Of a stretch of DNA of 64,000 nucleotides, positions 1-64,000 are shown piece by piece. The DNA is from Fimbriimonadales bacterium (lineage in GTDB: Bacteria > Armatimonadota > Fimbriimonadia > Fimbriimonadales > JABRVX01): the NCBI GenBank assembly GCA_045862955.1, contig BTVI01000009.1, forward strand, positions 1 to 64,000. Reading direction: 5' to 3'. The notes under the pieces are model-generated. The model saw nothing but the letters and a program-made list of their open reading frames with translations. It had not been told where the DNA came from and made no database searches. The position numbers and the translations under genes are program-made. How positions within the stretch are numbered: position 1 is the stretch's first letter; every line of letters starts with the position of its first letter.

Positions 1-49
1 CGGCGTCGCAAACCGTCATGCTGGCCCTGACGTCGCGCTGAGCCGTTCC

Positions 50-326
50 GTCATGCTGAGCCTGTCGAAGCATGGGGCCGCCGGCCGCACGGTTTCGAGT
101 TCACTAGGTGCCTCTGGCACTCCCGGGTGCATGCTTCGACAAGCTCAGCATGACGGTCCTTGGATGTCCGCGGAAGGATGTGGCTGCATGCTTCGACAGG
201 CTCAGCATGACGTTTCTTGGAGGTCCGCGGAAGGATGTGGCTGCATGCTTCGACAGGCTCAGCATGACGGTCCTTGGATGTCCGCGGAAGGATGTGGCTG
301 CATGCTTCGACAGGCTCAGCATGACG
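50..326. repeat. REP-like palindromic cluster, family A (GTCATGCTGAGCYTGTCGAAGCATG and its inverse)
   Basis: One forward copy at 50, then four inverse copies GCATGCTTCGACARGCTCAGCATGACG at 129, 186, 243 and 300 (57-bp period). Confidence 0.9.
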
Positions 327-400
327 GTCTCGGACGGCTGCACGCTCTCACCCACCTGCTTGCAGAGCTAAGGGATAGAAGAGAAGTCGTCTAGGCCGGC

Positions 401-442
401 GAGAGTGCGCGGGCCAAAGCGCGAGCAGGCTCGCGCACTCCC
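401..442. repeat. REP-like palindrome, family B (GGGAGTGCGCGAGCCTGCTCGCGC type)
   Basis: gagtgcgcg...aaagcgcgagcaggctcgcgcactccc just past the DUF1080 stop; same motif at 8885-9038 and 26684-26800. Confidence 0.7.
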
Positions 443-448
443 AAATCC

Positions 449-1150
449 CTATAGTTTCCGAATGCGGATGTTGCGGAAGGAGACTTCGTGCCCGTGGTCC
501 TGAAGCACGATGTAGCCCTTCGAGTGCCGCCCGAAGTCGGCGAACTCGGCGAACTTCGTTCGCTGGTAGATCGCGGTCCACTCGGGGCTGCCGATCTCGT
601 ACTCTACGATCTTCACCCCATTCATCCAGTGCTCGATGTGGTTGCCGCAGGCTACGATTCGCACCTCGTTCCACTCCCCTGCCGGCCGCAGCACCTTGCC
701 CTTCGGGCCATAGAAGTCGTATGCCGCGCCGGAGGAGTTCACGCCGTCCGACGGCGCGCCGTACCCCTGATCGTCGAGTAGCTGAAACTCCGGCCCGGTC
801 TGCCACGAGGCCTCGTGGTCCTCGGTCGAGCGGTACATGATGCCGCTGTTTCCCTGCGGCGAGATCTTGTAGTCCAGGGCCAGTTCGAAGTCGCCGTACA
901 TTTCGGTGGTGCGAAGGTCCCCGCCCTCGGAGCCCGGGCTGCAAGTCAGCACGCCATCCTTGGCGGTCCAGTTTCTGGGTGGATGGTCCATGCGATACCC
1001 CGTCCAGCCGTTCAGCGTCTTGCCGTCGAAAATCAGCTCGAAGCCCAGAGCCTTTTCCACGCGGGTGAGCTTGGGCATGTCCACCGATTGGCCTTGGCAG
1101 GTGGCGGCGTGAGCGCCGAGCGCCAGCGCGACAAGCAGAAGGTAGGTCAT
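449..1150 (-). CDS. DUF1080 / 3-keto-disaccharide hydrolase family secreted protein
   Basis: LIFDGKTLNGW, GNSGIMY, WQTGPEFQLLDD, GEWN, LQDHG..VSFRNIRIRKL motifs; signal peptide from ATG 1150. Confidence 0.9.
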   Translation of the reverse strand: MTYLLLVALALGAHAATCQGQSVDMPKLTRVEKALGFELIFDGKTLNGWTGYRMDHPPRNWTAKDGVLTCSPGSEGGDLRTTEMYGDFELALDYKISPQGNSGIMYRSTEDHEASWQTGPEFQLLDDQGYGAPSDGVNSSGAAYDFYGPKGKVLRPAGEWNEVRIVACGNHIEHWMNGVKIVEYEIGSPEWTAIYQRTKFAEFADFGRHSKGYIVLQDHGHEVSFRNIRIRKL

Positions 1151-1457
1151 AGCATGAAGGGCATTCACGCCCCGCGCCGGCATTCCTGCCTTCGTCGCTT
1201 CTGGTGGGGCGATCGATTGTCACGCGAAGCTCGCAGAGGGGGCGCCGAGAGCGCAGAGAGCCACCTGGTGGCAGCCAATTAGCGAGTGCGATTGGACGGC
1301 CTCCTTGCGCTCTTCGCCGATCTCTGCGTGCGCTGCGTGGGAAACGACACCGGCGCGACGCGTCGGCCCGCCCCCTGGCGCGGAGGGTTGAGGCAGGGTA
1401 GGGCAGGCCGGTGGCGAAGGCTAGACGGGGCCCGAGCGCGGGCGCAGGAGGCAAAGG

Positions 1458-3008
1458 ATGGCCGCAGCCGACATTATCGTCATCGTCCTGTACTTCGTTC
1501 TGCTGTTCGGCATCGCAGCGCACGTAATCCTGAGGAAGCAAAAGACCTCCGAGGAGTACTTCCTGGCCGGACGCTCCATCCCGTGGCTGCTCGTCATGAC
1601 CTCGCTGTTCGCCACGGACATGTCCTCGACGGCGTTCATCGGCGCGGCGGGCACGGGGTATGCGCACGGAATCGTTTTCGCCAACTTCCAGTGGATCGCG
1701 GTGGTATGTATCCTGGTGCTGGTGGTGTGGCTGCTACCCATCTACCTGCACAACCGCATTGTCACACTGCCCGAGTACCTGGACAGGAGATATGGCAAGT
1801 CCGCGCGCACCGTGTATAGCATCATCTGCATCTTCATCTACGCGCTGGTGGAGATTCCGGCGGTGCTATATGTGGGCTCGCTACTGCTCGGCGAGGTGAC
1901 CAACCTGCATCCGATTGCCATCTTCGTAGTGTTGGGATTGCTAACCGGTGCCTACACCATCGCCGGCGGTCTGCGCGCCGTGGTGTATGCGGACTTCATG
2001 CAGGCTGGCTTCATCCTGGTCGGAGGCCTATATCTCGGGTTCGCCAGTCTGCACGCGGTGGGAGGATGGGCAGAGCTCAACGCGAAGCTCCCGCCGACCT
2101 ACTTCTCGGCCATCCAGGGTGGCAACTCGGCCCTACCTTGGCCCACGCTGCTCACTGGTCTGCCCGTGCTCGGCCTGTGGTATTGGGGCACCAACCAGAT
2201 GATACTGCAGCGCGTGCTGGGGGCGAAGACAGTGAACGAGGGGCGCTTGGGTGCGCTGGGTGGCGGCATCCTGAAGTTCACGCTGCCTCCCATGTTGGTG
2301 CTACCGGGCATGTGCGCGGCGGTGCTATACCCCGGGTTGGAGTCACCGGACCTGGCGTATCCCACGCTGATTCAGCACATGGTGCCGGTGGGGTTCAAGG
2401 GACTGGTGATTGCGGCGTTCGTCGCGGCGATGATGTCGCACGTGGAGGGCGCGCTCAACTCCGCGAGCACGCTGTACGTGCAGGACATCCACCTGCGACT
2501 GATCAACCCGAAGCTGACCGACGCTCATGCGATCCGGCTAGGAAAGGTCGTGGGTTTCATTCTGATTGCGGGCGCGCTGCTCATCGCGCACCAGTTGCAC
2601 GTTGCGTCCGTGTACGTGTTCCTGCAGCAGGGCTATTCGTATGCGGCGGCGCCAGCGGTGGTGTTGTTCCTGGGTGGCATCTTTTGGAAGCGGGCCAACT
2701 TGTGGGGCGCCCTGGCGGCGTACGTGGGTGGCGTGGGATGCATGGCGGGCATCGAGGTGTACAACCAGCTGTGCAAGGCCCCGTGGGTACCCGTCAACCC
2801 GTTCTATCAGGTGGCGTGGGCGGCGTTGGCCGCGCTGGTGGCGTGGTGGGTGTTTTCGCTGCTGACGCCGAAGCCTGGGCTCGCGGAGGAGCCGCTGGCA
2901 GAGTTTCGCGAAGAGCCTCTCTCGACCTACCCGCTGCTGAAGCGCTGGCCGATCTGGGCTTGGGTTTGCGTGGTGCTGCTGGTGATCACGTACAGCGTGT
3001 TTCGATAG
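1458..3008 (+). CDS. Sodium:solute symporter (SSS) family, probably sugar
   Basis: [47 protein letters not shown] motifs; many TM helices; GGAGG RBS. Confidence 0.92.
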
Positions 3009-3738
3009 AGGAAAGGCGAACGATCCTCCCACCGTAGTCCGGCTCGATAGCGTGGCCGGGCGGCACGGTGAGGAAGTCGGCGTCGTCCCAAGGGCCGTCG
3101 AGGAGGCGCTGGAAGAGTGATAGGTCTCCGCGGACCTTCTCGAACGACCAACCATGGTTTGCCGCTCGGTCGCGCGCCGCAGCCTCATAGCTGCCATCCG
3201 GCTCGATGCCCGTCTCGATGAAGGTGATCTGCCGGTAGTTGCGGGTCGGCGAGAGCGTCTCCCACACGTAGCGCCCCTCGTCTTCGCCGTACTTCTCGAT
3301 TAGCTGTTCCAGCGAGTACTCCATCCCCAGGCGTGCTGGGATAGTCTGTGGGCGCAGATCTTCGCTCACACCTTCGTGCTCGATCCAGCCGGTGCTCAGG
3401 AAGTAGGTGCCGGGGTTCTCGGTGAAGTAACGGTCGAATCGCTCGCGCGAGCCCATCAGCAACGTGATGCAGTCGTGCGCGCGGGGTATGACGACGGGCG
3501 CGTCCCGTGCGACCAGCGCGGCGGTGCCGTTGTTGCACAGGCCGTAGCCGAGGGCGATGGCGTCGAAGCCCGGGCCGACGGCGTCAATCGCCGCCTGCAA
3601 CCGTTCTCGCATGGGCTGCGAGCCGAGGTCGTGAAGCCCCTTCTCCAGGAAGAGTGGCTCCACTTCGTTGACCGAGCGGGCGATCAGATGCTCGAACTCT
3701 CGCCGCAGCACTTCGCAGGCGATCAGCTTCAGGCGCAC
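2986..3738 (-). CDS. DUF1638 domain-containing protein
   Basis: [42 protein letters not shown] motifs; 3' end overlaps the convergent SSS gene by 23 nt. Confidence 0.85.
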
Positions 3739-3757
3739 GGCGGGCCACCTCCCGAAC

Positions 3758-3864
3758 CGTCATGCCGAGCCCGTCGAAGCATGCAGTCGTGAGAGGCGAT
3801 CGTGCCTCGGGAGGGCGAGAGTGTGCCGCAGGCGACTCGATGCTTCGACGGGCTCAGCATGACG
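3758..3864. repeat. REP-like family A variant, inverted pair
   Basis: cgtcatgccgagcccgtcgaagcatgc ... tgcttcgacgggctcagcatgacg. Confidence 0.8.
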
Positions 3865-4153
3865 AGCTCCCGTCCCGCCATCCGCCCTCGGATCGCGCGG
3901 CACACAAGGCGACTTGGTTCGAGCGGATTCGTGACAACTTGCTCAGATAAGGTCTCCACGGGCTATCGGCAGGCCCTCGTTTTGAGGAATAATACCGGAC
4001 CAAGGAGGCCCCCCCTTTCGGCCGGTGGCCGTAGGGTCGAGCGCAGCCAGGCCACTTCCGACAACGGCGTCGCAAGTCAGTCCGGGCGCGGATGCCACGG
4101 CATTGGATAGTTGTCGAGTGAGCGTGGCAGCCGCGCAGGGCAGAACATGCGAC

Positions 4154-5371
4154 ATGAGCATCAGCCAAATCGGGAAGTCCATCTCGGCATCACCTACGCT
4201 TCGACTCAATGTGATCGCCGCCCTCATGCGCGAAAAGGGCGATCCGGTCATCCACCTCGGTGGTGGCGAACCGAAGAGCAAGTCGCCCATTGACGCGATC
4301 CTCGGCGCGACGGGGCTCGTTACCACGGGCGAGGTGCGCTACACGCCGCCAGACGGCGTTCCGGCGCTGAAGAAGGCGATCATCCGTTACACCGAGGAGT
4401 TCTACGGCAGGCACGTGGAGCCAGAGAACGTGATCGCCTCGAGCGGTGCGAAGCAGGCGATCATGGTGTGCCTGCAAGCGATTCTGGACCCACAGTACGA
4501 AGTGATCTTCCCCGCACCCTATTGGGTCAGCTATCCCGAGATGGTCAAGCTGTGTGGTGGCATTCCGGTGCCGGTCTACGCCGAAGACGGATCCTTCTAC
4601 CCACGACTCAAGGACATCGAGGCGAAGGTGGGGCCGTACACGAAAGCAGTGATCATCAATAGCCCGAACAACCCGACCGGCGCTATGTACCCGAAGGAGT
4701 TCATCGCGGAGATAGTGCAGTTCTGCGAAGATCGGGGACTGTACCTGATCATGGACGACATATACCATCGCCTGATCTTCGATGGAAGGAAGCCGATCAA
4801 CTGCTACGAGTTCGCGAAGGATCTCGGCGAGAACTCCAAGTTGGTAGTAGTGAACGGCGTATCGAAGATGTATGCAATGACGGGCTTCCGCATCGGATGG
4901 GCCATCGCTAACAAGCGGTTAGTGGAGGTGATGGCGAACATCCAGGGCCATCAGACCTCCGGCCCGTCGGTAGTACTGCAGCTAGCTGCCGCAGCCGCAT
5001 TGAACGGTGTGCAGACCAGCGTGGAAAGTCTGCGCATGACGCTGGAGAACAACCGCAACGTGATGGTGGACCGGCTGAAGTCCTTCGAGGGAGTGAAGGT
5101 AACGAAGCCGGATGGTACCTTCTACTGCTTCGCCGACTTCAGCGTGTACGACAAGAACTCCACGCGCCTAGCGGAGACGCTGCTGAACAAGGTGCAAGTC
5201 GTTACGGTGCCAGGGTCGGAGTTCGGTATGGACGGATACCTGCGACTCAGCTATTGCGGCACCATCAAAGAGATTCGTGAGGGCATCGAGCGAATGAAGT
5301 GGGCGCTCGATCCGAACTCGCCGAACGAGCTGTATATCGGCGACCGGAAGTTGGTGAGGGACTGGGCATGA
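4154..5371 (+). CDS. PLP-dependent class I/II aminotransferase (aspartate aminotransferase-like)
   Basis: GAKQA, PYWVSY, NSPNNPTG, DDIY, SKMYAMTGFRIGW (PLP lysine); start set at ATG 4154. Confidence 0.92.
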   Translation: MSISQIGKSISASPTLRLNVIAALMREKGDPVIHLGGGEPKSKSPIDAILGATGLVTTGEVRYTPPDGVPALKKAIIRYTEEFYGRHVEPENVIASSGAKQAIMVCLQAILDPQYEVIFPAPYWVSYPEMVKLCGGIPVPVYAEDGSFYPRLKDIEAKVGPYTKAVIINSPNNPTGAMYPKEFIAEIVQFCEDRGLYLIMDDIYHRLIFDGRKPINCYEFAKDLGENSKLVVVNGVSKMYAMTGFRIGWAIANKRLVEVMANIQGHQTSGPSVVLQLAAAAALNGVQTSVESLRMTLENNRNVMVDRLKSFEGVKVTKPDGTFYCFADFSVYDKNSTRLAETLLNKVQVVTVPGSEFGMDGYLRLSYCGTIKEIREGIERMKWALDPNSPNELYIGDRKLVRDWA

Positions 5372-7029
5372 AAAAGTATCTGGAGTTCGACACCCCCGCG
5401 ACGAAGCAGGCCGGCGAACTGGCTGCCGACTATAAGTTGGCGAACATAGGATTGGTAGACCTCGACCGCGTCTTCTGGAACCTGCCGACACCAGCACTCT
5501 ACGAGGAAGCTATCTTTCGCGGCGAGTGCAGACTGGCATACATGGGACCGATGATCGTGAATACTGGCAAGCACACCGCCAGGGCCGCCGCGGACAAGTT
5601 CGTGGTTCAGGAATACTCGACCACGGAGAAGGTGTGGTGGGGCGAATACAACCGCCCGTTCAGCCAGGAGAAGTTCAACTCGCTCCTCGCACGCGTGCAG
5701 GCATACCTGCAGGGCGAAGAAGTGTTCGTTCAGGACTGCTATGCAGGCGCGGATCCGGAATACCGCATGCCCATTCGGATCATCACTACCAAGGCATGGC
5801 ATAGCCTGTTCGCGCGTAACATGTTCATCACCACGGAGAATCGGGACGAGCTGAAGAAGCACGCACCGGAGTTCACGGTGCTGGCTCTACCCTCGTTCAA
5901 GACGGATCCACGGCTAGACGGGACGAGGAGCGAGACTGCAATCATCATAGACTTCTCTCAGCGGCTAGCACTCATCTGCGGCAGTGCTTACGGTGGCGAA
6001 ATCAAGAAGACGATCTTCACCGTTTTGAACTTCCTACTACCCGATAGCGGGGTTATGCCTATGCACTGCTCCGCCAACGTGGGACCAGAAGGCGACGTTG
6101 CGCTGTTCTTCGGGCTGAGTGGTACAGGAAAGACGACCCTCTCCGCCGACCCGAAGCGACGTCTCATAGGGGACGACGAGCATGGGTGGAGCGACGAAGG
6201 GGTGTTCAATTTCGAGGCCGGATGCTACGCGAAGGTGATACGTCTCTCGGCGGAGCACGAGCCGCAGATCTATGCATGTACGCGCCGGTTCGGGACCATC
6301 CTGGAGAACGTAGTATACGACCCGGTGAGTAGGCGGCTGGACCTGGACGATGACGCCATTACGGAGAACACGCGCGCGTCGTATCCGCTGGAATATATCG
6401 AAAACGCGCTGCCAGAGAAGATGACGCGCACCCACCCGAAGAACATCATCTTCCTAACATGTGACGCCTCCGGTGTCATGCCACCTATCGCCCGACTGAG
6501 CACCTCGCAAGCGATGTACCACTTCGTTAGTGGTTACACGTCGAAGATAGCCGGTACGGAGATCGGTCTCGGCATCGAGCCGGAGATCACCTTCAGCACC
6601 TGTTTCGGCGCGCCGTTCATGGTGCGCCGACCATCGGAATACGCCGAGCTGCTGCGACGCAAAATCGAGAAGTTCGGTGTGAACGTGTGGTTAGTGAACA
6701 CGGGATGGGTTGGTGGTCCGTTTGGCGTAGGCCGCCGCATCAGCATTCGACACACACGAAACCTGCTGAACGCCGCGCTGCAGGGCAGCCTGCTGAACGT
6801 CGAGTATCGGCGGGATCGTCTGTTCGGCTTCGAGGTGCCGCTGAGCGCCCCGGAAGTGCCGGAGGACGTGCTGGACCCCTCCAATAGCTGGGGCAACAAA
6901 GACGAGTACTGGAAGAAGTACGACGCCCTAGCTGCGCGGTTCATCGAGAACTTCAAGCTTTTCGCGGAGGACTGCGCCGAGGACGTTCGAGCCGCCGGGC
7001 CGGTGCGCCTGTCGCAGGTCGGGGGCTGA
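5368..7029 (+). CDS. pckA: Phosphoenolpyruvate carboxykinase (ATP)
   Basis: YGGEIKK, MHCSAN, FFGLSGTGKTTLS, LIGDDEHGW, NFEAGCYAK, TENTRASY, FSTCFGAPF, NTGWVGG; ATGA overlap with upstream stop. Confidence 0.96.
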   Translation: MKKYLEFDTPATKQAGELAADYKLANIGLVDLDRVFWNLPTPALYEEAIFRGECRLAYMGPMIVNTGKHTARAAADKFVVQEYSTTEKVWWGEYNRPFSQEKFNSLLARVQAYLQGEEVFVQDCYAGADPEYRMPIRIITTKAWHSLFARNMFITTENRDELKKHAPEFTVLALPSFKTDPRLDGTRSETAIIIDFSQRLALICGSAYGGEIKKTIFTVLNFLLPDSGVMPMHCSANVGPEGDVALFFGLSGTGKTTLSADPKRRLIGDDEHGWSDEGVFNFEAGCYAKVIRLSAEHEPQIYACTRRFGTILENVVYDPVSRRLDLDDDAITENTRASYPLEYIENALPEKMTRTHPKNIIFLTCDASGVMPPIARLSTSQAMYHFVSGYTSKIAGTEIGLGIEPEITFSTCFGAPFMVRRPSEYAELLRRKIEKFGVNVWLVNTGWVGGPFGVGRRISIRHTRNLLNAALQGSLLNVEYRRDRLFGFEVPLSAPEVPEDVLDPSNSWGNKDEYWKKYDALAARFIENFKLFAEDCAEDVRAAGPVRLSQVGG

Positions 7030-7171
7030 GGCTGGGCCCGGTTGCCATCGATCCAAGTGATTGCTTCGGCTTGGCAATCCGTGTCGCCCTGCACCCAGGG
7101 TGCCGGTGCCGAGCCGAAGCGATCGCTATGCTCCATCTGGAGGCCACACGCGGCCAAACTTGCTGTATCAT

Positions 7172-8857
7172 ATGGGGATGCGGGGCAGTTGGGGGTGGTT
7201 TTTGCTGTTTGCCGCTGTTGCGCACGGTGCGACCACGGAGCGAGTGTCCGTGTCTGCAGCCGGCCAGCAGGGCGGCGGCGCTTCATTCTCACCTTCCGTC
7301 AGCGCGGACGGGCGTCTCATCGCCTTTCTCAGCCTGGCGAGCGACCTGGTGCCTGGCGACACCAACGGCATCCGCGACGTCTTCGTGCGCGTCCGCGCTA
7401 GCAATCTGACCGCCCGGGTCAACGTCTCGTCGCTGGGAGCAGAGGCAAACGACGAGAGTGGCGAGCCCGCGATCAGCGGCAACGGCCGCTACGTGGCATT
7501 CACTAGTCGGGCCTCGAACCTCGTGCCTAACGACACGAACGGGACATGGGATGTCTTCGTACATGACTGCTCCACCGGCATGACGGAGCGAATCAGCGTT
7601 TCGAGTGCCGGAGCGCAGGGCAACGGCTTCTCGATGGGCTCGTCCCTCTCGCACGACGGTCGGTACGTGTGTTTCATGTCGCTCGCGAGTAACCTAGTAT
7701 CAGCCGATACGAACGGGGTCAAGGATATCTTCGTCCATGACAGGCTGACGGGTGTGACCGACCGCGTTTCCGTCTCCTCGGAGGGCGCGCAGGCGAACGG
7801 TCAAACCACCATCGGCGCAATCAGCCCCGACGGGCGGTACGTGGCTATGATCAGCTATGCCAGCAACCTCGTGCCGGGAGACACGAACGGCTACTCCGAC
7901 GCGTTCCTGCGCGACCGCATGACGGGGGTCACGCTGCGCGTGGGAGCGGGCAACGCGTGGACGCGGAATGTGGCAGTTAGCTTGGCTGGACGTGTCGTTG
8001 TTTTCGAAAGCGATGCCAGTGACCTCATATCCGATGACACCAACGGAAGCTCGGACATTTTCGTGTGGGATGCAGCGAGTGGGGGAACCGAGCGTGTTAG
8101 TGTTTCCGATTCGGGCACACAGTTGAATGGGCCGTCTGCGGTGCCGCATGTGAGTGCGGATGGGCGGATCGTCGCCTTCTGGTCCAACGCGTCGGACGCT
8201 GTGCCTGGTGATACGAACGCCCAGACCGACGTGTTCCTGCGAGACCGCCTGTCCGAGCAGACGCTTCGTGTTAGTGTATCCAGTACGGACGAAGAGGCGA
8301 ACGGACCTTCACTCGGACCTTCATGCTCGGCCGATGGTACGGTCGTGGCCTTTCAGAGTACCGCCTCGAATCTGGCGCTCGGCGATACGAACGGTGTCAG
8401 CGACGTGTTCGCGCGAGTGCTGACAGGCAGGGCGACTATCAGCGGCCTGGTGGATTTCGGCCTGCCGCCGGGGAGCACCGGTCCATCCGAAGTGTCGTTC
8501 CGTGTCGGCTATGCCGGCTGGTCGTACCCGTATTCCGAGGTGGCAGTACCGCTTTGGGAGAATACCACCTACTTGCTCGAAGTGCCGCGCGGACCGCTCG
8601 TGGTGTCGTCGAAGCCCTCGCACTGGCTGCGACGCAGCATCCCAGTCGATACCACGGATGGCGATCGGTCTGGCGTGGCCTTCGATTTGGTAAACGGCGA
8701 TGCGGTGGGGGACAACCGTGTCGACCTACTGGACCTGAATGCGGTGCTAACAGCCTTCGGTGGAGTCGGGCCGGCCGACCTAGACGAGACGGGTCAGGTG
8801 GGCCTAGCTGACCTCAACATCGTGCTCCTCGCTTTCGGGCTGGAGGGGGATCCGTGA
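7172..8857 (+). CDS. Secreted TolB/PD40-like beta-propeller protein with C-terminal dockerin-like module
   Basis: Signal peptide; repeated SADGR.VAF.S.ASNLV.GDTN...DVFV.D units; duplicated GD..DN.VD..DLN C-terminus; start uncertain (7172 or 7178). Confidence 0.88.
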   Translation: MGMRGSWGWFLLFAAVAHGATTERVSVSAAGQQGGGASFSPSVSADGRLIAFLSLASDLVPGDTNGIRDVFVRVRASNLTARVNVSSLGAEANDESGEPAISGNGRYVAFTSRASNLVPNDTNGTWDVFVHDCSTGMTERISVSSAGAQGNGFSMGSSLSHDGRYVCFMSLASNLVSADTNGVKDIFVHDRLTGVTDRVSVSSEGAQANGQTTIGAISPDGRYVAMISYASNLVPGDTNGYSDAFLRDRMTGVTLRVGAGNAWTRNVAVSLAGRVVVFESDASDLISDDTNGSSDIFVWDAASGGTERVSVSDSGTQLNGPSAVPHVSADGRIVAFWSNASDAVPGDTNAQTDVFLRDRLSEQTLRVSVSSTDEEANGPSLGPSCSADGTVVAFQSTASNLALGDTNGVSDVFARVLTGRATISGLVDFGLPPGSTGPSEVSFRVGYAGWSYPYSEVAVPLWENTTYLLEVPRGPLVVSSKPSHWLRRSIPVDTTDGDRSGVAFDLVNGDAVGDNRVDLLDLNAVLTAFGGVGPADLDETGQVGLADLNIVLLAFGLEGDP

Positions 8858-8884
8858 GCGGTCGTAGCCCTGTGGAAGGCGCTT

Positions 8885-9038
8885 GGGAGTGCGCGAGCCT
8901 GCTCGCGCTGTATGCCGTTTGGGAGTGCGCGAGCCTGCTCGCGCCTTCACCCCCATCCACCTCCTTTCGCTCCTTCCACTCATGGATGGCGCGATGCTGA
9001 TACCTGACACAACGCACGCGCAGGCTCGCGCAATCCCA
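8885..9038. repeat. REP-like family B cluster
   Basis: gggagtgcgcgagcctgctcgcgc at 8885 and 8921; inverse gcaggctcgcgcaatccc near 9020. Confidence 0.75.
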
Positions 9039-9069
9039 GACAGGCACGTTCGCTGCTGCACCGGCCCTC

Positions 9070-10700
9070 ACCCCTGCAAGAGGATGGGTCGCTGGCGACC
9101 ACATGTTGAGTCCGACGTCATGCTGAACCTGTCGTCATGGTGGCACTGACGTGATGCTGAGCATGGCGACATGCTCGCACGAACGTCATGCTGAGCCTGT
9201 CGAAGCATGACCCCGAACACCGCCCGCTACCGACCTCGGATACTGCCATCGCGGCAAGTGCCGTCATGCTTCGACAAGCTCAGCATGACGGTTCGGGACG
9301 TTGGGAGGCCGCGGGAGGGGTGTCTCCTTCCCAGCTGCCGACCCCCTGCAAGAGGATGGGGTCACTGGCGACGACATGCTGAGCCCGACGTCATGGTGCG
9401 ACTGACGTGCTGAGCTTGTCGTCGCGGTGAGCCAGACGTCATGCTGACCCTGTCGTCATGGTGGCACGGGCGTGATGATGACACTGACGTCATGGTGGCA
9501 CGGACGTGATGGTGACACTGACGTCATGGTGAGCACGGCAAGATGCTGACACGAACGTCATGCTGAGCCTGTCGAAGCATGACCCCGCACACCGCCCGCT
9601 ACGGACTGCGGATACTGCCATCGCGGCAAGTGCCGTCATGCTTCGACAGGCTCAGCATGACGGTTCGGGACGTTGGGAGGCCGCGGGAGGGGTGTCTCCT
9701 TTCCAGCTACCGACCCTCTGCAAGAGGATGGGGTCACTGGCGACGTCACGCTGAGCCCTACTGTCATGCTGACCCTGTCGTCATGGTGGCACGGACGTGA
9801 TGCTGACACTGTCGTCATGGTGGCGCGGACGTGATGGTGACACTGACGTCATGGTGAGCACGGCAAGATGCCGACACGAACGTCATGCTGAGCTTGTCGA
9901 AGCATGACCCCGCACACCGCCCGCTACAGACCTCGGATACTGCCATCGCGGCAAGTGCCGTCATGCTTCGACAAGCTCAGCATGACGGTTCGGGACGTTG
10001 GGAGGCCGCGGGAGGGGTGTCTCCTTCCCAGCTACCGACCCCCTGCAAGAGGATGGGGTCACTGGCGACGTCACGCTGAGCCCTACTGTCATGCTGACCC
10101 TGTCGTCATGGTGGCACGGGCGTGATGGTGACACTGACGTCATGGTGAGCACGGCGACATGCTCGCACGAACGTCATGCTGAGCCTGTCGAAGCATGACC
10201 CCGAACACCGCCCGCTACCGACCTCGGATACTGCGATCGCGGCAAGTGCCGTCATGCTTCGACAAGCTCAGCATGACGGCACTGGGCCTCTGCTGTGACC
10301 TACCCTTTCCCTCTCCACGCGTGGCAGCCTATCCCTCTCAACGGGTCGTGGCCAGGGCACGTCGAATCCCACCGTTGCGCCGAATCGGAGAACGCCATGA
10401 ACCGCGAACCATCACCCCCGGCGGCTGCCGTCACGCTGAGCCCTGCCGTCATGCTGACCCTGTCGTCATGGTGGCACGGGCGTGATGGTGACACTGACGT
10501 CATGGTGAGCACGGCAAGATGCCGACACGAACGTCATGCTGAGCCTGTCGAAGCATGACCCCGAACACCGCCCGCTACCGACCTCGGATACTGCGATCGC
10601 GGCAAGTGCCGTCATGCTTCGACAAGCTCAGCATGACGGATTGGGACGTCGGGACGCCCCGCAAGGGGTGCCTCCCTCCCAGCAACCGACCCTCTGCATG
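9070..10700. repeat. Large tandem mosaic (BIME-like) array of family A REP hairpins
   Basis: Five near-identical hairpin units starting at 9185, 9557, 9882, 10173 and 10533, separated by variable numbers of gtcatggtggcacgg/gtgatggtgacactgac sub-motifs. Confidence 0.92.
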
Positions 10701-10744
10701 TCGTGAGGGCTAGCAGTGGGTCTCGGGAAGTGGAGGACAGGCCA

Positions 10745-11806
10745 TCAGGAGTAGCTGCCGAGCTTCTTGGCCAGCGAGGTGATGGCTCGGAAGTTCTCTA
10801 GACTAACACTCGACGGTACCGAGTGATCCGAGGAGAAGATGTAGCCGCCGTTCTCCTTTACCACCGGGATGACGCGTTCCATCTCGGCTTGAATCGCGTC
10901 TCGATCATCCCACAACACAGCGTTGATGCCGCCGTGTAGCACCAATCGATCGCCATAGAGCTGTTTGATGCGAATCGGATCCATACCTGCCTTCACCTCG
11001 AGCGGGTTCAGAGCCTCGATGCCGATTTCCAGGAAGTCGGGAAGGAATGGCTCTACGTAGCCGCACGAGTGTAGGTGTGTGTGCACACCACGCTCATGCG
11101 CCCAGTCGCAGGCGCGCTTCTGCACCGGCTTCAGTAGCTCTCTGTATGTTCGTAACGAGAAGAAGGTGTGACCCTTGTAGCCCACGTCGTCCGGCCACAT
11201 CACCGCATCGAAGCGATATCCCGCATCCCACACTTGTTCTAGGAGCGCGAGGTTGACATCGAGGAATGTGTTGAACATGTCGTACAACCACTCTGGCTGG
11301 TCAACCAGTGCTAGCAGAACGCGCTCGGTACCTACCGTCCAGGAGTGCGTCACGTCGAAGCCGAACCACAGTCCTGCGACGATCCACCTACCCTCTGCCT
11401 GCCACTTCGGGTAGTTCTCTGCCAGGTAGGCCCAGTCGACTCGGTCGGGATCGGTGGTCATGCGGCGCTTCGCTTCCTGCCACGTTTCTGGGTCTCGGAT
11501 GGTGAAGTCCAGGAACTCGGGCACCGATGCAGCGTGCTTCCAGTCTTTCATCGTGACCCCGTACGAGGAGGTGCGTATGACGTACTCGTCCGTCTCTTCG
11601 ATCACTCTCTGCTCGTAACGGGGACTGATGTCCACACCGATGTGTGCGGTGCGGTCCAGATCGAAGAAATCTACGTAATCCACGTCTTCGGGCATTCCCT
11701 CCGAATGCCACCGCTCGATCGTAGCAGCCCAGGGACTATCTATGATAGGAACCCGGTCTGCCTCCTTGTGCTCGAACATGCGTTTGAATCGTTCTTTGCT
11801 GGTCAC
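10745..11806 (-). CDS. Uroporphyrinogen decarboxylase family protein (URO-D/MtaA-like)
   Basis: MTSKERF...[43 protein letters not shown]. Confidence 0.88.
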
Positions 11807-13845
11807 TTGTTCACCCCTTCCGGCCCGGGCGTGATGCGCGGACCAACGTCGGCTAGGTCGAGTGGGCGGAACCCCAGTGTCAGCGCGGGTGACCCGTCCT
11901 CGAGGCGGAAGTCCCCGCGATCCGGATTCACGAACAGGGGGTCGGCGATCTTGCTTCTGAGGTCATGCCCTCGCGCCTGCCATTCGTTCCATCCGACCTG
12001 TCCGAATCTCACCTCTCGTCCCGAGCGGTCGTAGTAGAGGTTATCTTCCATCTCGAATTGGTCGTCTGCCCAGTTTCCCCCGAGCAGGTCGCCCTGCTCG
12101 TAGTACACGATATTGCGCAAGAAGCGAAACGAAACATGCCCTTCCATTCGGCTGCGCTGAAGCTGCCACTCCCGTGAGAAGGCGAAGATGTTGTTACGTA
12201 CCAGGTTCTCGCGGCCATAGTGCTGGTGGAACCCACCCGTCTTAGTGCGGTATACGAGATTGTTCTCCAAAAGGATTTGGGAGCTCCCTTCATCGGTGTA
12301 CAGCCCCCATCCGCCGTAGCTATAAGAGATGCAGTCGTGTACGAGATTGCCTACCACTTTCGTGCCTGGCGAGACGCCGAGCGTATAGACGCCTGCCAGG
12401 TCGCTCAGCACCCCGCGCCCGACGTGGTGTATGTGGTTCTTCTCCACGCGGTTGTGCACTGCTTTGCTTTCGCCATAACCCCACACCCAGCCGACTGACA
12501 CTCCCGTATAGTCCAGGTCGTGAATGTGATTGTGCACCACGTCGTTGTGGCCACTGTTTCCGATCCACACTCCCACTGCGCTGTGAAACAGCTTGCCGCC
12601 GTCTCCTATGTCACAGTCGGATATGGTAGTGCGCGTGCTGCCGTGCTGGATCTTGACGCCGCCGGCACCCATGTCCGTCATGTGGCATCCCTGTATGCGC
12701 ACGTCCTCACACCCTGGCCCTACTTCGATGGCATAGGTTCCTAGCTGCGACATCTCGCAGTGCACTACCGCACAAGCGCGAGCACCCTCGAAAAGGATCG
12801 CCCCGGGCACTTCGTATGCCGCTTGCACCGAGCCTGCATCTCCGTCCGGATAAGCGTACCCCGTGTGTCGGAACGTCAATCCGCGAAAGGACACGTGCTC
12901 CACGGGACGCCGCTCTTCAGTGTCAGCTCTCAACCTAATGAGAGTAGTCAGCCGCGGTGCTACCATAGAAGTGCTCTTTGGGGATTCGCCTGGCAGTGGT
13001 AGGTACGTCAAGACGCCGTCGCGGCTTGCTAGATGCCAAGTGCCCGGCTCTGTCAGAGCCTCGTACACGTTCTCGAGGTAGTACCGTGCTCCTCGGTCAG
13101 CGGCGAAGTCGTCCGACAGGCGAAAGGTACTCTTGCGGTCGAGGGTGACTAGTTTCTGCCCCTCGTCCACGCTGGCGATGCGCATGCGCGACTCGATCCA
13201 GAAGTGCAGAGCTACTACCTCCACGTCGGTGAGGTGGCTCCATGGCTGGATGTCACCGACAGCGAAAATGAACCGATCCTGACCTTCGTTCCAGGGCTGG
13301 CCCTCCGTCCGATCGGGGAGGGATACGATTCGGTAGTACCCTTCCTTGGGCAGGCGGGATCGGAATCGTCGCTCGCCGTTGACGAAGAGCTGGCGAAACG
13401 GTGAAGGCTGCATCGCCTCCGTAGGCACCTCGACGGTCCAGGCCGGCCTGCCGTTGACCACGGCCGAACGCATCCCGCTCAGCCGCACGCCACCACTCAG
13501 TACGGGCCGCTCTCCCGGATACGCTTCGTAGCGGATCGGGCAGGCAGCGGTGCCCGAGTCCGAGGGACCGAGTTCGAATGTGCGTGTCAAGTAGTACGTG
13601 CCTGCGCGCAGCTGGACGTGCACCGGCTGCTTCAGCCCTCCCTCTCTGCGTCGCATCGCACGGATGGCATCCCGGGCGCGCTCGAGCCGCGCGAAGGGGC
13701 CGTCCGTGCGGTCACGATTCGGCTCGGGGAGCTTCCCGGTCCATGCGTCGTTGCCTTTGGGCGAGACATAGTACGTGACCGCGTCACCGCGCACGGTCGT
13801 GGTCACCGTCATCGCGGCCACCGAGAGAGCGAGAGAGAGGAGCAT
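11803..13845 (-). CDS. Secreted right-handed parallel beta-helix protein (GH141-like glycosidase/lyase)
   Basis: Signal peptide; [57 protein letters not shown]; 4-nt overlap with URO-D gene. Confidence 0.85.
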
Positions 13846-13995
13846 AGTCCGGACACCTGCGCGTTGCTTTGTTCATTCCGTTCGCCCGCAGTCTGCTCAT
13901 CCCTGCTGAGGACCTACGGCATTTGTGCCGAGAATCACACTACGCGGCACGCGCATGGGCATCGCCGCGAAACCTAGAGCGGTTTGTCAAAGCTA

Positions 13996-14664
13996 ATGCT
14001 GAAAAGGCTGCAGTGCCGGAAGTATCAGGGTTGGATCACCCGTTATCTCACCAGGGACCTGGACCCAGAGGCTCGAGTCGAGCAGTTCGAGCGACACGTC
14101 GCCGAGTGCGATGTGTGCAAACAGGCCGTTGCAGAGAAACGGACGCTCCTAAACGAGTTGCTGGCTCGCAACGCCTCGGAGGAGGACCTCCAAGAAGCTC
14201 TTGCAGCCCTGGGTTTGGCTCCTCGGATCAATCGGCCCCTCGGCGTGGCAATGTCCGTGGTGCTGATCGCTGCGCTGTTCGTTTCCGCCTACTTGTGGCG
14301 GTTGGCGAACCCCGCAGACAGCCTCTTGGGCCCGAAGGCTACCACCATGGGTGTCGGACAAGCGAAGCCACCGGCGAGCGAGCCGGAGCCACACAGGCAG
14401 ACGAACCCGCCTGCGAGCGGGGAACGCGTGGCCGACACGACAACGCCGCCCGAGAAAGCTGTAAGAGCCGCTGCGTCCAAACCGGAGCCGCCGAGGTCGG
14501 TAGTCGAGCCTCGGCCGAAGCAACAGCGGAGGGCGGCTCAGCCCGCAGTCCGGCGCCCCACGCCACAGCCTCAGCCGAGCAAGCCGCAACCCCGGTCCGA
14601 AGTGGAGATCCTGGACTCGTCCGGCTCGGTGGTTCGACGCGCCGGGTCGAGCCTCTCGCATTAA
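13996..14664 (+). CDS. zf-HC2 (anti-sigma-like zinc finger) single-pass membrane protein
   Basis: C..YQGWI..YL..DL....FERHVAECDVC (HxxxCxxC), one TM helix, Pro-rich tail; start uncertain. Confidence 0.75.
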   Translation: MLKRLQCRKYQGWITRYLTRDLDPEARVEQFERHVAECDVCKQAVAEKRTLLNELLARNASEEDLQEALAALGLAPRINRPLGVAMSVVLIAALFVSAYLWRLANPADSLLGPKATTMGVGQAKPPASEPEPHRQTNPPASGERVADTTTPPEKAVRAAASKPEPPRSVVEPRPKQQRRAAQPAVRRPTPQPQPSKPQPRSEVEILDSSGSVVRRAGSSLSH

Positions 14665-14679
14665 GGAGTAGAACGCAAC

Positions 14680-15459
14680 ATGAGATGGGTAGCGCTCGCG
14701 ATTGCCACCTTCCTCGTCATGACTGCAGCCGCGCAGAATGGGGCAACGACTTCTGATTCCACGCCCAAGTACAGCATCGAGTCCTCCGGCCGCGACGTGC
14801 GCGATGCTATTCACAGCCTCTTCACCCAGGCGCACAAGAACTACATCCTGGACAGCTCGGTACGCCACCAGCTCTACATGTCCGTCTACGATGTCGAGTT
14901 CGACGTGGCATTCGACCTGCTGCTCACGCAGGCGAAGCTCAGCTACGAGATACGTGACGGCGTGTATTACATCGGCCCTCAGCCGGTAGTGGTCGCGTCG
15001 AGCGGGCGCCCAGGCTCGGACTTCGACTGGACGGCCATTCTCGGTCGCACCGTTACCCTGAAAGAACAGAAGGTCGCCCTCAACAACGCCTTCGCATCGC
15101 TCGGGAAGCTCGCAGGCATCCAGATCCGCGTGGAGCCCACCGTGCCCAACTACCTCGTCAACATCTCCTTCTCCAACGTTACGCTGCGATACGCGTTGGA
15201 CACTCTGACGAAGGCCGCTCAGCTCTCGTGGGAGCCGATGCTGGACGGCTCGATTCGGATCGGCAAGGCGACGACGAATACACCGGTGGCCGAAAAGCCT
15301 TCGGCCGTTATCGAAACGGCGGGCAAAGGAAACGTGGGGCCTGCGCCCCAGCCGGCAGCCCAGATGAAGTGCCCCAACTGCAAGCATGAGCTGAAGGAGA
15401 ACTGGAAGTACTGTCCTTCGTGTGGTTACTGGGTGAAGCCGATCACCACGAAGAGCTGA
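14680..15459 (+). CDS. Secreted protein with secretin/TonB short N-terminal (STN)-like repeats and C-terminal zinc ribbon
   Basis: AAGGAG RBS; signal peptide; DVRDAIHSLF/V.F..A.D.LL type repeats; CPNC...WKYCPSCG. Confidence 0.7.
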   Translation: MRWVALAIATFLVMTAAAQNGATTSDSTPKYSIESSGRDVRDAIHSLFTQAHKNYILDSSVRHQLYMSVYDVEFDVAFDLLLTQAKLSYEIRDGVYYIGPQPVVVASSGRPGSDFDWTAILGRTVTLKEQKVALNNAFASLGKLAGIQIRVEPTVPNYLVNISFSNVTLRYALDTLTKAAQLSWEPMLDGSIRIGKATTNTPVAEKPSAVIETAGKGNVGPAPQPAAQMKCPNCKHELKENWKYCPSCGYWVKPITTKS

Positions 15460-15478
15460 ACTCGTCCCGCCCCGCTTA

Positions 15479-15519
15479 CGGCCCCGGAACCCGAGACGTC
15501 TTCCGGGGCCGTTCTCTTT
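15479..15519 (+). terminator. Putative intrinsic terminator
   Basis: cggccccggaa...ttccggggccg stem followed by ttctcttt, just after stop 15459. Confidence 0.6.
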
Positions 15520-15616
15520 GCCGGCATTGCTGGGTCGAATGGGCCTCCTGATTTCTTAGGGTAGCTAAAATCCGTAGTATATGGTAAGGTATCGGCGGAT
15601 TCTGGAGGAGTGTGAC

Positions 15617-15997
15617 ATGTCCATAACCTTGACGGAGCGCGCGGCGACGGAGATCAAGAACCTGCTGAACGAGCAGAACAAGCAGGAAGCGTATTTGCGA
15701 GTGTGGGTCGCAGGAGGCGGCTGTTCGGGCCTGCAGTACGGGATGGCAATCGACGACGGCCAGCCCGAAGAGAACGATCAGACGTTCGACAGCCACGGCG
15801 TGAGGGTGCTGATCGACTCGCTTAGCCTGAGCTACATGGCCGGCTCCGAGGTCGATTACGTGGAAGACGTTCTTGGCGGTGGGTTCAAGATCGACAACCC
15901 CAACGCGGCGGCGGCATGCGGTTGCGGTAGCTCGTTCTCGACGGAAGAGGGCGAGGGTACCGCGGGCGGCGGTTGTGGCGGCTGTCGCGGAATGTAG
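15617..15997 (+). CDS. Fe-S cluster assembly accessory protein, HesB/IscA/ErpA family
   Basis: ITLTERAA, GGGCSGLQY, SLSYMAGSEVDY, NPNA..ACGCGSSF; GGAGGA RBS. Confidence 0.95.
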   Translation: MSITLTERAATEIKNLLNEQNKQEAYLRVWVAGGGCSGLQYGMAIDDGQPEENDQTFDSHGVRVLIDSLSLSYMAGSEVDYVEDVLGGGFKIDNPNAAAACGCGSSFSTEEGEGTAGGGCGGCRGM

Positions 15998-16029
15998 CTG
16001 GCGAATTTCCCGGAGGCTCGCATGTAGGA

Positions 16030-16060
16030 GGGGCCGCTCGGCGGATGGCCGAGCGGCCTT
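16030..16060 (+). terminator. Hairpin after iscA-like gene
   Basis: ggccgctcggc ggatg gccgagcggcc inverted repeat; weak U-tract. Confidence 0.4.
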
Positions 16061-16134
16061 CGCCATTGGTGCGCTCGGTAGGCTGCACATGCCAGAGCTG
16101 CGGGTAGTCGCGTATACTGGGCCGGGAGGGCGCG

Positions 16135-17916
16135 GTGTCCGAAGAGAAGGAAGACCGGATCCTTAGGCTCCTGGAGCAGATTGACATCCGACTCCAGCGG
16201 CTCGAGCGCACACTGGGGTCTAACCCGCTGGTTCATCGCGAGAGAGAGAGGGAGGTCGAGCGCGAGCCGATCCCCGCCTCGACTCCAGCCCCACCGCCGG
16301 TCCGCTTAGCGCCACCCCACCCCTCGGCAGAGTCTGCGCCCAGACCGGAGCAGAAGCCCGATGACACCGAGACCACCGCACTGGTGCTCGGATATATCGC
16401 GATTGCGGCACTCTTCGTCGGTCTCGCCTACTTCCTTCACTGGGCGGTGCTCTCTGGGGTGCTGAGCCCCATCGCCGCGGTCTTGTCGGGAGTGGGTTGC
16501 GGGCTGGCGCTGATGGCGGTGGGCGAGATGGCGCGCGGACCGTATGCCCGCTTCGGGCACCTGCTGCACGGTGGCGGCCTTGCGCTCGTGTACGTAGCGC
16601 TGTACGTCGGATGGCTGCGCTACGAGGCTCTAAGTGACGTCCAAGGGATCACCGCCACCTCCGCGGTGACGGCCGTGGCGATGGCCCTGGCGGTGTGGCG
16701 CAATGCAGTGCTGACCGCGGTGCTCGCGAGCGTGGGTGGCTACACCACTACCTTGCTGATAGGACTGGCGGAGGGACAGGAGATCGTCTTTCTCACCTAT
16801 CTGCTGGTCCTCAACGCGGGCGTGTTAGGTGTGTCGCTGCGCCAGCGCTGGCCGGGCTTCACGCTGGGTGCATTGTTCGCGGCTTGCGTGTGTCTCGCGG
16901 GCCACCTTCTTCCCAGGTTCACGCACGAGGTCACCCCCCTCGATGCAACCATGCTTGCCTACCTCACGTTCTACTTCTTCGAGTTCGTCGCCGCGGCCAG
17001 CATCCCCGTGGTTCGGAAGGCCGAGGGCACGCGCGACGTCGAGGTCACCGTGTTCTTCGTCGCTACCGCGGCCTATTACGCCGGGTGCTGGTTGTTGGTG
17101 TTCGCGAAGGACGAGTGGCGTGTGTGGCTGGGTGCGTTCACGTTCTGCCTGGCCCTGCTGCTCTATTTCGTGTCTTGGCTGCTTCGCGAGTCGAGCGGCG
17201 AGTCCGAAGGGCTGAGCCTATTGGCGAAAGGGCTGTCACTCGCGCTGTTCACTGCGGCAATCCCGATCCAGTTCTCGGGAGCCGTGCCAGCCGTGCTGTG
17301 GGCGGCCGAGGCGTGTGCGCTCCTGTGGTCCGGCCTGCGAGAGGAGCGCGCGCGCATTCGCCTGGCCGCGCTGTCCATCGCGACGCTCACCGTGTTGCGC
17401 GTGCTGGTAGTTGACAGCTCGCTGACGTGGCACCCGTGGTTCAACGATCGCCTTGTGGCCTTTCTGGCAAGCATCTCGATGTGTGCGTTCTTCGCCGTGA
17501 CCTTCAGGAGGTACCAGCAGGCGGTGCTCTACGAGAAGGTGCTGCCCGTGGCGTTCGGTGTCAGTGCTTGCGCACTGGGGATCATCGCATCGAGCCTCGA
17601 GGTGTGGGACTACTTCATAGTGCTGCGCAAGGACCCGCTGATGGCGCAGGCGATGCTCAGCATTGTGTGGGCAGTGTGGGGAATGGCGATCGTCATCTAT
17701 GGCGCGAGTCGGATGAGCCCTGCCGCACGGTGGTCCGGTCTTGCGCTATTCGGGCTGGCAGCGGCGAAGCTGCTTCTCGCCGACCTACCGAAGATGGGTG
17801 AGGGATATCTAGCGCTGAGCTTCATCGGAATCGGCGTGCTGCTGCTGGTGGCTGCGTGGTTCTACTTCCGATCGGCGATCCGGGCGAAAGGGAGCGGTAC
17901 CGGCGGCACGTCCTGA
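16135..17916 (+). CDS. DUF2339 family predicted membrane protein
   Basis: N-terminal coiled coil plus Pro-rich linker, many TM helices, C-terminal SIVWA..G / AKLLLADL / SFIGIGVLLL pattern. Confidence 0.8.
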   Translation: MSEEKEDRILRLLEQIDIRLQRLERTLGSNPLVHREREREVEREPIPASTPAPPPVRLAPPHPSAESAPRPEQKPDDTETTALVLGYIAIAALFVGLAYFLHWAVLSGVLSPIAAVLSGVGCGLALMAVGEMARGPYARFGHLLHGGGLALVYVALYVGWLRYEALSDVQGITATSAVTAVAMALAVWRNAVLTAVLASVGGYTTTLLIGLAEGQEIVFLTYLLVLNAGVLGVSLRQRWPGFTLGALFAACVCLAGHLLPRFTHEVTPLDATMLAYLTFYFFEFVAAASIPVVRKAEGTRDVEVTVFFVATAAYYAGCWLLVFAKDEWRVWLGAFTFCLALLLYFVSWLLRESSGESEGLSLLAKGLSLALFTAAIPIQFSGAVPAVLWAAEACALLWSGLREERARIRLAALSIATLTVLRVLVVDSSLTWHPWFNDRLVAFLASISMCAFFAVTFRRYQQAVLYEKVLPVAFGVSACALGIIASSLEVWDYFIVLRKDPLMAQAMLSIVWAVWGMAIVIYGASRMSPAARWSGLALFGLAAAKLLLADLPKMGEGYLALSFIGIGVLLLVAAWFYFRSAIRAKGSGTGGTS

Positions 17917-17949
17917 GGGTTGTTGCAGACACGGGGAAGCCGGTGGTAC

Positions 17950-18021
17950 TGTCATCCCGAGGGAGCGACGAGTGAGTCTCGCGGTGACTCCACTGCCCCG
18001 GCGTGCGACCGAGGGATGACA
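17950..18021. repeat. REP-like palindrome family C between convergent genes
   Basis: tgtcatcccgagggagcgac ... gcgaccgagggatgaca inverted ends. Confidence 0.6.
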
Positions 18022-18090
18022 GGTTGGATCTGTCACGGTGCTGCGCAAGGCGCTCGAACCACGTGCTGCGGTCTGACCGTGACGGCGAAG

Positions 18091-18615
18091 CTACCTGGCC
18101 GGCGCAGGGACCTTCTTGGCAACCACCGACAGCGCGGCGAGCGCCTCGGCCTTCGCGGCGGCATCCGAACCCGTAACCATGATAGTTACGAAGTAGCCCC
18201 CTCGTACCCAGTACACACTGGTGGCGCCACCCACCGTCACGACGAAGCCCTTACCCGGAGCCGGCGTTTGCTCGCGCTTTTCCTTGGCGTTCACCTTCTC
18301 CCAGTGTTGCAGGAACGCCGAGGCGGAGTTGGCGGTGCGCATGGTATGAGTGGTAATCGTCAGGTAAAGCTTGTCCTTTCGGTATAGCCTCTGCGCCGCC
18401 TCGACCACTCCGGCGTTCACATACGTCATGTAGCCGCCGTCGTAGATTCCGGTCAGCCCATCGCCCGCGCCGTACTGATACGACCCCTTCACCTCCTGCC
18501 AACCAGTCAGCTCGGAAACACCGGGTAGTAGCCGCGCAGCCTTCGAGTTCTCTCCCTGACCATTCGCAATCGAAGCGGCGAGATAGAGAAGTACTAACAG
18601 TGTTCGTGCGGTCAT
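18091..18615 (-). CDS. Secreted hypothetical protein (DUF6599-like)
   Basis: Signal peptide; Y...GLTGIYDGG...Y...G motif; 4-nt overlap with upstream DUF362 gene. Confidence 0.65.
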   Translation of the reverse strand: MTARTLLVLLYLAASIANGQGENSKAARLLPGVSELTGWQEVKGSYQYGAGDGLTGIYDGGYMTYVNAGVVEAAQRLYRKDKLYLTITTHTMRTANSASAFLQHWEKVNAKEKREQTPAPGKGFVVTVGGATSVYWVRGGYFVTIMVTGSDAAAKAEALAALSVVAKKVPAPAR

Positions 18616-19601
18616 CCTACTGTCACCACGGAGATGCGTGCGGGGTCGGCGACCCCCAGGCCCAGCTTCTCAGCGGTGGCGAGATGCCTGACCGGGCGCC
18701 CCGCTTCGGCGAGAGGTGGCAGTCCCACTTCCTTGCGGCGATCCTCGATCATCTTCCAACCGACGTAGTCTAGCGCTACCGGGTCCGTGGAAGCCAGGAT
18801 GCAGTTTTGGTCCCACAGGTACTGCGGATTGAGACCTGGCCCTCCGTTGCAGAGTGCCCGGATGGCATCACACATGATGAGCCTGGTCTTGTCCTTGATA
18901 GCCGGCACGTTGTTGAGGTCGGCGAGGTAGGGATCGCAGTTGTTACCGTGGTGCGCACCCGGGTTGTTGCAGGTGCCATAGTGGTTCTTGAATGCAATGG
19001 TGACACCCGCTGTCCCATGATCCTTGAGAATGGGCACGTTGGCCAAGGCGGTGATGCGCTGTGTCAGGATGCGCGTCAGCTTCCCGTTGAAGGACCCCTG
19101 CTGCGTGTTGTTCTCCTCGTACTCGCCGTTGGTCCCGTAGCAGCGAACCCCCGGTCCGTCACGGTTGATCTCGTAGCCGGACTTCGCCAGGTCACCGTCG
19201 CTGCGATCCCAAAGGATGATGTTCTCGGGCTTCACGCCCGCGAGCTGAATCCCCTCCGCAACAGCATAGGCCACCTCGGGATGGGTGGACGCATTCACAC
19301 CGAAGAGGCAGTTGAGCTTGACGCCTACGACATCGCTAGACTTGAAGTAGCGGCTCCACGCCGCCTTGTCGGTGCTCTCTCCGCTCAGCTTGCGCACCGC
19401 TTCGAACACCATCTTCTTCACCACGTCCGCCCGATAGCGATGCTCGGAATCCTGCGCTTCGGGGTTGCGCACTACCACCACGGTCGCCTTCGGCTGTGCC
19501 TCTTTCTGCAGCACGCCGGCAGCTCTGCTTCCGATGGCCAGACCCAACCCGGCGGCTGCCGCTCCTTTCAGAAAGTCTCTCCTCGATTGTCCCGTGTCCA
19601 T
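18612..19601 (-). CDS. Tat-exported DUF362 domain protein
   Basis: SRRDFLK Tat motif from ATG 19601; VGVKLN, T.PEV, NVPILKDH..AGVT...KN.YG, STDPVALD. Confidence 0.88.
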   Translation of the reverse strand: MDTGQSRRDFLKGAAAAGLGLAIGSRAAGVLQKEAQPKATVVVVRNPEAQDSEHRYRADVVKKMVFEAVRKLSGESTDKAAWSRYFKSSDVVGVKLNCLFGVNASTHPEVAYAVAEGIQLAGVKPENIILWDRSDGDLAKSGYEINRDGPGVRCYGTNGEYEENNTQQGSFNGKLTRILTQRITALANVPILKDHGTAGVTIAFKNHYGTCNNPGAHHGNNCDPYLADLNNVPAIKDKTRLIMCDAIRALCNGGPGLNPQYLWDQNCILASTDPVALDYVGWKMIEDRRKEVGLPPLAEAGRPVRHLATAEKLGLGVADPARISVVTVG

Positions 19602-19605
19602 TTCG

Positions 19606-21255
19606 CTATTGCCCTCCGTAGGGTGACGGTCGTTCGGGGGTCGGCGCGCCCTCGGACGGAGGACGCGACTTGGCGGCGCGCTCCGCCGCCTCGAAAATCG
19701 CCCGTTGCCGTTCGCGCGGCAGATGCCTCTTATCGCCGAGGGAGGCCACTCGGATGGCTGCCACCGGCTGGATGGGACACTTGGTTTCACATTCGCCGCA
19801 GCCGGTGCACTTTCCCTCGTCCACGAAGGGCCTGCGCCGTCCGTCCACGACCTTCCAGTGCAGGGCGCGGTACGAACACACCTCGTCGCAAACCAGGCAG
19901 TGCTTGTCGTTCGCCCACACCAGGCAGGTGCTGCGGTCTATGAACGCGGTTCCGATATACAGATACTTCTTTTCGGCCGCCGAGAACGCCCGAATCGCAT
20001 CGGTAGGGCAGGTCTGGCCGCACAGGGTGCAGTGCTGCGAGCAATAGCCGATACGCGGAACGAGCACGGGGGTCCAGAAGCCTTCGAGGCCCGCTTCGGC
20101 GATGGCGGGCTGAAGGCCGTTGGTGGGACACGCCTTCATGCATAGCCCGCAGCGTGTGCACAGGTCGAGGAACTCGTCTTCCGGCGCGCTACCGGGTGGA
20201 CGGATCAGGCCGGGGCTGGAGACCCGGATCTGAGTGTTTCCGCTCCGCTTCGAACCGGGATCTCCTTTGGCCAGCGCTGCAAAGAGCAACCCTCCTGCTG
20301 CGGCCCCGAGGAGCCTTCGCCTGGAGAGGTCCAGCTCGGTATGGCACTGCTGCTTGCCCAAGCGGATCGGGAAGCCTGTGCCGCGAGGCGCGCATACCTC
20401 CACGCAGTTGAAGCAGTAGATGCACTCGGTGGCCTGATAGTGTTTCGGATCGGCCTTGATAGCACCCATCTTGCACGAGCGATCGCAGGCCGTGCACCCG
20501 GTACATGCGTCATCGGAAACGGTGCGCCTCACCAACCCCCAACGTGACAGCAATGCTAACAGCGCGCCGAGCGGGCACAGGTTGCGACACCAATAGCGAC
20601 GAGAGACGAGACCGAGAGCCAAGATGCCTGCGAACAAGACAGCGGCCACTAGTCCCATGCGGAAGTGGGGCGATATTTCGGTGATAAGCCTGGACTGCAC
20701 GATACCGGGTGCTACGTCGTACACCCACGACTGCCCCTGCACCCAGTGACCCGCGAGCGTGAAGACGGGGACGAGAACCCAGATGACCGTGCGCGTGATG
20801 AGACTGATCGGATCGAGGAGGTAAGTGAGCTGTGACGAGAACAGGGCGGCAACCGCGAGGCCACCTAACAGGTAGTACTTCAGGTTGCGTGCGCGGCTCT
20901 CGCCCTGCTCGCGCTTCTTGTGGATCAGGTAGCGGTCCGAGAGGTCTATCGCCGTCCCCATCGGGCACACCCACCCGCAGAAGAAGCGTCCGAACAGCAA
21001 CGTCCCCACAACGATCACGCTGGAGTACAACGCCGCATCCAGCAGCCAAGTGCGAGATGCGAGCATGGCGGTGAGTGCTACCAGCGGGTCGGCCCTCAAG
21101 AAAAGGTCGGGGGGAACGGCCGAGCGCAGGGGGAACACCGTGACGGAGATCAGCCACAGGAACAGCAGTAGGAAGGCGACCTGCACCCAGCGCCGCGAGG
21201 TGCGCATCGTCCACCGCTTGCGCTTCGGTCTCGTGGTCGCTGCCGCGGTCGTCAC
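19606..21255 (-). CDS. Membrane polyferredoxin, NapH/MauN-like fused to NapG/MauM-like 4Fe-4S domain
   Basis: GRFFCGWVCPMG, WCRNLCPLG, several CxxCxxCxxxCP motifs, internal SRRRLL, IRPPGS. Confidence 0.9.
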   Translation of the reverse strand: MTTAAATTRPKRKRWTMRTSRRWVQVAFLLLFLWLISVTVFPLRSAVPPDLFLRADPLVALTAMLASRTWLLDAALYSSVIVVGTLLFGRFFCGWVCPMGTAIDLSDRYLIHKKREQGESRARNLKYYLLGGLAVAALFSSQLTYLLDPISLITRTVIWVLVPVFTLAGHWVQGQSWVYDVAPGIVQSRLITEISPHFRMGLVAAVLFAGILALGLVSRRYWCRNLCPLGALLALLSRWGLVRRTVSDDACTGCTACDRSCKMGAIKADPKHYQATECIYCFNCVEVCAPRGTGFPIRLGKQQCHTELDLSRRRLLGAAAGGLLFAALAKGDPGSKRSGNTQIRVSSPGLIRPPGSAPEDEFLDLCTRCGLCMKACPTNGLQPAIAEAGLEGFWTPVLVPRIGYCSQHCTLCGQTCPTDAIRAFSAAEKKYLYIGTAFIDRSTCLVWANDKHCLVCDEVCSYRALHWKVVDGRRRPFVDEGKCTGCGECETKCPIQPVAAIRVASLGDKRHLPRERQRAIFEAAERAAKSRPPSEGAPTPERPSPYGGQ

Positions 21256-21264
21256 CCGATGCCC

Positions 21265-22236
21265 CTAAGCCCGCAGGATCTTCATCTTGTTTAAGTCCGT
21301 CTCGCCGAGGCCCATCTCTCCTGCCAGCCGGAGGTACTCCACATCGTCGGGCTTCATCCCGAACAGCGTGGCTGCATATGCGTCAGCTGCTACCGCATCC
21401 ACCGAAGCAATGACTTGCCGTGTGTCCTTGGTAGGTCCCGGGCCCTTCGGCCCCATGCCTACCAGAATGCGGACCGCGTCCACGATGGTTAGATGGGGTC
21501 GCACGCCTGTTAGGTAGTCGGCGATGCACTGGTCCAGCGAGCGCGAGCGGTGCCACTCCTGCCGGTCCCATACCACCCCCATCAAGTTTTTCATACCGAT
21601 GCTCAGGCGCGCTTGGCTGTGATCTTTCGCAATGGGAATGTTGATGAAGCAGTCGGCCCGCCGCACCTCCTTGGCCACGGTGGCAGCTGTCAGTTCCCTC
21701 CCATACGGCAGGCTCAGCGGCTCGTACTGCGCTTCTCGGTTGGCGGCGACGATCTCGCCTCCCGCTTCGTGCACCGCTTGCTGAATGCCGCTCATCTCGA
21801 AACAGATGTCGGAGGGCTGGTCGCAGGTGTGCTCTACTACCAAGACGCGCGACGCGCCCGCCTGCTTACACATCCGCACGACGGCGGCCACGACTTCGGG
21901 ATTGGTGTTTGCGGCCTGCTCGGGGAGGCGCTGCCAGCCGACGTTGGGCTTCAGCACCACGAACGAGCCTTTCTCGACGAAGGCCTCGATGCCGCCGAGC
22001 GGCTTCAGCGCCTGCTCCACCAACTTCGCGGGCGTGCCACCCTCGGCGACGGACACCACTCCCACGGAGGCGACGGGGAGAGTCGGGGGCTTTGTGCTCG
22101 GCAGGCTCGCTTGTTCCTTGCCGCAGCCGGCTGCGAGCGCCGCAGCCCCGAGTCCTGCCCACTTCAGAAACTCGCGCCGGTTCAGTTCGCTCACGCCGCA
22201 ATCCCGGTCGCGCTGCTTCTCGTCTCGTTCGGACAT
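21265..22236 (-). CDS. Tat-exported DUF362 domain (lipo)protein
   Basis: AGGAGG RBS; NRREFLK Tat motif plus LAAGC lipobox; VVLKPN, NTNPEVV, INIPIAKDH, MKNLMG, DAVAADA. Confidence 0.9.
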   Translation of the reverse strand: MSERDEKQRDRDCGVSELNRREFLKWAGLGAAALAAGCGKEQASLPSTKPPTLPVASVGVVSVAEGGTPAKLVEQALKPLGGIEAFVEKGSFVVLKPNVGWQRLPEQAANTNPEVVAAVVRMCKQAGASRVLVVEHTCDQPSDICFEMSGIQQAVHEAGGEIVAANREAQYEPLSLPYGRELTAATVAKEVRRADCFINIPIAKDHSQARLSIGMKNLMGVVWDRQEWHRSRSLDQCIADYLTGVRPHLTIVDAVRILVGMGPKGPGPTKDTRQVIASVDAVAADAYAATLFGMKPDDVEYLRLAGEMGLGETDLNKMKILRA

Positions 22237-22371
22237 CGGTCTCACCTCCTAACTCCCCAGCGCGGAGGCGTTCCGTCCCCATTGTGACACCGAACGAGGC
22301 AAAGTGAGAACGAAAGGGAGGGGCTGCGTAGCCCAACGCAGGGAGATGACGGCCCAACGGCTCACGCTGAC

Positions 22372-23238
22372 CTAATCGATGCCGCTTAGGTCATATGCTT
22401 CCTCTATTAGGCTCGCCAAGATTTCTCGGTGTTTCTTGACGTCTCCCGGCTTGAGGCGGATACGATAGCGACCCCAACGGCTGTCGTATTCGAGGAGGTC
22501 AAGGCCGGCGTCCTCGAGACGCTGGCGAGTGGACTCTGAACTGGGAATGCGAGGCTCCAGTTTGGTGAAGCTTCTGGCCGGCCTGAAGATGACGAAGTTG
22601 CATGGACGCCCATGCTTTGCCAGGCCGATGTAGAACTTGTTGTACTTGAGCTCCAGTTGGGGGTCGTGAGCCCGTGCAAGCTCAAGTAGTTCGTCAACGA
22701 TCGCTACTGAGCTCTTGGTCCCTCTCTGCTTCTCCCAGTACGCTCTGTCTACAGGTTCCGGCTCATCGTCTTCTGCCGAACCAAGCTGCAGGCAGTCGAG
22801 TACCTTGGTGAAAACGAGGCCCACCTTTTGGTCGAGGCGCATCGCTTTCATCTGAATGGCGACAAGAGGGATTGCGCCGTTGAACAGGCTGATCACGTTG
22901 AGAAAGCGCCCGGTCACCTCTTCGGCAACGATTACTGCCGTGTGCTCATACTGGGGATAGCGCTTGCGCTCGATGTCCCAGTACTCTATCGCCCGAATGA
23001 TGTGACTCTAGTCGGTTGGGCCGAGCTGCACCTCGACCTCGTAGCGTCTGTTCCCGTCTGCATCTTGCAGCAGGAGATCGAGCCGACCAGCTCTGGGCTG
23101 CGGCCGCTCTCGGTCCCGAAGGATCACGTCGCCGAGCCCCAGAATCTTGGGGTCTTCGGCAATCCGGTCTTGGACCCAACGTTCGTTCAGCTCGGGATGG
23201 TTTCGTATTGATAAGGATTCGAACTTGGCAACCTGCAT
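22372..23238 (-). pseudogene. PD-(D/E)xK / NucS-like nuclease-domain protein with DUF5655-like C-terminus, interrupted by an in-frame TAG
   Basis: One 289-codon frame: ...GRLDLL...YEVEVQLGPTD*SHIIRAIEYWDIERKRYPQYEHTAVIVAEEVTGRFLNVISLFN...; stop at 23008-23010. Confidence 0.8.
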
Positions 23239-23362
23239 CAAGACTCACCTCGTCACGTGCGCTGCTAGCAGACCGACCCGAGTGTACCGCGCCTCGCTCC
23301 AAGCTGCTGGAGCGCTGCATGTAAGGCATAATCGGCGGAGTCTGCTTCCCGGGAGGTGTTCG

Positions 23363-23863
23363 ATGGACGTTCGGCAGGCGTTGAAGGGTCAGTATCATGC
23401 GGCGCTCGACATGCTGAAGCAGTGTATCGAGCGGTGCCCAGACGACCTGTGGACGGCGGGCGACCGGCCGCGCTCGTTCTGGCGCACAGCCTACCATGCG
23501 CTGTTCTTCACCCACCTCTACTTGCAGCCGAGCGAGGCGGACTTCGTGCCGTGGGAGCTTCACCGCGACGGATACCAGGACATCTGGCCCGACGAGTGGC
23601 CGGACGACAAGCGCCCCGTGCCCTACTCCAAGGACGAGCTGCTGCAGTACTGGAGCCAGTGCGACGGCATGGTGGACCCGGTGGTGGACAAACTGGACCT
23701 GGACTCACCCACGACCGGCTTCCCCTGGTACGACATGCCGAAGCTGGACCACCAGATCATGAACATCCGGCACATCCAAGGGCACGTCGGGCAGCTCTCG
23801 GAGCTGTTGATGGCTGCAGGAGTGGACACGGACTGGGTCGGCGGCCGACGCACCGGTAGATAA
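23363..23863 (+). CDS. DinB/YfiT-like family protein
   Basis: GGAGG RBS; FW..AYHALFF, NIRHIQGHVGQL His motifs. Confidence 0.8.
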   Translation: MDVRQALKGQYHAALDMLKQCIERCPDDLWTAGDRPRSFWRTAYHALFFTHLYLQPSEADFVPWELHRDGYQDIWPDEWPDDKRPVPYSKDELLQYWSQCDGMVDPVVDKLDLDSPTTGFPWYDMPKLDHQIMNIRHIQGHVGQLSELLMAAGVDTDWVGGRRTGR

Positions 23864-24074
23864 CGGACGGGGCCCACGCCGCTCAGGCTGACTCGTCGCA
23901 CTTAGTGTAGGATATTCGCCCCCAATAGAGGTACCGAAACGCAACAAGCCGTTAGCCCAGCACCGAGCCCTGGCAAATTCGCCTACTTCGTGATATTATG
24001 TTCAGGCAATAGGTTATGCCCCACACGGTTCCGCCGCCAGAGCGGTCGGGTCGGTGTAGGCGAAAGCGAGGTGC

Positions 24075-26489
24075 ATGGTGATGTTTGCACTGGGGTCTTT
24101 CGTTTTGGGCTCGCGAGCAACGGAGTGGTGCAAGCGCGATAGGCAACGCTCCAAGAGCCCCGAGGGGGCTAGTGCGTACCTTTTCGGGCTACTCCTCCAG
24201 AGCATCGCGTTCCTTTTCCTCTTCGTGGTTGGCGAAGCCGCCTCGGCACAGAGCTGTCCAGACGTCTCGTGGATCGGAGGAGGGCACGATGAGGACATCC
24301 GGTCCGTTGCCTTTTCACCCGGCGGTGAGACGCTGGCGTCGGCTGGCTGGGATAACACGATCAAGCTCTGGCGTGTTTCCGACGGTCGCTGCATACGGTC
24401 GTGGCGTGGGCACAGGGGTTACGCTCAGTCCGTGGAATTCTCGCCGGATGGTTTCGCGGTAGCCTCGGGAGGCAACGACGGCAAGATCTGCCTGTGGCGC
24501 GCATACGACGGTGCCCTGCTGAAGGAGATGACAGCTCCCGCGGAGGTCTTTTCGGTAGCCTTCTCGCCAGACGGCCAGACAGTGGCTTCGGGTTGTAACG
24601 ACTCGACGGCGGCACTTTGGCGGCTTTCGGATGGGGCGCTGATCCGCGTGTTCTCGGGTCATGCCGATGTCGTTTGGTCCGTTGCTATCTCACCGGACGG
24701 CCTTACGCTCGCCACTGGTAGTGGCGACGAAACGATCCGCTTGTGGCGCGTGTCCGACGGGGCGCTCCTGCGAGTGCTGAAGGGGCACACGAGCGACGTT
24801 GCCAGCGTGGCGTTCTCGCCGGATGGCAAGAAACTCGCGTCCGCCGGTTGGGATCAGACCGTCAGGCTGTGGCGTGTGTCGGACGGGGCACTCCTGAATA
24901 CCTTGACCGGCCACACCAGCTTGTTCGTCAATTCCGTGGCTTTCTCTCCCGACGGCAAGACGCTCGCCTCGGGCAGCTCGGATGAGACGGTCAAGATCTG
25001 GCGCGTGTCCGACGGAGCACTGCTGCATACCCTGTCGGAGCATACGGGGGAGGTTCATACGGTCCGGTTTTCTCCCGGTGGCAAAGTCCTCGCATCGGGC
25101 GGGATGGACCGAAAGCTGCTGCTGTGGAAGACGTCAGACTGGTCACTGCTGGCCAAGTTCACTGAACACACTCGCCCCGTCTGCTCCGTTGCATACTCCT
25201 CGGACGGGCAGTCCGTGGCTTCGGGGAGCCAAGACCTTACAGTGAAGATATGGCGTGCCGAAGACGGTCAGATTCTTCGGACGCTCACCGGACACGGTAA
25301 CTACGTCTACTCCGTTGCGTTCTCCCCAGATAGCCAGACTCTTGCCTCGGGAAGCTGGGACAGAACGGTTAAGCTATGGCGGGTTTCCGACGGCGTCCTC
25401 CTTAGAACCTTCGTGGAGCCCACGAGGGAGATCAACGCAGTTACCTTCTCGCCGGACGGCCAATACGTGGTTGCCGGAGACCGTGGAATGACCGTGTGGC
25501 GGTGGCGGGTGTCGGACGGTGCGCTGGTTGGAGCCTGGGCAGCGCACGGCGACGAGGTCTCATCGGTCGCTATCTCACCCGACGGCCAAACCTTAGCGAC
25601 TGCCAGCTACGACGGTACGATCCGGCTTTGGCGTATTTCGGACGCTCGGCTGCTTCGGACCCTCTCGGGCCATGAGGATTGGGTAAGGTCGGTTGCATAC
25701 TCGCCGGACGGAGCAATTCTCGCTTCCGGTAGTAATGACAAGAAGGTGAAGCTGTGGCGCCCGTCCGATGGCACGCTGCTCCGCACCTTGAGTGGTCACG
25801 AGCACTGGGTCACCTCCGTAGCGTTTTCTCCGGACGGAGAGGCACTGGCATCCGGGAGCACCGACCAAACGATTCGGATCTGGCGAGTCTCTGATGGGGA
25901 TCTGCTCGGAGTGTGCACGGCAGAAACCGGAACCGCAGTGCGCTCCGTTTCGTGGTCGTCGGCACACGGAATGCTTGCCTGGGGGAGACATGACGCCACC
26001 CTCGCTGTCGGCAACCCCTATCCGGGTTCGGGAGTGCTCACTTGTCGGGTGAAACTGCGCTACTGGTCGGGTACGGACGCCGCTCTGCGCTCGGTATACA
26101 TAGTGGTCTTTGTCGACGGCGAGATTGTTGAGGTTCCGCCGCGCTCCGGCTCGGGCGACACGGTCGCTTTCACGATAAGGGTCCCGTCGGGTGGCGACCA
26201 CAGGATCTGGGTGAAGCCTATGGGTTATCTCGCTCAAGGGCGGACGGTGAATACGAGCGACCTCCCGCTCACCGTGGATTTCCTCGGACCCTCGGAACTC
26301 GGGCTGATCCCCGGGGACGCGGACCAGAACGGTCTGATAGAACTGCCCGATCTGAACCTAGTGCTTTTGGACTTTGCCAAGACGAGTGACTTCTCGGGCT
26401 GTACAGACTGTAACGGCAACGGAATAGTGGACGTAGGGGATTTGAACATCGTGCTGATTAACTTCGCACGGTCCGGAGACCCCATGTAA
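24075..26489 (+). CDS. WD40-repeat secreted protein with C-terminal dockerin-like module
   Basis: About 14 GH...V.SVAFSPDG..LASGS.D.TVKLW repeats; duplicated GD.D.NG.....DLN C-terminus; true start may be downstream. Confidence 0.9.
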   Translation: MVMFALGSFVLGSRATEWCKRDRQRSKSPEGASAYLFGLLLQSIAFLFLFVVGEAASAQSCPDVSWIGGGHDEDIRSVAFSPGGETLASAGWDNTIKLWRVSDGRCIRSWRGHRGYAQSVEFSPDGFAVASGGNDGKICLWRAYDGALLKEMTAPAEVFSVAFSPDGQTVASGCNDSTAALWRLSDGALIRVFSGHADVVWSVAISPDGLTLATGSGDETIRLWRVSDGALLRVLKGHTSDVASVAFSPDGKKLASAGWDQTVRLWRVSDGALLNTLTGHTSLFVNSVAFSPDGKTLASGSSDETVKIWRVSDGALLHTLSEHTGEVHTVRFSPGGKVLASGGMDRKLLLWKTSDWSLLAKFTEHTRPVCSVAYSSDGQSVASGSQDLTVKIWRAEDGQILRTLTGHGNYVYSVAFSPDSQTLASGSWDRTVKLWRVSDGVLLRTFVEPTREINAVTFSPDGQYVVAGDRGMTVWRWRVSDGALVGAWAAHGDEVSSVAISPDGQTLATASYDGTIRLWRISDARLLRTLSGHEDWVRSVAYSPDGAILASGSNDKKVKLWRPSDGTLLRTLSGHEHWVTSVAFSPDGEALASGSTDQTIRIWRVSDGDLLGVCTAETGTAVRSVSWSSAHGMLAWGRHDATLAVGNPYPGSGVLTCRVKLRYWSGTDAALRSVYIVVFVDGEIVEVPPRSGSGDTVAFTIRVPSGGDHRIWVKPMGYLAQGRTVNTSDLPLTVDFLGPSELGLIPGDADQNGLIELPDLNLVLLDFAKTSDFSGCTDCNGNGIVDVGDLNIVLINFARSGDPM

Positions 26490-26537
26490 CCCGTCGTCCG
26501 ATGGGCCGACCGAGCGTCCGACATCGGGGAGACGGCT

Positions 26538-26613
26538 TGGTACCCGGGACGGGATTCGAACCCGCGACCTTCGGCGTGAGAGGCCGATGTCCTGACCGCT
26601 AGACGACCCGGGC
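26538..26613 (-). tRNA. tRNA-Glu (anticodon CUC)
   Basis: GCCCGGG acceptor stem, TCGGC-CTCTCAC-GCCGA anticodon arm, GGTTCGAATCC T-loop, encoded CCA; 76 nt. Confidence 0.96.
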
Positions 26614-26683
26614 ACCTCGTTTCGGGAGCGTTAGCTTACCTCTTGGACGTTCGGGGGGTCAATCGGGGACCACGCCGGAGCTG

Positions 26684-26800
26684 TTTGGGACTGCGCGAGC
26701 CCGCTAGCGCTTTGCCAGTGCATCTCCCCATCCGAGGGCGGATGGGAAGATAGGGTGCGCTCCACCCCAAAAAGCGCGAGCAGGCTCGCGCAGTCCCAAA
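26684..26800. repeat. REP-like family B inverted pair
   Basis: tttgggactgcgcgagcccgctagcgcttt ... aaagcgcgagcaggctcgcgcagtcccaaa. Confidence 0.75.
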
Positions 26801-26947
26801 GAGTGCAATCCCGCACAGCCCGGCCCGTCGGGACGGCAGGCCCAGCGAGAGCAGGTGCGGACGCAACGTTGCCGAACCCAGACCGGTAATCAGCGTCAGA
26901 AGCGCCGAGAACCGCGAGTGAGACGCGGTCGTGTCTGGAGACTGAGA

Positions 26948-28258
26948 ATGCCCATGCCTGCGTTCGTTCCGCCAACCGTTTGTGCCTTGGTGTTGCTCGC
27001 CGCTGCAACCGCGTCCGCCCAGGATCTCCCCCCCAGCCTCGACCTTCAGTCCGCCGTCCGGATCGCCCTCGAGCGCAACGGCCTGGTCGGGGCGAGTCGG
27101 TTCGACAGTGAGGCTGCGCGAGCCAGAGCCCTCCAGGCTCGAGCATCGTATTTCCCTTCCATCGTGCAGAGCTACGACTATACGGACAACATGGCGAACG
27201 ACTACGGGCTGGAGGGCACCTTCGCGAGCCGAAGCTATCGGCAGACCAACCTGAGCCTGAACGTCTCGTGGACCCTGCTCGATTCGGGCCAGCGCAAGAC
27301 TTCTTTCGACAGGGCAAACACGGCGTATGCGGCCGCGCGGCTGGACGAGAAACAGCAGCGGCGGAACATCATCTTCGACACGACCTCGGGGTTCTATGAG
27401 GCGTTGCGGGGGCAAGAGCTGGTTCGTGTCGCCGAAGCGCAGGTGCAGCGGTCTAAGACGATTCTGGAGATAACCAAGGCGAGGGTGGAGGCGGGCGATA
27501 CGGCCGCTAAGGAGGTGCTGCAAGCGGAGGCCGACTTAGCCAACGCCGAAGTCAGCCTGATCCAGGCGCGCATCCGAGCAGGCACCAGCGAGGCCACGCT
27601 GAAGGCGGTGATGGGCATCCCCGAGGACCGGGCCCTGCCGCCGCTCGAGGTGCCTCCGGCCCCTAAGTTGCCCGAGCAATTCCCGCCGCTGGACACGTAT
27701 GTGCAGTCTGCTCTGGCCCAGCGACCGGACCTGCTGGCCCAAGAGCAGAACCTCCGCTCCCTTCGCCTCGCAGTGCAGCAGGCCCAGCTCGACCAGCGCA
27801 TCAACTTCGAGCTCTCGGCCGGCTACTCACGGCGCTGGGAGACGCAGGCGGGCGACAACCGCCGGCTCACGCTGATGGCGAGCATTCCCATCTTCGACGC
27901 TGGGCTGCGACGCGAGAACGTGCGTGCATCGGCGGCATCCGAGGAGTCCGCCCGCCTTCGCTACACACAGCAGCAAAGGACGGTCCGGGCAGAAGTCGAG
28001 TCGGGCTATCTGGAACTAACACTACGAGCGAGTGCATTACGTGCCGCGGAGATTGCGCTGAGGGCGGCCCGTGTGAATTACGAAGCTGCGGAGGAGGCAC
28101 GGCGACTCGGTGCGGCTAGTCTGGCCGAAGTCATCAATGCCCAGCTCGCGCTGGTGACCGCGGAAACGAACTCGGTGCAGGCGGTGTATGACTACTATGT
28201 GGCAGATAGCAAGCTGTCACTGATCAGCGGGCAGCCTATGATAGGGGAGACACCGTGA
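26948..28258 (+). CDS. TolC family outer membrane efflux protein
   Basis: Signal peptide; [14 protein letters not shown]; two OEP repeats (WTLLDSG, IPIFDAG); start 26948 or 26954. Confidence 0.9.
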
Positions 28259-28986
28259 GTGCGCTGATCGAGACCCGCAACATACACAAAGACTATCGCA
28301 TGGGCTCCAGCACGGTGCACGCGTTGCGAGGCGTCGACGTGACAATCCACGAGGGTGAGTTCGTGGCGATCATGGGTCCGTCCGGCTCGGGCAAGTCCAC
28401 ATTCATGAATATTATCGGCTGCTTGGACCGACCGACCTCGGGAGACTACATTCTAGCGGGCGAGAAGGTGTCGGGCCTCAGCGACAATCGCTTGGCCGAA
28501 GTGCGTAACCGCATGATAGGATTCGTGTTTCAGACCTTCAACCTGCTCGCGCGAACCACAGCTCTGCGGAACGTAGAGCTACCCCTCGTGTACTCCGGCG
28601 CGCGCGGGAGATCGGCTATTGCCACGCAGGCGCTGCAGCGAGTCGGCTTGGCGGACCGCATGCATCACCGACCCAACGAGCTATCGGGTGGACAACAGCA
28701 ACGGGTGGCGATTGCGCGCGCGATCGTGAACGACCCCAAGATCATTTTGGGAGACGAGCCAACCGGCAACTTAGACACGCGGACAGGTGCCGAGATCATG
28801 GCCATCTTTCAGGACCTGCACCGACAGGGCAAGACCGTTATCATCGTCACCCACGAGCACGACATCGCGCAGCACTGCGAGCGTATCATCCGCTTCCGCG
28901 ACGGTCGCATCGTCGGGGACGAGCGGGTGGATACACCGATCGATGCGCGAGACGTTCTCGCGTCCCTACCACCCGCCGAGGATTGA
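28255..28986 (+). CDS. ABC transporter ATP-binding protein (MacB/LolD-like)
   Basis: [44 protein letters not shown]. Confidence 0.95.
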
Positions 28987-29038
28987 GCGCGTCTACTGCA
29001 AAGGAGGGTAGGATCCTGCAACGACAGGAGGTACCCCC

Positions 29039-31042
29039 ATGTTGTTTCTCTGCACATTCCTGTTCGCCTCGACGCTCTCCATTCTTCCTTTGGAAGACTA
29101 CACCGAGACCCCGGACCTGTGGAGCTGCGGTGTGCAGGACTGGGGCCCCAACGAAGCCCGGCTCTATCCGGTTACCGACGACGCCCCAGTCGGAAAGTAC
29201 GCCCTCGCGCTCAACTACAACTACGGGTACGAGCACTATGCGGTCCTCCCCAAATGGCGGAATGCGGGTTGGGACCTGCGCGCCACCGACTACGTGGAGT
29301 TCCGCGTTAAGGTTGCGGCTGATACCCAGTGGCGTGGCCCCAATCCTACGCTGTACTTGCGCAGCAACGATGGTAGCTTCGTCCGGATACGTCCATCGGA
29401 CAGGCGATCGCTGCTTGTTGATGCGGCGGGTAAGGGCTGGCAGACCATTCGCGTTCCGCTTGCTGAGTCGCCCGAATGGGAACGTGTCGTCTGGCTAGGC
29501 GGCTCCTTGCGCCGTGTGGACTTCGTCGAGCTGGCGTTCGTAGGCGGCGGGCCGGGTGGCGCGGCGCACAGCGTCCTGATAGACGGAGTGCGGTTCGGGC
29601 CTGCGATGCTGCCCTACACCCCACCGAACGAGCAGGCCGGCGACCTCGATGTACTCATCATCGAGCGCACCCCACGATATGAGCGCTACCAGGTCACTGA
29701 CTATCGGCCCACTAAGGAAGACCCGAACGTGGAAGTGGGCCACGCGGTCAACAAGGGGCGAAAGCACTACCCCGACAATGGCGAGCCCGTCACCTTCACG
29801 GCACGCGTGCAGAACAAGGGACAGCAGGCACTGGGTGGTAGCTACCAGTGGCTCCTGGATGGTAGGCCGGTGGCGAGTGGCAAGCTGCAGCGGATGGAGC
29901 CACGTAAGACCACTCATTACACCTGGAAGTGGCGCTGGGACCCGGCCGATCATGATATCACCTTCCGACTGCAGCCTGACGGCGAGGACTACTGCCCACG
30001 GAACAACGAGCTGACCATCCGCAACAACGCGTTGATGCTGAAGTTCATGATTGAACGAGGCCTGATCGCGCGGATGGAATCGAAGGTCAACATGACAGGA
30101 TCCTACTCGTGCGAAGACTGGCTGCAGGGACAAATCCGATTCATGAATCAGCTCTTCGAGAACTCCGTCTACGAGTTCGCGCCGAAGGGCATCGAGCAGC
30201 GCGTGGCGGTCGGGCTGTTCGAGTATGTGGAGGACGGGTATCTACCTACACTGGGGGCGGGACCCTACAAAGTGGGTGAGTTGGACATTAGCTGTGATGG
30301 AGGCAGGGGTTGCACCGCGCTCGACGACCCATGGAAGAGCGGGGCGGGTGCACCGGCGTTCCTCAATTTCATCGGGCGGCCGGACGACGCGTGGCTGCAC
30401 GAGCTGAGCCATCAGATCGGGGTGATAGACGACTATCAGTTCATCACGGAGCCCGAGGATAACCTGGTGAACGGCGTGGGCTTCACCTATCGGAATCGTG
30501 GTCTGATGGGTGGTGGAGAGATATCACCTCACCCGTATCTCGGCACACTTTACAGCCTCTATTCGCCCAGCAACGTACATGGTCTGAATGCCACCAAGGG
30601 AAAGCGACGCGGTTACTTCGGTGAGTACCTGTATCAAATTCCGAAGCAGTGTTCTCTTCGGCTATTGGAGGAAGATGGTAAACCCGTTGCGGATGCAGAG
30701 ATCAAGGTGTATCAGACCTCGCAACGCAAGATTGACACCATTCCTGAACACGAGGGTAGGACCGATGCGCGTGGCTTGTTCCCGCTTGCCAACCGGCCCG
30801 CCGGACCACACACTACCGAGACGGGGTGCACGCTCAGTGACAATCCCTTCGGACCGATTCACGTGGTGGGGTTCAATGGTGTGTTCTTGGTTACGGTGAA
30901 GCAGGGGGATCGCGAGCTATACGGGTTCACATCGGTGCCCGAGTTCAACATCGAGTACGCCAAAGGCAACCGCGAGCGCGCCGTCATCCCAGTGTATGTG
31001 AAACGGAAGGGCGAAGAGCGACACTACTACGGGCGTCGGTAG
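29039..31042 (+). CDS. Secreted multidomain protein: CBM-like N-terminus, CARDB/Ig-like domain, HExxH zinc-peptidase-like domain
   Basis: GGAGG RBS; N-terminal hydrophobic stretch; YP..GEPVTFTARVQNKG...NNEL; WLHELSHQIG. Confidence 0.65.
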   Translation: MLFLCTFLFASTLSILPLEDYTETPDLWSCGVQDWGPNEARLYPVTDDAPVGKYALALNYNYGYEHYAVLPKWRNAGWDLRATDYVEFRVKVAADTQWRGPNPTLYLRSNDGSFVRIRPSDRRSLLVDAAGKGWQTIRVPLAESPEWERVVWLGGSLRRVDFVELAFVGGGPGGAAHSVLIDGVRFGPAMLPYTPPNEQAGDLDVLIIERTPRYERYQVTDYRPTKEDPNVEVGHAVNKGRKHYPDNGEPVTFTARVQNKGQQALGGSYQWLLDGRPVASGKLQRMEPRKTTHYTWKWRWDPADHDITFRLQPDGEDYCPRNNELTIRNNALMLKFMIERGLIARMESKVNMTGSYSCEDWLQGQIRFMNQLFENSVYEFAPKGIEQRVAVGLFEYVEDGYLPTLGAGPYKVGELDISCDGGRGCTALDDPWKSGAGAPAFLNFIGRPDDAWLHELSHQIGVIDDYQFITEPEDNLVNGVGFTYRNRGLMGGGEISPHPYLGTLYSLYSPSNVHGLNATKGKRRGYFGEYLYQIPKQCSLRLLEEDGKPVADAEIKVYQTSQRKIDTIPEHEGRTDARGLFPLANRPAGPHTTETGCTLSDNPFGPIHVVGFNGVFLVTVKQGDRELYGFTSVPEFNIEYAKGNRERAVIPVYVKRKGEERHYYGRR

Positions 31043-31163
31043 ATCTGTGTCCTCGAGAGCGCGTACGCGCAGCCGCCGACCAGGTGTGGTGTCTCGATTC
31101 GCTATGCTGAGACTGTGGAATCATGTGGCGCGAGGCCGGTAGCCTGTGCCGGCGCTGGAGCAC

Positions 31164-34100
31164 TCAGCGCCGGATGGGTTGCACACTGACCGAGGAGTAG
31201 GCGACATGGCCGCGGCAGCTAAGCAGTCCGATATAGCCGGCCTCTCCGTTCGAGAGCCGCACCGCGAGCGGCAGATCGGAGCCAATTCGCTTGCCGTTCA
31301 CCCACACGTCATAGGTGCCTTTGCTGTTGTACACGTCTATCGCTAGGGTGTGTGGTGTCGAGTCGCGTACCGTTATGTCAGTGTTCAGCACGTGCTGTAA
31401 GCTGAAGCCGCCTTGCAACGGACCACACCATACCTGCTCGGGCCCCGAGAATCGCACCATCTGACTCTGTGTGATGGAATAACGCGATGCGGAGTTGAAC
31501 ACGAACCCCGTCTCGTAGATGCCCTCTATCACACGCGAGACCGCCTCCACGCGGTAGTCTCCCGTGACCTGGACGTTGAGCGTGCTACAGAAGTCGTAAC
31601 CGTTCATCGTCGTCTCGTGGTACTCACCTCCCTGCACCTGCCAGGAGCCGGAGATGGGCAGCCACGCCGGCAGACCCATGCTGCCATCGGGATACTTATC
31701 GAAGTCGTCCTGGTAGGTGCCGTGACGGCCTTGGTCCTCGAATGCGTCGCTCTCGGCGTCGGGTATACGCGTGCCGAGCGCATCTCGCACGGTGGATGTG
31801 ACGTGGGGCTGGGCCAATCGCGATGCTAGGTCCGCGAGCGCCTGAGCGTCCAGGTCCGCCAACGTGGCTAGGAAGAACCCTTTGCCCACCACTCTGCCGA
31901 CTATGGTAGCGGCACCAGGCTCCGACGGAGGGTGGGCCAAAGCGCCAAGTCTGCTGAACACGTACATTCCGGATGCCTTGAACTCCGTTAGTCCGAGCGC
32001 GGCTAGTGCACCCTGTGCTGCCGCTGCCGCCACACTGGGCGTCTGGGGTGCAGGCAGCACGGCATAGCGCGCATCCGCTAGCAGATTCCCGAACCACTCG
32101 GACGACGTCTCGCCTGGCTTCACGAGTGCTAAGACACCACCGGCGAGCATATAGTCGGTTAGTAGTCGTGAGAGCTCGGGGTCGCCCCACCACTTCGCAT
32201 ATTTTAGCGAGTCCGTTACGGAGCGTGGGCCCATCAGGAACACCTTCGCATTGATGCTACCATCCGGACGCAGCAAGAACGGGCGCAGCCATTCGGGACT
32301 AGCGGGCATGAAGGGTGTGATGATCCGTGTGCGCAGCTTGCCCTTTAACAGTTCGTAGGTTCGAACGTCCTGCGGGTTGGTCTTTCGGGGCTCCTGTAAC
32401 CATAGCACCACGTCGTGGAATGGTACGTTCTTTGGGACGACGTAACGGTATCGCTCGCGCACCGGCTCTACCGATTTCGGTTCGACACGCTTGTAGCGCA
32501 CCTCTATCTGAGTGGGACGGGTGCCGAGGGTGACAGGGAAGGTCGCCGTAGAGACACCCCACCGATCACGCGGCACTGCCCTCACCTCCTTGCCGCTGGT
32601 GCGGATCGACTGGATTGCCGCATGCGGTATCTCGGCAGTGAACGTAACTCTGGGCGCGCGACCCCCTGTCCATGTTAGCGTGTACCTGCGGGAGGAGCCG
32701 TCATCGGCGACTCGAATGGCGAGGCGCCCCGTACCAACCCGCTGGTTGGACACGCTCATGTCCTTCCAACCACTCGGCAGCCTCGGACAGAGTGAAATGC
32801 TGCCACTGCCAGCGCTGGGTTCGAGCCCTGTAAGGTAGTAGAGCGCGGCGTCGGCGTTGATGCCACCCTCCCAAGGGCGTATGCGATGGCCGAGAAAATC
32901 CGTGCGATACCCCGTCGGATCGGTCCGGTGCTTCTCCGTGTACTCCCCACTCGGTGATGCGACAGCTACCATCGCCCTCAGTGCCTTCTCCGCAAGGGGA
33001 TGATGCACCGCGGCGAGATTGTACAGAAACATGCCGGGCAGCATGCCGACGTACACCTTCAGTGTCTCCGTGGCGTCGAGCAGCCCGTTGGGGTTGTATG
33101 TGTACTTGATGGTCTCTGTCAGATTGGAGATCGCTTTCGGGTCATCGGGGCGCAAGTAGCCGATCCATAGCGGGTTGAGGTTGACCGCGGTGAAGGGCGG
33201 TTGGTGGCGGTCTAACGACACCATGCCCATCGCAGGGGAGTAGAACCCTCGCTCCTGCATCCAGTAATCTCGTTCGCAGGCGGCCCGGCTGTCCCGAGCG
33301 ATCTTGCGGAGCTGCTCGGCTTCCGATTGCTTGCCCAACAGCTTGGCGAACTCGGTCAGTATCTCGGCAGATACCACGAATTCCCAGGTGCTATCTGCGC
33401 TGTATTGATCCCAATGCACATGGTCGTTGGGCTCGGGGAAGAGTGGGGAGTTGAGTACCTCGAAACCAGGGTAGATCCAAGTCTCGTCTCCGTGGTGCGG
33501 AAAGCGATAGAGAGTGTTAGGAACCGGCTCCGTGTAGCCATAGTTCACCGTGGTGTAGGGCACACCTTTCTCGTCGATCAACTGCCCCATCAGGCATCGC
33601 TGGAGGTACTCCCAGTGTTCGCGTATCGGTGCCAGGTCACCCGTGAAGCGATAGTACCATGCATGCTGCATGATCAGCCACGAAGGGGTCTCCACACGAT
33701 CGGTTCGTACGGCAGACCAATCGAGTTTCGGGTCTACCGGACGTGTGACGTCTATGTCCATCGGGAACCAGTTGGGGATGACCTTGTTGTATGCCGAGGC
33801 GCGATAGTAGAACTCCAGCATCTTGCGCGCCGTCTCGAAGTCACCCAGACGAAGGTAGTACTTGAATGGACCTACGGAATCGCGCACCCACACACCCGCA
33901 AAGAACTCCATAGGTCCAGCGGCTTTCTGTGGGTCGGCCGTCTGGACGCGAACCGATACTGCCGTCTCCTCGAGGAGATCGGCCAGGCGCCTGTCGGGAC
34001 AGTCGAGTCGGACCGTGGTTGCTAACCATTTCTTCCACCCATCGGCACACCGTGCCATGAGTGCGGTCGCAGGCTGACGCAGGTCGGCGAGAGTCTTCTC

Positions 34101-34814
34101 GTGGTCGTCCTCCTCCGCCATGCTGAAGACCAGATACTGCGTGCGGACCGCCTCGGCGCCTGGCGCAAGGGTGCCCACGTCGGTCGAGATCACACCTACT
34201 CGGTCCGGTGTGGAACTTGCCTCGAAAGGCTCGAGGAACCCCGAGAAGAGCTGCCTGGTCTGCCCCATGGCGTTGCCGTCCGTGGAGCCCCTGAAGCTGT
34301 CGAAAAGGCGGCCATCCTTCACCTCGGTTCGCCGCACGGCTGCACTGACTCGCACGTTGTTGATGGCCGTGTCACCAACGTTTCGCACCGACACCGTTCT
34401 GAGCAGTGCCTTGGATCCAAAGGGCGCATAAGTGGAGACGCGCATCGCGACGTGCTTGGCCGTCAGGTGCGTCACTACGATCCCCGTGCCGCGGACACGC
34501 GACAGGGTGGCAGACTCGAACGTCACGTTCTCGCCACCCACTGACAGGCCGACGGTACTCGGTCCGAAGGCAGAGGTGTTAGCCATCACGCCGGCGAGCA
34601 TGATGTGTGGCCCCGTGATCTGGTGCAAAGCTGCGCTCCACACGTTGGGCCCCATATAGCCGAACACCAACCCGTTGCCGACGGGACGCCAACCGCGAAG
34701 CTCCTGTCCCGCGTGGACCGTCTCGTTCCACACGCTGTAAGTGGCATCCGGGGTGCTCTGCAAGCCGACCCCGATCGCTGCGAGAAGAATAGCTACCAAG
34801 TACATCTCGCTCAC
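31164..34814 (-). CDS. Large secreted protein, probable six-hairpin glycosidase domain plus C-terminal lectin-like domain
   Basis: 1216-aa ORF, signal peptide; AGVWVRDS, WYYRFTGD....EHW, ERDYW...GFY; C-terminal DDF...GSWQV.GG...GYIGL. Confidence 0.65.
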   Translation of the reverse strand: MSEMYLVAILLAAIGVGLQSTPDATYSVWNETVHAGQELRGWRPVGNGLVFGYMGPNVWSAALHQITGPHIMLAGVMANTSAFGPSTVGLSVGGENVTFESATLSRVRGTGIVVTHLTAKHVAMRVSTYAPFGSKALLRTVSVRNVGDTAINNVRVSAAVRRTEVKDGRLFDSFRGSTDGNAMGQTRQLFSGFLEPFEASSTPDRVGVISTDVGTLAPGAEAVRTQYLVFSMAEEDDHEKTLADLRQPATALMARCADGWKKWLATTVRLDCPDRRLADLLEETAVSVRVQTADPQKAAGPMEFFAGVWVRDSVGPFKYYLRLGDFETARKMLEFYYRASAYNKVIPNWFPMDIDVTRPVDPKLDWSAVRTDRVETPSWLIMQHAWYYRFTGDLAPIREHWEYLQRCLMGQLIDEKGVPYTTVNYGYTEPVPNTLYRFPHHGDETWIYPGFEVLNSPLFPEPNDHVHWDQYSADSTWEFVVSAEILTEFAKLLGKQSEAEQLRKIARDSRAACERDYWMQERGFYSPAMGMVSLDRHQPPFTAVNLNPLWIGYLRPDDPKAISNLTETIKYTYNPNGLLDATETLKVYVGMLPGMFLYNLAAVHHPLAEKALRAMVAVASPSGEYTEKHRTDPTGYRTDFLGHRIRPWEGGINADAALYYLTGLEPSAGSGSISLCPRLPSGWKDMSVSNQRVGTGRLAIRVADDGSSRRYTLTWTGGRAPRVTFTAEIPHAAIQSIRTSGKEVRAVPRDRWGVSTATFPVTLGTRPTQIEVRYKRVEPKSVEPVRERYRYVVPKNVPFHDVVLWLQEPRKTNPQDVRTYELLKGKLRTRIITPFMPASPEWLRPFLLRPDGSINAKVFLMGPRSVTDSLKYAKWWGDPELSRLLTDYMLAGGVLALVKPGETSSEWFGNLLADARYAVLPAPQTPSVAAAAAQGALAALGLTEFKASGMYVFSRLGALAHPPSEPGAATIVGRVVGKGFFLATLADLDAQALADLASRLAQPHVTSTVRDALGTRIPDAESDAFEDQGRHGTYQDDFDKYPDGSMGLPAWLPISGSWQVQGGEYHETTMNGYDFCSTLNVQVTGDYRVEAVSRVIEGIYETGFVFNSASRYSITQSQMVRFSGPEQVWCGPLQGGFSLQHVLNTDITVRDSTPHTLAIDVYNSKGTYDVWVNGKRIGSDLPLAVRLSNGEAGYIGLLSCRGHVAYSSVSVQPIRR

Positions 34815-37800
34815 CTACTTGGAAAGCCGGAAGTAGCCGTATTCGCAGCTTCCGAACATCTCGAACGCGTAGCCCGGATCCGCATCACGATCCGTGGGCG
34901 GCAGGCTAGCACGCACCCACAGCCGGACACCCATCTCCTTACCGGCCTTCAGCGTGAGCCCGACTGCATCACAGCGCGGGATCGCGATCTCCATGCAATA
35001 CCACCCTTCGGTGTCGCGCCCCCAGGCCCACTTGGTGTCATCTGCCCTGTCGTAAAGTGTGTTGGTCCAGTCCGGCACCCCGCGCTGCTGGACTGGCTCC
35101 ACGTTGTTCCATACCATAATGCCTTCGGCTCGTCGCGCTTGGTTGGGGGGTACACCGGCGTCGTCTCGCGGTATCTGAACGTGGAGGCGCAAGTTGTCCG
35201 CGCCGTGAAAGTATCCGTCGGCATTGCAGTCGAGCTGCGGAGACAGCAAGAAGCGGTAGGGGGCACGTGCAGCGATGTAGAGGTATTCGTCATCCCAATT
35301 GAGATAAGTCTGCATGCGGTAGTCCGCTCCTGGCGGTGAGGGCATGGCTTCACGATATATGGATCCGCGTGGGAACGGGGTAACGGCGTTCGGTGTCGAG
35401 GCAAAAGCGTCCCACTCACCGGGAGTTAGCCTACCGTCAATCGTGGGCGACTTCTTCGGACGGTCGTAGGCATAGTCGAACACGGCAAAGGGATACTTCA
35501 GGTCGATCTGCTTCGTCAGCATCGGATGCTCGTGCCCGGGCACCGCAGGGTGCATGGTGGATGCCGTCAGATTCTGCAGATCCGATAGCCCATTGCGATA
35601 GGAGTTTGGATCGTTAGGATTGGTGCCAGCGCGCTTCTCGTCCCAAACTGCTCGCGGCTCGTCGTCCGGCACGCCGTCGGCGTCCCTGTCGGCAGTGACG
35701 ATCAGCTTCCCGAAGGCCAGGTTGAGGTAACTATCGAGCGGCATAACGCGGAGGGTGTATGCTAAGAAGTCGTAGTTTTCTCCGAAACGGCCAGCCAGGC
35801 CCCACGGCATGTCGGCGCTCTGATAGCCACGCGTGCCCGAAGCGCCCATCCAACCCTCGGTCAGGTGATGAAACTCGTGGGTACTCAGCCACATATCGCC
35901 ACCACCCGCGAAGCAACACCCCGTTGTGTGAGTTAGTTTGCCTCCCCACCACGGAGTCGGCCAGGGATAGGCATAGCAGCAGTTCCCACCGATGACGATA
36001 ACAGCTCCGAAGTCGGTCGGCTGCAAACTCTCTTGTGTCGCAAGGGTCAGGACGTCGCGGAACACCTCTTCGCTACTCGAGCCGAGATGGGTGAAGTCTA
36101 CCGGGCGATCCACCTTCAAATACATGCACTTAGGGTCCAGCCGGAACATCGAGTTCGTCCAGTAGAACATGCGCATTCCCTCGTGCGTTCGCACTACCTG
36201 GTCGAACCACGCATCATCACGTATTGCCGGCGGCGGAGACGTGCCCGAGGGATCGCGCTGGCTCTCGAAGGTTACATGCGCATACGCGATCACGGCTACG
36301 GGGACCTGGGAGTAGGCCATCATTCCCTTCGGTGCGTGTGTCGCGAATCGGTAGCTGATGGAGAGCCCTTCCGCGGGGATGGTGCGCACCGGGGCGGACA
36401 CAGCGTAGGTGTACCGTGTTGCCGGCCTGAGTCCCTTCAACTCCACCCTGTGCTCCGTTCGGAGCTTGCCGTCGCCGAAGATCTCGGCGGATGAGTAGTC
36501 CGCAGAAGGTGGTAGGGTTGCGGCCACGTGGGTGTCCAAAAGGTGCAGCTTCGTGGGTGTGGGCAGGTCGGTTCGCCAGCTGACGGTTGCCGAGTCGGTC
36601 CCGATCCGACTGACAACCGGCTTGGTCTCGGTTAGCTTGGGTGACAAGATGACAATGCGCTTCTGCCACCCATCGGCGACCACGAGTCGTCCCGCGGAGT
36701 CGAGCACGATCTGCTCGGCGAACACACCTCCCGCCATCGAGCCCTCGTAGGTCGCGATTCGCTTCCCGTCGGCACCGAAGGTCTGAACCCGTTCACCGGT
36801 AGAGACGATGAGGTTGCCGCGTCGGTCAACGGTGACTGCTCGCACGGGCACCTTCAGATCTATCGCATCCGCCATGCCGCTGGTCAGGTCGACGATGTGA
36901 CAACGGCTGCCATCTGCAACATACAGTCTGGAGCCGACGATGCTAAGGTGACGAGGGGAGTCGAGCCCAAGCTCCTCCCCGATTCTGGACCGCACCACGC
37001 CTGAGCTGTTAAGACAGTATAGGGCGCGACCTGGCGGATCGGACAGCCAGATATCCCCATCGCGAGCCACCGCGATGCCATAGAGAGAACTCGATCCTGG
37101 CACCGACCACTCGCCCGCAGATCGCCCGTCGGCGCGGAACTGTTTGACTCGGTTATCGCCTGCGTCTACCACGTAGATAGTACCCTGGGCGTCGGAAGCA
37201 ACAGTGACGGGCGAATGCAACACGCCGTCGCCCAGCTCCTTCATGAGCGCTCCGTCCTGGGTGACTACCTGCACCACTCCTAGCGTACGAACCGGATACG
37301 CGATGTTACCGTCGGGCAACACCGTGACCGACTCCACCCACTCTGGCATCACCTTGCCACGTGGCTTCGCCCGCCAAGCCACTCCCTCTGGTACCGACAC
37401 GCGAACATCATCGAACTGGCTGTGGCCCATCGAGGATTGCAGTCCGACGTAGCCCGCGCGGTGGTACATCGGTGCCGAGTCGACGATCTTGCGACCATCC
37501 CAGTACACGTCGAAGGTGCCACGGGAGTTCCAGACATCCATGCGCATCTCGTGCCATGTACCATCGGCATACAAGGACCCGGACGCGCCTCCCGATCCGA
37601 GGAAGTATCGTCCCTTCATCCAGCCGTACATGATAGGAACGTTGCCATCGAAACGTAGCATGTTGCCGCTCTCGCCGGTTCGCTGATCGGCTACGTTCCA
37701 ATAAAGCCCGCTGCCCGCGCCGCCGCCAACCAGACGCACACGGGTCTCGATGCGGTGGTCGCAGCGCAGATACAGGTCGCGCACGACTGCTCCCAGATCG

Positions 37801-38015
37801 TATCCGCCGTGATCTTGGTTCAGAACACCGTCTTTCACATACCAGTGGCCGGCGAAGGCAGACCAATTCTTGGCGAACGCCTCGTCGCCGCCGGAAAAGT
37901 CGTCCGAGAAGATCGTCGTCCAGCCCACGTCCTGGGGTGCTGTTGGGGCCGAGCTCGCGGCGAAAAACAAAGCATAGCTAACTAATATCGAGAAAATGTG
38001 CATCATCGCCTCCAA
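34815..38015 (-). CDS. Large secreted protein: lectin-like, NHL propeller, FN3-like, HExxH and CBM9-like domains
   Basis: GGAGG RBS; FSDDF..W.V.DG; G.IYVVDAGDNRV NHL repeats; ATVSWRTD...H.V.L.GL.PAT.Y; THEFHH; PTIDG.L..GEW...WDDEYLY. Confidence 0.7.
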   Translation of the reverse strand: MEAMMHIFSILVSYALFFAASSAPTAPQDVGWTTIFSDDFSGGDEAFAKNWSAFAGHWYVKDGVLNQDHGGYDLGAVVRDLYLRCDHRIETRVRLVGGGAGSGLYWNVADQRTGESGNMLRFDGNVPIMYGWMKGRYFLGSGGASGSLYADGTWHEMRMDVWNSRGTFDVYWDGRKIVDSAPMYHRAGYVGLQSSMGHSQFDDVRVSVPEGVAWRAKPRGKVMPEWVESVTVLPDGNIAYPVRTLGVVQVVTQDGALMKELGDGVLHSPVTVASDAQGTIYVVDAGDNRVKQFRADGRSAGEWSVPGSSSLYGIAVARDGDIWLSDPPGRALYCLNSSGVVRSRIGEELGLDSPRHLSIVGSRLYVADGSRCHIVDLTSGMADAIDLKVPVRAVTVDRRGNLIVSTGERVQTFGADGKRIATYEGSMAGGVFAEQIVLDSAGRLVVADGWQKRIVILSPKLTETKPVVSRIGTDSATVSWRTDLPTPTKLHLLDTHVAATLPPSADYSSAEIFGDGKLRTEHRVELKGLRPATRYTYAVSAPVRTIPAEGLSISYRFATHAPKGMMAYSQVPVAVIAYAHVTFESQRDPSGTSPPPAIRDDAWFDQVVRTHEGMRMFYWTNSMFRLDPKCMYLKVDRPVDFTHLGSSSEEVFRDVLTLATQESLQPTDFGAVIVIGGNCCYAYPWPTPWWGGKLTHTTGCCFAGGGDMWLSTHEFHHLTEGWMGASGTRGYQSADMPWGLAGRFGENYDFLAYTLRVMPLDSYLNLAFGKLIVTADRDADGVPDDEPRAVWDEKRAGTNPNDPNSYRNGLSDLQNLTASTMHPAVPGHEHPMLTKQIDLKYPFAVFDYAYDRPKKSPTIDGRLTPGEWDAFASTPNAVTPFPRGSIYREAMPSPPGADYRMQTYLNWDDEYLYIAARAPYRFLLSPQLDCNADGYFHGADNLRLHVQIPRDDAGVPPNQARRAEGIMVWNNVEPVQQRGVPDWTNTLYDRADDTKWAWGRDTEGWYCMEIAIPRCDAVGLTLKAGKEMGVRLWVRASLPPTDRDADPGYAFEMFGSCEYGYFRLSK

Positions 38016-38042
38016 AAACTGGCTCGTGCTTCTTCTTGGGCG

Positions 38043-40277
38043 CTATGTTTCCTGCCTGGGCAATAGGTCTACTGCCTCCCGAACGGAAGGCACGACTTCT
38101 GGATAGGAGGTCGCAGGCTCCTCGGGAGACTCCTCGATGAAGCGCTCGGCCACCTCTCGGCAGCTGTCATGGAGCCATTCCATCGAAGGCCTGCGGCCAG
38201 CCATGACGCATGTCCGAAGGTGCTCGATCAGGATCTGCATTCGCGGCCGGTAGTAGTGTTTCACGAGTTCGTACATGTCTCGCCTGGCGTAGTCCAGGAG
38301 CGTATCGTAGTGCTCGAAGTCGATCAGCACCGTGTAGCGAGTGTGTATCTGGCGCCTGGCTTGCTCGCGCGGAAGCCCGAACGGAGGAGCGGTGGCACGC
38401 TCGATCTCCGGCTGAATCCGGTACTCGGGCAGCAGCGCGGCAATCTGCTGAACAGCGTCCAGGCCTTGCAACACCTGCCTTGCCGCCGTCTCGAACTCCC
38501 CCCTGTCTTGTGCGGCCCACATCCGGATGGTTGCTGCCGTCACGACATTGCCGGCATACTCCTTCGAAATGTCTACTAGGTCTCGCTGATAGCACTCCTC
38601 CGACTCGAGTAGGTGTGCTGCGGCAAGTGCGACGTCAGTTGCTTCGCGCAAGGCGGGCACGAAGCCGGCTCGCTTACGCCACCAAGGCTTATCCGGATCG
38701 ACGGGCGCAAACTGATAGATAGGCCCGTGCCAGTCATTCATGTCGTACCACGAATATACGGTCTCGACAAGCCTCTCGAGTGCGGGGAGCATTGCATAGG
38801 CAGCCTGCTCTCCATACCGCCGAACAGCGTAGTCCCTAAGGAAGCCCGCCAGCGACACACCGTCCGGGTTCCAAGCCAACTGACACGCCAGATCGTAGTA
38901 GAGTGGGTTGTGACGTATCGCCTCGGGCGCATGGTATGACCACTTGGCCGTGGGGTACCGCGTGGCTTCCTCCGCTCCCGCTATAAGACCGGACAAGTCG
39001 CCGTGCAAATGGGTGTTGCCGCCAAAGCAGTGGAAGATGGTCCAGCCCCACGTCTTGCCGAAGAAACCATCGGTCTCGCGGTACAGCTTCGTAAGACCGT
39101 CGCTCGTCGTGTAATTCGAAGTGAGGTCGTTTAGTACTAGCATCTCCTCCGGAAAGGGTTCGAGCACCGCCCTGATGTGTTCCATCGGCCAGTACTTGCG
39201 CTCGACGAAGCCCCACCCGCTCATCACCCACTTCGCGTGGGTGTTGTGGGCGCGTAGGGCTGCGACCGCGGCTCGCGAGAATGCCCTCTTGGCCTCTTCG
39301 CGCTCCTCGAGCGTGCCGGGCGGTTCCATCTCTGCGTACACATCCAACGCATACAGATCAGATGGTCCCCACAACTGATCTGCCAGTCTTAGCCTAGTGG
39401 ATAGTAGGTGTTCGAAGAGGGGATCGGATGGATGCAAGAAGGGCTGGGGCGCATAGTCGAACCACTGCATCTCGAAGTAGCTGGCCTGGGGGTAGACCTC
39501 GCGAAAGGTGGGTGGTACGTGTCCGGTAGTACCCGCTGGCGTCACCACACGAAGTCCTAAGTCGCGCGCGTATTCCGCACACCGCCTGCCCAGCTCCGCA
39601 TGCACGCGATCTACTCGAGAGGGTGGGTCCGCTGAAACACCCATCGTGCGCAGAGTCTCGTAGTCGAGTACCTTGGCGCCGAGTGAGATGTGCAGAACGT
39701 TGAAGCCTCGCTTGACACTCCATTCGATCTCGCGACGCCAATCGTCCCAGCCCCAAAAGCACGAGGTGTAGAATGCCGAGCAGCCCTGGAGGTTCTGACG
39801 TCCCTCGAATCTAGGAATCTTGACTTCATGGATGGCGGGCAACGAGAGGGTGCGACTCCGTGGAACCCGCTCGTGATCGCCGAAGAATCCCACGCGGCAA
39901 TAATGACCGAGCAGGTGGTACACCGCATACATGCAGGCCGGCGCCCGTCCGCACGCAATCACTACACAAGGCACTCCCTCGTAGCTCGAGGTCGTCAGCG
40001 CAAATCCGTCCCGGTCTTCGAGCCCATGGGGCAGAACGATGTGCCCTCCATCCAGCAGGTCGCAGATGATGGGATGAGTACCGGGCGAACCTAACACGAT
40101 GTTGGTACAGGCCGGTTCGAAACTATCCCATATCGGCAGGCGATGGCCGGTGATAGCATGAACGTACCTGCTCAGCTCCTCGGCTGCACGTCGCTCCAGT
40201 GGAGACGCGTAGGCCGAAAGGGTGATGCAAGCCGTCGGGCCGTCATCCGTGACGATAGGCATCGAATCGGGGGTCAT
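38043..40277 (-). CDS. Alpha-N-acetylglucosaminidase (GH89)-like protein
   Basis: QN..GC...Y...FWGWDDWRREIEW...GFN, DVYAEMEPP, WVMSGW, FHCFGGN, APEAIRHN, YQRDLVD, LLDYA; start uncertain. Confidence 0.85.
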   Translation of the reverse strand: MTPDSMPIVTDDGPTACITLSAYASPLERRAAEELSRYVHAITGHRLPIWDSFEPACTNIVLGSPGTHPIICDLLDGGHIVLPHGLEDRDGFALTTSSYEGVPCVVIACGRAPACMYAVYHLLGHYCRVGFFGDHERVPRSRTLSLPAIHEVKIPRFEGRQNLQGCSAFYTSCFWGWDDWRREIEWSVKRGFNVLHISLGAKVLDYETLRTMGVSADPPSRVDRVHAELGRRCAEYARDLGLRVVTPAGTTGHVPPTFREVYPQASYFEMQWFDYAPQPFLHPSDPLFEHLLSTRLRLADQLWGPSDLYALDVYAEMEPPGTLEEREEAKRAFSRAAVAALRAHNTHAKWVMSGWGFVERKYWPMEHIRAVLEPFPEEMLVLNDLTSNYTTSDGLTKLYRETDGFFGKTWGWTIFHCFGGNTHLHGDLSGLIAGAEEATRYPTAKWSYHAPEAIRHNPLYYDLACQLAWNPDGVSLAGFLRDYAVRRYGEQAAYAMLPALERLVETVYSWYDMNDWHGPIYQFAPVDPDKPWWRKRAGFVPALREATDVALAAAHLLESEECYQRDLVDISKEYAGNVVTAATIRMWAAQDRGEFETAARQVLQGLDAVQQIAALLPEYRIQPEIERATAPPFGLPREQARRQIHTRYTVLIDFEHYDTLLDYARRDMYELVKHYYRPRMQILIEHLRTCVMAGRRPSMEWLHDSCREVAERFIEESPEEPATSYPEVVPSVREAVDLLPRQET

Positions 40278-40467
40278 GTGGTTCTCCGCTGCGCAATCCG
40301 GTCTGTGCATCTCGATTCGACACCGGGCCGAGGCTACCCTTTGGCCGAAGAAGGAAGGGACATCAGACCTGTGCACGCAGGAGAGACCTCAGCCATCCAA
40401 TAATCCTAGTCCCAGACCGTTCGCCGATGAACGGTTCGCATCTCGACGCAGAGATCGGAGGATGACG

Positions 40468-40965
40468 ATGGCCGAAACCGAGGCCAATCTGAAGGAAGCT
40501 TTCGCGGGTGAGAGCCAAGCCAACCGCGAGTACGTTGCCTTCGCGCGCAGAGCCGAGCAGGACGGGTTTCCCGGAATCGCCCGTCTATTCCGCACCGCGG
40601 CCGAGGCGGAGACCATGCACGCGCTCGGGCACCTAGCGGCAATGGATGGGATCGGCAGCACCGCCGACAACCTTCGTGCTGCCATCCAGGGCGAGACATA
40701 CGAGTTCACTGAGATGTACCCACCGATGCTGCAGCAGGCGGAGGCCGAGGGCCATCGTGCCAAGCGCATGTTCAACTACGCGATGAAGGCAGAGGCCGTG
40801 CACGCGAAGATCTATGCGATGGCGTTGGAAGCCGTCGAGCAGGGCAGAGACCTGGAAGCGGTGGACTTCTACCTGTGCCCTGTGTGTGGTCACATCGAGC
40901 TGGGCAAGGCACCCGACTCGTGTCCGATCTGCGGCGCACCCAAGGAGAAGTTCGTACTGAGCTAG
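40468..40965 (+). CDS. Rubrerythrin family protein
   Basis: NLKEAFAGESQAN, AE.MHA, GETYE..EMYP, AE.VH, CPVCG...CPICG; GGAGGA RBS. Confidence 0.95.
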   Translation: MAETEANLKEAFAGESQANREYVAFARRAEQDGFPGIARLFRTAAEAETMHALGHLAAMDGIGSTADNLRAAIQGETYEFTEMYPPMLQQAEAEGHRAKRMFNYAMKAEAVHAKIYAMALEAVEQGRDLEAVDFYLCPVCGHIELGKAPDSCPICGAPKEKFVLS

Positions 40966-41004
40966 GCGTTAGCACTTCCGCAGCGATGTATGAAGGATGA
41001 GTGA

Positions 41005-41484
41005 ATGGCCGGTGCCCAGCAGCTGAAGTCGGCTATGTACCTGGCAGGATGGGTGATCCTGTGCTTCGGTGTCGCTGCCGTCGGCTCACGCTACATGCCT
41101 GGGGAGTGGTACGAGTCCCTGGCCAAGCCCGACTGGAACCCACCTAACTGGGTCTTCGCGCCGGTGTGGACGGTGCTCTACCTCATGATGGCTACTGCCG
41201 CCTGGCGCGTGACGATCAAGGGGCCAACCGGCTCTCGCAGGATGCCGTTGTTGCTCTTCGTGCTACAACTGCTGCTCAACGGTGTGTGGTCCTGGTTATT
41301 TTTCGGCCTGCGGAGTCCTGGACTGGCTTTCACGGACATAGTTGCCCTCTGGGTGGTGCTGCTGATCACCGTTGCGTGCTTTTGGCGCGCCGACCGCCTG
41401 GCCGGGCTATTGCTGATACCCTACTTCGCCTGGGTCTCCTTCGCCCTCACCCTCAATCTCGCGATCTGGACCTTGAACCCTTAG
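41005..41484 (+). CDS. tspO: TspO/MBR tryptophan-rich sensory protein
   Basis: WYESLAKP.WNPPNWVFAPVWTVLY, QLLLN..WSWLFF, LLIPY.AWVSFA..LN. Confidence 0.93.
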   Translation: MAGAQQLKSAMYLAGWVILCFGVAAVGSRYMPGEWYESLAKPDWNPPNWVFAPVWTVLYLMMATAAWRVTIKGPTGSRRMPLLLFVLQLLLNGVWSWLFFGLRSPGLAFTDIVALWVVLLITVACFWRADRLAGLLLIPYFAWVSFALTLNLAIWTLNP

Positions 41485-41937
41485 GCCCGCGAGTCGTGGG
41501 AGGTAGCGAGCGGCACCTCTGACCATCGCATTCGTGGAGCGATCCTGGGCCGCCAGTGCGTCACAAGGCTGCTGCGTTCCAAGAGAGAGTGCTTGTTGGG
41601 CGTCGAGCGCCGTCGGAGCTGGAACCGTCGTCTTGCCAGCCTTCCAAGTCCCCTCTGCCGACCGAGCAGTCGTTCCTGGAGCCGGGCCGTCGCTGCGCCT
41701 AAGAACACCGTCTTCGGGCGCCCTCCCGGGTGCCGGTGGAGGAAAGAACCAGAAAAGCACAAGTGGGTCGGTGCTGGCGTCTCCGTAGAGGGGGGCCGGT
41801 GGAGGAAAAAATCAGAAAACCGCAGGAGGGGACGAGAAGGAATCGGCGAGCGAACGTCGAAAGGTATCGCCATAGATGTATCGGTGTCCCGAGCATGGGC
41901 TAGGGTCACGCGATTTGCATTCGGAGGGAGTAGGCTA

Positions 41938-43257
41938 ATGCGAAGAGTAGCTTCCGCACCTAGCTTCAGTATCGTTCCGCCCGAACGAAAGGCAATCTGG
42001 GAGGGCGAGATCCACGTCGTCACGCCGATGTTCGGTGGGTCGGCGACGGCCGGCCAAGTGGACCCCGGGCGCCCCGTGAATGCGAAGATGGTTCGCGGCC
42101 ACCTGCGCTTCTGGTGGCGGGCCTGCCGGGCGGCTCAATTCGAGAGCGCGAAGGATCTGTTCGACGCCGAAGCCGCACTTTGGGGCTCGACGGAGACGCC
42201 GTCGGCCCTAGACCTGGTGCTCGAAGTGCGTTCCTCCGGCAACAGCCGAGCCTGTGCGCGTTACGAGAAGAGGCCCGATGGCACTTACAAATCGCTGCCT
42301 GCCTTCGCATCAGGCTATCCGCCGTACGCACTGTTCCCATTTCAAGGCAAGGCAGAAAGGACCACGATACAAATTCAGCCGGCTGAAGCACTCGAGGGTG
42401 TTCGATTTAGCCTCCGAATCCTTCCCTCGCAAAGCATCAGAAGTGACGCTCTCGACGGCGTTGCTGACGGGGTTCTAGCGGCGTTGTGGGCATGGCTGCT
42501 GTTCGGCGGCGTGGGTGCGAGGACCCGCCGGGGTTGTGGCAGCCTGTACACCAACGGCTGGCCCTTCGAAGGTCTGCAAGCCAATGCCCTCGAGGCGATC
42601 TCGAAGCTCAAGTCTGAGTTTCTCCATTCTGGAGCCCGCTCCCTGCCGATACCAGCGCTGTGTGGAGCAGGCTTGCTGGTCGGGACGCAACTGCAAGGCC
42701 ACCTCGACGCTTGGAGCGCTGCAGTGAACACGATGCGCGACTTTCGACAGTCCGTTGGCTTCGCGAGAAATCGTGGTCAGCAACACAATCGTCCTGGTCG
42801 CAGTCGCTGGCCAGAGGCGGATAGTATCCGCGAGTATGCTCATGTTGCAGCGCCCGGGCATCGTCCCAGTCATCCGGCACGTCCTTTCTTCCCGCGCGCG
42901 GATCTGGGCATGCCGATCGTGTTTCACTTCCAAAGCCGCGAAGACCCGTCGGACTACATCGTGGGGCCGAAGGAAGATGGCAAGCAGCGCATGGCCTCCC
43001 CTATCATCCTCAAACCGCTCGCAGTTTCCGTCAAAGCCGCCTACCCGATCGCGCTACTACTAAATGCCCCTCATGTTTGGGACCGAGAGGCCCCGAAGCC
43101 TTACGCGAACAACAAACCGCTGGGACATAGCGAGCTCGCGGATGGTAGCAAAGTCGCGAAGGTACCGCCTCTGACTGACATGGGTAACAAGAACGCCCGC
43201 GATGCGTTCATGGCCTTCTTCAAGCAAAAGACCAACGCAAAGGAGGTGAAGCTGTGA
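41938..43257 (+). CDS. cmr1: Type III-B RAMP protein Cmr1
   Basis: VVTPMFGG, VRGHLRFWWRA, LWGST, FGGVGARTRRGCGS, LGMPIVFH, RMASP; first gene of cmr run. Confidence 0.92.
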   Translation: MRRVASAPSFSIVPPERKAIWEGEIHVVTPMFGGSATAGQVDPGRPVNAKMVRGHLRFWWRACRAAQFESAKDLFDAEAALWGSTETPSALDLVLEVRSSGNSRACARYEKRPDGTYKSLPAFASGYPPYALFPFQGKAERTTIQIQPAEALEGVRFSLRILPSQSIRSDALDGVADGVLAALWAWLLFGGVGARTRRGCGSLYTNGWPFEGLQANALEAISKLKSEFLHSGARSLPIPALCGAGLLVGTQLQGHLDAWSAAVNTMRDFRQSVGFARNRGQQHNRPGRSRWPEADSIREYAHVAAPGHRPSHPARPFFPRADLGMPIVFHFQSREDPSDYIVGPKEDGKQRMASPIILKPLAVSVKAAYPIALLLNAPHVWDREAPKPYANNKPLGHSELADGSKVAKVPPLTDMGNKNARDAFMAFFKQKTNAKEVKL

Positions 43258-45044
43258 GCTACTTGTTCGCGGTATCGCTGGGTCCGGTACAGGGCTTCAT
43301 CCAAGCGGCTCGAAAGACGCGGGACCTTTGGTATGGCTCCGAGATGCTGAGCGAGATGTCACGCGAGGTGGCGAAGATGCTGCGTGACCGTGGCGCCGAG
43401 CTGATCTTCCCCTCGCCACAAGCGCTAGAGATGGACCACAGCGGTGCACAGCCAACGGGGAGTCGGCAGCCTGCAATCGCCAACAAGATACTGGTGGAGG
43501 TGAGCACGAACCCCCAGCCACTGGCAGAAGCCGTCGGGCAGGTGGTAAGCGAGTTCCTCGATAAGCAGCGGAATGCCGCAGTGGCGAAGGCGAAGGGTCA
43601 CCTCGAGGGCGTACTGAAAGAAGAGCCAATGGGCTCGCAGGTAGCTGCCTTCCCTGAGGTGTACTGCGCATGGTGGCCGATGAACGGAGACTACGAGTGC
43701 GCTCGCTTGGAGGTGGACCGGCTGCTAGCAGGGCGCAAAGCCCTTCGCGATTTCGCACCGAACAACGGCATCGCAGGTCGCCCTAAGTCTTCCCTAGATG
43801 GAGCCCTCGAGTCGGTCACGTACGATACGTCGAAGTTTGACCCTGTCAGGCTAAGGGCGATCGGCTTGAGGCCGGGCGAGGAGTTGGATGGCGTATCGCT
43901 GATCAAGCGTGTGAATGCAGGCGAACGCTTCGTGTCCGTGTCCAGAGTGGCTGTGGACCCGTTCGTGCGCCATCTGAAAGAGAACAAGCCTGACGTGCTC
44001 AACGCACTCTGCGACAGCGCGCAGACACTGACGGGTACCGACTGGGTGCAAAGATTCAAGGCGGAAGGACGGCTCAAACACTACGATGCCTTTCCATACG
44101 ACACCCAACTCTTCTACGGTCCGCCGACCAAACTGGAAGCGAGCGAGGCCCCGGAGCTTGCACCGCAAGCAGAGAACTTCTACAAGATTGCCTCCGGCGC
44201 CGGCTCGCCGCCCCTGTACTACGCGGTGCTGCAGGGTGACGGCGACCGAATGGGAAAGGTACTCGGAAGCCTCGGGGTCAAGGAGAAGCATCAGGAGTTC
44301 TCTTCCAAGCTTGTGGATTTCGCATCTGCGGCGGCCGACATCGTCGCGAATCACCACGGCGCACTGGTCTACAGCGGTGGCGATGACGTATTGGCCTTCT
44401 TGCCCCTCGACCAAGCGCTCGAGTGCGCGGATGAGCTTCAGAGAGAGTTTCGCCGCGTTCTGAGTGCATTCGAGGGTGCGACATTCACCTGCGGCATAGC
44501 AATCTGCCACTACTCCGAACACCTACAGAACGCGCTGCGCTGGGCGAGAGATGCCGAAAGAGCCGGCAAGAAAGTTCGTAACGCCATCGGCATCCACCTT
44601 CATACACGTACCGCTGGCGAGGAGAAGGTGGAAGTAGTGGACGAGTGGGGAGAGGACCCGGCAGTCCAGAATGCCGAAGGCGCGAGAAAGCATGGTGCCA
44701 CCGTCAGCCGTCTGCTGGAGTGGGTGAACCTCTTGCGCGAAGACCGCATCCCGGACGGTGCCATCTTTCAGTTACGGGCTCTACATCGTGAGTTTCGTGA
44801 TAGCGGAGTAACCGAAGTGGAAGTTCTTCAGAAGGAGGCGATGCGCATCATCGGGAGAAAGCGCGCCGAGAAGGGCACTAAGCCGCTAGACGAAGAAGAC
44901 AAGAAGCGGATCGAGAACAGTATGTTCTCCCAGCCAATCGGCGATTTGAACGCAGCTCTCGATAGCGTCGACCGCTTCGTCAACGAGATGATCATCGCCC
45001 GCCATATCGCAAGAGCGAAAGACGTGGTGGAGAAAGGAGCGTAG
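43254..45044 (+). CDS. cmr2: Type III-B Cas10/Cmr2, no HD domain
   Basis: Begins directly with LGPVQGFIQAARKTRDLWYGS; YYAVLQGDGDRMGK; LVYSGGDDVLA. Confidence 0.95.
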   Translation: MSYLFAVSLGPVQGFIQAARKTRDLWYGSEMLSEMSREVAKMLRDRGAELIFPSPQALEMDHSGAQPTGSRQPAIANKILVEVSTNPQPLAEAVGQVVSEFLDKQRNAAVAKAKGHLEGVLKEEPMGSQVAAFPEVYCAWWPMNGDYECARLEVDRLLAGRKALRDFAPNNGIAGRPKSSLDGALESVTYDTSKFDPVRLRAIGLRPGEELDGVSLIKRVNAGERFVSVSRVAVDPFVRHLKENKPDVLNALCDSAQTLTGTDWVQRFKAEGRLKHYDAFPYDTQLFYGPPTKLEASEAPELAPQAENFYKIASGAGSPPLYYAVLQGDGDRMGKVLGSLGVKEKHQEFSSKLVDFASAAADIVANHHGALVYSGGDDVLAFLPLDQALECADELQREFRRVLSAFEGATFTCGIAICHYSEHLQNALRWARDAERAGKKVRNAIGIHLHTRTAGEEKVEVVDEWGEDPAVQNAEGARKHGATVSRLLEWVNLLREDRIPDGAIFQLRALHREFRDSGVTEVEVLQKEAMRIIGRKRAEKGTKPLDEEDKKRIENSMFSQPIGDLNAALDSVDRFVNEMIIARHIARAKDVVEKGA

Positions 45045-45046
45045 CC

Positions 45047-46249
45047 ATGGATACTACCTATCTCATCGAACCGAGAGATCCGATCCTCGCGCGGGATGCC
45101 AGGCCGTTCTCGGCCCAGCCAGGTGCGTTCGCACAGAGCCTGCCTTGGCCGCTACCTTCCACTACCACGGGTGCCATCCGCACCTATCTTGGCGGAGACT
45201 GGAGTCAGAACCCCGCAGAGAAGGCGGCCCAGATGCTACACGTATCCGTCCACGGCCCGCTATTGGTTGCTAAGAGGGAGGGCGGACAGTGGCAGGTGTA
45301 TTATCCAGCTCCGGCAGACGCTGTTATCTATGATACGCAGGCAGAGGGCGCTGTGGGTGATCCTAATAGGAAGCCGAAGAAGGTGATGAACCTTCTCCCC
45401 CTTCCGCGGCTGCCGGAGGGTGCGGGCTGCAATCTGCCGGATGGACTACTACCAGTTTGTGTTACCGAAGACGTCAAGCCATCGCCGGAGTTCGCTTTCT
45501 GGTCGCACGAGTACACCACGGCCCAATTAGCTAGCTCAACTCCCGGAGAGGATCCGCCTACCGAGGGCATCAAGGACTTGCCCAAGGACTCCCGAGTGCA
45601 CGTGAGCATAAACCCGGAAACGAAGACGGGTGTCGAAGGACGCCTCTTCGCTACGACCTCGCTAGTCTTCCCTGACGGACCCCTTGTCGACAGAGGCACC
45701 AAGGTCGGCTGGCAAGAGATCGGTATGATATGCAAGGTTGTAGGAGCTCCCAACGGCATCGCTCGCCGATTGCAGCCTCTCGCCGGCGAAAAGCGCCTCG
45801 CCTACATCACTCCTGGAGACGGACTCTGGCCCACGATCCCAAAGGAGCTCGTCGAGGCCTGTTCTAGCAGCACGAAGTTGAAGCTCCAGTTGGTTACCCC
45901 TGCCATCTTCGAGCATGGATGGAAGCCAGGATGGTTGAAAGATGGCTTGTTAGGCACGCCGCCTGGGCTGGACGGAATTAGCCTAAAGTTGGTATCGGCT
46001 GCGGTACCCCGACGCGGCGCAGTGAGCGGGTGGGATTACAAGGCGAAGGGCCCGAAGCCCTCGCGATTCCTCGCTCCCGCCGGCAGCGTCTACTTCTTCG
46101 AAGTCGCGAGTGGAAGCCTAACAGAACAGGTAGTTCGTTCTCTTTGGCTTTCCTCGGTTTCTGATAGCGAGCAAGACCGCCGCGACGGTTTCGGCCTCGC
46201 GATACCTGGAATATGGGATTACTATAAGGAGGATACGAGTGGACAGTAG
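45047..46249 (+). CDS. cmr3: Type III-B Cmr3 (Cas5 group)
   Basis: IEPRDP..ARDARPF, P.PST..GAIRT, LAGEKR, LVTPAIF..GW.P, PAGSVYFF, DGFG. Confidence 0.93.
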   Translation: MDTTYLIEPRDPILARDARPFSAQPGAFAQSLPWPLPSTTTGAIRTYLGGDWSQNPAEKAAQMLHVSVHGPLLVAKREGGQWQVYYPAPADAVIYDTQAEGAVGDPNRKPKKVMNLLPLPRLPEGAGCNLPDGLLPVCVTEDVKPSPEFAFWSHEYTTAQLASSTPGEDPPTEGIKDLPKDSRVHVSINPETKTGVEGRLFATTSLVFPDGPLVDRGTKVGWQEIGMICKVVGAPNGIARRLQPLAGEKRLAYITPGDGLWPTIPKELVEACSSSTKLKLQLVTPAIFEHGWKPGWLKDGLLGTPPGLDGISLKLVSAAVPRRGAVSGWDYKAKGPKPSRFLAPAGSVYFFEVASGSLTEQVVRSLWLSSVSDSEQDRRDGFGLAIPGIWDYYKEDTSGQ

Positions 46250-47204
46250 AATACTCTTCATCCACGGCCTGAGCCCCATTCATTCGGGGACCGGTCAGGC
46301 CGTCGACGTGATTGACCTGCCGATCGCACGCGAGAGGACCACCGGCTGGCCCTACCTCCCCGGCTCGAGCATCAAAGGCGTCCTCCGCGATGCATGCAGA
46401 CTAGCTATGTTAGAGGACCTCAAAGGGACGGACGGACAAGTCCAGCACTCGGACGAACAATCCGCCGAGGGGGTAGCCAAGAGCTCCGAGGAAAAGCTCC
46501 AACTGCATGGAGACTACCGCCTCTACAAAGAAGCCTTCGGCCCTGAGGACAAGCCGGAGGAGCATGCAGGAGCACTCGCCTTCGGTGATGCGCGCATCCT
46601 CTGCATGCCCGTGCGCTCCTTCGCTGGCACCTTCGCCTGGACCACCTGCCCAATGGTGCTAAAGAGGGTCCAGCGCGACGACATGAATGCGGGTCTCGGG
46701 GAGATGCCGGAGCTTACTGAGACGCTAAGCTACGAGGAGGGGGCGGTCGCTCGAGACTCGGTTGTGGTCCATCGAGGCAAGGTATACCTGGAAGATCTCG
46801 ACGTGTCAATCAAGACAGGTGCGGACGCAGCAGACCTAGCAGACATGCTGAGTGCCGAGCTGTTCGGCGAGTCGGACTGGCAGCAGGCCTTCCGCGAGCG
46901 ATTCGTAGTGGTCTCCGACGACCTGTTCAGCTACCTCTGTGAGACGACTACGGAGATTACGGCTAGGGTCAGGTTGCGGCGAGATACTAAGACCGTAGCT
47001 ACGGGTGCGTTGTGGTACGAGGAGGCGCTACCCACTGAGTCGATACTGTATTCTCCTCTCATCGCCAACCCCAGGCCTCCCGTAACCCCCGTGGAGCTGT
47101 TCAACTTCATCTCTCCCAAGTTGGATCGGCCGGTGCAGATAGGCGGTAATGCCAGCGTCGGCCGCGGGCTGGCCACATTCAGGCTTCGAGGTGAGCGGTC
47201 ATGA
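46239..47204 (+). CDS. cmr4: Type III-B Cmr4 (Cas7 group RNase)
   Basis: HSGTG...VIDLPIARE (catalytic-position Asp), PGSSIKGVLR, GALWYEE.LP, QIGGNASVGRG. Confidence 0.95.
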   Translation: MDSRILFIHGLSPIHSGTGQAVDVIDLPIARERTTGWPYLPGSSIKGVLRDACRLAMLEDLKGTDGQVQHSDEQSAEGVAKSSEEKLQLHGDYRLYKEAFGPEDKPEEHAGALAFGDARILCMPVRSFAGTFAWTTCPMVLKRVQRDDMNAGLGEMPELTETLSYEEGAVARDSVVVHRGKVYLEDLDVSIKTGADAADLADMLSAELFGESDWQQAFRERFVVVSDDLFSYLCETTTEITARVRLRRDTKTVATGALWYEEALPTESILYSPLIANPRPPVTPVELFNFISPKLDRPVQIGGNASVGRGLATFRLRGERS

Positions 47205-47626
47205 CGAGGCGGCAAGAATACATGGCGCAAGCGCTAAGAAATGTTCGGGAGGTGGAAAAGCTTTCTGAAAAGCTTTCTGGCCGGATACCCAAGATTTACG
47301 GGGGTCTTTGCCATAAGCTCCCTGTTCTCGTCAGAGCGTGCGGTCTATGCCAGACTGTAGCTTTCCTGGAGGCAAAGTCCGAGTCGAAAGACAGAGAGCG
47401 CGCGGAGGCCTATCTGAGGATGTGCGGCCACGTGAAGGAGATGCTCGAGAAGCATGGTGGTGTCAAGGTCGCTGCTCAGACTCTCTCCGAGGCTGTTGCC
47501 GGGCTTGAGATCAGAGAGTACTCATTTGCTACGCGTTGCATCCTACAGGCATGGGTTTTCTACAAGAGATTTGCAGAGTCGATCCTCAAGGTTGCTAACG
47601 CCCAGGAGGACGAGCATGGCAGCTAG
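47201..47626 (+). CDS. cmr5: Type III-B small subunit Cmr5 (Cas11)
   Basis: Y......LP.LV...GL.QTVAF, Y..AT......W...KRFAES; between cmr4 and cmr6. Confidence 0.9.
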   Translation: MTRRQEYMAQALRNVREVEKLSEKLSGRIPKIYGGLCHKLPVLVRACGLCQTVAFLEAKSESKDRERAEAYLRMCGHVKEMLEKHGGVKVAAQTLSEAVAGLEIREYSFATRCILQAWVFYKRFAESILKVANAQEDEHGS

Positions 47627-48737
47627 CTTCGTGGCGTCTCGCCGAGGTCTTGCAGCCGTGCAAGATGGTGCTGTCAGAGACAACCCAGGCCTGGCACTCG
47701 AGAGATCACTCTCGTTGCTCGGTGACGACATGGCGGCCCGCGAAAGCGAGCAACGCTTACGGGACAAAATAACAGAACCGATGCCGGCGGAGCTTGCCCT
47801 CTTGTACCTCAAGGCCTATAAGCGCTGGCGGAGCTGCCTAAACTCCTTGCCAGGGCCTGTTCTCACGCGAGAGGTGCGCACCCTGGACCGTGTCATCGTC
47901 GGACTCGGCAGTGAGAGCGTGTTGGAGACCTCCATCACCCTCAACCGTATCTATGGCGTGCCCATCCTCCCCGGCTCAGCACTGAAAGGTGTCGCTAGGT
48001 CCTATTATGAGAACGAGCTCAGACCTGCCGACCCCGAAGAACGCAAAAAGCACCGGGAGACGGGTGACGACCTCTTCGGCTGGGAGGCCAAGGAGGGTGA
48101 GCAGGGCAAAGAAAAGGAAGAAGCCAAGTCCGGCTGCGTCACCTTCTTCGATGCATGGTACATACCAGGCTCCACCAAAGACGACAAGCCCCTACGACCA
48201 GACGTCATCACCGTGCACCACCCGGCATACTACCAGAACTCCGGACAAGAGCCCCCTACGGACTTCGACGATCCGACTCCCGTCGGCTTCATCAGCGCTC
48301 GTGGCTCGTTCCTTCTCGCAGTGCAGGGCCCGGACGAGCAGTGGACGAACCTCGCCATGGAGGTCCTCACCCGAGCACTCGCGCACTACGGAGTCGGCGG
48401 AAAGACCTCCAGCGGATACGGTCGTCTCGTCCCCAGCACTACCGCGCAGGGTCCAAGCAGCCAGAGCACTACCGACCGTCCCCAGCCAGCACCGGACCCG
48501 CTTTCTGACCCGGAGGTGGAGCAGGTGAAGACCACCCCGCCCAACCAAGTCAGGAGCCGCATCGCTAACTGGCTCCAGAAGTTCAACCAACGTTGCAAAA
48601 CCGACGTCGGCAAGGCTCGGGCACTGGCGGAGGCCATAAGAGAGAGAGTGGAGGCGAGTGGCATAGCGGATCAGCTCGGCATGGACCAACGCAACTATCG
48701 CATGATGATCGAGTGGTTGGAGGCTCAGGGGAAGTAA
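47616..48737 (+). CDS. cmr6: Type III-B Cmr6 with C-terminal extension
   Basis: AGGAGG RBS; IVGLG..SVLETSITL...YGVP.LPGSALKG, DVITVHH..YY, D..DP.PV.F, GVGGKTSSGYG. Confidence 0.93.
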   Translation: MAASFVASRRGLAAVQDGAVRDNPGLALERSLSLLGDDMAARESEQRLRDKITEPMPAELALLYLKAYKRWRSCLNSLPGPVLTREVRTLDRVIVGLGSESVLETSITLNRIYGVPILPGSALKGVARSYYENELRPADPEERKKHRETGDDLFGWEAKEGEQGKEKEEAKSGCVTFFDAWYIPGSTKDDKPLRPDVITVHHPAYYQNSGQEPPTDFDDPTPVGFISARGSFLLAVQGPDEQWTNLAMEVLTRALAHYGVGGKTSSGYGRLVPSTTAQGPSSQSTTDRPQPAPDPLSDPEVEQVKTTPPNQVRSRIANWLQKFNQRCKTDVGKARALAEAIRERVEASGIADQLGMDQRNYRMMIEWLEAQGK

Positions 48738-48747
48738 GTGAACGGCC

Positions 48748-49671
48748 ATGATGTATCCTACTCCCGTAGGCTGTCTGAATCTAGACATACCGGTGCCTGA
48801 TCCCGCCGACGCACTAGATCTCACCACTCTGGATGTTATCATGCAGGTGGGCGAGAAGCCACTGCGTTTCGTCAACTTCCCAGGCCTTGCGTGGCGATCC
48901 GTCTTCGGCTATGCGCTGAGAACGCTTACGTGCTTATCCGCAAACGACTCTGCTTGTGAGCAAGCCTGCGCCCACCCAAAGCTCTGTCTCTACGGTCGCA
49001 TCTTCAGCCCACCTCGTATCGAAGAACCGGCTCGAGGATTCCAGGACCCTCCTCGCCCGTACGTGGTGCAGCTTCCCAAGCCAAAGCATGGAATGGGGCA
49101 ACCTTTCACGCGGTACGACCTGCGTATCAACCTGATCGGTCCCGCAACGCATGCTGTTGAGGCTGTCGTTGCCGCACTCCGCCTAGCGTGCGAAAGGGGC
49201 ATCGGGCCGGACCGAGCTAGGCTAAGCGTAATCCAAGATGTTCGAACGAGCTGGAGCCGGCCGGAATGCGACCTCGATACCGAAAGCATCACCCTAGAGT
49301 TCGTGACACCTACACAACTCCGCGTGGGTGGTAGCCTCGTTACTTCGCCAGAGTTCTCCTACATCGTCCGGGGAATCCTTCGAAGGGTTATCCCACTGTC
49401 TGAGCTGTACGGCACACCGCTGGAAGTCTCGGCCGACCGACTGATCGCGGCTGCTCACGACGTGAAAATCGATCGCGCGAATATCGCTTGGTACGACATC
49501 GAGAGAAAGACCCGAAGGCCAGACAAGAAAATGGTACTAGACGGCTTCGCTGGCACCGTCCGCTACGTCGGCGATATCGGACAATTCCTGCCGTGGTTGT
49601 ACCTGGGCTCGGCTCTCAACGTCGGAAAGCATGCTACCTTCGGCATGGGACACTTCGAGGTGCACCCGTGA
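48748..49671 (+). CDS. cas6: crRNA-processing endoribonuclease Cas6
   Basis: G..WRS.FG.AL, C.Y..IF, PRPYV, LEFVTP, C-terminal glycine loop VGKHATFGMG. Confidence 0.9.
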   Translation: MMYPTPVGCLNLDIPVPDPADALDLTTLDVIMQVGEKPLRFVNFPGLAWRSVFGYALRTLTCLSANDSACEQACAHPKLCLYGRIFSPPRIEEPARGFQDPPRPYVVQLPKPKHGMGQPFTRYDLRINLIGPATHAVEAVVAALRLACERGIGPDRARLSVIQDVRTSWSRPECDLDTESITLEFVTPTQLRVGGSLVTSPEFSYIVRGILRRVIPLSELYGTPLEVSADRLIAAAHDVKIDRANIAWYDIERKTRRPDKKMVLDGFAGTVRYVGDIGQFLPWLYLGSALNVGKHATFGMGHFEVHP

Positions 49672-51122
49672 GCGACACGGTATTCGCACTCGGTCTCTCT
49701 GGATTGCAGGACTTCGTGTATGACGTAGAAGCGGAGGATGCAGCGCGCAGACTGCGCATACGCTCAGCCATACTAACGCTCGCGCCAGCTCTCGTCGCAT
49801 CTCGGTTGCGGCAGCTGACACAGCCAGGACTCGAACCCTACTACCTGGGTGGAGGCCAGTTACTGACGTCATGCTCATCCCAGGCTCTATCCCAGATCGA
49901 ACCGGAGTTGCGCAGTCTCCAAGAGTGGCTACTCGTGCATTCCGCTGGGCGCATCCTACTGTACTGGACATCAGTACCTCGCTCGGACGATGTCAAAAAT
50001 GATCTGCAAGAAATCATCCGCGCAGTCCTCCGAGCAAAATGGCAAAGTGGTAGGCATCAATCCGAGTGGTTGGCTCACGCTTCACGGTTGGACCCACTCG
50101 ACCCGAAGCGAGGAGCGCTGGGAGATCCGCAGTGGGAAGCAGACATCGGTAGGGAACTAGTGCGGGCCGGCGGCTTCACTGGCTTCCGGCTGGTCAATGG
50201 CGGTGACGGGTGGCCCGTGGGCCCATGGATGGTCCAGCCGGTGTCCGATGGCGAGTCTGACATTCGTATCCAGCAAGGTGCAGACGACCTCGGCATCGTC
50301 ATCGGCCTCCCGACACATGTTCCCACCTACCAGACCGGAGATATCATTCCCTTCGACCAGATGGCAGCCCAGGGAACCGGTGCGAGCTACCTCGCAGCGC
50401 TCAAGTTGGACGGTGACCACATGGGCAAGAGCATGGCAGCAGCTCTGGCCCAAAGCGCCGATGAGTATCTGAGTCGTAGCCGAGCCGTGCGTGCGTTTTT
50501 CGCCGTCACGGTGCCCAGGCTCTTTCGCGACGAGTTTCCCAACGTGTATCTCATCTACTCCGGCGGAGACGACCTAGCAGCCGTCGGCCACTTCCACGAT
50601 CTGCTCAGAGCCGCATACCGAATAAACCAAGAGTACTCCCAGCAAGGGCTAGGCACTCTATCGGCCGGGATCACAGCGTTTCACCGTAAGTCTCCAGTAC
50701 GCTTGGCCATGGACGTCGCGAACAATCTGCTCGAAGGGCACGCCAAGAAAGACAGAAATCGAGTGTGCGTCTTCGGCGAGACACTCACCTGGGACCAACT
50801 CGATGTTGTCATACGAGAGGCAGAGGTGTTGGCCCAGTCCGTCGAGCAGGAACCGGACGGCCTGCCGCGAGGCATGCTACAGCTACTTATGCAGCTAGAC
50901 TCGCTTTACACGTCGCAGATTGACTGGCTGAAGAAAGTTCGCTTTCGTGCATTTCCACTGATCCAGTACTTCCGAGCACGCCGCCTAAAAGCAGAGGGAC
51001 TCTCTACGGAAGCCGCTACGATATTCTACAACCTGGAGGGTGGACACGACCCCACTTGGAATCGTATCGGACTGGTGGCTCTGCTCGCAGCATGGCTAAC
51101 TAAGCCACAGGAGAACGAATAA
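49668..51122 (+). CDS. cas10: Short Csm1-type Cas10 (about 484 aa), no HD domain
   Basis: GTG overlapping cas6 stop; LSGLQDFVY....AARRLRIRS, YYLGGG, LKLDGDHMG, YLIYSGGDDL, TLSAGI, AK..RNRVCVFG..LTW. Confidence 0.85.
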   Translation: MSDTVFALGLSGLQDFVYDVEAEDAARRLRIRSAILTLAPALVASRLRQLTQPGLEPYYLGGGQLLTSCSSQALSQIEPELRSLQEWLLVHSAGRILLYWTSVPRSDDVKNDLQEIIRAVLRAKWQSGRHQSEWLAHASRLDPLDPKRGALGDPQWEADIGRELVRAGGFTGFRLVNGGDGWPVGPWMVQPVSDGESDIRIQQGADDLGIVIGLPTHVPTYQTGDIIPFDQMAAQGTGASYLAALKLDGDHMGKSMAAALAQSADEYLSRSRAVRAFFAVTVPRLFRDEFPNVYLIYSGGDDLAAVGHFHDLLRAAYRINQEYSQQGLGTLSAGITAFHRKSPVRLAMDVANNLLEGHAKKDRNRVCVFGETLTWDQLDVVIREAEVLAQSVEQEPDGLPRGMLQLLMQLDSLYTSQIDWLKKVRFRAFPLIQYFRARRLKAEGLSTEAATIFYNLEGGHDPTWNRIGLVALLAAWLTKPQENE

Positions 51123-51574
51123 TGAACTCGATGAGGAAAGCCTTCCAACAAGCCGGGGTCGGCGGAGGTGGTCCCCAAGGGGAAAGGCCTCGCTTAGACC
51201 ATCAAAAGATGACGGAGTACTACGATCAAGACGGCTGCATCCGCAGAGAGGTATACGTAGACTGGCCGAAGGAGATAGTAAGGGCTTTGTCCGAAGCCAG
51301 AGTCACGCGTAGTCGGCTGCGAAAGCTCTATGAACAAGTACTGGCGACCAAGGCGCGCCTAAGACTGGGTCACGAGAGTGACACCCAAGTTCTCCGATCT
51401 GGACTACTGCAGCTGCGCCGCGCCGCCGAACATCTCGGTGCCAGACAACCACCTCTACCACGTGTCGCAGTGGACTTCGTCGTCATTCATACGGATCGTG
51501 TTCGTGAAGACCCGAAGCTCTTCATCGGCTTCTTCGAGCTATTCCAAAGTGTCTACGCGTACATGCCGCGATAG
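51122..51574 (+). CDS. csm2: Type III-A small subunit Csm2 (Cas11)
   Basis: VTRSRLRKLY, F..FFE....VYAY; lies between cas10 and csm3. Confidence 0.8.
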   Translation: MNSMRKAFQQAGVGGGGPQGERPRLDHQKMTEYYDQDGCIRREVYVDWPKEIVRALSEARVTRSRLRKLYEQVLATKARLRLGHESDTQVLRSGLLQLRRAAEHLGARQPPLPRVAVDFVVIHTDRVREDPKLFIGFFELFQSVYAYMPR

Positions 51575-51586
51575 GAGGTAAGTAGA

Positions 51587-52318
51587 ATGCCATCTCATCT
51601 CAGCCACTACGTCGCCCTCAACGCGCGAATGAAAGTTCTCAACGGCCTCAGAGTTGGATCCGGAGCCGAGACCATGGAGATCGGTGCCCTAGACAATCCT
51701 ATCATCCGACACCCGTTCTCCAGGCAACCGTATATCCCTGGTTCGTCGCTAAAGGGCAAACTGCGCTCCCTCTTGGAGATCAAAGGCATCACGACTACCA
51801 ATCACCCGGCCAAGCCGCAACGCAGACAAGGCCCTTGCGGATGCGGGAAGTGCGTTGTATGCTGGTTGTTCGGCTCCGGCGACGTGCGCAACACCGCTGA
51901 GCCCACACGTCTGATCTTCCGAGATGCCTTCCTAACTGCCCAGCATCGTGATAAGCTGAGCAGCCTGCTGGAGCAAGGCGTCCTTTATAGCGAAACCAAG
52001 TCCGAAGTCGTCATGGACCGCGTCACCGGCAAGGTTGCCAGTGTGGGCCCGCGCACCATGGATCGCATCATGGCAGGCACCGAGCTCGACTTGTGCATCT
52101 CGATCCGCGTCTTCGAGGGTGATGATGTCGAAGAAATCAAAGAAGTCCTCATCGCCGCTCTCAAGATGCTGCATCGAGACACCCTAGGCGGCTCTGGCAC
52201 CCGAGGCTACGGATGGGTGGGCTTCCCGAAGGTAGTGTTCGGAAGCGAAGACATCACTTCCGAGATTCACACCCCCGAAGAGCTCGAGAGAATGAGCCAA
52301 ATTAGTCTCGATAAGTGA
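51587..52318 (+). CDS. csm3: Type III-A Csm3 (Cas7 group)
   Basis: GLRVG....EIGALDNPIIR (catalytic-position Asp), PYIPGSSLKGKLRSLLE, ETKSE...DR, LGGSGTRGYG; AGGAGG RBS. Confidence 0.93.
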   Translation: MPSHLSHYVALNARMKVLNGLRVGSGAETMEIGALDNPIIRHPFSRQPYIPGSSLKGKLRSLLEIKGITTTNHPAKPQRRQGPCGCGKCVVCWLFGSGDVRNTAEPTRLIFRDAFLTAQHRDKLSSLLEQGVLYSETKSEVVMDRVTGKVASVGPRTMDRIMAGTELDLCISIRVFEGDDVEEIKEVLIAALKMLHRDTLGGSGTRGYGWVGFPKVVFGSEDITSEIHTPEELERMSQISLDK

Positions 52319-53190
52319 TGAACTGGTACGAAGTCCAAATCACGCCGCTCGCGCCATTCCGCACCCCGTGGCGTAACGATACCATCTGGGGACGCCTCAC
52401 ATGGGCCGTCGCCCAAGAGGCTATCGCCTCCTGGAATATCCATCGCTGGCTCCAGGCCTACCGCGACGGAAACCCTCCGCTGGTGGTTGCCGACGGATTT
52501 CCTAGGACCGGCTTTCCCCTGCCCGCAGCATGGCACACCCTACCAACGAAGGACGATCACAAACCACCCGAGGTCATAACTTTCGAGGAGCTAACACGCC
52601 TCTCCAAAGGCAACGGCCACCCCATCGAGAGCGGGCAGCCCCTAAGACCTTCTTCGCGACTACATGTCTCTCTCTCCCGAAGCACCGGCTGCGCAGTAGA
52701 CGGAAGTCTCTACGTGGCAGATGCATACCTGCCTCCAGAAGACGTGCCCATCAGCGTCGTCACGCTGCTAGATCACGGCCTGACTCCTAGAGACCTCGAG
52801 GCCCTGTGGCAGCATGTGGCCAGCGAAGGCTGGGGCAAAGGGCGCTCGACTGGCTATGGTGCATTTCGGTTAGACGGCGTGACACCTCTCGAGCCGCCGG
52901 CGCAAGACGCAAACGGCTTCGTCACACTGGGACACATCATACCAAACGATGACCTACCACTCGATGGTCTGTGGCGATGGAGCGGCATCAAGACGGTCCC
53001 ACACGATCCCGATACCGGTCTCACGATGTTCCCTCCGCTGTTTTCTGTCGCACTCAGACCAGGAGCTTGTTTTCGAGAAAAACCCCCACGCCAGTGGACC
53101 GGACGAATGCTCCTTCACCCACTAGAGGGACATCCCAACTACACACGATATGGACTCGCCCCAGCGTGGCCTATCACCTGGCCGGACTAG
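52315..53190 (+). CDS. csm4: Type III-A Csm4 (Cas5 group)
   Basis: TP...DTIWG.L.WA, PLVVADGFP, GWGKGRSTGYG.F, PGACF, G.ML. Confidence 0.82.
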   Translation: MMNWYEVQITPLAPFRTPWRNDTIWGRLTWAVAQEAIASWNIHRWLQAYRDGNPPLVVADGFPRTGFPLPAAWHTLPTKDDHKPPEVITFEELTRLSKGNGHPIESGQPLRPSSRLHVSLSRSTGCAVDGSLYVADAYLPPEDVPISVVTLLDHGLTPRDLEALWQHVASEGWGKGRSTGYGAFRLDGVTPLEPPAQDANGFVTLGHIIPNDDLPLDGLWRWSGIKTVPHDPDTGLTMFPPLFSVALRPGACFREKPPRQWTGRMLLHPLEGHPNYTRYGLAPAWPITWPD

Positions 53191-53256
53191 CTCCACCACA
53201 TCGCGCACATTGACAAGCACATAACGATCTCGCCAGAGGCCAATTCCTAGCAATCG

Positions 53257-53282
53257 GGGGTCGGGCGGCCCCGCCCGACCCC
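53257..53282. promoter_or_regulatory. Perfect GC-rich hairpin between csm4 and cas1
   Basis: ggggtcgggcgg-cc-ccgcccgacccc; no U-tract. Confidence 0.45.
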
Positions 53283-53305
53283 ACCTTAGCCAGATCGGTT
53301 CCAAG

Positions 53306-54295
53306 ATGATTCTCATAGCAGACGAACTAGGAGCACGAATCAAATACGCTCAAGGCCAACTCCTCATCCATGATAAAGATGACAACGTCCTAACTAAAGC
53401 CGAGCTCATCCACGTCGAAGAGGTCGTCCTCGTCGGCGCAGTGGGTATCTCCGGACCAGCCATCGAAGCTATCGTCGCTAACGGAATAGACCTCTATTAC
53501 ATCGCATACGACGGCGAGCCCGCAGCACGACTCGTCCCCGATGGTTCTACCTATGCCGAGCTCAGACTCGCACAGTACAGAGCCACGAACGATGACAAGC
53601 AGAAGCTCTACTACGCCAAGGCATTCGTGGGAGCAAAACTCGCCAATCAGAAGATACTGCTCCAACGCGCCTTTCGTACCTGGCACCAAGAGCACAGCCT
53701 CGAACCACTCGATCGCGCAATCCAACAGATAGATGGCGCGCCAGACATCGCAACCCTTATGGGTATCGAGGGCGCAGCTGCACAAGCCTACTTCACCCTC
53801 ATCGGACACATCATCCCGCCCGAATGGGGCTTCCGAGGCCGAAAGCGACGCCCGCCACCGGACCCCGTCAACGCAATGCTCTCCTTCGGATATACTTACG
53901 TGGGTAACCTCGTCACGAGAGCCGCTCGAGCCGCACGACTCGATATATACCTTGGCCTGCTCCACGCAGAAAGAGAAGGCAGACCGTCCCTCCCCCTCGA
54001 CCTGCTCGAGGAGTTTCGACCATTTACGGCAGACGCAACCATGCTCCGCATCGTACGGCAGAAAATGCTGAAGCCTACCGACTTCGAAACCACGCCAGAT
54101 GGCGGATGCCGAATGTCAGAACCCGCGCGAGCCGAGTTCATCCAGACACTCGAAAACCGCCTCGCCGACGAGTTCACTCACCCTACCAAAAGGCAGCGTT
54201 GCAACTTTCGACAAGCCATGCTGATACAAGCAAGAGAACTCGCACATTCGCTGCTCGCCGATAAGCCCACCTACCAAGCACTGGTGCTACGATGA
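53306..54295 (+). CDS. cas1: CRISPR integrase Cas1 (unfused)
   Basis: MGIEG.AA..YF, RRPPPDPVNAMLSFGY, GLLH, L.LDLLEEFRP..AD. Confidence 0.96.
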   Translation: MILIADELGARIKYAQGQLLIHDKDDNVLTKAELIHVEEVVLVGAVGISGPAIEAIVANGIDLYYIAYDGEPAARLVPDGSTYAELRLAQYRATNDDKQKLYYAKAFVGAKLANQKILLQRAFRTWHQEHSLEPLDRAIQQIDGAPDIATLMGIEGAAAQAYFTLIGHIIPPEWGFRGRKRRPPPDPVNAMLSFGYTYVGNLVTRAARAARLDIYLGLLHAEREGRPSLPLDLLEEFRPFTADATMLRIVRQKMLKPTDFETTPDGGCRMSEPARAEFIQTLENRLADEFTHPTKRQRCNFRQAMLIQARELAHSLLADKPTYQALVLR

Positions 54296-54582
54296 AACCA
54301 GGAACGCAGTTCGTGCTACTCTGCTACGACATCGTAGACAATAAACGCCGAGCCAAACTCCAAAAGGTAGCAGACGCTTTCGGCGAACGCGTCAACGACT
54401 CGGTATACGAGTGCTGGCTGAACCCTACCCAAGAGGCCTCGCTCGTCAAGAAAGTCAAACGATTAGTGAACGAGCGCGAAGATGCGGTCTACTTCTACCG
54501 CCTCTGCGCCGCATGCCTCCAAAGAAAGTCCTCTATCGGACTTCACGTTGAAACGCAACCCGAAAGGGTCCGAATCGTGTAA
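54292..54582 (+). CDS. cas2: Cas2
   Basis: LLCYDIVDNKRR, FGERVNDSVYEC, D.V.FY.LC..C. Confidence 0.95.
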   Translation: MKPGTQFVLLCYDIVDNKRRAKLQKVADAFGERVNDSVYECWLNPTQEASLVKKVKRLVNEREDAVYFYRLCAACLQRKSSIGLHVETQPERVRIV

Positions 54583-54962
54583 CAATAGGGGGAGTCTAGG
54601 CCGTGCGCCGAAACCCCTCATTGCGGTCTGCGGGACTCTTCGGCCCCTGCCTAGTTGAACCTGGCTTGCCGAAGAGTCCCGCAGAATCGACCACTTTTGA
54701 GAGTCTTTTTATGTACGGATTGCAACGAAAAGGACCTGGTATAGGTCTTCGACCTCTCGGACCGGGACTCGACTGGGCCAAAATCTGGCTTCGAATCGGC
54801 GCGAATCCCCTAGTCCTCTTGGTAAGCTCTACTTCCTTTTGGCCCGATTTGCGGGACTCTCCCCCCTTTTCGAGCTGTTTTGAGAGTCCCGCACCGGTTC
54901 AAAGGTTGACTTCTCACCACTTTTTGGGGAAGAATCGAACCTGGATGGGGCAAAGAGATGCG
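54583..54962 (+). promoter_or_regulatory. CRISPR leader
   Basis: 380 bp between cas2 and first repeat, T-tracts, two related inverted repeats; the degenerate repeat is at the far end of the array. Confidence 0.75.
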
Positions 54963-57900
54963 GTCGCAGCAACCTCCCCGCTAACAAGGGGACTGAAACG
55001 TTAATAGTACAACCCCATAACTCTAAGGCTTTCTAATTATAACGTCGCAGCAACCTCCCCGCTAACAAGGGGACTGAAACGTCCGATTCGAAGCCATCGG
55101 ACTGCGCAATCGAGAGTACGTCGTCGCAGCAACCTCCCCGCTAACAAGGGGACTGAAACAGGCTCGACGGGGAACTTGTCGTCTTGCCAGATGTACGTCG
55201 CAGCAACCTCCCCGCTAACAAGGGGACTGAAACTCCAAACACGACATAGGTCAGACTGATTCCTACCGAATTGATGAAGTCGCAGCAACCTCCCCGCTAA
55301 CAAGGGGACTGAAACGCACCTGACGGTGGGCGGTTACGGCCGATCGCCAGTCCGAGTCGCAGCAACCTCCCCGCTAACAAGGGGACTGAAACGCCAGCAG
55401 CTCGGCCCGGAGCTTCTCTAACATGTGTCTTCTGTCGCAGCAACCTCCCCGCTAACAAGGGGACTGAAACTTCTGATTCTCCTTCAGGATTGTCGTGATG
55501 ACGTTGTCAAGGGTTGCGTCGCAGCAACCTCCCCGCTAACAAGGGGACTGAAACGCGGTGTTACAGGAGGACTGGGACGGCCAGGAGTTTTTGGAGTCGC
55601 AGCAACCTCCCCGCTAACAAGGGGACTGAAACGCACACCGCGTCTCCGCCAAAGCCGTGTCCCATGTTGGTTACGTCGCAGCAACCTCCCCGCTAACAAG
55701 GGGACTGAAACCGCGATAATCCTGCAAACCACTTGCAGAACCGATTCGCCAACGTCGCAGCAACCTCCCCGCTAACAAGGGGACTGAAACGAGGGGTGGT
55801 TCTTCAAGTCACGTGACGAGTGGGCTGAAGAGACCGGTATGAGTCGCAGCAACCTCCCCGCTAACAAGGGGACTGAAACAGGGACCGTGCCATCCGTGGT
55901 TGCGTACACGGTTGCGTGTCGCAGCAACCTCCCCGCTAACAAGGGGACTGAAACTTCTGGCGGTCAATCCCGGAAAGGCGGCTAAGGTCAGGGTCGCAGC
56001 AACCTCCCCGCTAACAAGGGGACTGAAACCGACTGCACGCTGCCGTGGTTCAGGATCCCCAGCAGGTTGGGCGCGGGTCGCAGCAACCTCCCCGCTAACA
56101 AGGGGACTGAAACCAAGAAGGGGCACGCGCGAGGCTGCGCAAGCTTGGCGTGCTGGTCGCAGCAACCTCCCCGCTAACAAGGGGACTGAAACGCGTGCTA
56201 CCCAGTAGGACCTATCAGCGAGCGGGCCGTTAGGTATCGGGTCGCAGCAACCTCCCCGCTAACAAGGGGACTGAAACAACAACGTTGGAACTGGCTTAGG
56301 ACGTTGACGTCCTAGACTTGTCGCAGCAACCTCCCCGCTAACAAGGGGACTGAAACGGCGAAGTAGGCCTCGAAGTAGTGGAGGCATGCCTCCGGGTCGC
56401 AGCAACCTCCCCGCTAACAAGGGGACTGAAACAAAACTTGGAGACGGTATGTTTAGTATCCTAATCAATTCGTCGCAGCAACCTCCCCGCTAACAAGGGG
56501 ACTGAAACATAAAGTGTCCGAGTTCCTCCAAAACAGCTAGCGCGGCCTCCTCGTCGCAGCAACCTCCCCGCTAACAAGGGGACTGAAACAACGCATCGTG
56601 GATTTTCTTGACAACAACCGCAGGCAGAAAGTCGCAGCAACCTCCCCGCTAACAAGGGGACTGAAACTGGAGGAGCTAGGGCGACTTTGGACGGCCCCGC
56701 TGGATCGTCGCAGCAACCTCCCCGCTAACAAGGGGACTGAAACGGGAGCTCGAGGGAGCTCGCGCGGGAGCTCGCGCGGGGGGAGCGTCGCAGCAACCTC
56801 CCCGCTAACAAGGGGACTGAAACGTAGCACGTACCGTCTACGACCTTGCGGCCGCAGCCGGGTCGCAGCAACCTCCCCGCTAACAAGGGGACTGAAACCT
56901 CGTTCGCCTTGGCGAGGGCGCTGTCGGCCTGAGCCTTAAGGGTCGCAGCAACCTCCCCGCTAACAAGGGGACTGAAACAACCTAGCTACTAGCCGCTCGA
57001 AGTCGTGGCCCTTGCGCCTATTGGGTCGCAGCAACCTCCCCGCTAACAAGGGGACTGAAACTCACGGACGCCCCACCTTCCTGCCCCCGGCGGGCCCACC
57101 GTCGCAGCAACCTCCCCGCTAACAAGGGGACTGAAACGTAGCGCGGTCCCACCACAGGGAGTGGGCGAGCCGTCCAACGGTGTCGCAGCAACCTCCCCGC
57201 TAACAAGGGGACTGAAACTATCCGTATGTGATCACGGCGTGCCCGGATGGAGAGGGGTCATGTCGCAGCAACCTCCCCGCTAACAAGGGGACTGAAACGG
57301 CTGCTTGAGCTTAAGCTCAAGCTAGCCGCCCTAGGCGTGAACCCGGGTCGCAGCAACCTCCCCGCTAACAAGGGGACTGAAACGTTCCACAGGTGCTTTG
57401 TGACGATTACTGGCTCAGTTACAGCTGTCGCAGCAACCTCCCCGCTAACAAGGGGACTGAAACCCATCCTTTTGGTGTGCCGCCTCGCCCCCGGCGCAGG
57501 CGATGGGGGTCGCAGCAACCTCCCCGCTAACAAGGGGACTGAAACCTCTTGCTAGGTATGCCATGCCAAACAGTATCGCCGCAGGTCGCAGCAACCTCCC
57601 CGCTAACAAGGGGACTGAAACTTAGGCCGTTCCGCCAGCGGCGGTAGAGGACCTCCTCGTACATAAAGTGGTCGCAGCAACCTCCCCGCTAACAAGGGGA
57701 CTGAAACCAACTCCCGTAGTTCTGCCGGCGCTAATCCCTTCACACTGTCCGTCGCAGCAACCTCCCCGCTAACAAGGGGACTGAAACGGGGCGGCGTGGA
57801 GTACCACTCCGCGTGGAGACTGGTGGACGTGTCGCAGCAACCTCCCCGCTAACAAGGGGACTGAAACGCATGCGCGCGCGATGACACAAGGACGCACGAG

Positions 57901-58099
57901 AATGCGTCGCAGCAACCTCCCCGCTAACAAGGGGACTGAAACAAATCTGCCGAAACCTCTTCTATCGGCGGATATTATGATCTTGGTCGCAGCAACCTCC
58001 CCGCTAACAAGGGGACTGAAACATTGACCGAACGCCTGCCAACACGGCCTATTGTTTGGACCGTCGCAGCAACCTCCCCGCTAACAAGGGGACTAGAAC
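54963..58099 (+). CRISPR. CRISPR array, 40 repeats / 39 spacers; repeat GTCGCAGCAACCTCCCCGCTAACAAGGGGACTGAAAC (37 bp)
   Basis: Manual count; spacers about 37-52 nt; TCCCC/GGGGA stem; 3' GAAAC; last repeat degenerate (...GGGGACTAGAAC). Confidence 0.98.
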
Positions 58100-58148
58100 T
58101 ATATACACCATGCAGCGCTGCACTAACTAACAGTGGGGGTTGTAGGCG

Positions 58149-58475
58149 ATGAACTACGCGCAACGTTGCCCTAAGTGTGGGCAGATGAACGCATCGTGGG
58201 TGACTATATGTATTAGGTGTGCGACGCCGCTACCTAAAATAGGGATGCCACCCGCCCGGAGCAAACAGCGTGGGGGGCGTTTTTGGCTCGTCCTCGCTGC
58301 TATCCTGTTCCCGATGTTCGGCCTAATCGGGGGCGGAATAGCTATGCTCCTCGGAGACGAAGATCTCAAAGAGACCGGCTATATGATGGTAGTCGCCGCG
58401 GTAATTGTGGTGCTCGTGGTAATAGTGGCCGCCGTGATACTGCTCGCCGTAATAGCTAACACACTCCCACAATAG
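58149..58475 (+). CDS. Small membrane protein: N-terminal zinc ribbon plus two TM helices
   Basis: CPKCG.....CIRC followed by two hydrophobic segments. Confidence 0.7.
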   Translation: MNYAQRCPKCGQMNASWVTICIRCATPLPKIGMPPARSKQRGGRFWLVLAAILFPMFGLIGGGIAMLLGDEDLKETGYMMVVAAVIVVLVVIVAAVILLAVIANTLPQ

Positions 58476-58676
58476 GTAGCCGATTGTCTACATGTATATA
58501 GTCGCTTATGCTTATCTATACCGGAAATGTTCTACCTGTATGTAAGCGAAGACCTACTATGCCTCACGCATTCTAGGGGGGCTAGAAGGGGAAGAGATAG
58601 ACAAAGGGGGGAATTACACAGGTTTGGTGCACCGTAGTGGTCCTGAATAAAGGCCGGATGGAGTATACTGAAGAAG

Positions 58677-58970
58677 ATGAGGGGTGTAGGCGGGGTACAC
58701 ATAAACAGGGAATCGTGCCGATTCTTGTTTGTACCGGGCGTGACTGCACAGTTTTCGGGTACCGAAATTGAAAGGCAGCGTTTCAAAACGGATTGCACAC
58801 TGAACGAGGGTAAGTGGAACCTACCGGGTTTGGTGAGGACTATGTTTGATACGGAATTAGGGCCGGGGGGACACCCGCCGATAGCAGAAGGGCAGGCTCT
58901 TCGCCGTACCTATACGCTCCGTGACGAAGACAGTGTCCTTGCGTTGTCCGCAGCGTATCCCGGAGGTTGA
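58677..58970 (+). CDS. Hypothetical protein or gene fragment
   Basis: 97-aa ORF in lower-GC block; no recognised motif. Confidence 0.25.
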   Translation: MRGVGGVHINRESCRFLFVPGVTAQFSGTEIERQRFKTDCTLNEGKWNLPGLVRTMFDTELGPGGHPPIAEGQALRRTYTLRDEDSVLALSAAYPGG

Positions 58971-59104
58971 CGCCCCGTCACGGACGAGGCTGGAGATGCC
59001 GCCTCGTACTGCTCTCGCGCAACGGTTTGTAGATGCTTGGGCTTCGTGTGCTCGGACAGTTTGGAAGGGGAGCGACACAGAGCGAATACCTGGGAGGTAA
59101 AAAA

Positions 59105-59679
59105 ACGAGACACGGTCTGACCACGATTGGCCTTTCTTTTTGCGCTCGTAGCTAGTGCACAGTTCTCGGGTAGAGGCCGGACAGAGGACTGCAGGCCCGT
59201 ATTACGAACCGGATAAGGGTAAATGGCAAGGCGTGGGGCGTAACTATGTCGCCGGTTCGTATCACGTCAACCTGGGGATCACGACGATTACGGCCTCTTT
59301 GGACGCAATGACTGGGACGGATATCACCATTTCCGGAGACTGGTCAGCCGGAATAGAGTGGCCGGGCCTATGCAAGGCATCGGTTACTTTCCGAGGCTCG
59401 GAAACCATCTCGGAGCACGCCTCGACGAAGGTTTCGGTACCTATCCCGCCATGTGGTTGGGGAGAGACGGAGATCTACAAAGAAGGCTGAAAGCAGCGCT
59501 GTTATTGCCAGGTGTACTATACCTATTCAGTGCAGGAGCCTTCGAGAACTCGTGTGGAATGGCGCTACTGGACTGAGACGAGCTCTGGAAAGCTGAAGGA
59601 TCAGTCTAGGTGCCAGAAGGCAGATGCGAATGTTGGTCTCATACCTGGTTCTGGGGCTGATGAGAAGGTAAAGCCATGA
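59105..59679 (+). pseudogene. Probable decayed secreted-protein gene
   Basis: GGAGG followed by ACG; signal-like LAFLFALVASAQ out of frame; ORF 59155-59490 stays open past TGA to 59679, overlapping the next ATG. Confidence 0.4.
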
Positions 59680-60572
59680 TGGTTCCGGTGTGGTTGTTCT
59701 ACTTAGTGGTAGTTCAGGCTCTTTTGCCGTCCGATTTAGCTACTCGTCTGGACATTCTTGCTGGGGATGATGGAACCATCGTTGCCGGCATGAATAGCCA
59801 GCAGCTCGCTAAGATATCCTGGGCTTATAGCTTGGAACAGGTGGCGAAAGAGCAGGGGATGGTGCTGCTAAGAGGGGAAAACGGGATCTCTTGGCTCAAA
59901 CCGAAAAAGGAAAAAGAGAGTGAAGAGGATCTGGAGTTTCTGCTCTCTTACCTGCCTTCGAACCTACTCGGAAAGGGTCTTCCCCTTGGAGAGTTTCCAC
60001 AGGAGGTGCAAAATTGGGTGGTGGAGAGGCTTGCCGCCGAAGAAAATCCGATTCTGCAGTCTACGGATATCCTGCTGGAAATAGGCTATGCACCGTACGT
60101 AGAGGTACGTAAGGGGTCTGAGGTAATCGAGCGGGTATTCCTGTTGCCGCATCTTGAAAACAGTGATAACGACACTGGTTTCGGTGCTGGTGGTGGTGGG
60201 GGATACCGTTTGTACCTAGTTACTCCCTTAGCAGAAGAGGGAAAGGTATACGAGACGCTCGTAGGGCCGGTTGTGTTTTTTGGGAGGCCGCCCAATTTGA
60301 ATGACGTCTCTATGTATGCCGCGTGGTTGTATACACCATTGACGAGGGAGGCCATTCGGAGTGCCGCCCAGAAATTCCAGTCGGCATTCTGGGGAATCTC
60401 GGATAGTGTCAAATTTACTGCCGCGGATATGTCCCCGGCGCAGAGGGAGGAACTCTTCTCACAAATGGAGTTCGAACCCCTGGAGACGTATACCTACCAG
60501 TTCGTACCCAGTTTTCGTGTTCAAGTAATCTGTCCAGAGCTCCAATCAATAAGGAGCTTCTTTCTACCTTAG
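59676..60572 (+). CDS. Hypothetical secreted protein
   Basis: 298-aa ORF, N-terminal hydrophobic stretch, lower GC; no recognised family. Confidence 0.65.
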   Translation: MMVPVWLFYLVVVQALLPSDLATRLDILAGDDGTIVAGMNSQQLAKISWAYSLEQVAKEQGMVLLRGENGISWLKPKKEKESEEDLEFLLSYLPSNLLGKGLPLGEFPQEVQNWVVERLAAEENPILQSTDILLEIGYAPYVEVRKGSEVIERVFLLPHLENSDNDTGFGAGGGGGYRLYLVTPLAEEGKVYETLVGPVVFFGRPPNLNDVSMYAAWLYTPLTREAIRSAAQKFQSAFWGISDSVKFTAADMSPAQREELFSQMEFEPLETYTYQFVPSFRVQVICPELQSIRSFFLP

Positions 60573-60978
60573 TCCTTATAAGGCCGGGCGGGGGTCCACT
60601 GTGTGGTGGCCCGGGCCCGGTAAAGCGCTCATGGTAACGATCCTCATCAAGAGTAATAACGGAGAGGTCGCGGCCTAGCTTTACCATAGGGGAAAGAGGT
60701 AGAGAACGAACCTCTTCGTCGGGGGCTGTCTTAACCCGGTAGTTCCCTGTGTGCGTTTAACACCTCCGGCTACTTGGGTACATGGTAAGTTGGTTTATGA
60801 GGCGCCGCCGCAGGCGGAAGATGGTCTGCAGGCGCTGCAAGACGACAGTGTTCTTCTCGTTCAACGGGATATGCCTCTACTGTAAGGCCGTCATTCCGAT
60901 GGAGCCCGAACTGCAAGAAAGTCGCACTGGCCACCCCACTAACAACGCATCTTGACTCGGATCCTAGGAAGGGTTTTT

Positions 60979-61361
60979 CCATGCCTAGACGTTTCGGCTG
61001 TCGTCTGCCACCACGCTCTCACCCAGCGCCCCCCGAGCAGCCGAACGTCGAGGCACCCAACGTCCGCGGATGGTGATAGCACCCTCACCCCAGCCCTCTC
61101 CCTCTAAAGAGGGAGAGGGAGGGAGACACCACCCCCCAGCTGCCTCGGCGCGGTCCTCGGGTCCGAGGCATGCCTTCCCATGCCTAGACGTTTGGGCTGT
61201 CGTCTGCCACCACGCTCTCACCCAGCGCCCCCCGAGCAGCCGAACGTCGAGGCACCCAACGTCCGCGGATGGTGATAGCACCCTCACCCCAGCCCTCTCC
61301 CTCTGAAGAGGGAGAGGGAGGGAGATACCACCCCCCAGCTGCCTCGGCGCGGTCCTCGGGT
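60979..61361. repeat. Tandem duplication (about 199-bp period) carrying REP-like family D hairpin
   Basis: atgcctagacgtt...gcggtcctcgggt at 60981 and 61180; each has ccctcaccccagccctctccctct..agagggagaggg. Confidence 0.85.
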
Positions 61362-61366
61362 TCACT

Positions 61367-61967
61367 TCATACCCTCGGTGCTGCTAGTCGCCGGACGCGG
61401 GCCGGGCCATGGAAAGGTTCCTTGTCGCTGCGGTGCCCTTCCACGAACAGCGCGAACAGCGCCTCCGACATCGCGAGCAGCTCCTTCACCCCCACCGAGT
61501 TCTCGAACCGGGAAAGCGTCGGCTGGCTGGCAATGCCGTCTTTGCCCACAGCGACCTGGAACATCGGGTCGCCCCGAAGCGAGTCGAAGTCGTTGCAGTC
61601 CTCGTACCCCATCGCGATTGCGAAAACACGCTCAGCAGCATAACGTCATGCTGAGCCTGTCGAAGCAGCGGGCAGGGGTGTGCCTCCAACGCTTTCCCCG
61701 CCGCCCGCTCGGCAGGCACGCCCCGAGCCGCTGCGTCCGTCCCAATCGTCTGTCCACCTGCTTCAGAAGTAGCAGCCCGGCGTCCGAAGACACCTTCCCG
61801 GCATCGAAAGCGAGCGCGATCTCACGATTGTCAAAAGGAAGAACGAAGTCGGCGGTCGAAGTGCTCATCTGGGGTGCCTCCTGTCGCAGGTTAGCGGTTT
61901 CAACTACCTACTCGACAAGAAACGGAGTGCACCCCTCTTGAACCTGTCACGAATGATCCGGGCTAGG
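61367..61967 (-). mobile_element. IS1380-family remnant (left end plus disrupted N-terminal transposase)
   Basis: FDAGKVSSDAGLLLL..VDRRLG, RVFAIAMGYEDCND...LRGDP, ASQPTLSRFEN; truncated before DDE core; putative end cctagcccggatcattc. Confidence 0.85.
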
Positions 61968-61969
61968 TA

Positions 61970-62006
61970 GTCGCAGCAACCTCCCCGCTAACAAGGTGCC
62001 TCAAAC
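61970..62006 (+). repeat. Orphan degenerate CRISPR repeat (34/37 identical to array repeat)
   Basis: gtcgcagcaacctccccgctaacaaggtgcctcaaac; first 27 nt exact. Confidence 0.9.
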
Positions 62007-62306
62007 GGCTTCGACGACGGGAGCACATTAGTTTGGTCTGGCGTTTGGCGTCGCGCCTGTCCTCGGCGTCGAAGCCGTTTCAGGCACCCGCACACGCAGC
62101 GGCCGCCAGATTGGTGCAGGCACACGCCTCGACGTGGTACGCCTCACCGGCCGCGTGGCATGCGAATCGGCCATCCGAGGCACCAATCCGCCATGCTGTC
62201 GAGGCATAAAAGCCGCTCAGGTACTCGGTCCAAGCTCGTGCTTAGGTCGCCTCTGTAACCCTAGACGCCGAGCAAGCCCGCGCATCATACTTTCCAAGGC
62301 ATGCTG

Positions 62307-62315
62307 TGCTACAAT
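62307..62315 (+). promoter_or_regulatory. Putative extended -10 promoter of the CARF genes
   Basis: TGcTACAAT about 25 nt upstream of ATG 62340, with AGGAG RBS between. Confidence 0.5.
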
Positions 62316-62339
62316 ATGTTCGAAGCATAGGAGATCTAT

Positions 62340-63641
62340 ATGGCACGTGTCCTTATCCTAACCGTCGGCGGCAGCTCTCAGCCGATCGTTACCGCGATCC
62401 GAGAACTAAAGCCAGACCGCGTGTTGTTCATTTGCTCCGCAGAAAGCAAGAAGCAGGTGATGGGAGAGGGATCACCCTGCCAGCATCATAAAGGCGATGA
62501 TGTCCAATCTTGCCCTAACATCGTCGAGCAGGCTGGCCTGCGAGACCGCTTCGTTGCCGAGAGGGACGTTCTCGTGCTAGAGCACGTCGACTCGCTGGAG
62601 TACTGCTACGAGACCATCGCGACCACAATCCGCAACCTGATAAACGAGGAGCCATCCTCCGAAGTGCTTGCCGACTTCACGGGTGGCACGAAGACGATGT
62701 CGGTGGCACTCGCCATGGCAGGGTTCGACCTAGGAGTAACACTTTATATCGAAGCCGGCCCGCGCGCAGACCTCCATAGAGTTCGAGGTGGGGAGGCGCC
62801 GCTGCTGGTGGGAACTGCGGCGCTACGGGCAGAGCGCGTTCTGAATCAATGGGTTCCAGGCTTGCTCGAACAGTATAACTACGCGGGAGCGGTGGCACAG
62901 CTGGACCGGTTGCTGCGGTCCGCCTCTCTCAGCGCCGATCTGCAGTCCATCGTAAGTCGCCATAGGGAAGTATGCAAGGCTTTCGAGGCATGGGACTGTC
63001 TGGACTACGAAATTGCACTAGGCTTCTTAGAATTACACATGAAAGAACCGGTGCTGAAGGGGTTCGGCATCTTCCTGCGCAAGGTGATATCAGCGCGGCA
63101 AGCGATGTGCTCACCTGGTTCGATTCGTAGCACTGGCAAGTGCACAGGATATGAGATTGTCGAGGACCTCGTCCGAAACGCGGAGCGGCGCGCAGCAGCC
63201 TTGCGGTATGACGATGCGGTCGCGCGTCTGTACCGAGCTCTAGAGCTGACGGCGCAGGTGCGCCTTCGCACCGCCCACGACCTCGACACCAGCAACGTGA
63301 GTGTAGAGCGACTACCGTCGGCGCTTCGGCAGCGCTACGAGAACCGACGCTCCGGGACCGGGCGGGTTCAGGTAGGACTCGTGGACGCCTTCGACCTCTT
63401 AGAGGAACTGGAGGACGAGGCTTCGGCCGAGGCGTGGCGTGAGAGCCGAGAGAAGGTTATGGACGTGCTAAACGTGCGCAACAACAGCTTGATGGCGCAC
63501 GGGCTGAAGCCCATCTCGGAGGAGGAGTACAGGTGCGTCCGCGATAGCCTGATGGAACTGATCGAGCGCGTGATCGGACGTGCGACCAACCGTGACCCGG
63601 CGATCACCGCTCCGCAACTCCCGACGGAACTGGTCATCTGA
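62340..63641 (+). CDS. TIGR02710-like CRISPR-associated CARF-HEPN protein
   Basis: LILTVGGS.QPI, DFTGGTKTMS (CARF); RYDDAVARLYRALEL..Q; RNNSLMAHG (HEPN-like R...H). Confidence 0.88.
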   Translation: MARVLILTVGGSSQPIVTAIRELKPDRVLFICSAESKKQVMGEGSPCQHHKGDDVQSCPNIVEQAGLRDRFVAERDVLVLEHVDSLEYCYETIATTIRNLINEEPSSEVLADFTGGTKTMSVALAMAGFDLGVTLYIEAGPRADLHRVRGGEAPLLVGTAALRAERVLNQWVPGLLEQYNYAGAVAQLDRLLRSASLSADLQSIVSRHREVCKAFEAWDCLDYEIALGFLELHMKEPVLKGFGIFLRKVISARQAMCSPGSIRSTGKCTGYEIVEDLVRNAERRAAALRYDDAVARLYRALELTAQVRLRTAHDLDTSNVSVERLPSALRQRYENRRSGTGRVQVGLVDAFDLLEELEDEASAEAWRESREKVMDVLNVRNNSLMAHGLKPISEEEYRCVRDSLMELIERVIGRATNRDPAITAPQLPTELVI

Positions 63642-63739
63642 CAATTCGTGACGCCAGGTGCACGTAGACTCTCTCCGTCCTTCATGAAACAGGAAACGCT
63701 GATTCGTGCATCGAACTCGAGGCTAACAAGGTCTGGAAG

Positions 63740-64000
63740 ATGAAAACGTGCATCGTCACAGTGGGCACCTCGCTGCTCACGAACAGGAACAACCCTTGGG
63801 CAGACAGGAAGAAGGATGATCCACTTCCTAATACGGCCGACGCCTCGGCATGGCTGCGTGACCGTGCGGACACGGCCGCGGCATCCGCTGAGACCAACAC
63901 ACTGCGAATGTTAGGTCTCGAAGTAGGCGATGCCATCGCCTTCCTATACTCGGCCACTCCGGAAGGGCGCTGGTGCGCTGAGGTATTAGAGAAGCACTAT
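63740..64000 (+). CDS. APE2256/Sso1393-like CARF protein (putative ring nuclease), 5' part only
   Basis: Own translation: MKTCIVTVGTSLLTN...SAETNTL...FLYSATPEGRWCAEVL; runs off window; absent from ORF track. Confidence 0.8.
   Translation, partial: MKTCIVTVGTSLLTNRNNPWADRKKDDPLPNTADASAWLRDRADTAAASAETNTLRMLGLEVGDAIAFLYSATPEGRWCAEVLEKHY

Follow-up and report, generated by a model that had tools for sequence, protein, structure and literature searches.

A conserved type III-A CRISPR module with a short Cas10, a single Cas7 and no Csm5

Results

A compact type III-A variant

The cas10–csm2–csm3–csm4 module described here lies in a 64,000-nucleotide stretch of a Fimbriimonadales genome (hereafter, the window) and is best explained as a type III-A variant that is conserved, has one Cas7 subunit and lacks both Csm5 and the HD domain. 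Judged from sequence, the encoded complex would bind guide RNA, cut target RNA through Csm3 and produce cA4 that switches on CARF nucleases, a reading to which we assign a probability of about 0.6. The locus is organized as follows.

41935..48737, forward strand: neighbouring complete type III-B module, cmr1–cmr6 (cmr1 start approximate; Cmr2 also lacks HD)
48748..49671, forward strand: cas6 (PF10040, E 4e-16; PADLOC Cas6, 215 bits), type III-like family, not Cas6e
49668..51122, forward strand: short cas10/csm1, 484 aa (TIGR02578, 179.9 bits against a cut-off of 170; matches to Csm1 structures in the PDB)
51122..51574, forward strand: csm2 (Cas11), 150 aa (PF03750, E 0.004, under the cut-off)
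51587..52318, forward strand: csm3, the module's only Cas7 (TIGR02582, 189 bits against a cut-off of 90)
52315..53190, forward strand: csm4 (Cas5), divergent, 291 aa (PADLOC Csm4, 130 bits; TIGR01903, 27 bits, under the cut-off)
53191..53305, forward strand: 115-bp gap at the usual place of csm5, with an 11-bp perfect hairpin at about 53255–53280
53306..54295, forward strand: cas1 (TIGR00287, 261 bits)
54292..54582, forward strand: cas2 (TIGR01573, 58 bits)
54963..58099, forward strand: CRISPR array, 40 hairpin-forming repeats of 37 nt, spacers of 37–52 nt
62340..63641, forward strand: CARF-HEPN RNase of the Csx1/CARF1 type (TIGR02710)

The cas6 stop codon overlaps the cas10 start (GTGA), and this sole cas6 of the locus is likely common to the Cmr and Csm modules. 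The csm2, csm3 and csm4 frames are open and abut or overlap, with gaps of at most 12 bp, which agrees with an earlier note on this DNA that had described them as intact, tightly coupled and separated from cas1 by 115 bp without a csm5. The hairpin in that gap has a z-score of −2.7, and equal stability was reached in 1 of 200 shuffles. The CARF-HEPN RNase is likely the reader of the module's signal; a CARF-RelE gene follows it just outside the window.

A strain from a separate study carries positions 43204–54700 on a single contig, with 140 substitutions and only two gaps, both in cmr2, and the layout is therefore not an assembly artefact. GC content shows no step at the module, promoter and terminator counts are at chance level, and the array spacers have no match in the rest of the genome (G000). 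One RNA library yielded a few 150–180-nt contigs over cas6 and cas10 at a depth of 2–3, although such contigs cannot show transcription.

Among the backbone subunits, Csm3, which was aligned to solved Csm3, retains the catalytic aspartate of its IGALDNP motif (D35, invariant in 39 relatives) and also bears a CxCxxCxxC motif. Csm2, which has a Q/G/R-rich N-terminal tail, is identified by a weak profile match but an expected gene position; its ortholog in one relative (L001) matches TIGR01870 with an E value of 2.5e-6. The divergent Csm4 groups with the Csm4 of sisters that pass TIGR01903.

The short Cas10 lacks the HD domain, the zinc finger and the Palm1 aspartate

The cas10 gene begins with GTG, and its product starts at Palm1. 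The best sequence and fold matches of the protein are Csm1, and its structure model is only of moderate quality (pLDDT 65). An extension of the frame upstream to 544 aa was rejected for its overlap with cas6. In the region upstream of Palm1 (48900–49670), a search for an HD domain found a sole HD dipeptide, which belongs to the reading frame of cas6; the two remaining frames are interrupted by 10 and 5 stops. Full-length relatives of the short Cas10 measure 474–513 aa (n = 12). None of six short Cas10s contains a CxxC, whereas two such motifs occur in all 12 longer Cas10s compared alongside; in the profile alignment to a full-length sister, the first CxxC loop is deleted and the second has become GDPQWE (a GDxxWE segment). 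Checks of the open reading frame, the alternative frames and the alignment thus bore out the earlier description of a 484-aa Cas10 without an HD domain or zinc finger.

Equally borne out were the altered Palm1 and the intact Palm2 motifs. Palm1 reads LGLSGLQ, with its aspartate replaced by Gly9; this position is A, G or S in 12/12 Cas10s of the clade, and the aspartate is kept in 111 of 116 non-clade rows. The Palm2 DGD and GGDD motifs (D248, D250, D301 and D302; GGDD at 299–302) are invariant in 13/13, and the window protein also has a helical D4. Csm1 proteins without an HD domain are common: 25 non-clade proteins start at Palm1 (125 scored of 155), 9 of which also lack CxxC, and HD loss alone is reported in 35% of III-A systems, with HD present in 65% (PMC11229360). 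The clade-specific trait is the replacement of the Palm1 aspartate by A, G or S, not the loss of HD.

Residues S277, Y304, D520, S546, Y572 and D577 of Lactococcus lactis Csm1 correspond to kept residues, and T542, the cA6-specific threonine, corresponds to Y or F in the short Cas10s (both mappings were counted by hand). Both adenine-reading Tyr/Ser pairs are retained. The lost Palm1 aspartate is equivalent to L. lactis D253, which binds Mg for the acceptor ATP; with the zinc finger gone as well, cyclase activity could be low or absent, and the CARF genes of the window could be fed by Cmr2 alone.

The earlier note had proposed a different signal from the altered Palm1, and a remodelled site might indeed yield another messenger (SAM-AMP, or a linear or short product), or none, leaving a complex that only knocks down RNA. 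The clade-wide loss of the acceptor-site aspartate and zinc finger and the long Cas10 branch would fit such a change. We nonetheless regard it as improbable, given that Palm2 and the Tyr/Ser pairs are retained, that Cmr2 proteins likewise lack this Palm1 aspartate, and that ordinary CARF effectors of the CARF1 and CARF-RelE types lie within the relatives' operons; CARF1 binds cA4 (PMC12669027 supplement). SAM-AMP synthases require two acidic residues, D70 and E151 (PMC10600005), whose equivalents in the short Cas10s, in an inferred mapping, would be K/Q/R64 and K124/R129. No corA was seen among annotated neighbours.

Absence of csm5 is a property of the lineage

In the prevailing view of III-A complexes, Csm5 is an invariant subunit, and it recruits guide-trimming host nucleases (PMC9762709, PMC5389561). 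In eight genomes searched, one of them a complete chromosome, no csm5 model scored over its cut-off, including in the window's locus and genome (the positive control gave a signal in 4/14). Our own 17-sequence csm5 profile, run against the window's genome, found only cmr4 and csm3. The genome-wide search for which the earlier note had called therefore yielded no csm5.

Among 74 informative III-A loci, csm5 is present in 59 and absent in 15, and 13 of these 15 form one side of a branch in the Csm3 tree, HD-bearing sisters included (support 98/99, or 100/100 without long rows; 92 in the Csm4 tree). Isolated losses also occur inside csm5-positive clades (L007 and L084). The Cas10 tree proposed in the earlier note was less decisive: the join of the short and HD-bearing clades is poorly supported and carries a long-branch warning, the short clade sitting on a long branch, and it is the Csm3 tree that groups the 13 loci.

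The missing csm5, HD domain and zinc finger, together with the two single losses elsewhere, might suggest a decaying III-A remnant retained beside a working III-B system. To this we give almost no credence. The module genes have dN/dS values of 0.05–0.27 (against L072; csm2, 0.05), far below 1, and contain no indel in the independent strain. About 50 Csm3 sequences of the clade were found, with stand-alone loci whose arrays reach 74 repeats. The absence of csm5 is not local decay, because selection is purifying and the four-gene block is common to five relatives. The earlier proposal of a streamlined effector gains support from the same conserved block and selection, and from the lack of csm5 in 8/8 genomes.

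Relatives carry a dedicated Cas6e

All five relatives with full context (L001, L002, L070, L073 and L164; L002 lies in Fontivita pretiosa, which is in culture and whose genome is complete) share the cas10–csm2–csm3–csm4 block without csm5, and none has cmr genes beside it; of the layout that the earlier note suggested looking for in relatives, the four genes held and the adjacency did not. Each of the five has a CARF effector inside the operon (CARF-HEPN of the CARF1 type, or CARF-RelE), together with a Cas6e and a type I-E array (29-nt repeats, 32-nt spacers), neither of which occurs in the window's own locus. The relatives' Cas6e proteins form a dedicated clade, with 49–55% identity within it and 31–39% to the Cas6e of Cascade, and their Tyr and His match Thermus thermophilus Cse3 in 39 and 40 of 41. 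L002 and L073 keep a second cas6e alongside Cascade; no Cas7e was found in the genomes of three relatives (G049, G1002 and G401).

Dedicated-clade Cas6e occurs on contigs equal in size to those of clade Csm3 in 19/25 cases, compared with 1/49 for ordinary Cas6e, and a search of 228 genomes with Cas6e as the sole query found one genome, which carries the whole module. Two weaker Cas6e matches were also seen (G090 and G225). A Cas6e cap cannot be universal, because no dedicated Cas6e was found in the window's genome and 14 of 33 clade Csm3 genes on contigs of at least 5 kb have no Cas6e match.

Could Cas6 be a stable cap throughout the lineage, with the window's type III-like Cas6 remaining on the repeat hairpin in place of Csm5? 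The overlap of cas6 with cas10, the hairpin-forming repeat, the position of cas6 directly 5' of cas10 in the HD-bearing sisters L004, L082 and L092, and the dedicated Cas6e of the relatives are compatible with such a cap. We consider it unlikely, however: this Cas6 family and arrangement of genes are also seen in csm5-positive loci, the window's Cas6 is not tied to the sisters' Cas6 in the tree and groups apart from it, the window's spacers vary from 37 to 52 nt, and Cas6 is missing from the IV-C complex, and from most type III complexes, after purification (PMC13676074).

The earlier note had raised the possibility of a cap borrowed from Cmr1 and/or Cmr6, in cis in the window and, by extension, in trans elsewhere. 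A full, co-oriented cmr set adjoins the module, and a cmr set with cmr1/cmr6 occurs in 4/5 short-Cas10 genomes, with G049, G402 and G1002 holding sets elsewhere. At best this lends weak support to what we judge a poor prospect, as the relatives have a dedicated Cas6e instead of adjoining cmr genes, and the loss of Csm5 reaches the HD-bearing sisters, one of them in a genome whose only RAMP match is csm3. Among genomes for which completeness is not given, the other RAMP locus of G401 has no Cmr1/Cmr6 match, and RAMP matches are csm3 only in G1013 and csm3 plus a fragment in G1012. Finally, in one strain most of cmr1 is replaced, whereas the Csm genes are about 99% identical.

Antisense spacer bias was absent from all eight arrays (46/94 in module-only arrays, 19/39 in the window), a strand test that says little because the method is correct for only 76–79% of host gene fragments. 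No relative was found in viral contigs scanned with Cas10 and Cas6e alignments, no further short Cas10 in 301 genomes of the class of L002, and no Cas10 match in G1008 and G1009, genomes from the same genus and the same family. Among 135 genomes of the phylum of L001, one weaker 513-aa match with a canonical Palm1 lies on a 2-kb contig.

Discussion

Based on these data, Cas6 would cut the array, Csm4 would grip the 8-nt tag, and Csm3 and Csm2 would polymerize over the spacer, without Csm5 giving a Csm3 filament that has no Cas7-type cap. In the window, this filament would most likely stay open at its end, with the guide determining how long it grows. Single-Cas7 type IV-C provides a precedent for such an uncapped complex and assembles without Cas6 on a 6-nt guide ladder (PMC13676074). 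In the five relatives, I-E guides would have a constant length of 61 nt, and the dedicated Cas6e would likely remain bound to their 3' hairpin, closing the filament. Cas6e caps Cascade on such a 3' hairpin. It is important to note that a dedicated Cas6 is no proof of a subunit role, because the III-B/I-F hybrid, marked by its own Cas6f clade, keeps three Cas7 genes (PMC6360697). Target binding would turn on Palm2, with cA4 the likely product because the cA6-specific threonine is absent; no DNA would be cut, and defence would consist of RNA cleavage together with CARF-HEPN and CARF-RelE activity.

Compared with type III-A Csm complexes (Staphylococcus epidermidis, Streptococcus thermophilus, L. 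lactis and Thermococcus onnurineus; PDB 7uzw, 6ifn, 9ash and 6muu), the module shares a Csm1-type Cas10, Csm2, Csm3 with its catalytic aspartate, Csm4, the GGDD cyclase motif and CARF effectors, but its Cas10 has 484 rather than about 750–820 residues, and Csm5, the zinc finger and the Palm1 aspartate are missing. One Cas7, one Cas5 and a Cas10-like subunit are also found in the single-Cas7 class 1 systems III-H, III-F and IV-C. Those have HD and a dead cyclase; the present module is their mirror image in keeping the cyclase motifs and losing HD, and it comes with adaptation genes, an array and CARF effectors. The relatives resemble type I-E Cascade in Cas6e, repeat and spacer length, whereas backbone and large subunit are Csm and the window's module has no Cas6e. 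They likewise resemble the Vibrio III-B/I-F hybrid in combining a type III effector with its own type I Cas6 clade and a type I array, yet that system is III-B with three Cas7 and Cas6f (PMC6360697), in contrast to a III-A-derived effector with one Cas7 and Cas6e, Cas1e and I-E arrays. III-A2, for which cOA synthesis is predicted, is likewise a clade of reduced III-A systems, but it lacks Cas11, whereas the window keeps Csm2 and lacks Csm5 (PMC12669027).

A literature search found no description of a Csm5-less four-gene III-A variant. We tentatively suggest, at somewhat less than even odds, that the module represents an undescribed subtype and, with its four proteins and about 1,170 residues of distinct sequence, the smallest type III effector of several subunits that is competent to signal. 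Csm5 would have been lost a single time and, in most members, replaced by a dedicated Cas6e that caps the guide hairpin in the manner of Cascade. If true, this would be a genuine type III/type I-E chimera whose guides are of fixed length, whose spacers are acquired by the I-E route and whose activation switch does without zinc.

More generally, the Csm5-less module recurs in distantly related bacteria and likely serves phage defence through the cutting of phage RNA and a chemical alarm; for most close relatives, the predicted cap is Cas6e, an enzyme of RNA processing that would have been borrowed. A natural III-A lineage without Csm5 makes testable the purpose of the cap, the capping of a type III backbone by a type I Cas6, and Cas10 switching without the zinc finger. 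As the mirror image of HD-only, single-Cas7 subtypes, it therefore bears on the shrinkage of class 1 effectors and the swapping of modules among them. A compact, DNase-free RNA sensor that works without host trimming would suit tools for RNA detection and knockdown.

Conservation of a Csm5-Less Module

The locus in the window comprises the following features.

Gene order: cmr1–cmr6, cas6, cas10, csm2, csm3, csm4, cas1, cas2, CRISPR array
49668–51122: second Cas10, 484 aa, beginning at Palm1, its start overlapping the cas6 stop
53190: end of csm4
53306: start of cas1
CRISPR array: 40 repeats of 37 nt each, spacers of 37–52 nt
4 kb beyond the array: CARF-HEPN gene

The features that an earlier note had read from the window were all borne out: the second Cas10 lacks an HD domain and CxxC, carries LGLSGLQ as its Palm1 motif and retains intact DGD and GGDD motifs, and csm4 and cas1 are spaced as described. 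A single contig from a separate study covers 43204–54700; it differs by 140 substitutions and by two gaps, which both fall in cmr2. In sequencing run X6, cmr1 is largely swapped for about 1,050 other bases (42123–43204) and the remainder of the locus keeps about 99% identity; in run X13 there are loose ends at those two positions.

Several neighboring elements were also observed. A further, small array, with 4 repeats akin to those of the window's array, lies on the opposite strand of the same contig (C9, 97980–98250). Just past the window (C9, 63740–67543), a CARF-RelE-type gene follows the CARF-HEPN gene; two genes face it, one for a CARF protein of 278 aa, the other helicase-like, 635 aa long and with weak matches to defence families. 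A dispersed, abundant REP-like short inverted-repeat element occurs at window positions 1–10700 and 61644 and on many contigs of the genome, with tandem units of 290–370 bp in its region at 9066–10713.

Searches with the short Cas10 returned six proteins above 270 bits (474–513 aa) and, among 1.84 billion representatives, six relatives with E below 1e-30, the longest at most 508 aa. For five relatives the full context is available.

L001: Hydrogenedentota
L002: Fontivita pretiosa
L070: in genome G049
L073: metagenome
L164: in genome G1002

In all five, cas10–csm2–csm3–csm4 is followed by one CARF gene or two, then by cas6e and a type I-E array, with cas1e between these last two in four; none has csm5 or an adjoining cmr set. 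Of a four-gene layout next to cmr, as raised in the earlier note, the layout is thus shared but the cmr adjacency is not. Relative to the short contig L072, dN/dS is 0.17 for cas10 (202 codons), 0.05 for csm2, 0.14 for csm3 and 0.27 for csm4 (97 codons). The Csm5-less four-gene module is real, conserved and unusual.

The absence of csm5 extends from the locus to the genome of the window (97.6% complete), where the Csm5 model stayed below cut-off everywhere, a profile built from 17 Csm5 sequences of the fetched loci matched cmr4 and csm3 only, and the RAMP matches above cut-off were four (cmr1, cmr4, cmr6 and csm3). The model, which passed its cut-off in 4 of 14 controls, did so in none of eight genomes (G000, that of the window; G049; G401; G402, a complete chromosome; G1002; G1011; G1012; G1013).

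Age of the csm5 Loss

Among 89 loci holding csm3 and csm4, scripted calls gave 58 csm5-positive, 15 negative and 16 uninformative loci. Two were changed by hand: L004, where cas1 abuts csm4, became negative, and L038, with a weak csm5 ahead of csm4, became positive. The resulting counts of 59, 15 and 15 are not frequencies, since near-copies make up many of the rows and every locus was fetched with clade-derived patterns. A 54-row Csm3 tree places 13 csm5-negative loci together with L072 on one side of a branch (98/99), with support of 100/100 after three long rows and half of the csm5-positive rows were dropped; the Csm4 tree supports the Csm5-less branch at 92. Seven of the 13 loci are sisters that have a canonical Palm1 and, where visible, two CxxC motifs; HD is present in the five with the Cas10 N-terminus on the contig. 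The Cas10 tree, a placement the earlier note had proposed, leaves the joining of the short and HD-bearing clades open, with a long-branch warning. Because the trees are midpoint-rooted and this join is open, we can only infer that the loss of csm5 came before the shortening of Cas10, the HD domain and zinc finger disappearing afterwards.

Separate losses occur within a csm5-positive clade in L007 (13614–15240) and L084; in L007 a 493-aa Csm6-like gene directly follows csm4. The sisters carry extra N-terminal parts on Csm2 (L004:10997–11653, L076:1724–2236, L010:3238–3750, L008:10797–11870): a cold-shock domain in L004, with similar starts in L075 and L092, and Cys-rich ribbons in L076, L010 and L008, the last of which also has its Csm2 doubled. 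These parts might help open structured target RNA, replacing Csm5.

Cas10 Active Site and Predicted Signal

Residues were counted along an alignment to L. lactis Csm1, with roles taken from PMC11417356. S277, Y304, D520, S546, Y572 and D577 correspond to S33, Y59, D248, S271, Y297 and D302 of the window protein, kept in 11–13 of 13 short Cas10 rows, and the cA6-specific T542 is replaced by Tyr or Phe. D253, the Mg ligand for the acceptor ATP (PMC11417356), is G9 in the window and Ala, Gly or Ser in 12 of 12 short Cas10; the equivalent Asp is also missing from Cmr2 proteins, including the window's. An invariant GxxxWE occupies the zinc finger position. In the predicted structure (pLDDT 65), Palm1 and Palm2 are present along with a C-terminus made of helices, and the model resembles known structures of Csm1. 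The two acidic residues required by SAM-AMP enzymes (PMC10600005) would be basic or Gln here.

In the relatives, the operons encode effectors of two kinds, CARF1-type HEPN and CARF-RelE proteins. CARF-RelE (Cami1) has cA4 as its ligand. CARF1 binds cA4 (PMC12669027). Given the retained active-site residues, the loss of T542 and these effectors, cA4 is the likely product of the short Cas10.

A Dedicated Cas6e and the Proposed Capping of the Filament

The module-linked Cas6e proteins of the relatives are 49–55% identical among themselves across phyla, versus 31–39% to Cascade Cas6e, same-locus ones included; L002 and L073 retain two cas6e genes. Their profile matched 41 proteins with scores of at least 208 bits, four of them the sequences that built it, the next match scoring 189; the Tyr and His equivalent to those of T. 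thermophilus Cse3 are present in 39 and 40 of the 41. No Cas7e match was found in G049 (99%), G1002 (100%) or G401, and therefore the type I-E array there has no Cascade to serve. Spacers are 32 nt in module-only arrays (69/73, 11/12 and 7/9), and a Cas6e-only search of 228 genomes gave one match, in a genome with the whole module. By indirect pairing of contigs of at least 5 kb through identical size, clade Csm3 accompanies 19 of 25 dedicated versus 1 of 49 ordinary Cas6e; 14 of 33 clade Csm3 have no Cas6e partner by identical-size pairing, which counts against generality. The dedicated Cas6e is absent from the window's genome, which likewise counts against generality. A quick tree of Csm3 shows no Cas6e match for the subclade of four rows that includes the window or for another of five rows, whereas the early branches have one, a pattern that would fit gain as well as loss.

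A separate type I-E locus of the window's genome (C72:1–7645 and C51) has ordinary cas6e, cas1e and I-E arrays; its Cas5 bears a tail resembling HNH, and cas3 is missing from that contig. In principle, the Csm5-less module could load guides from this locus. In L002 (4136–10001), Cascade genes include a Cas5-HNH fusion and a 592-aa Cas7e carrying a large insertion, and the Csm5-less block sits between Cascade's cas6e and cas1e.

How would a Csm3 filament end without Csm5? Cmr1/Cmr6 may, with lower probability, be borrowed as a cap: cmr sets are present in G000, G049, G402 and G1002; against this, the other RAMP locus of G401 has no Cmr1/Cmr6 match and csm3 is the sole RAMP match in G1013 (completeness unstated for both). 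A lone cmr6 was seen in Fontivita (L152:9059–11229), with a short CARF gene on one side and a transposase-like ORF on the other. In S. epidermidis, csm5 deletion abolishes guide trimming while the rest of the complex still forms, and untrimmed guides are protective under some conditions (PMC9762709, PMC5389561); type IV-C, with a single Cas7, assembles on a 6-nt ladder without Cas6 (PMC13676074). On these grounds, the Csm3 filament would be open-ended in the window and capped by Cas6e in the relatives. A type III/I-E chimera capped by Cas6e is put forward tentatively, at a probability of about 0.4.

Relation to Known Type III Systems

The portions available of the 2025 classification (PMC12669027: section 8, supplement and other passages) never mention csm5 or cas6e and list III-A2, which lacks Cas11, and the HD-only III-G and III-H. 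In contrast, the window module lacks Csm5 with csm2 present, and has lost HD with DGD and GGDD intact. HD occurs in 65% of III-A in PMC11229360, which left out hybrids carrying two cas10 genes, the kind of locus seen here. A single-Cas7 type III system with a dead polymerase (PMC10910872) and a III-B/I-F hybrid having its own Cas6f clade (PMC6360697) have been described. Neither a natural Csm5-less, cyclase-intact III-A lineage nor a Csm/Cas6e system appeared in the literature searched (titles and abstract openings, subscription papers being mostly uncovered). Because Csm5, the HD domain and the zinc finger, tested as marks of III-A membership, all failed in the window module, it is, as judged from sequence, a variant that would work like III-A rather than a canonical member.
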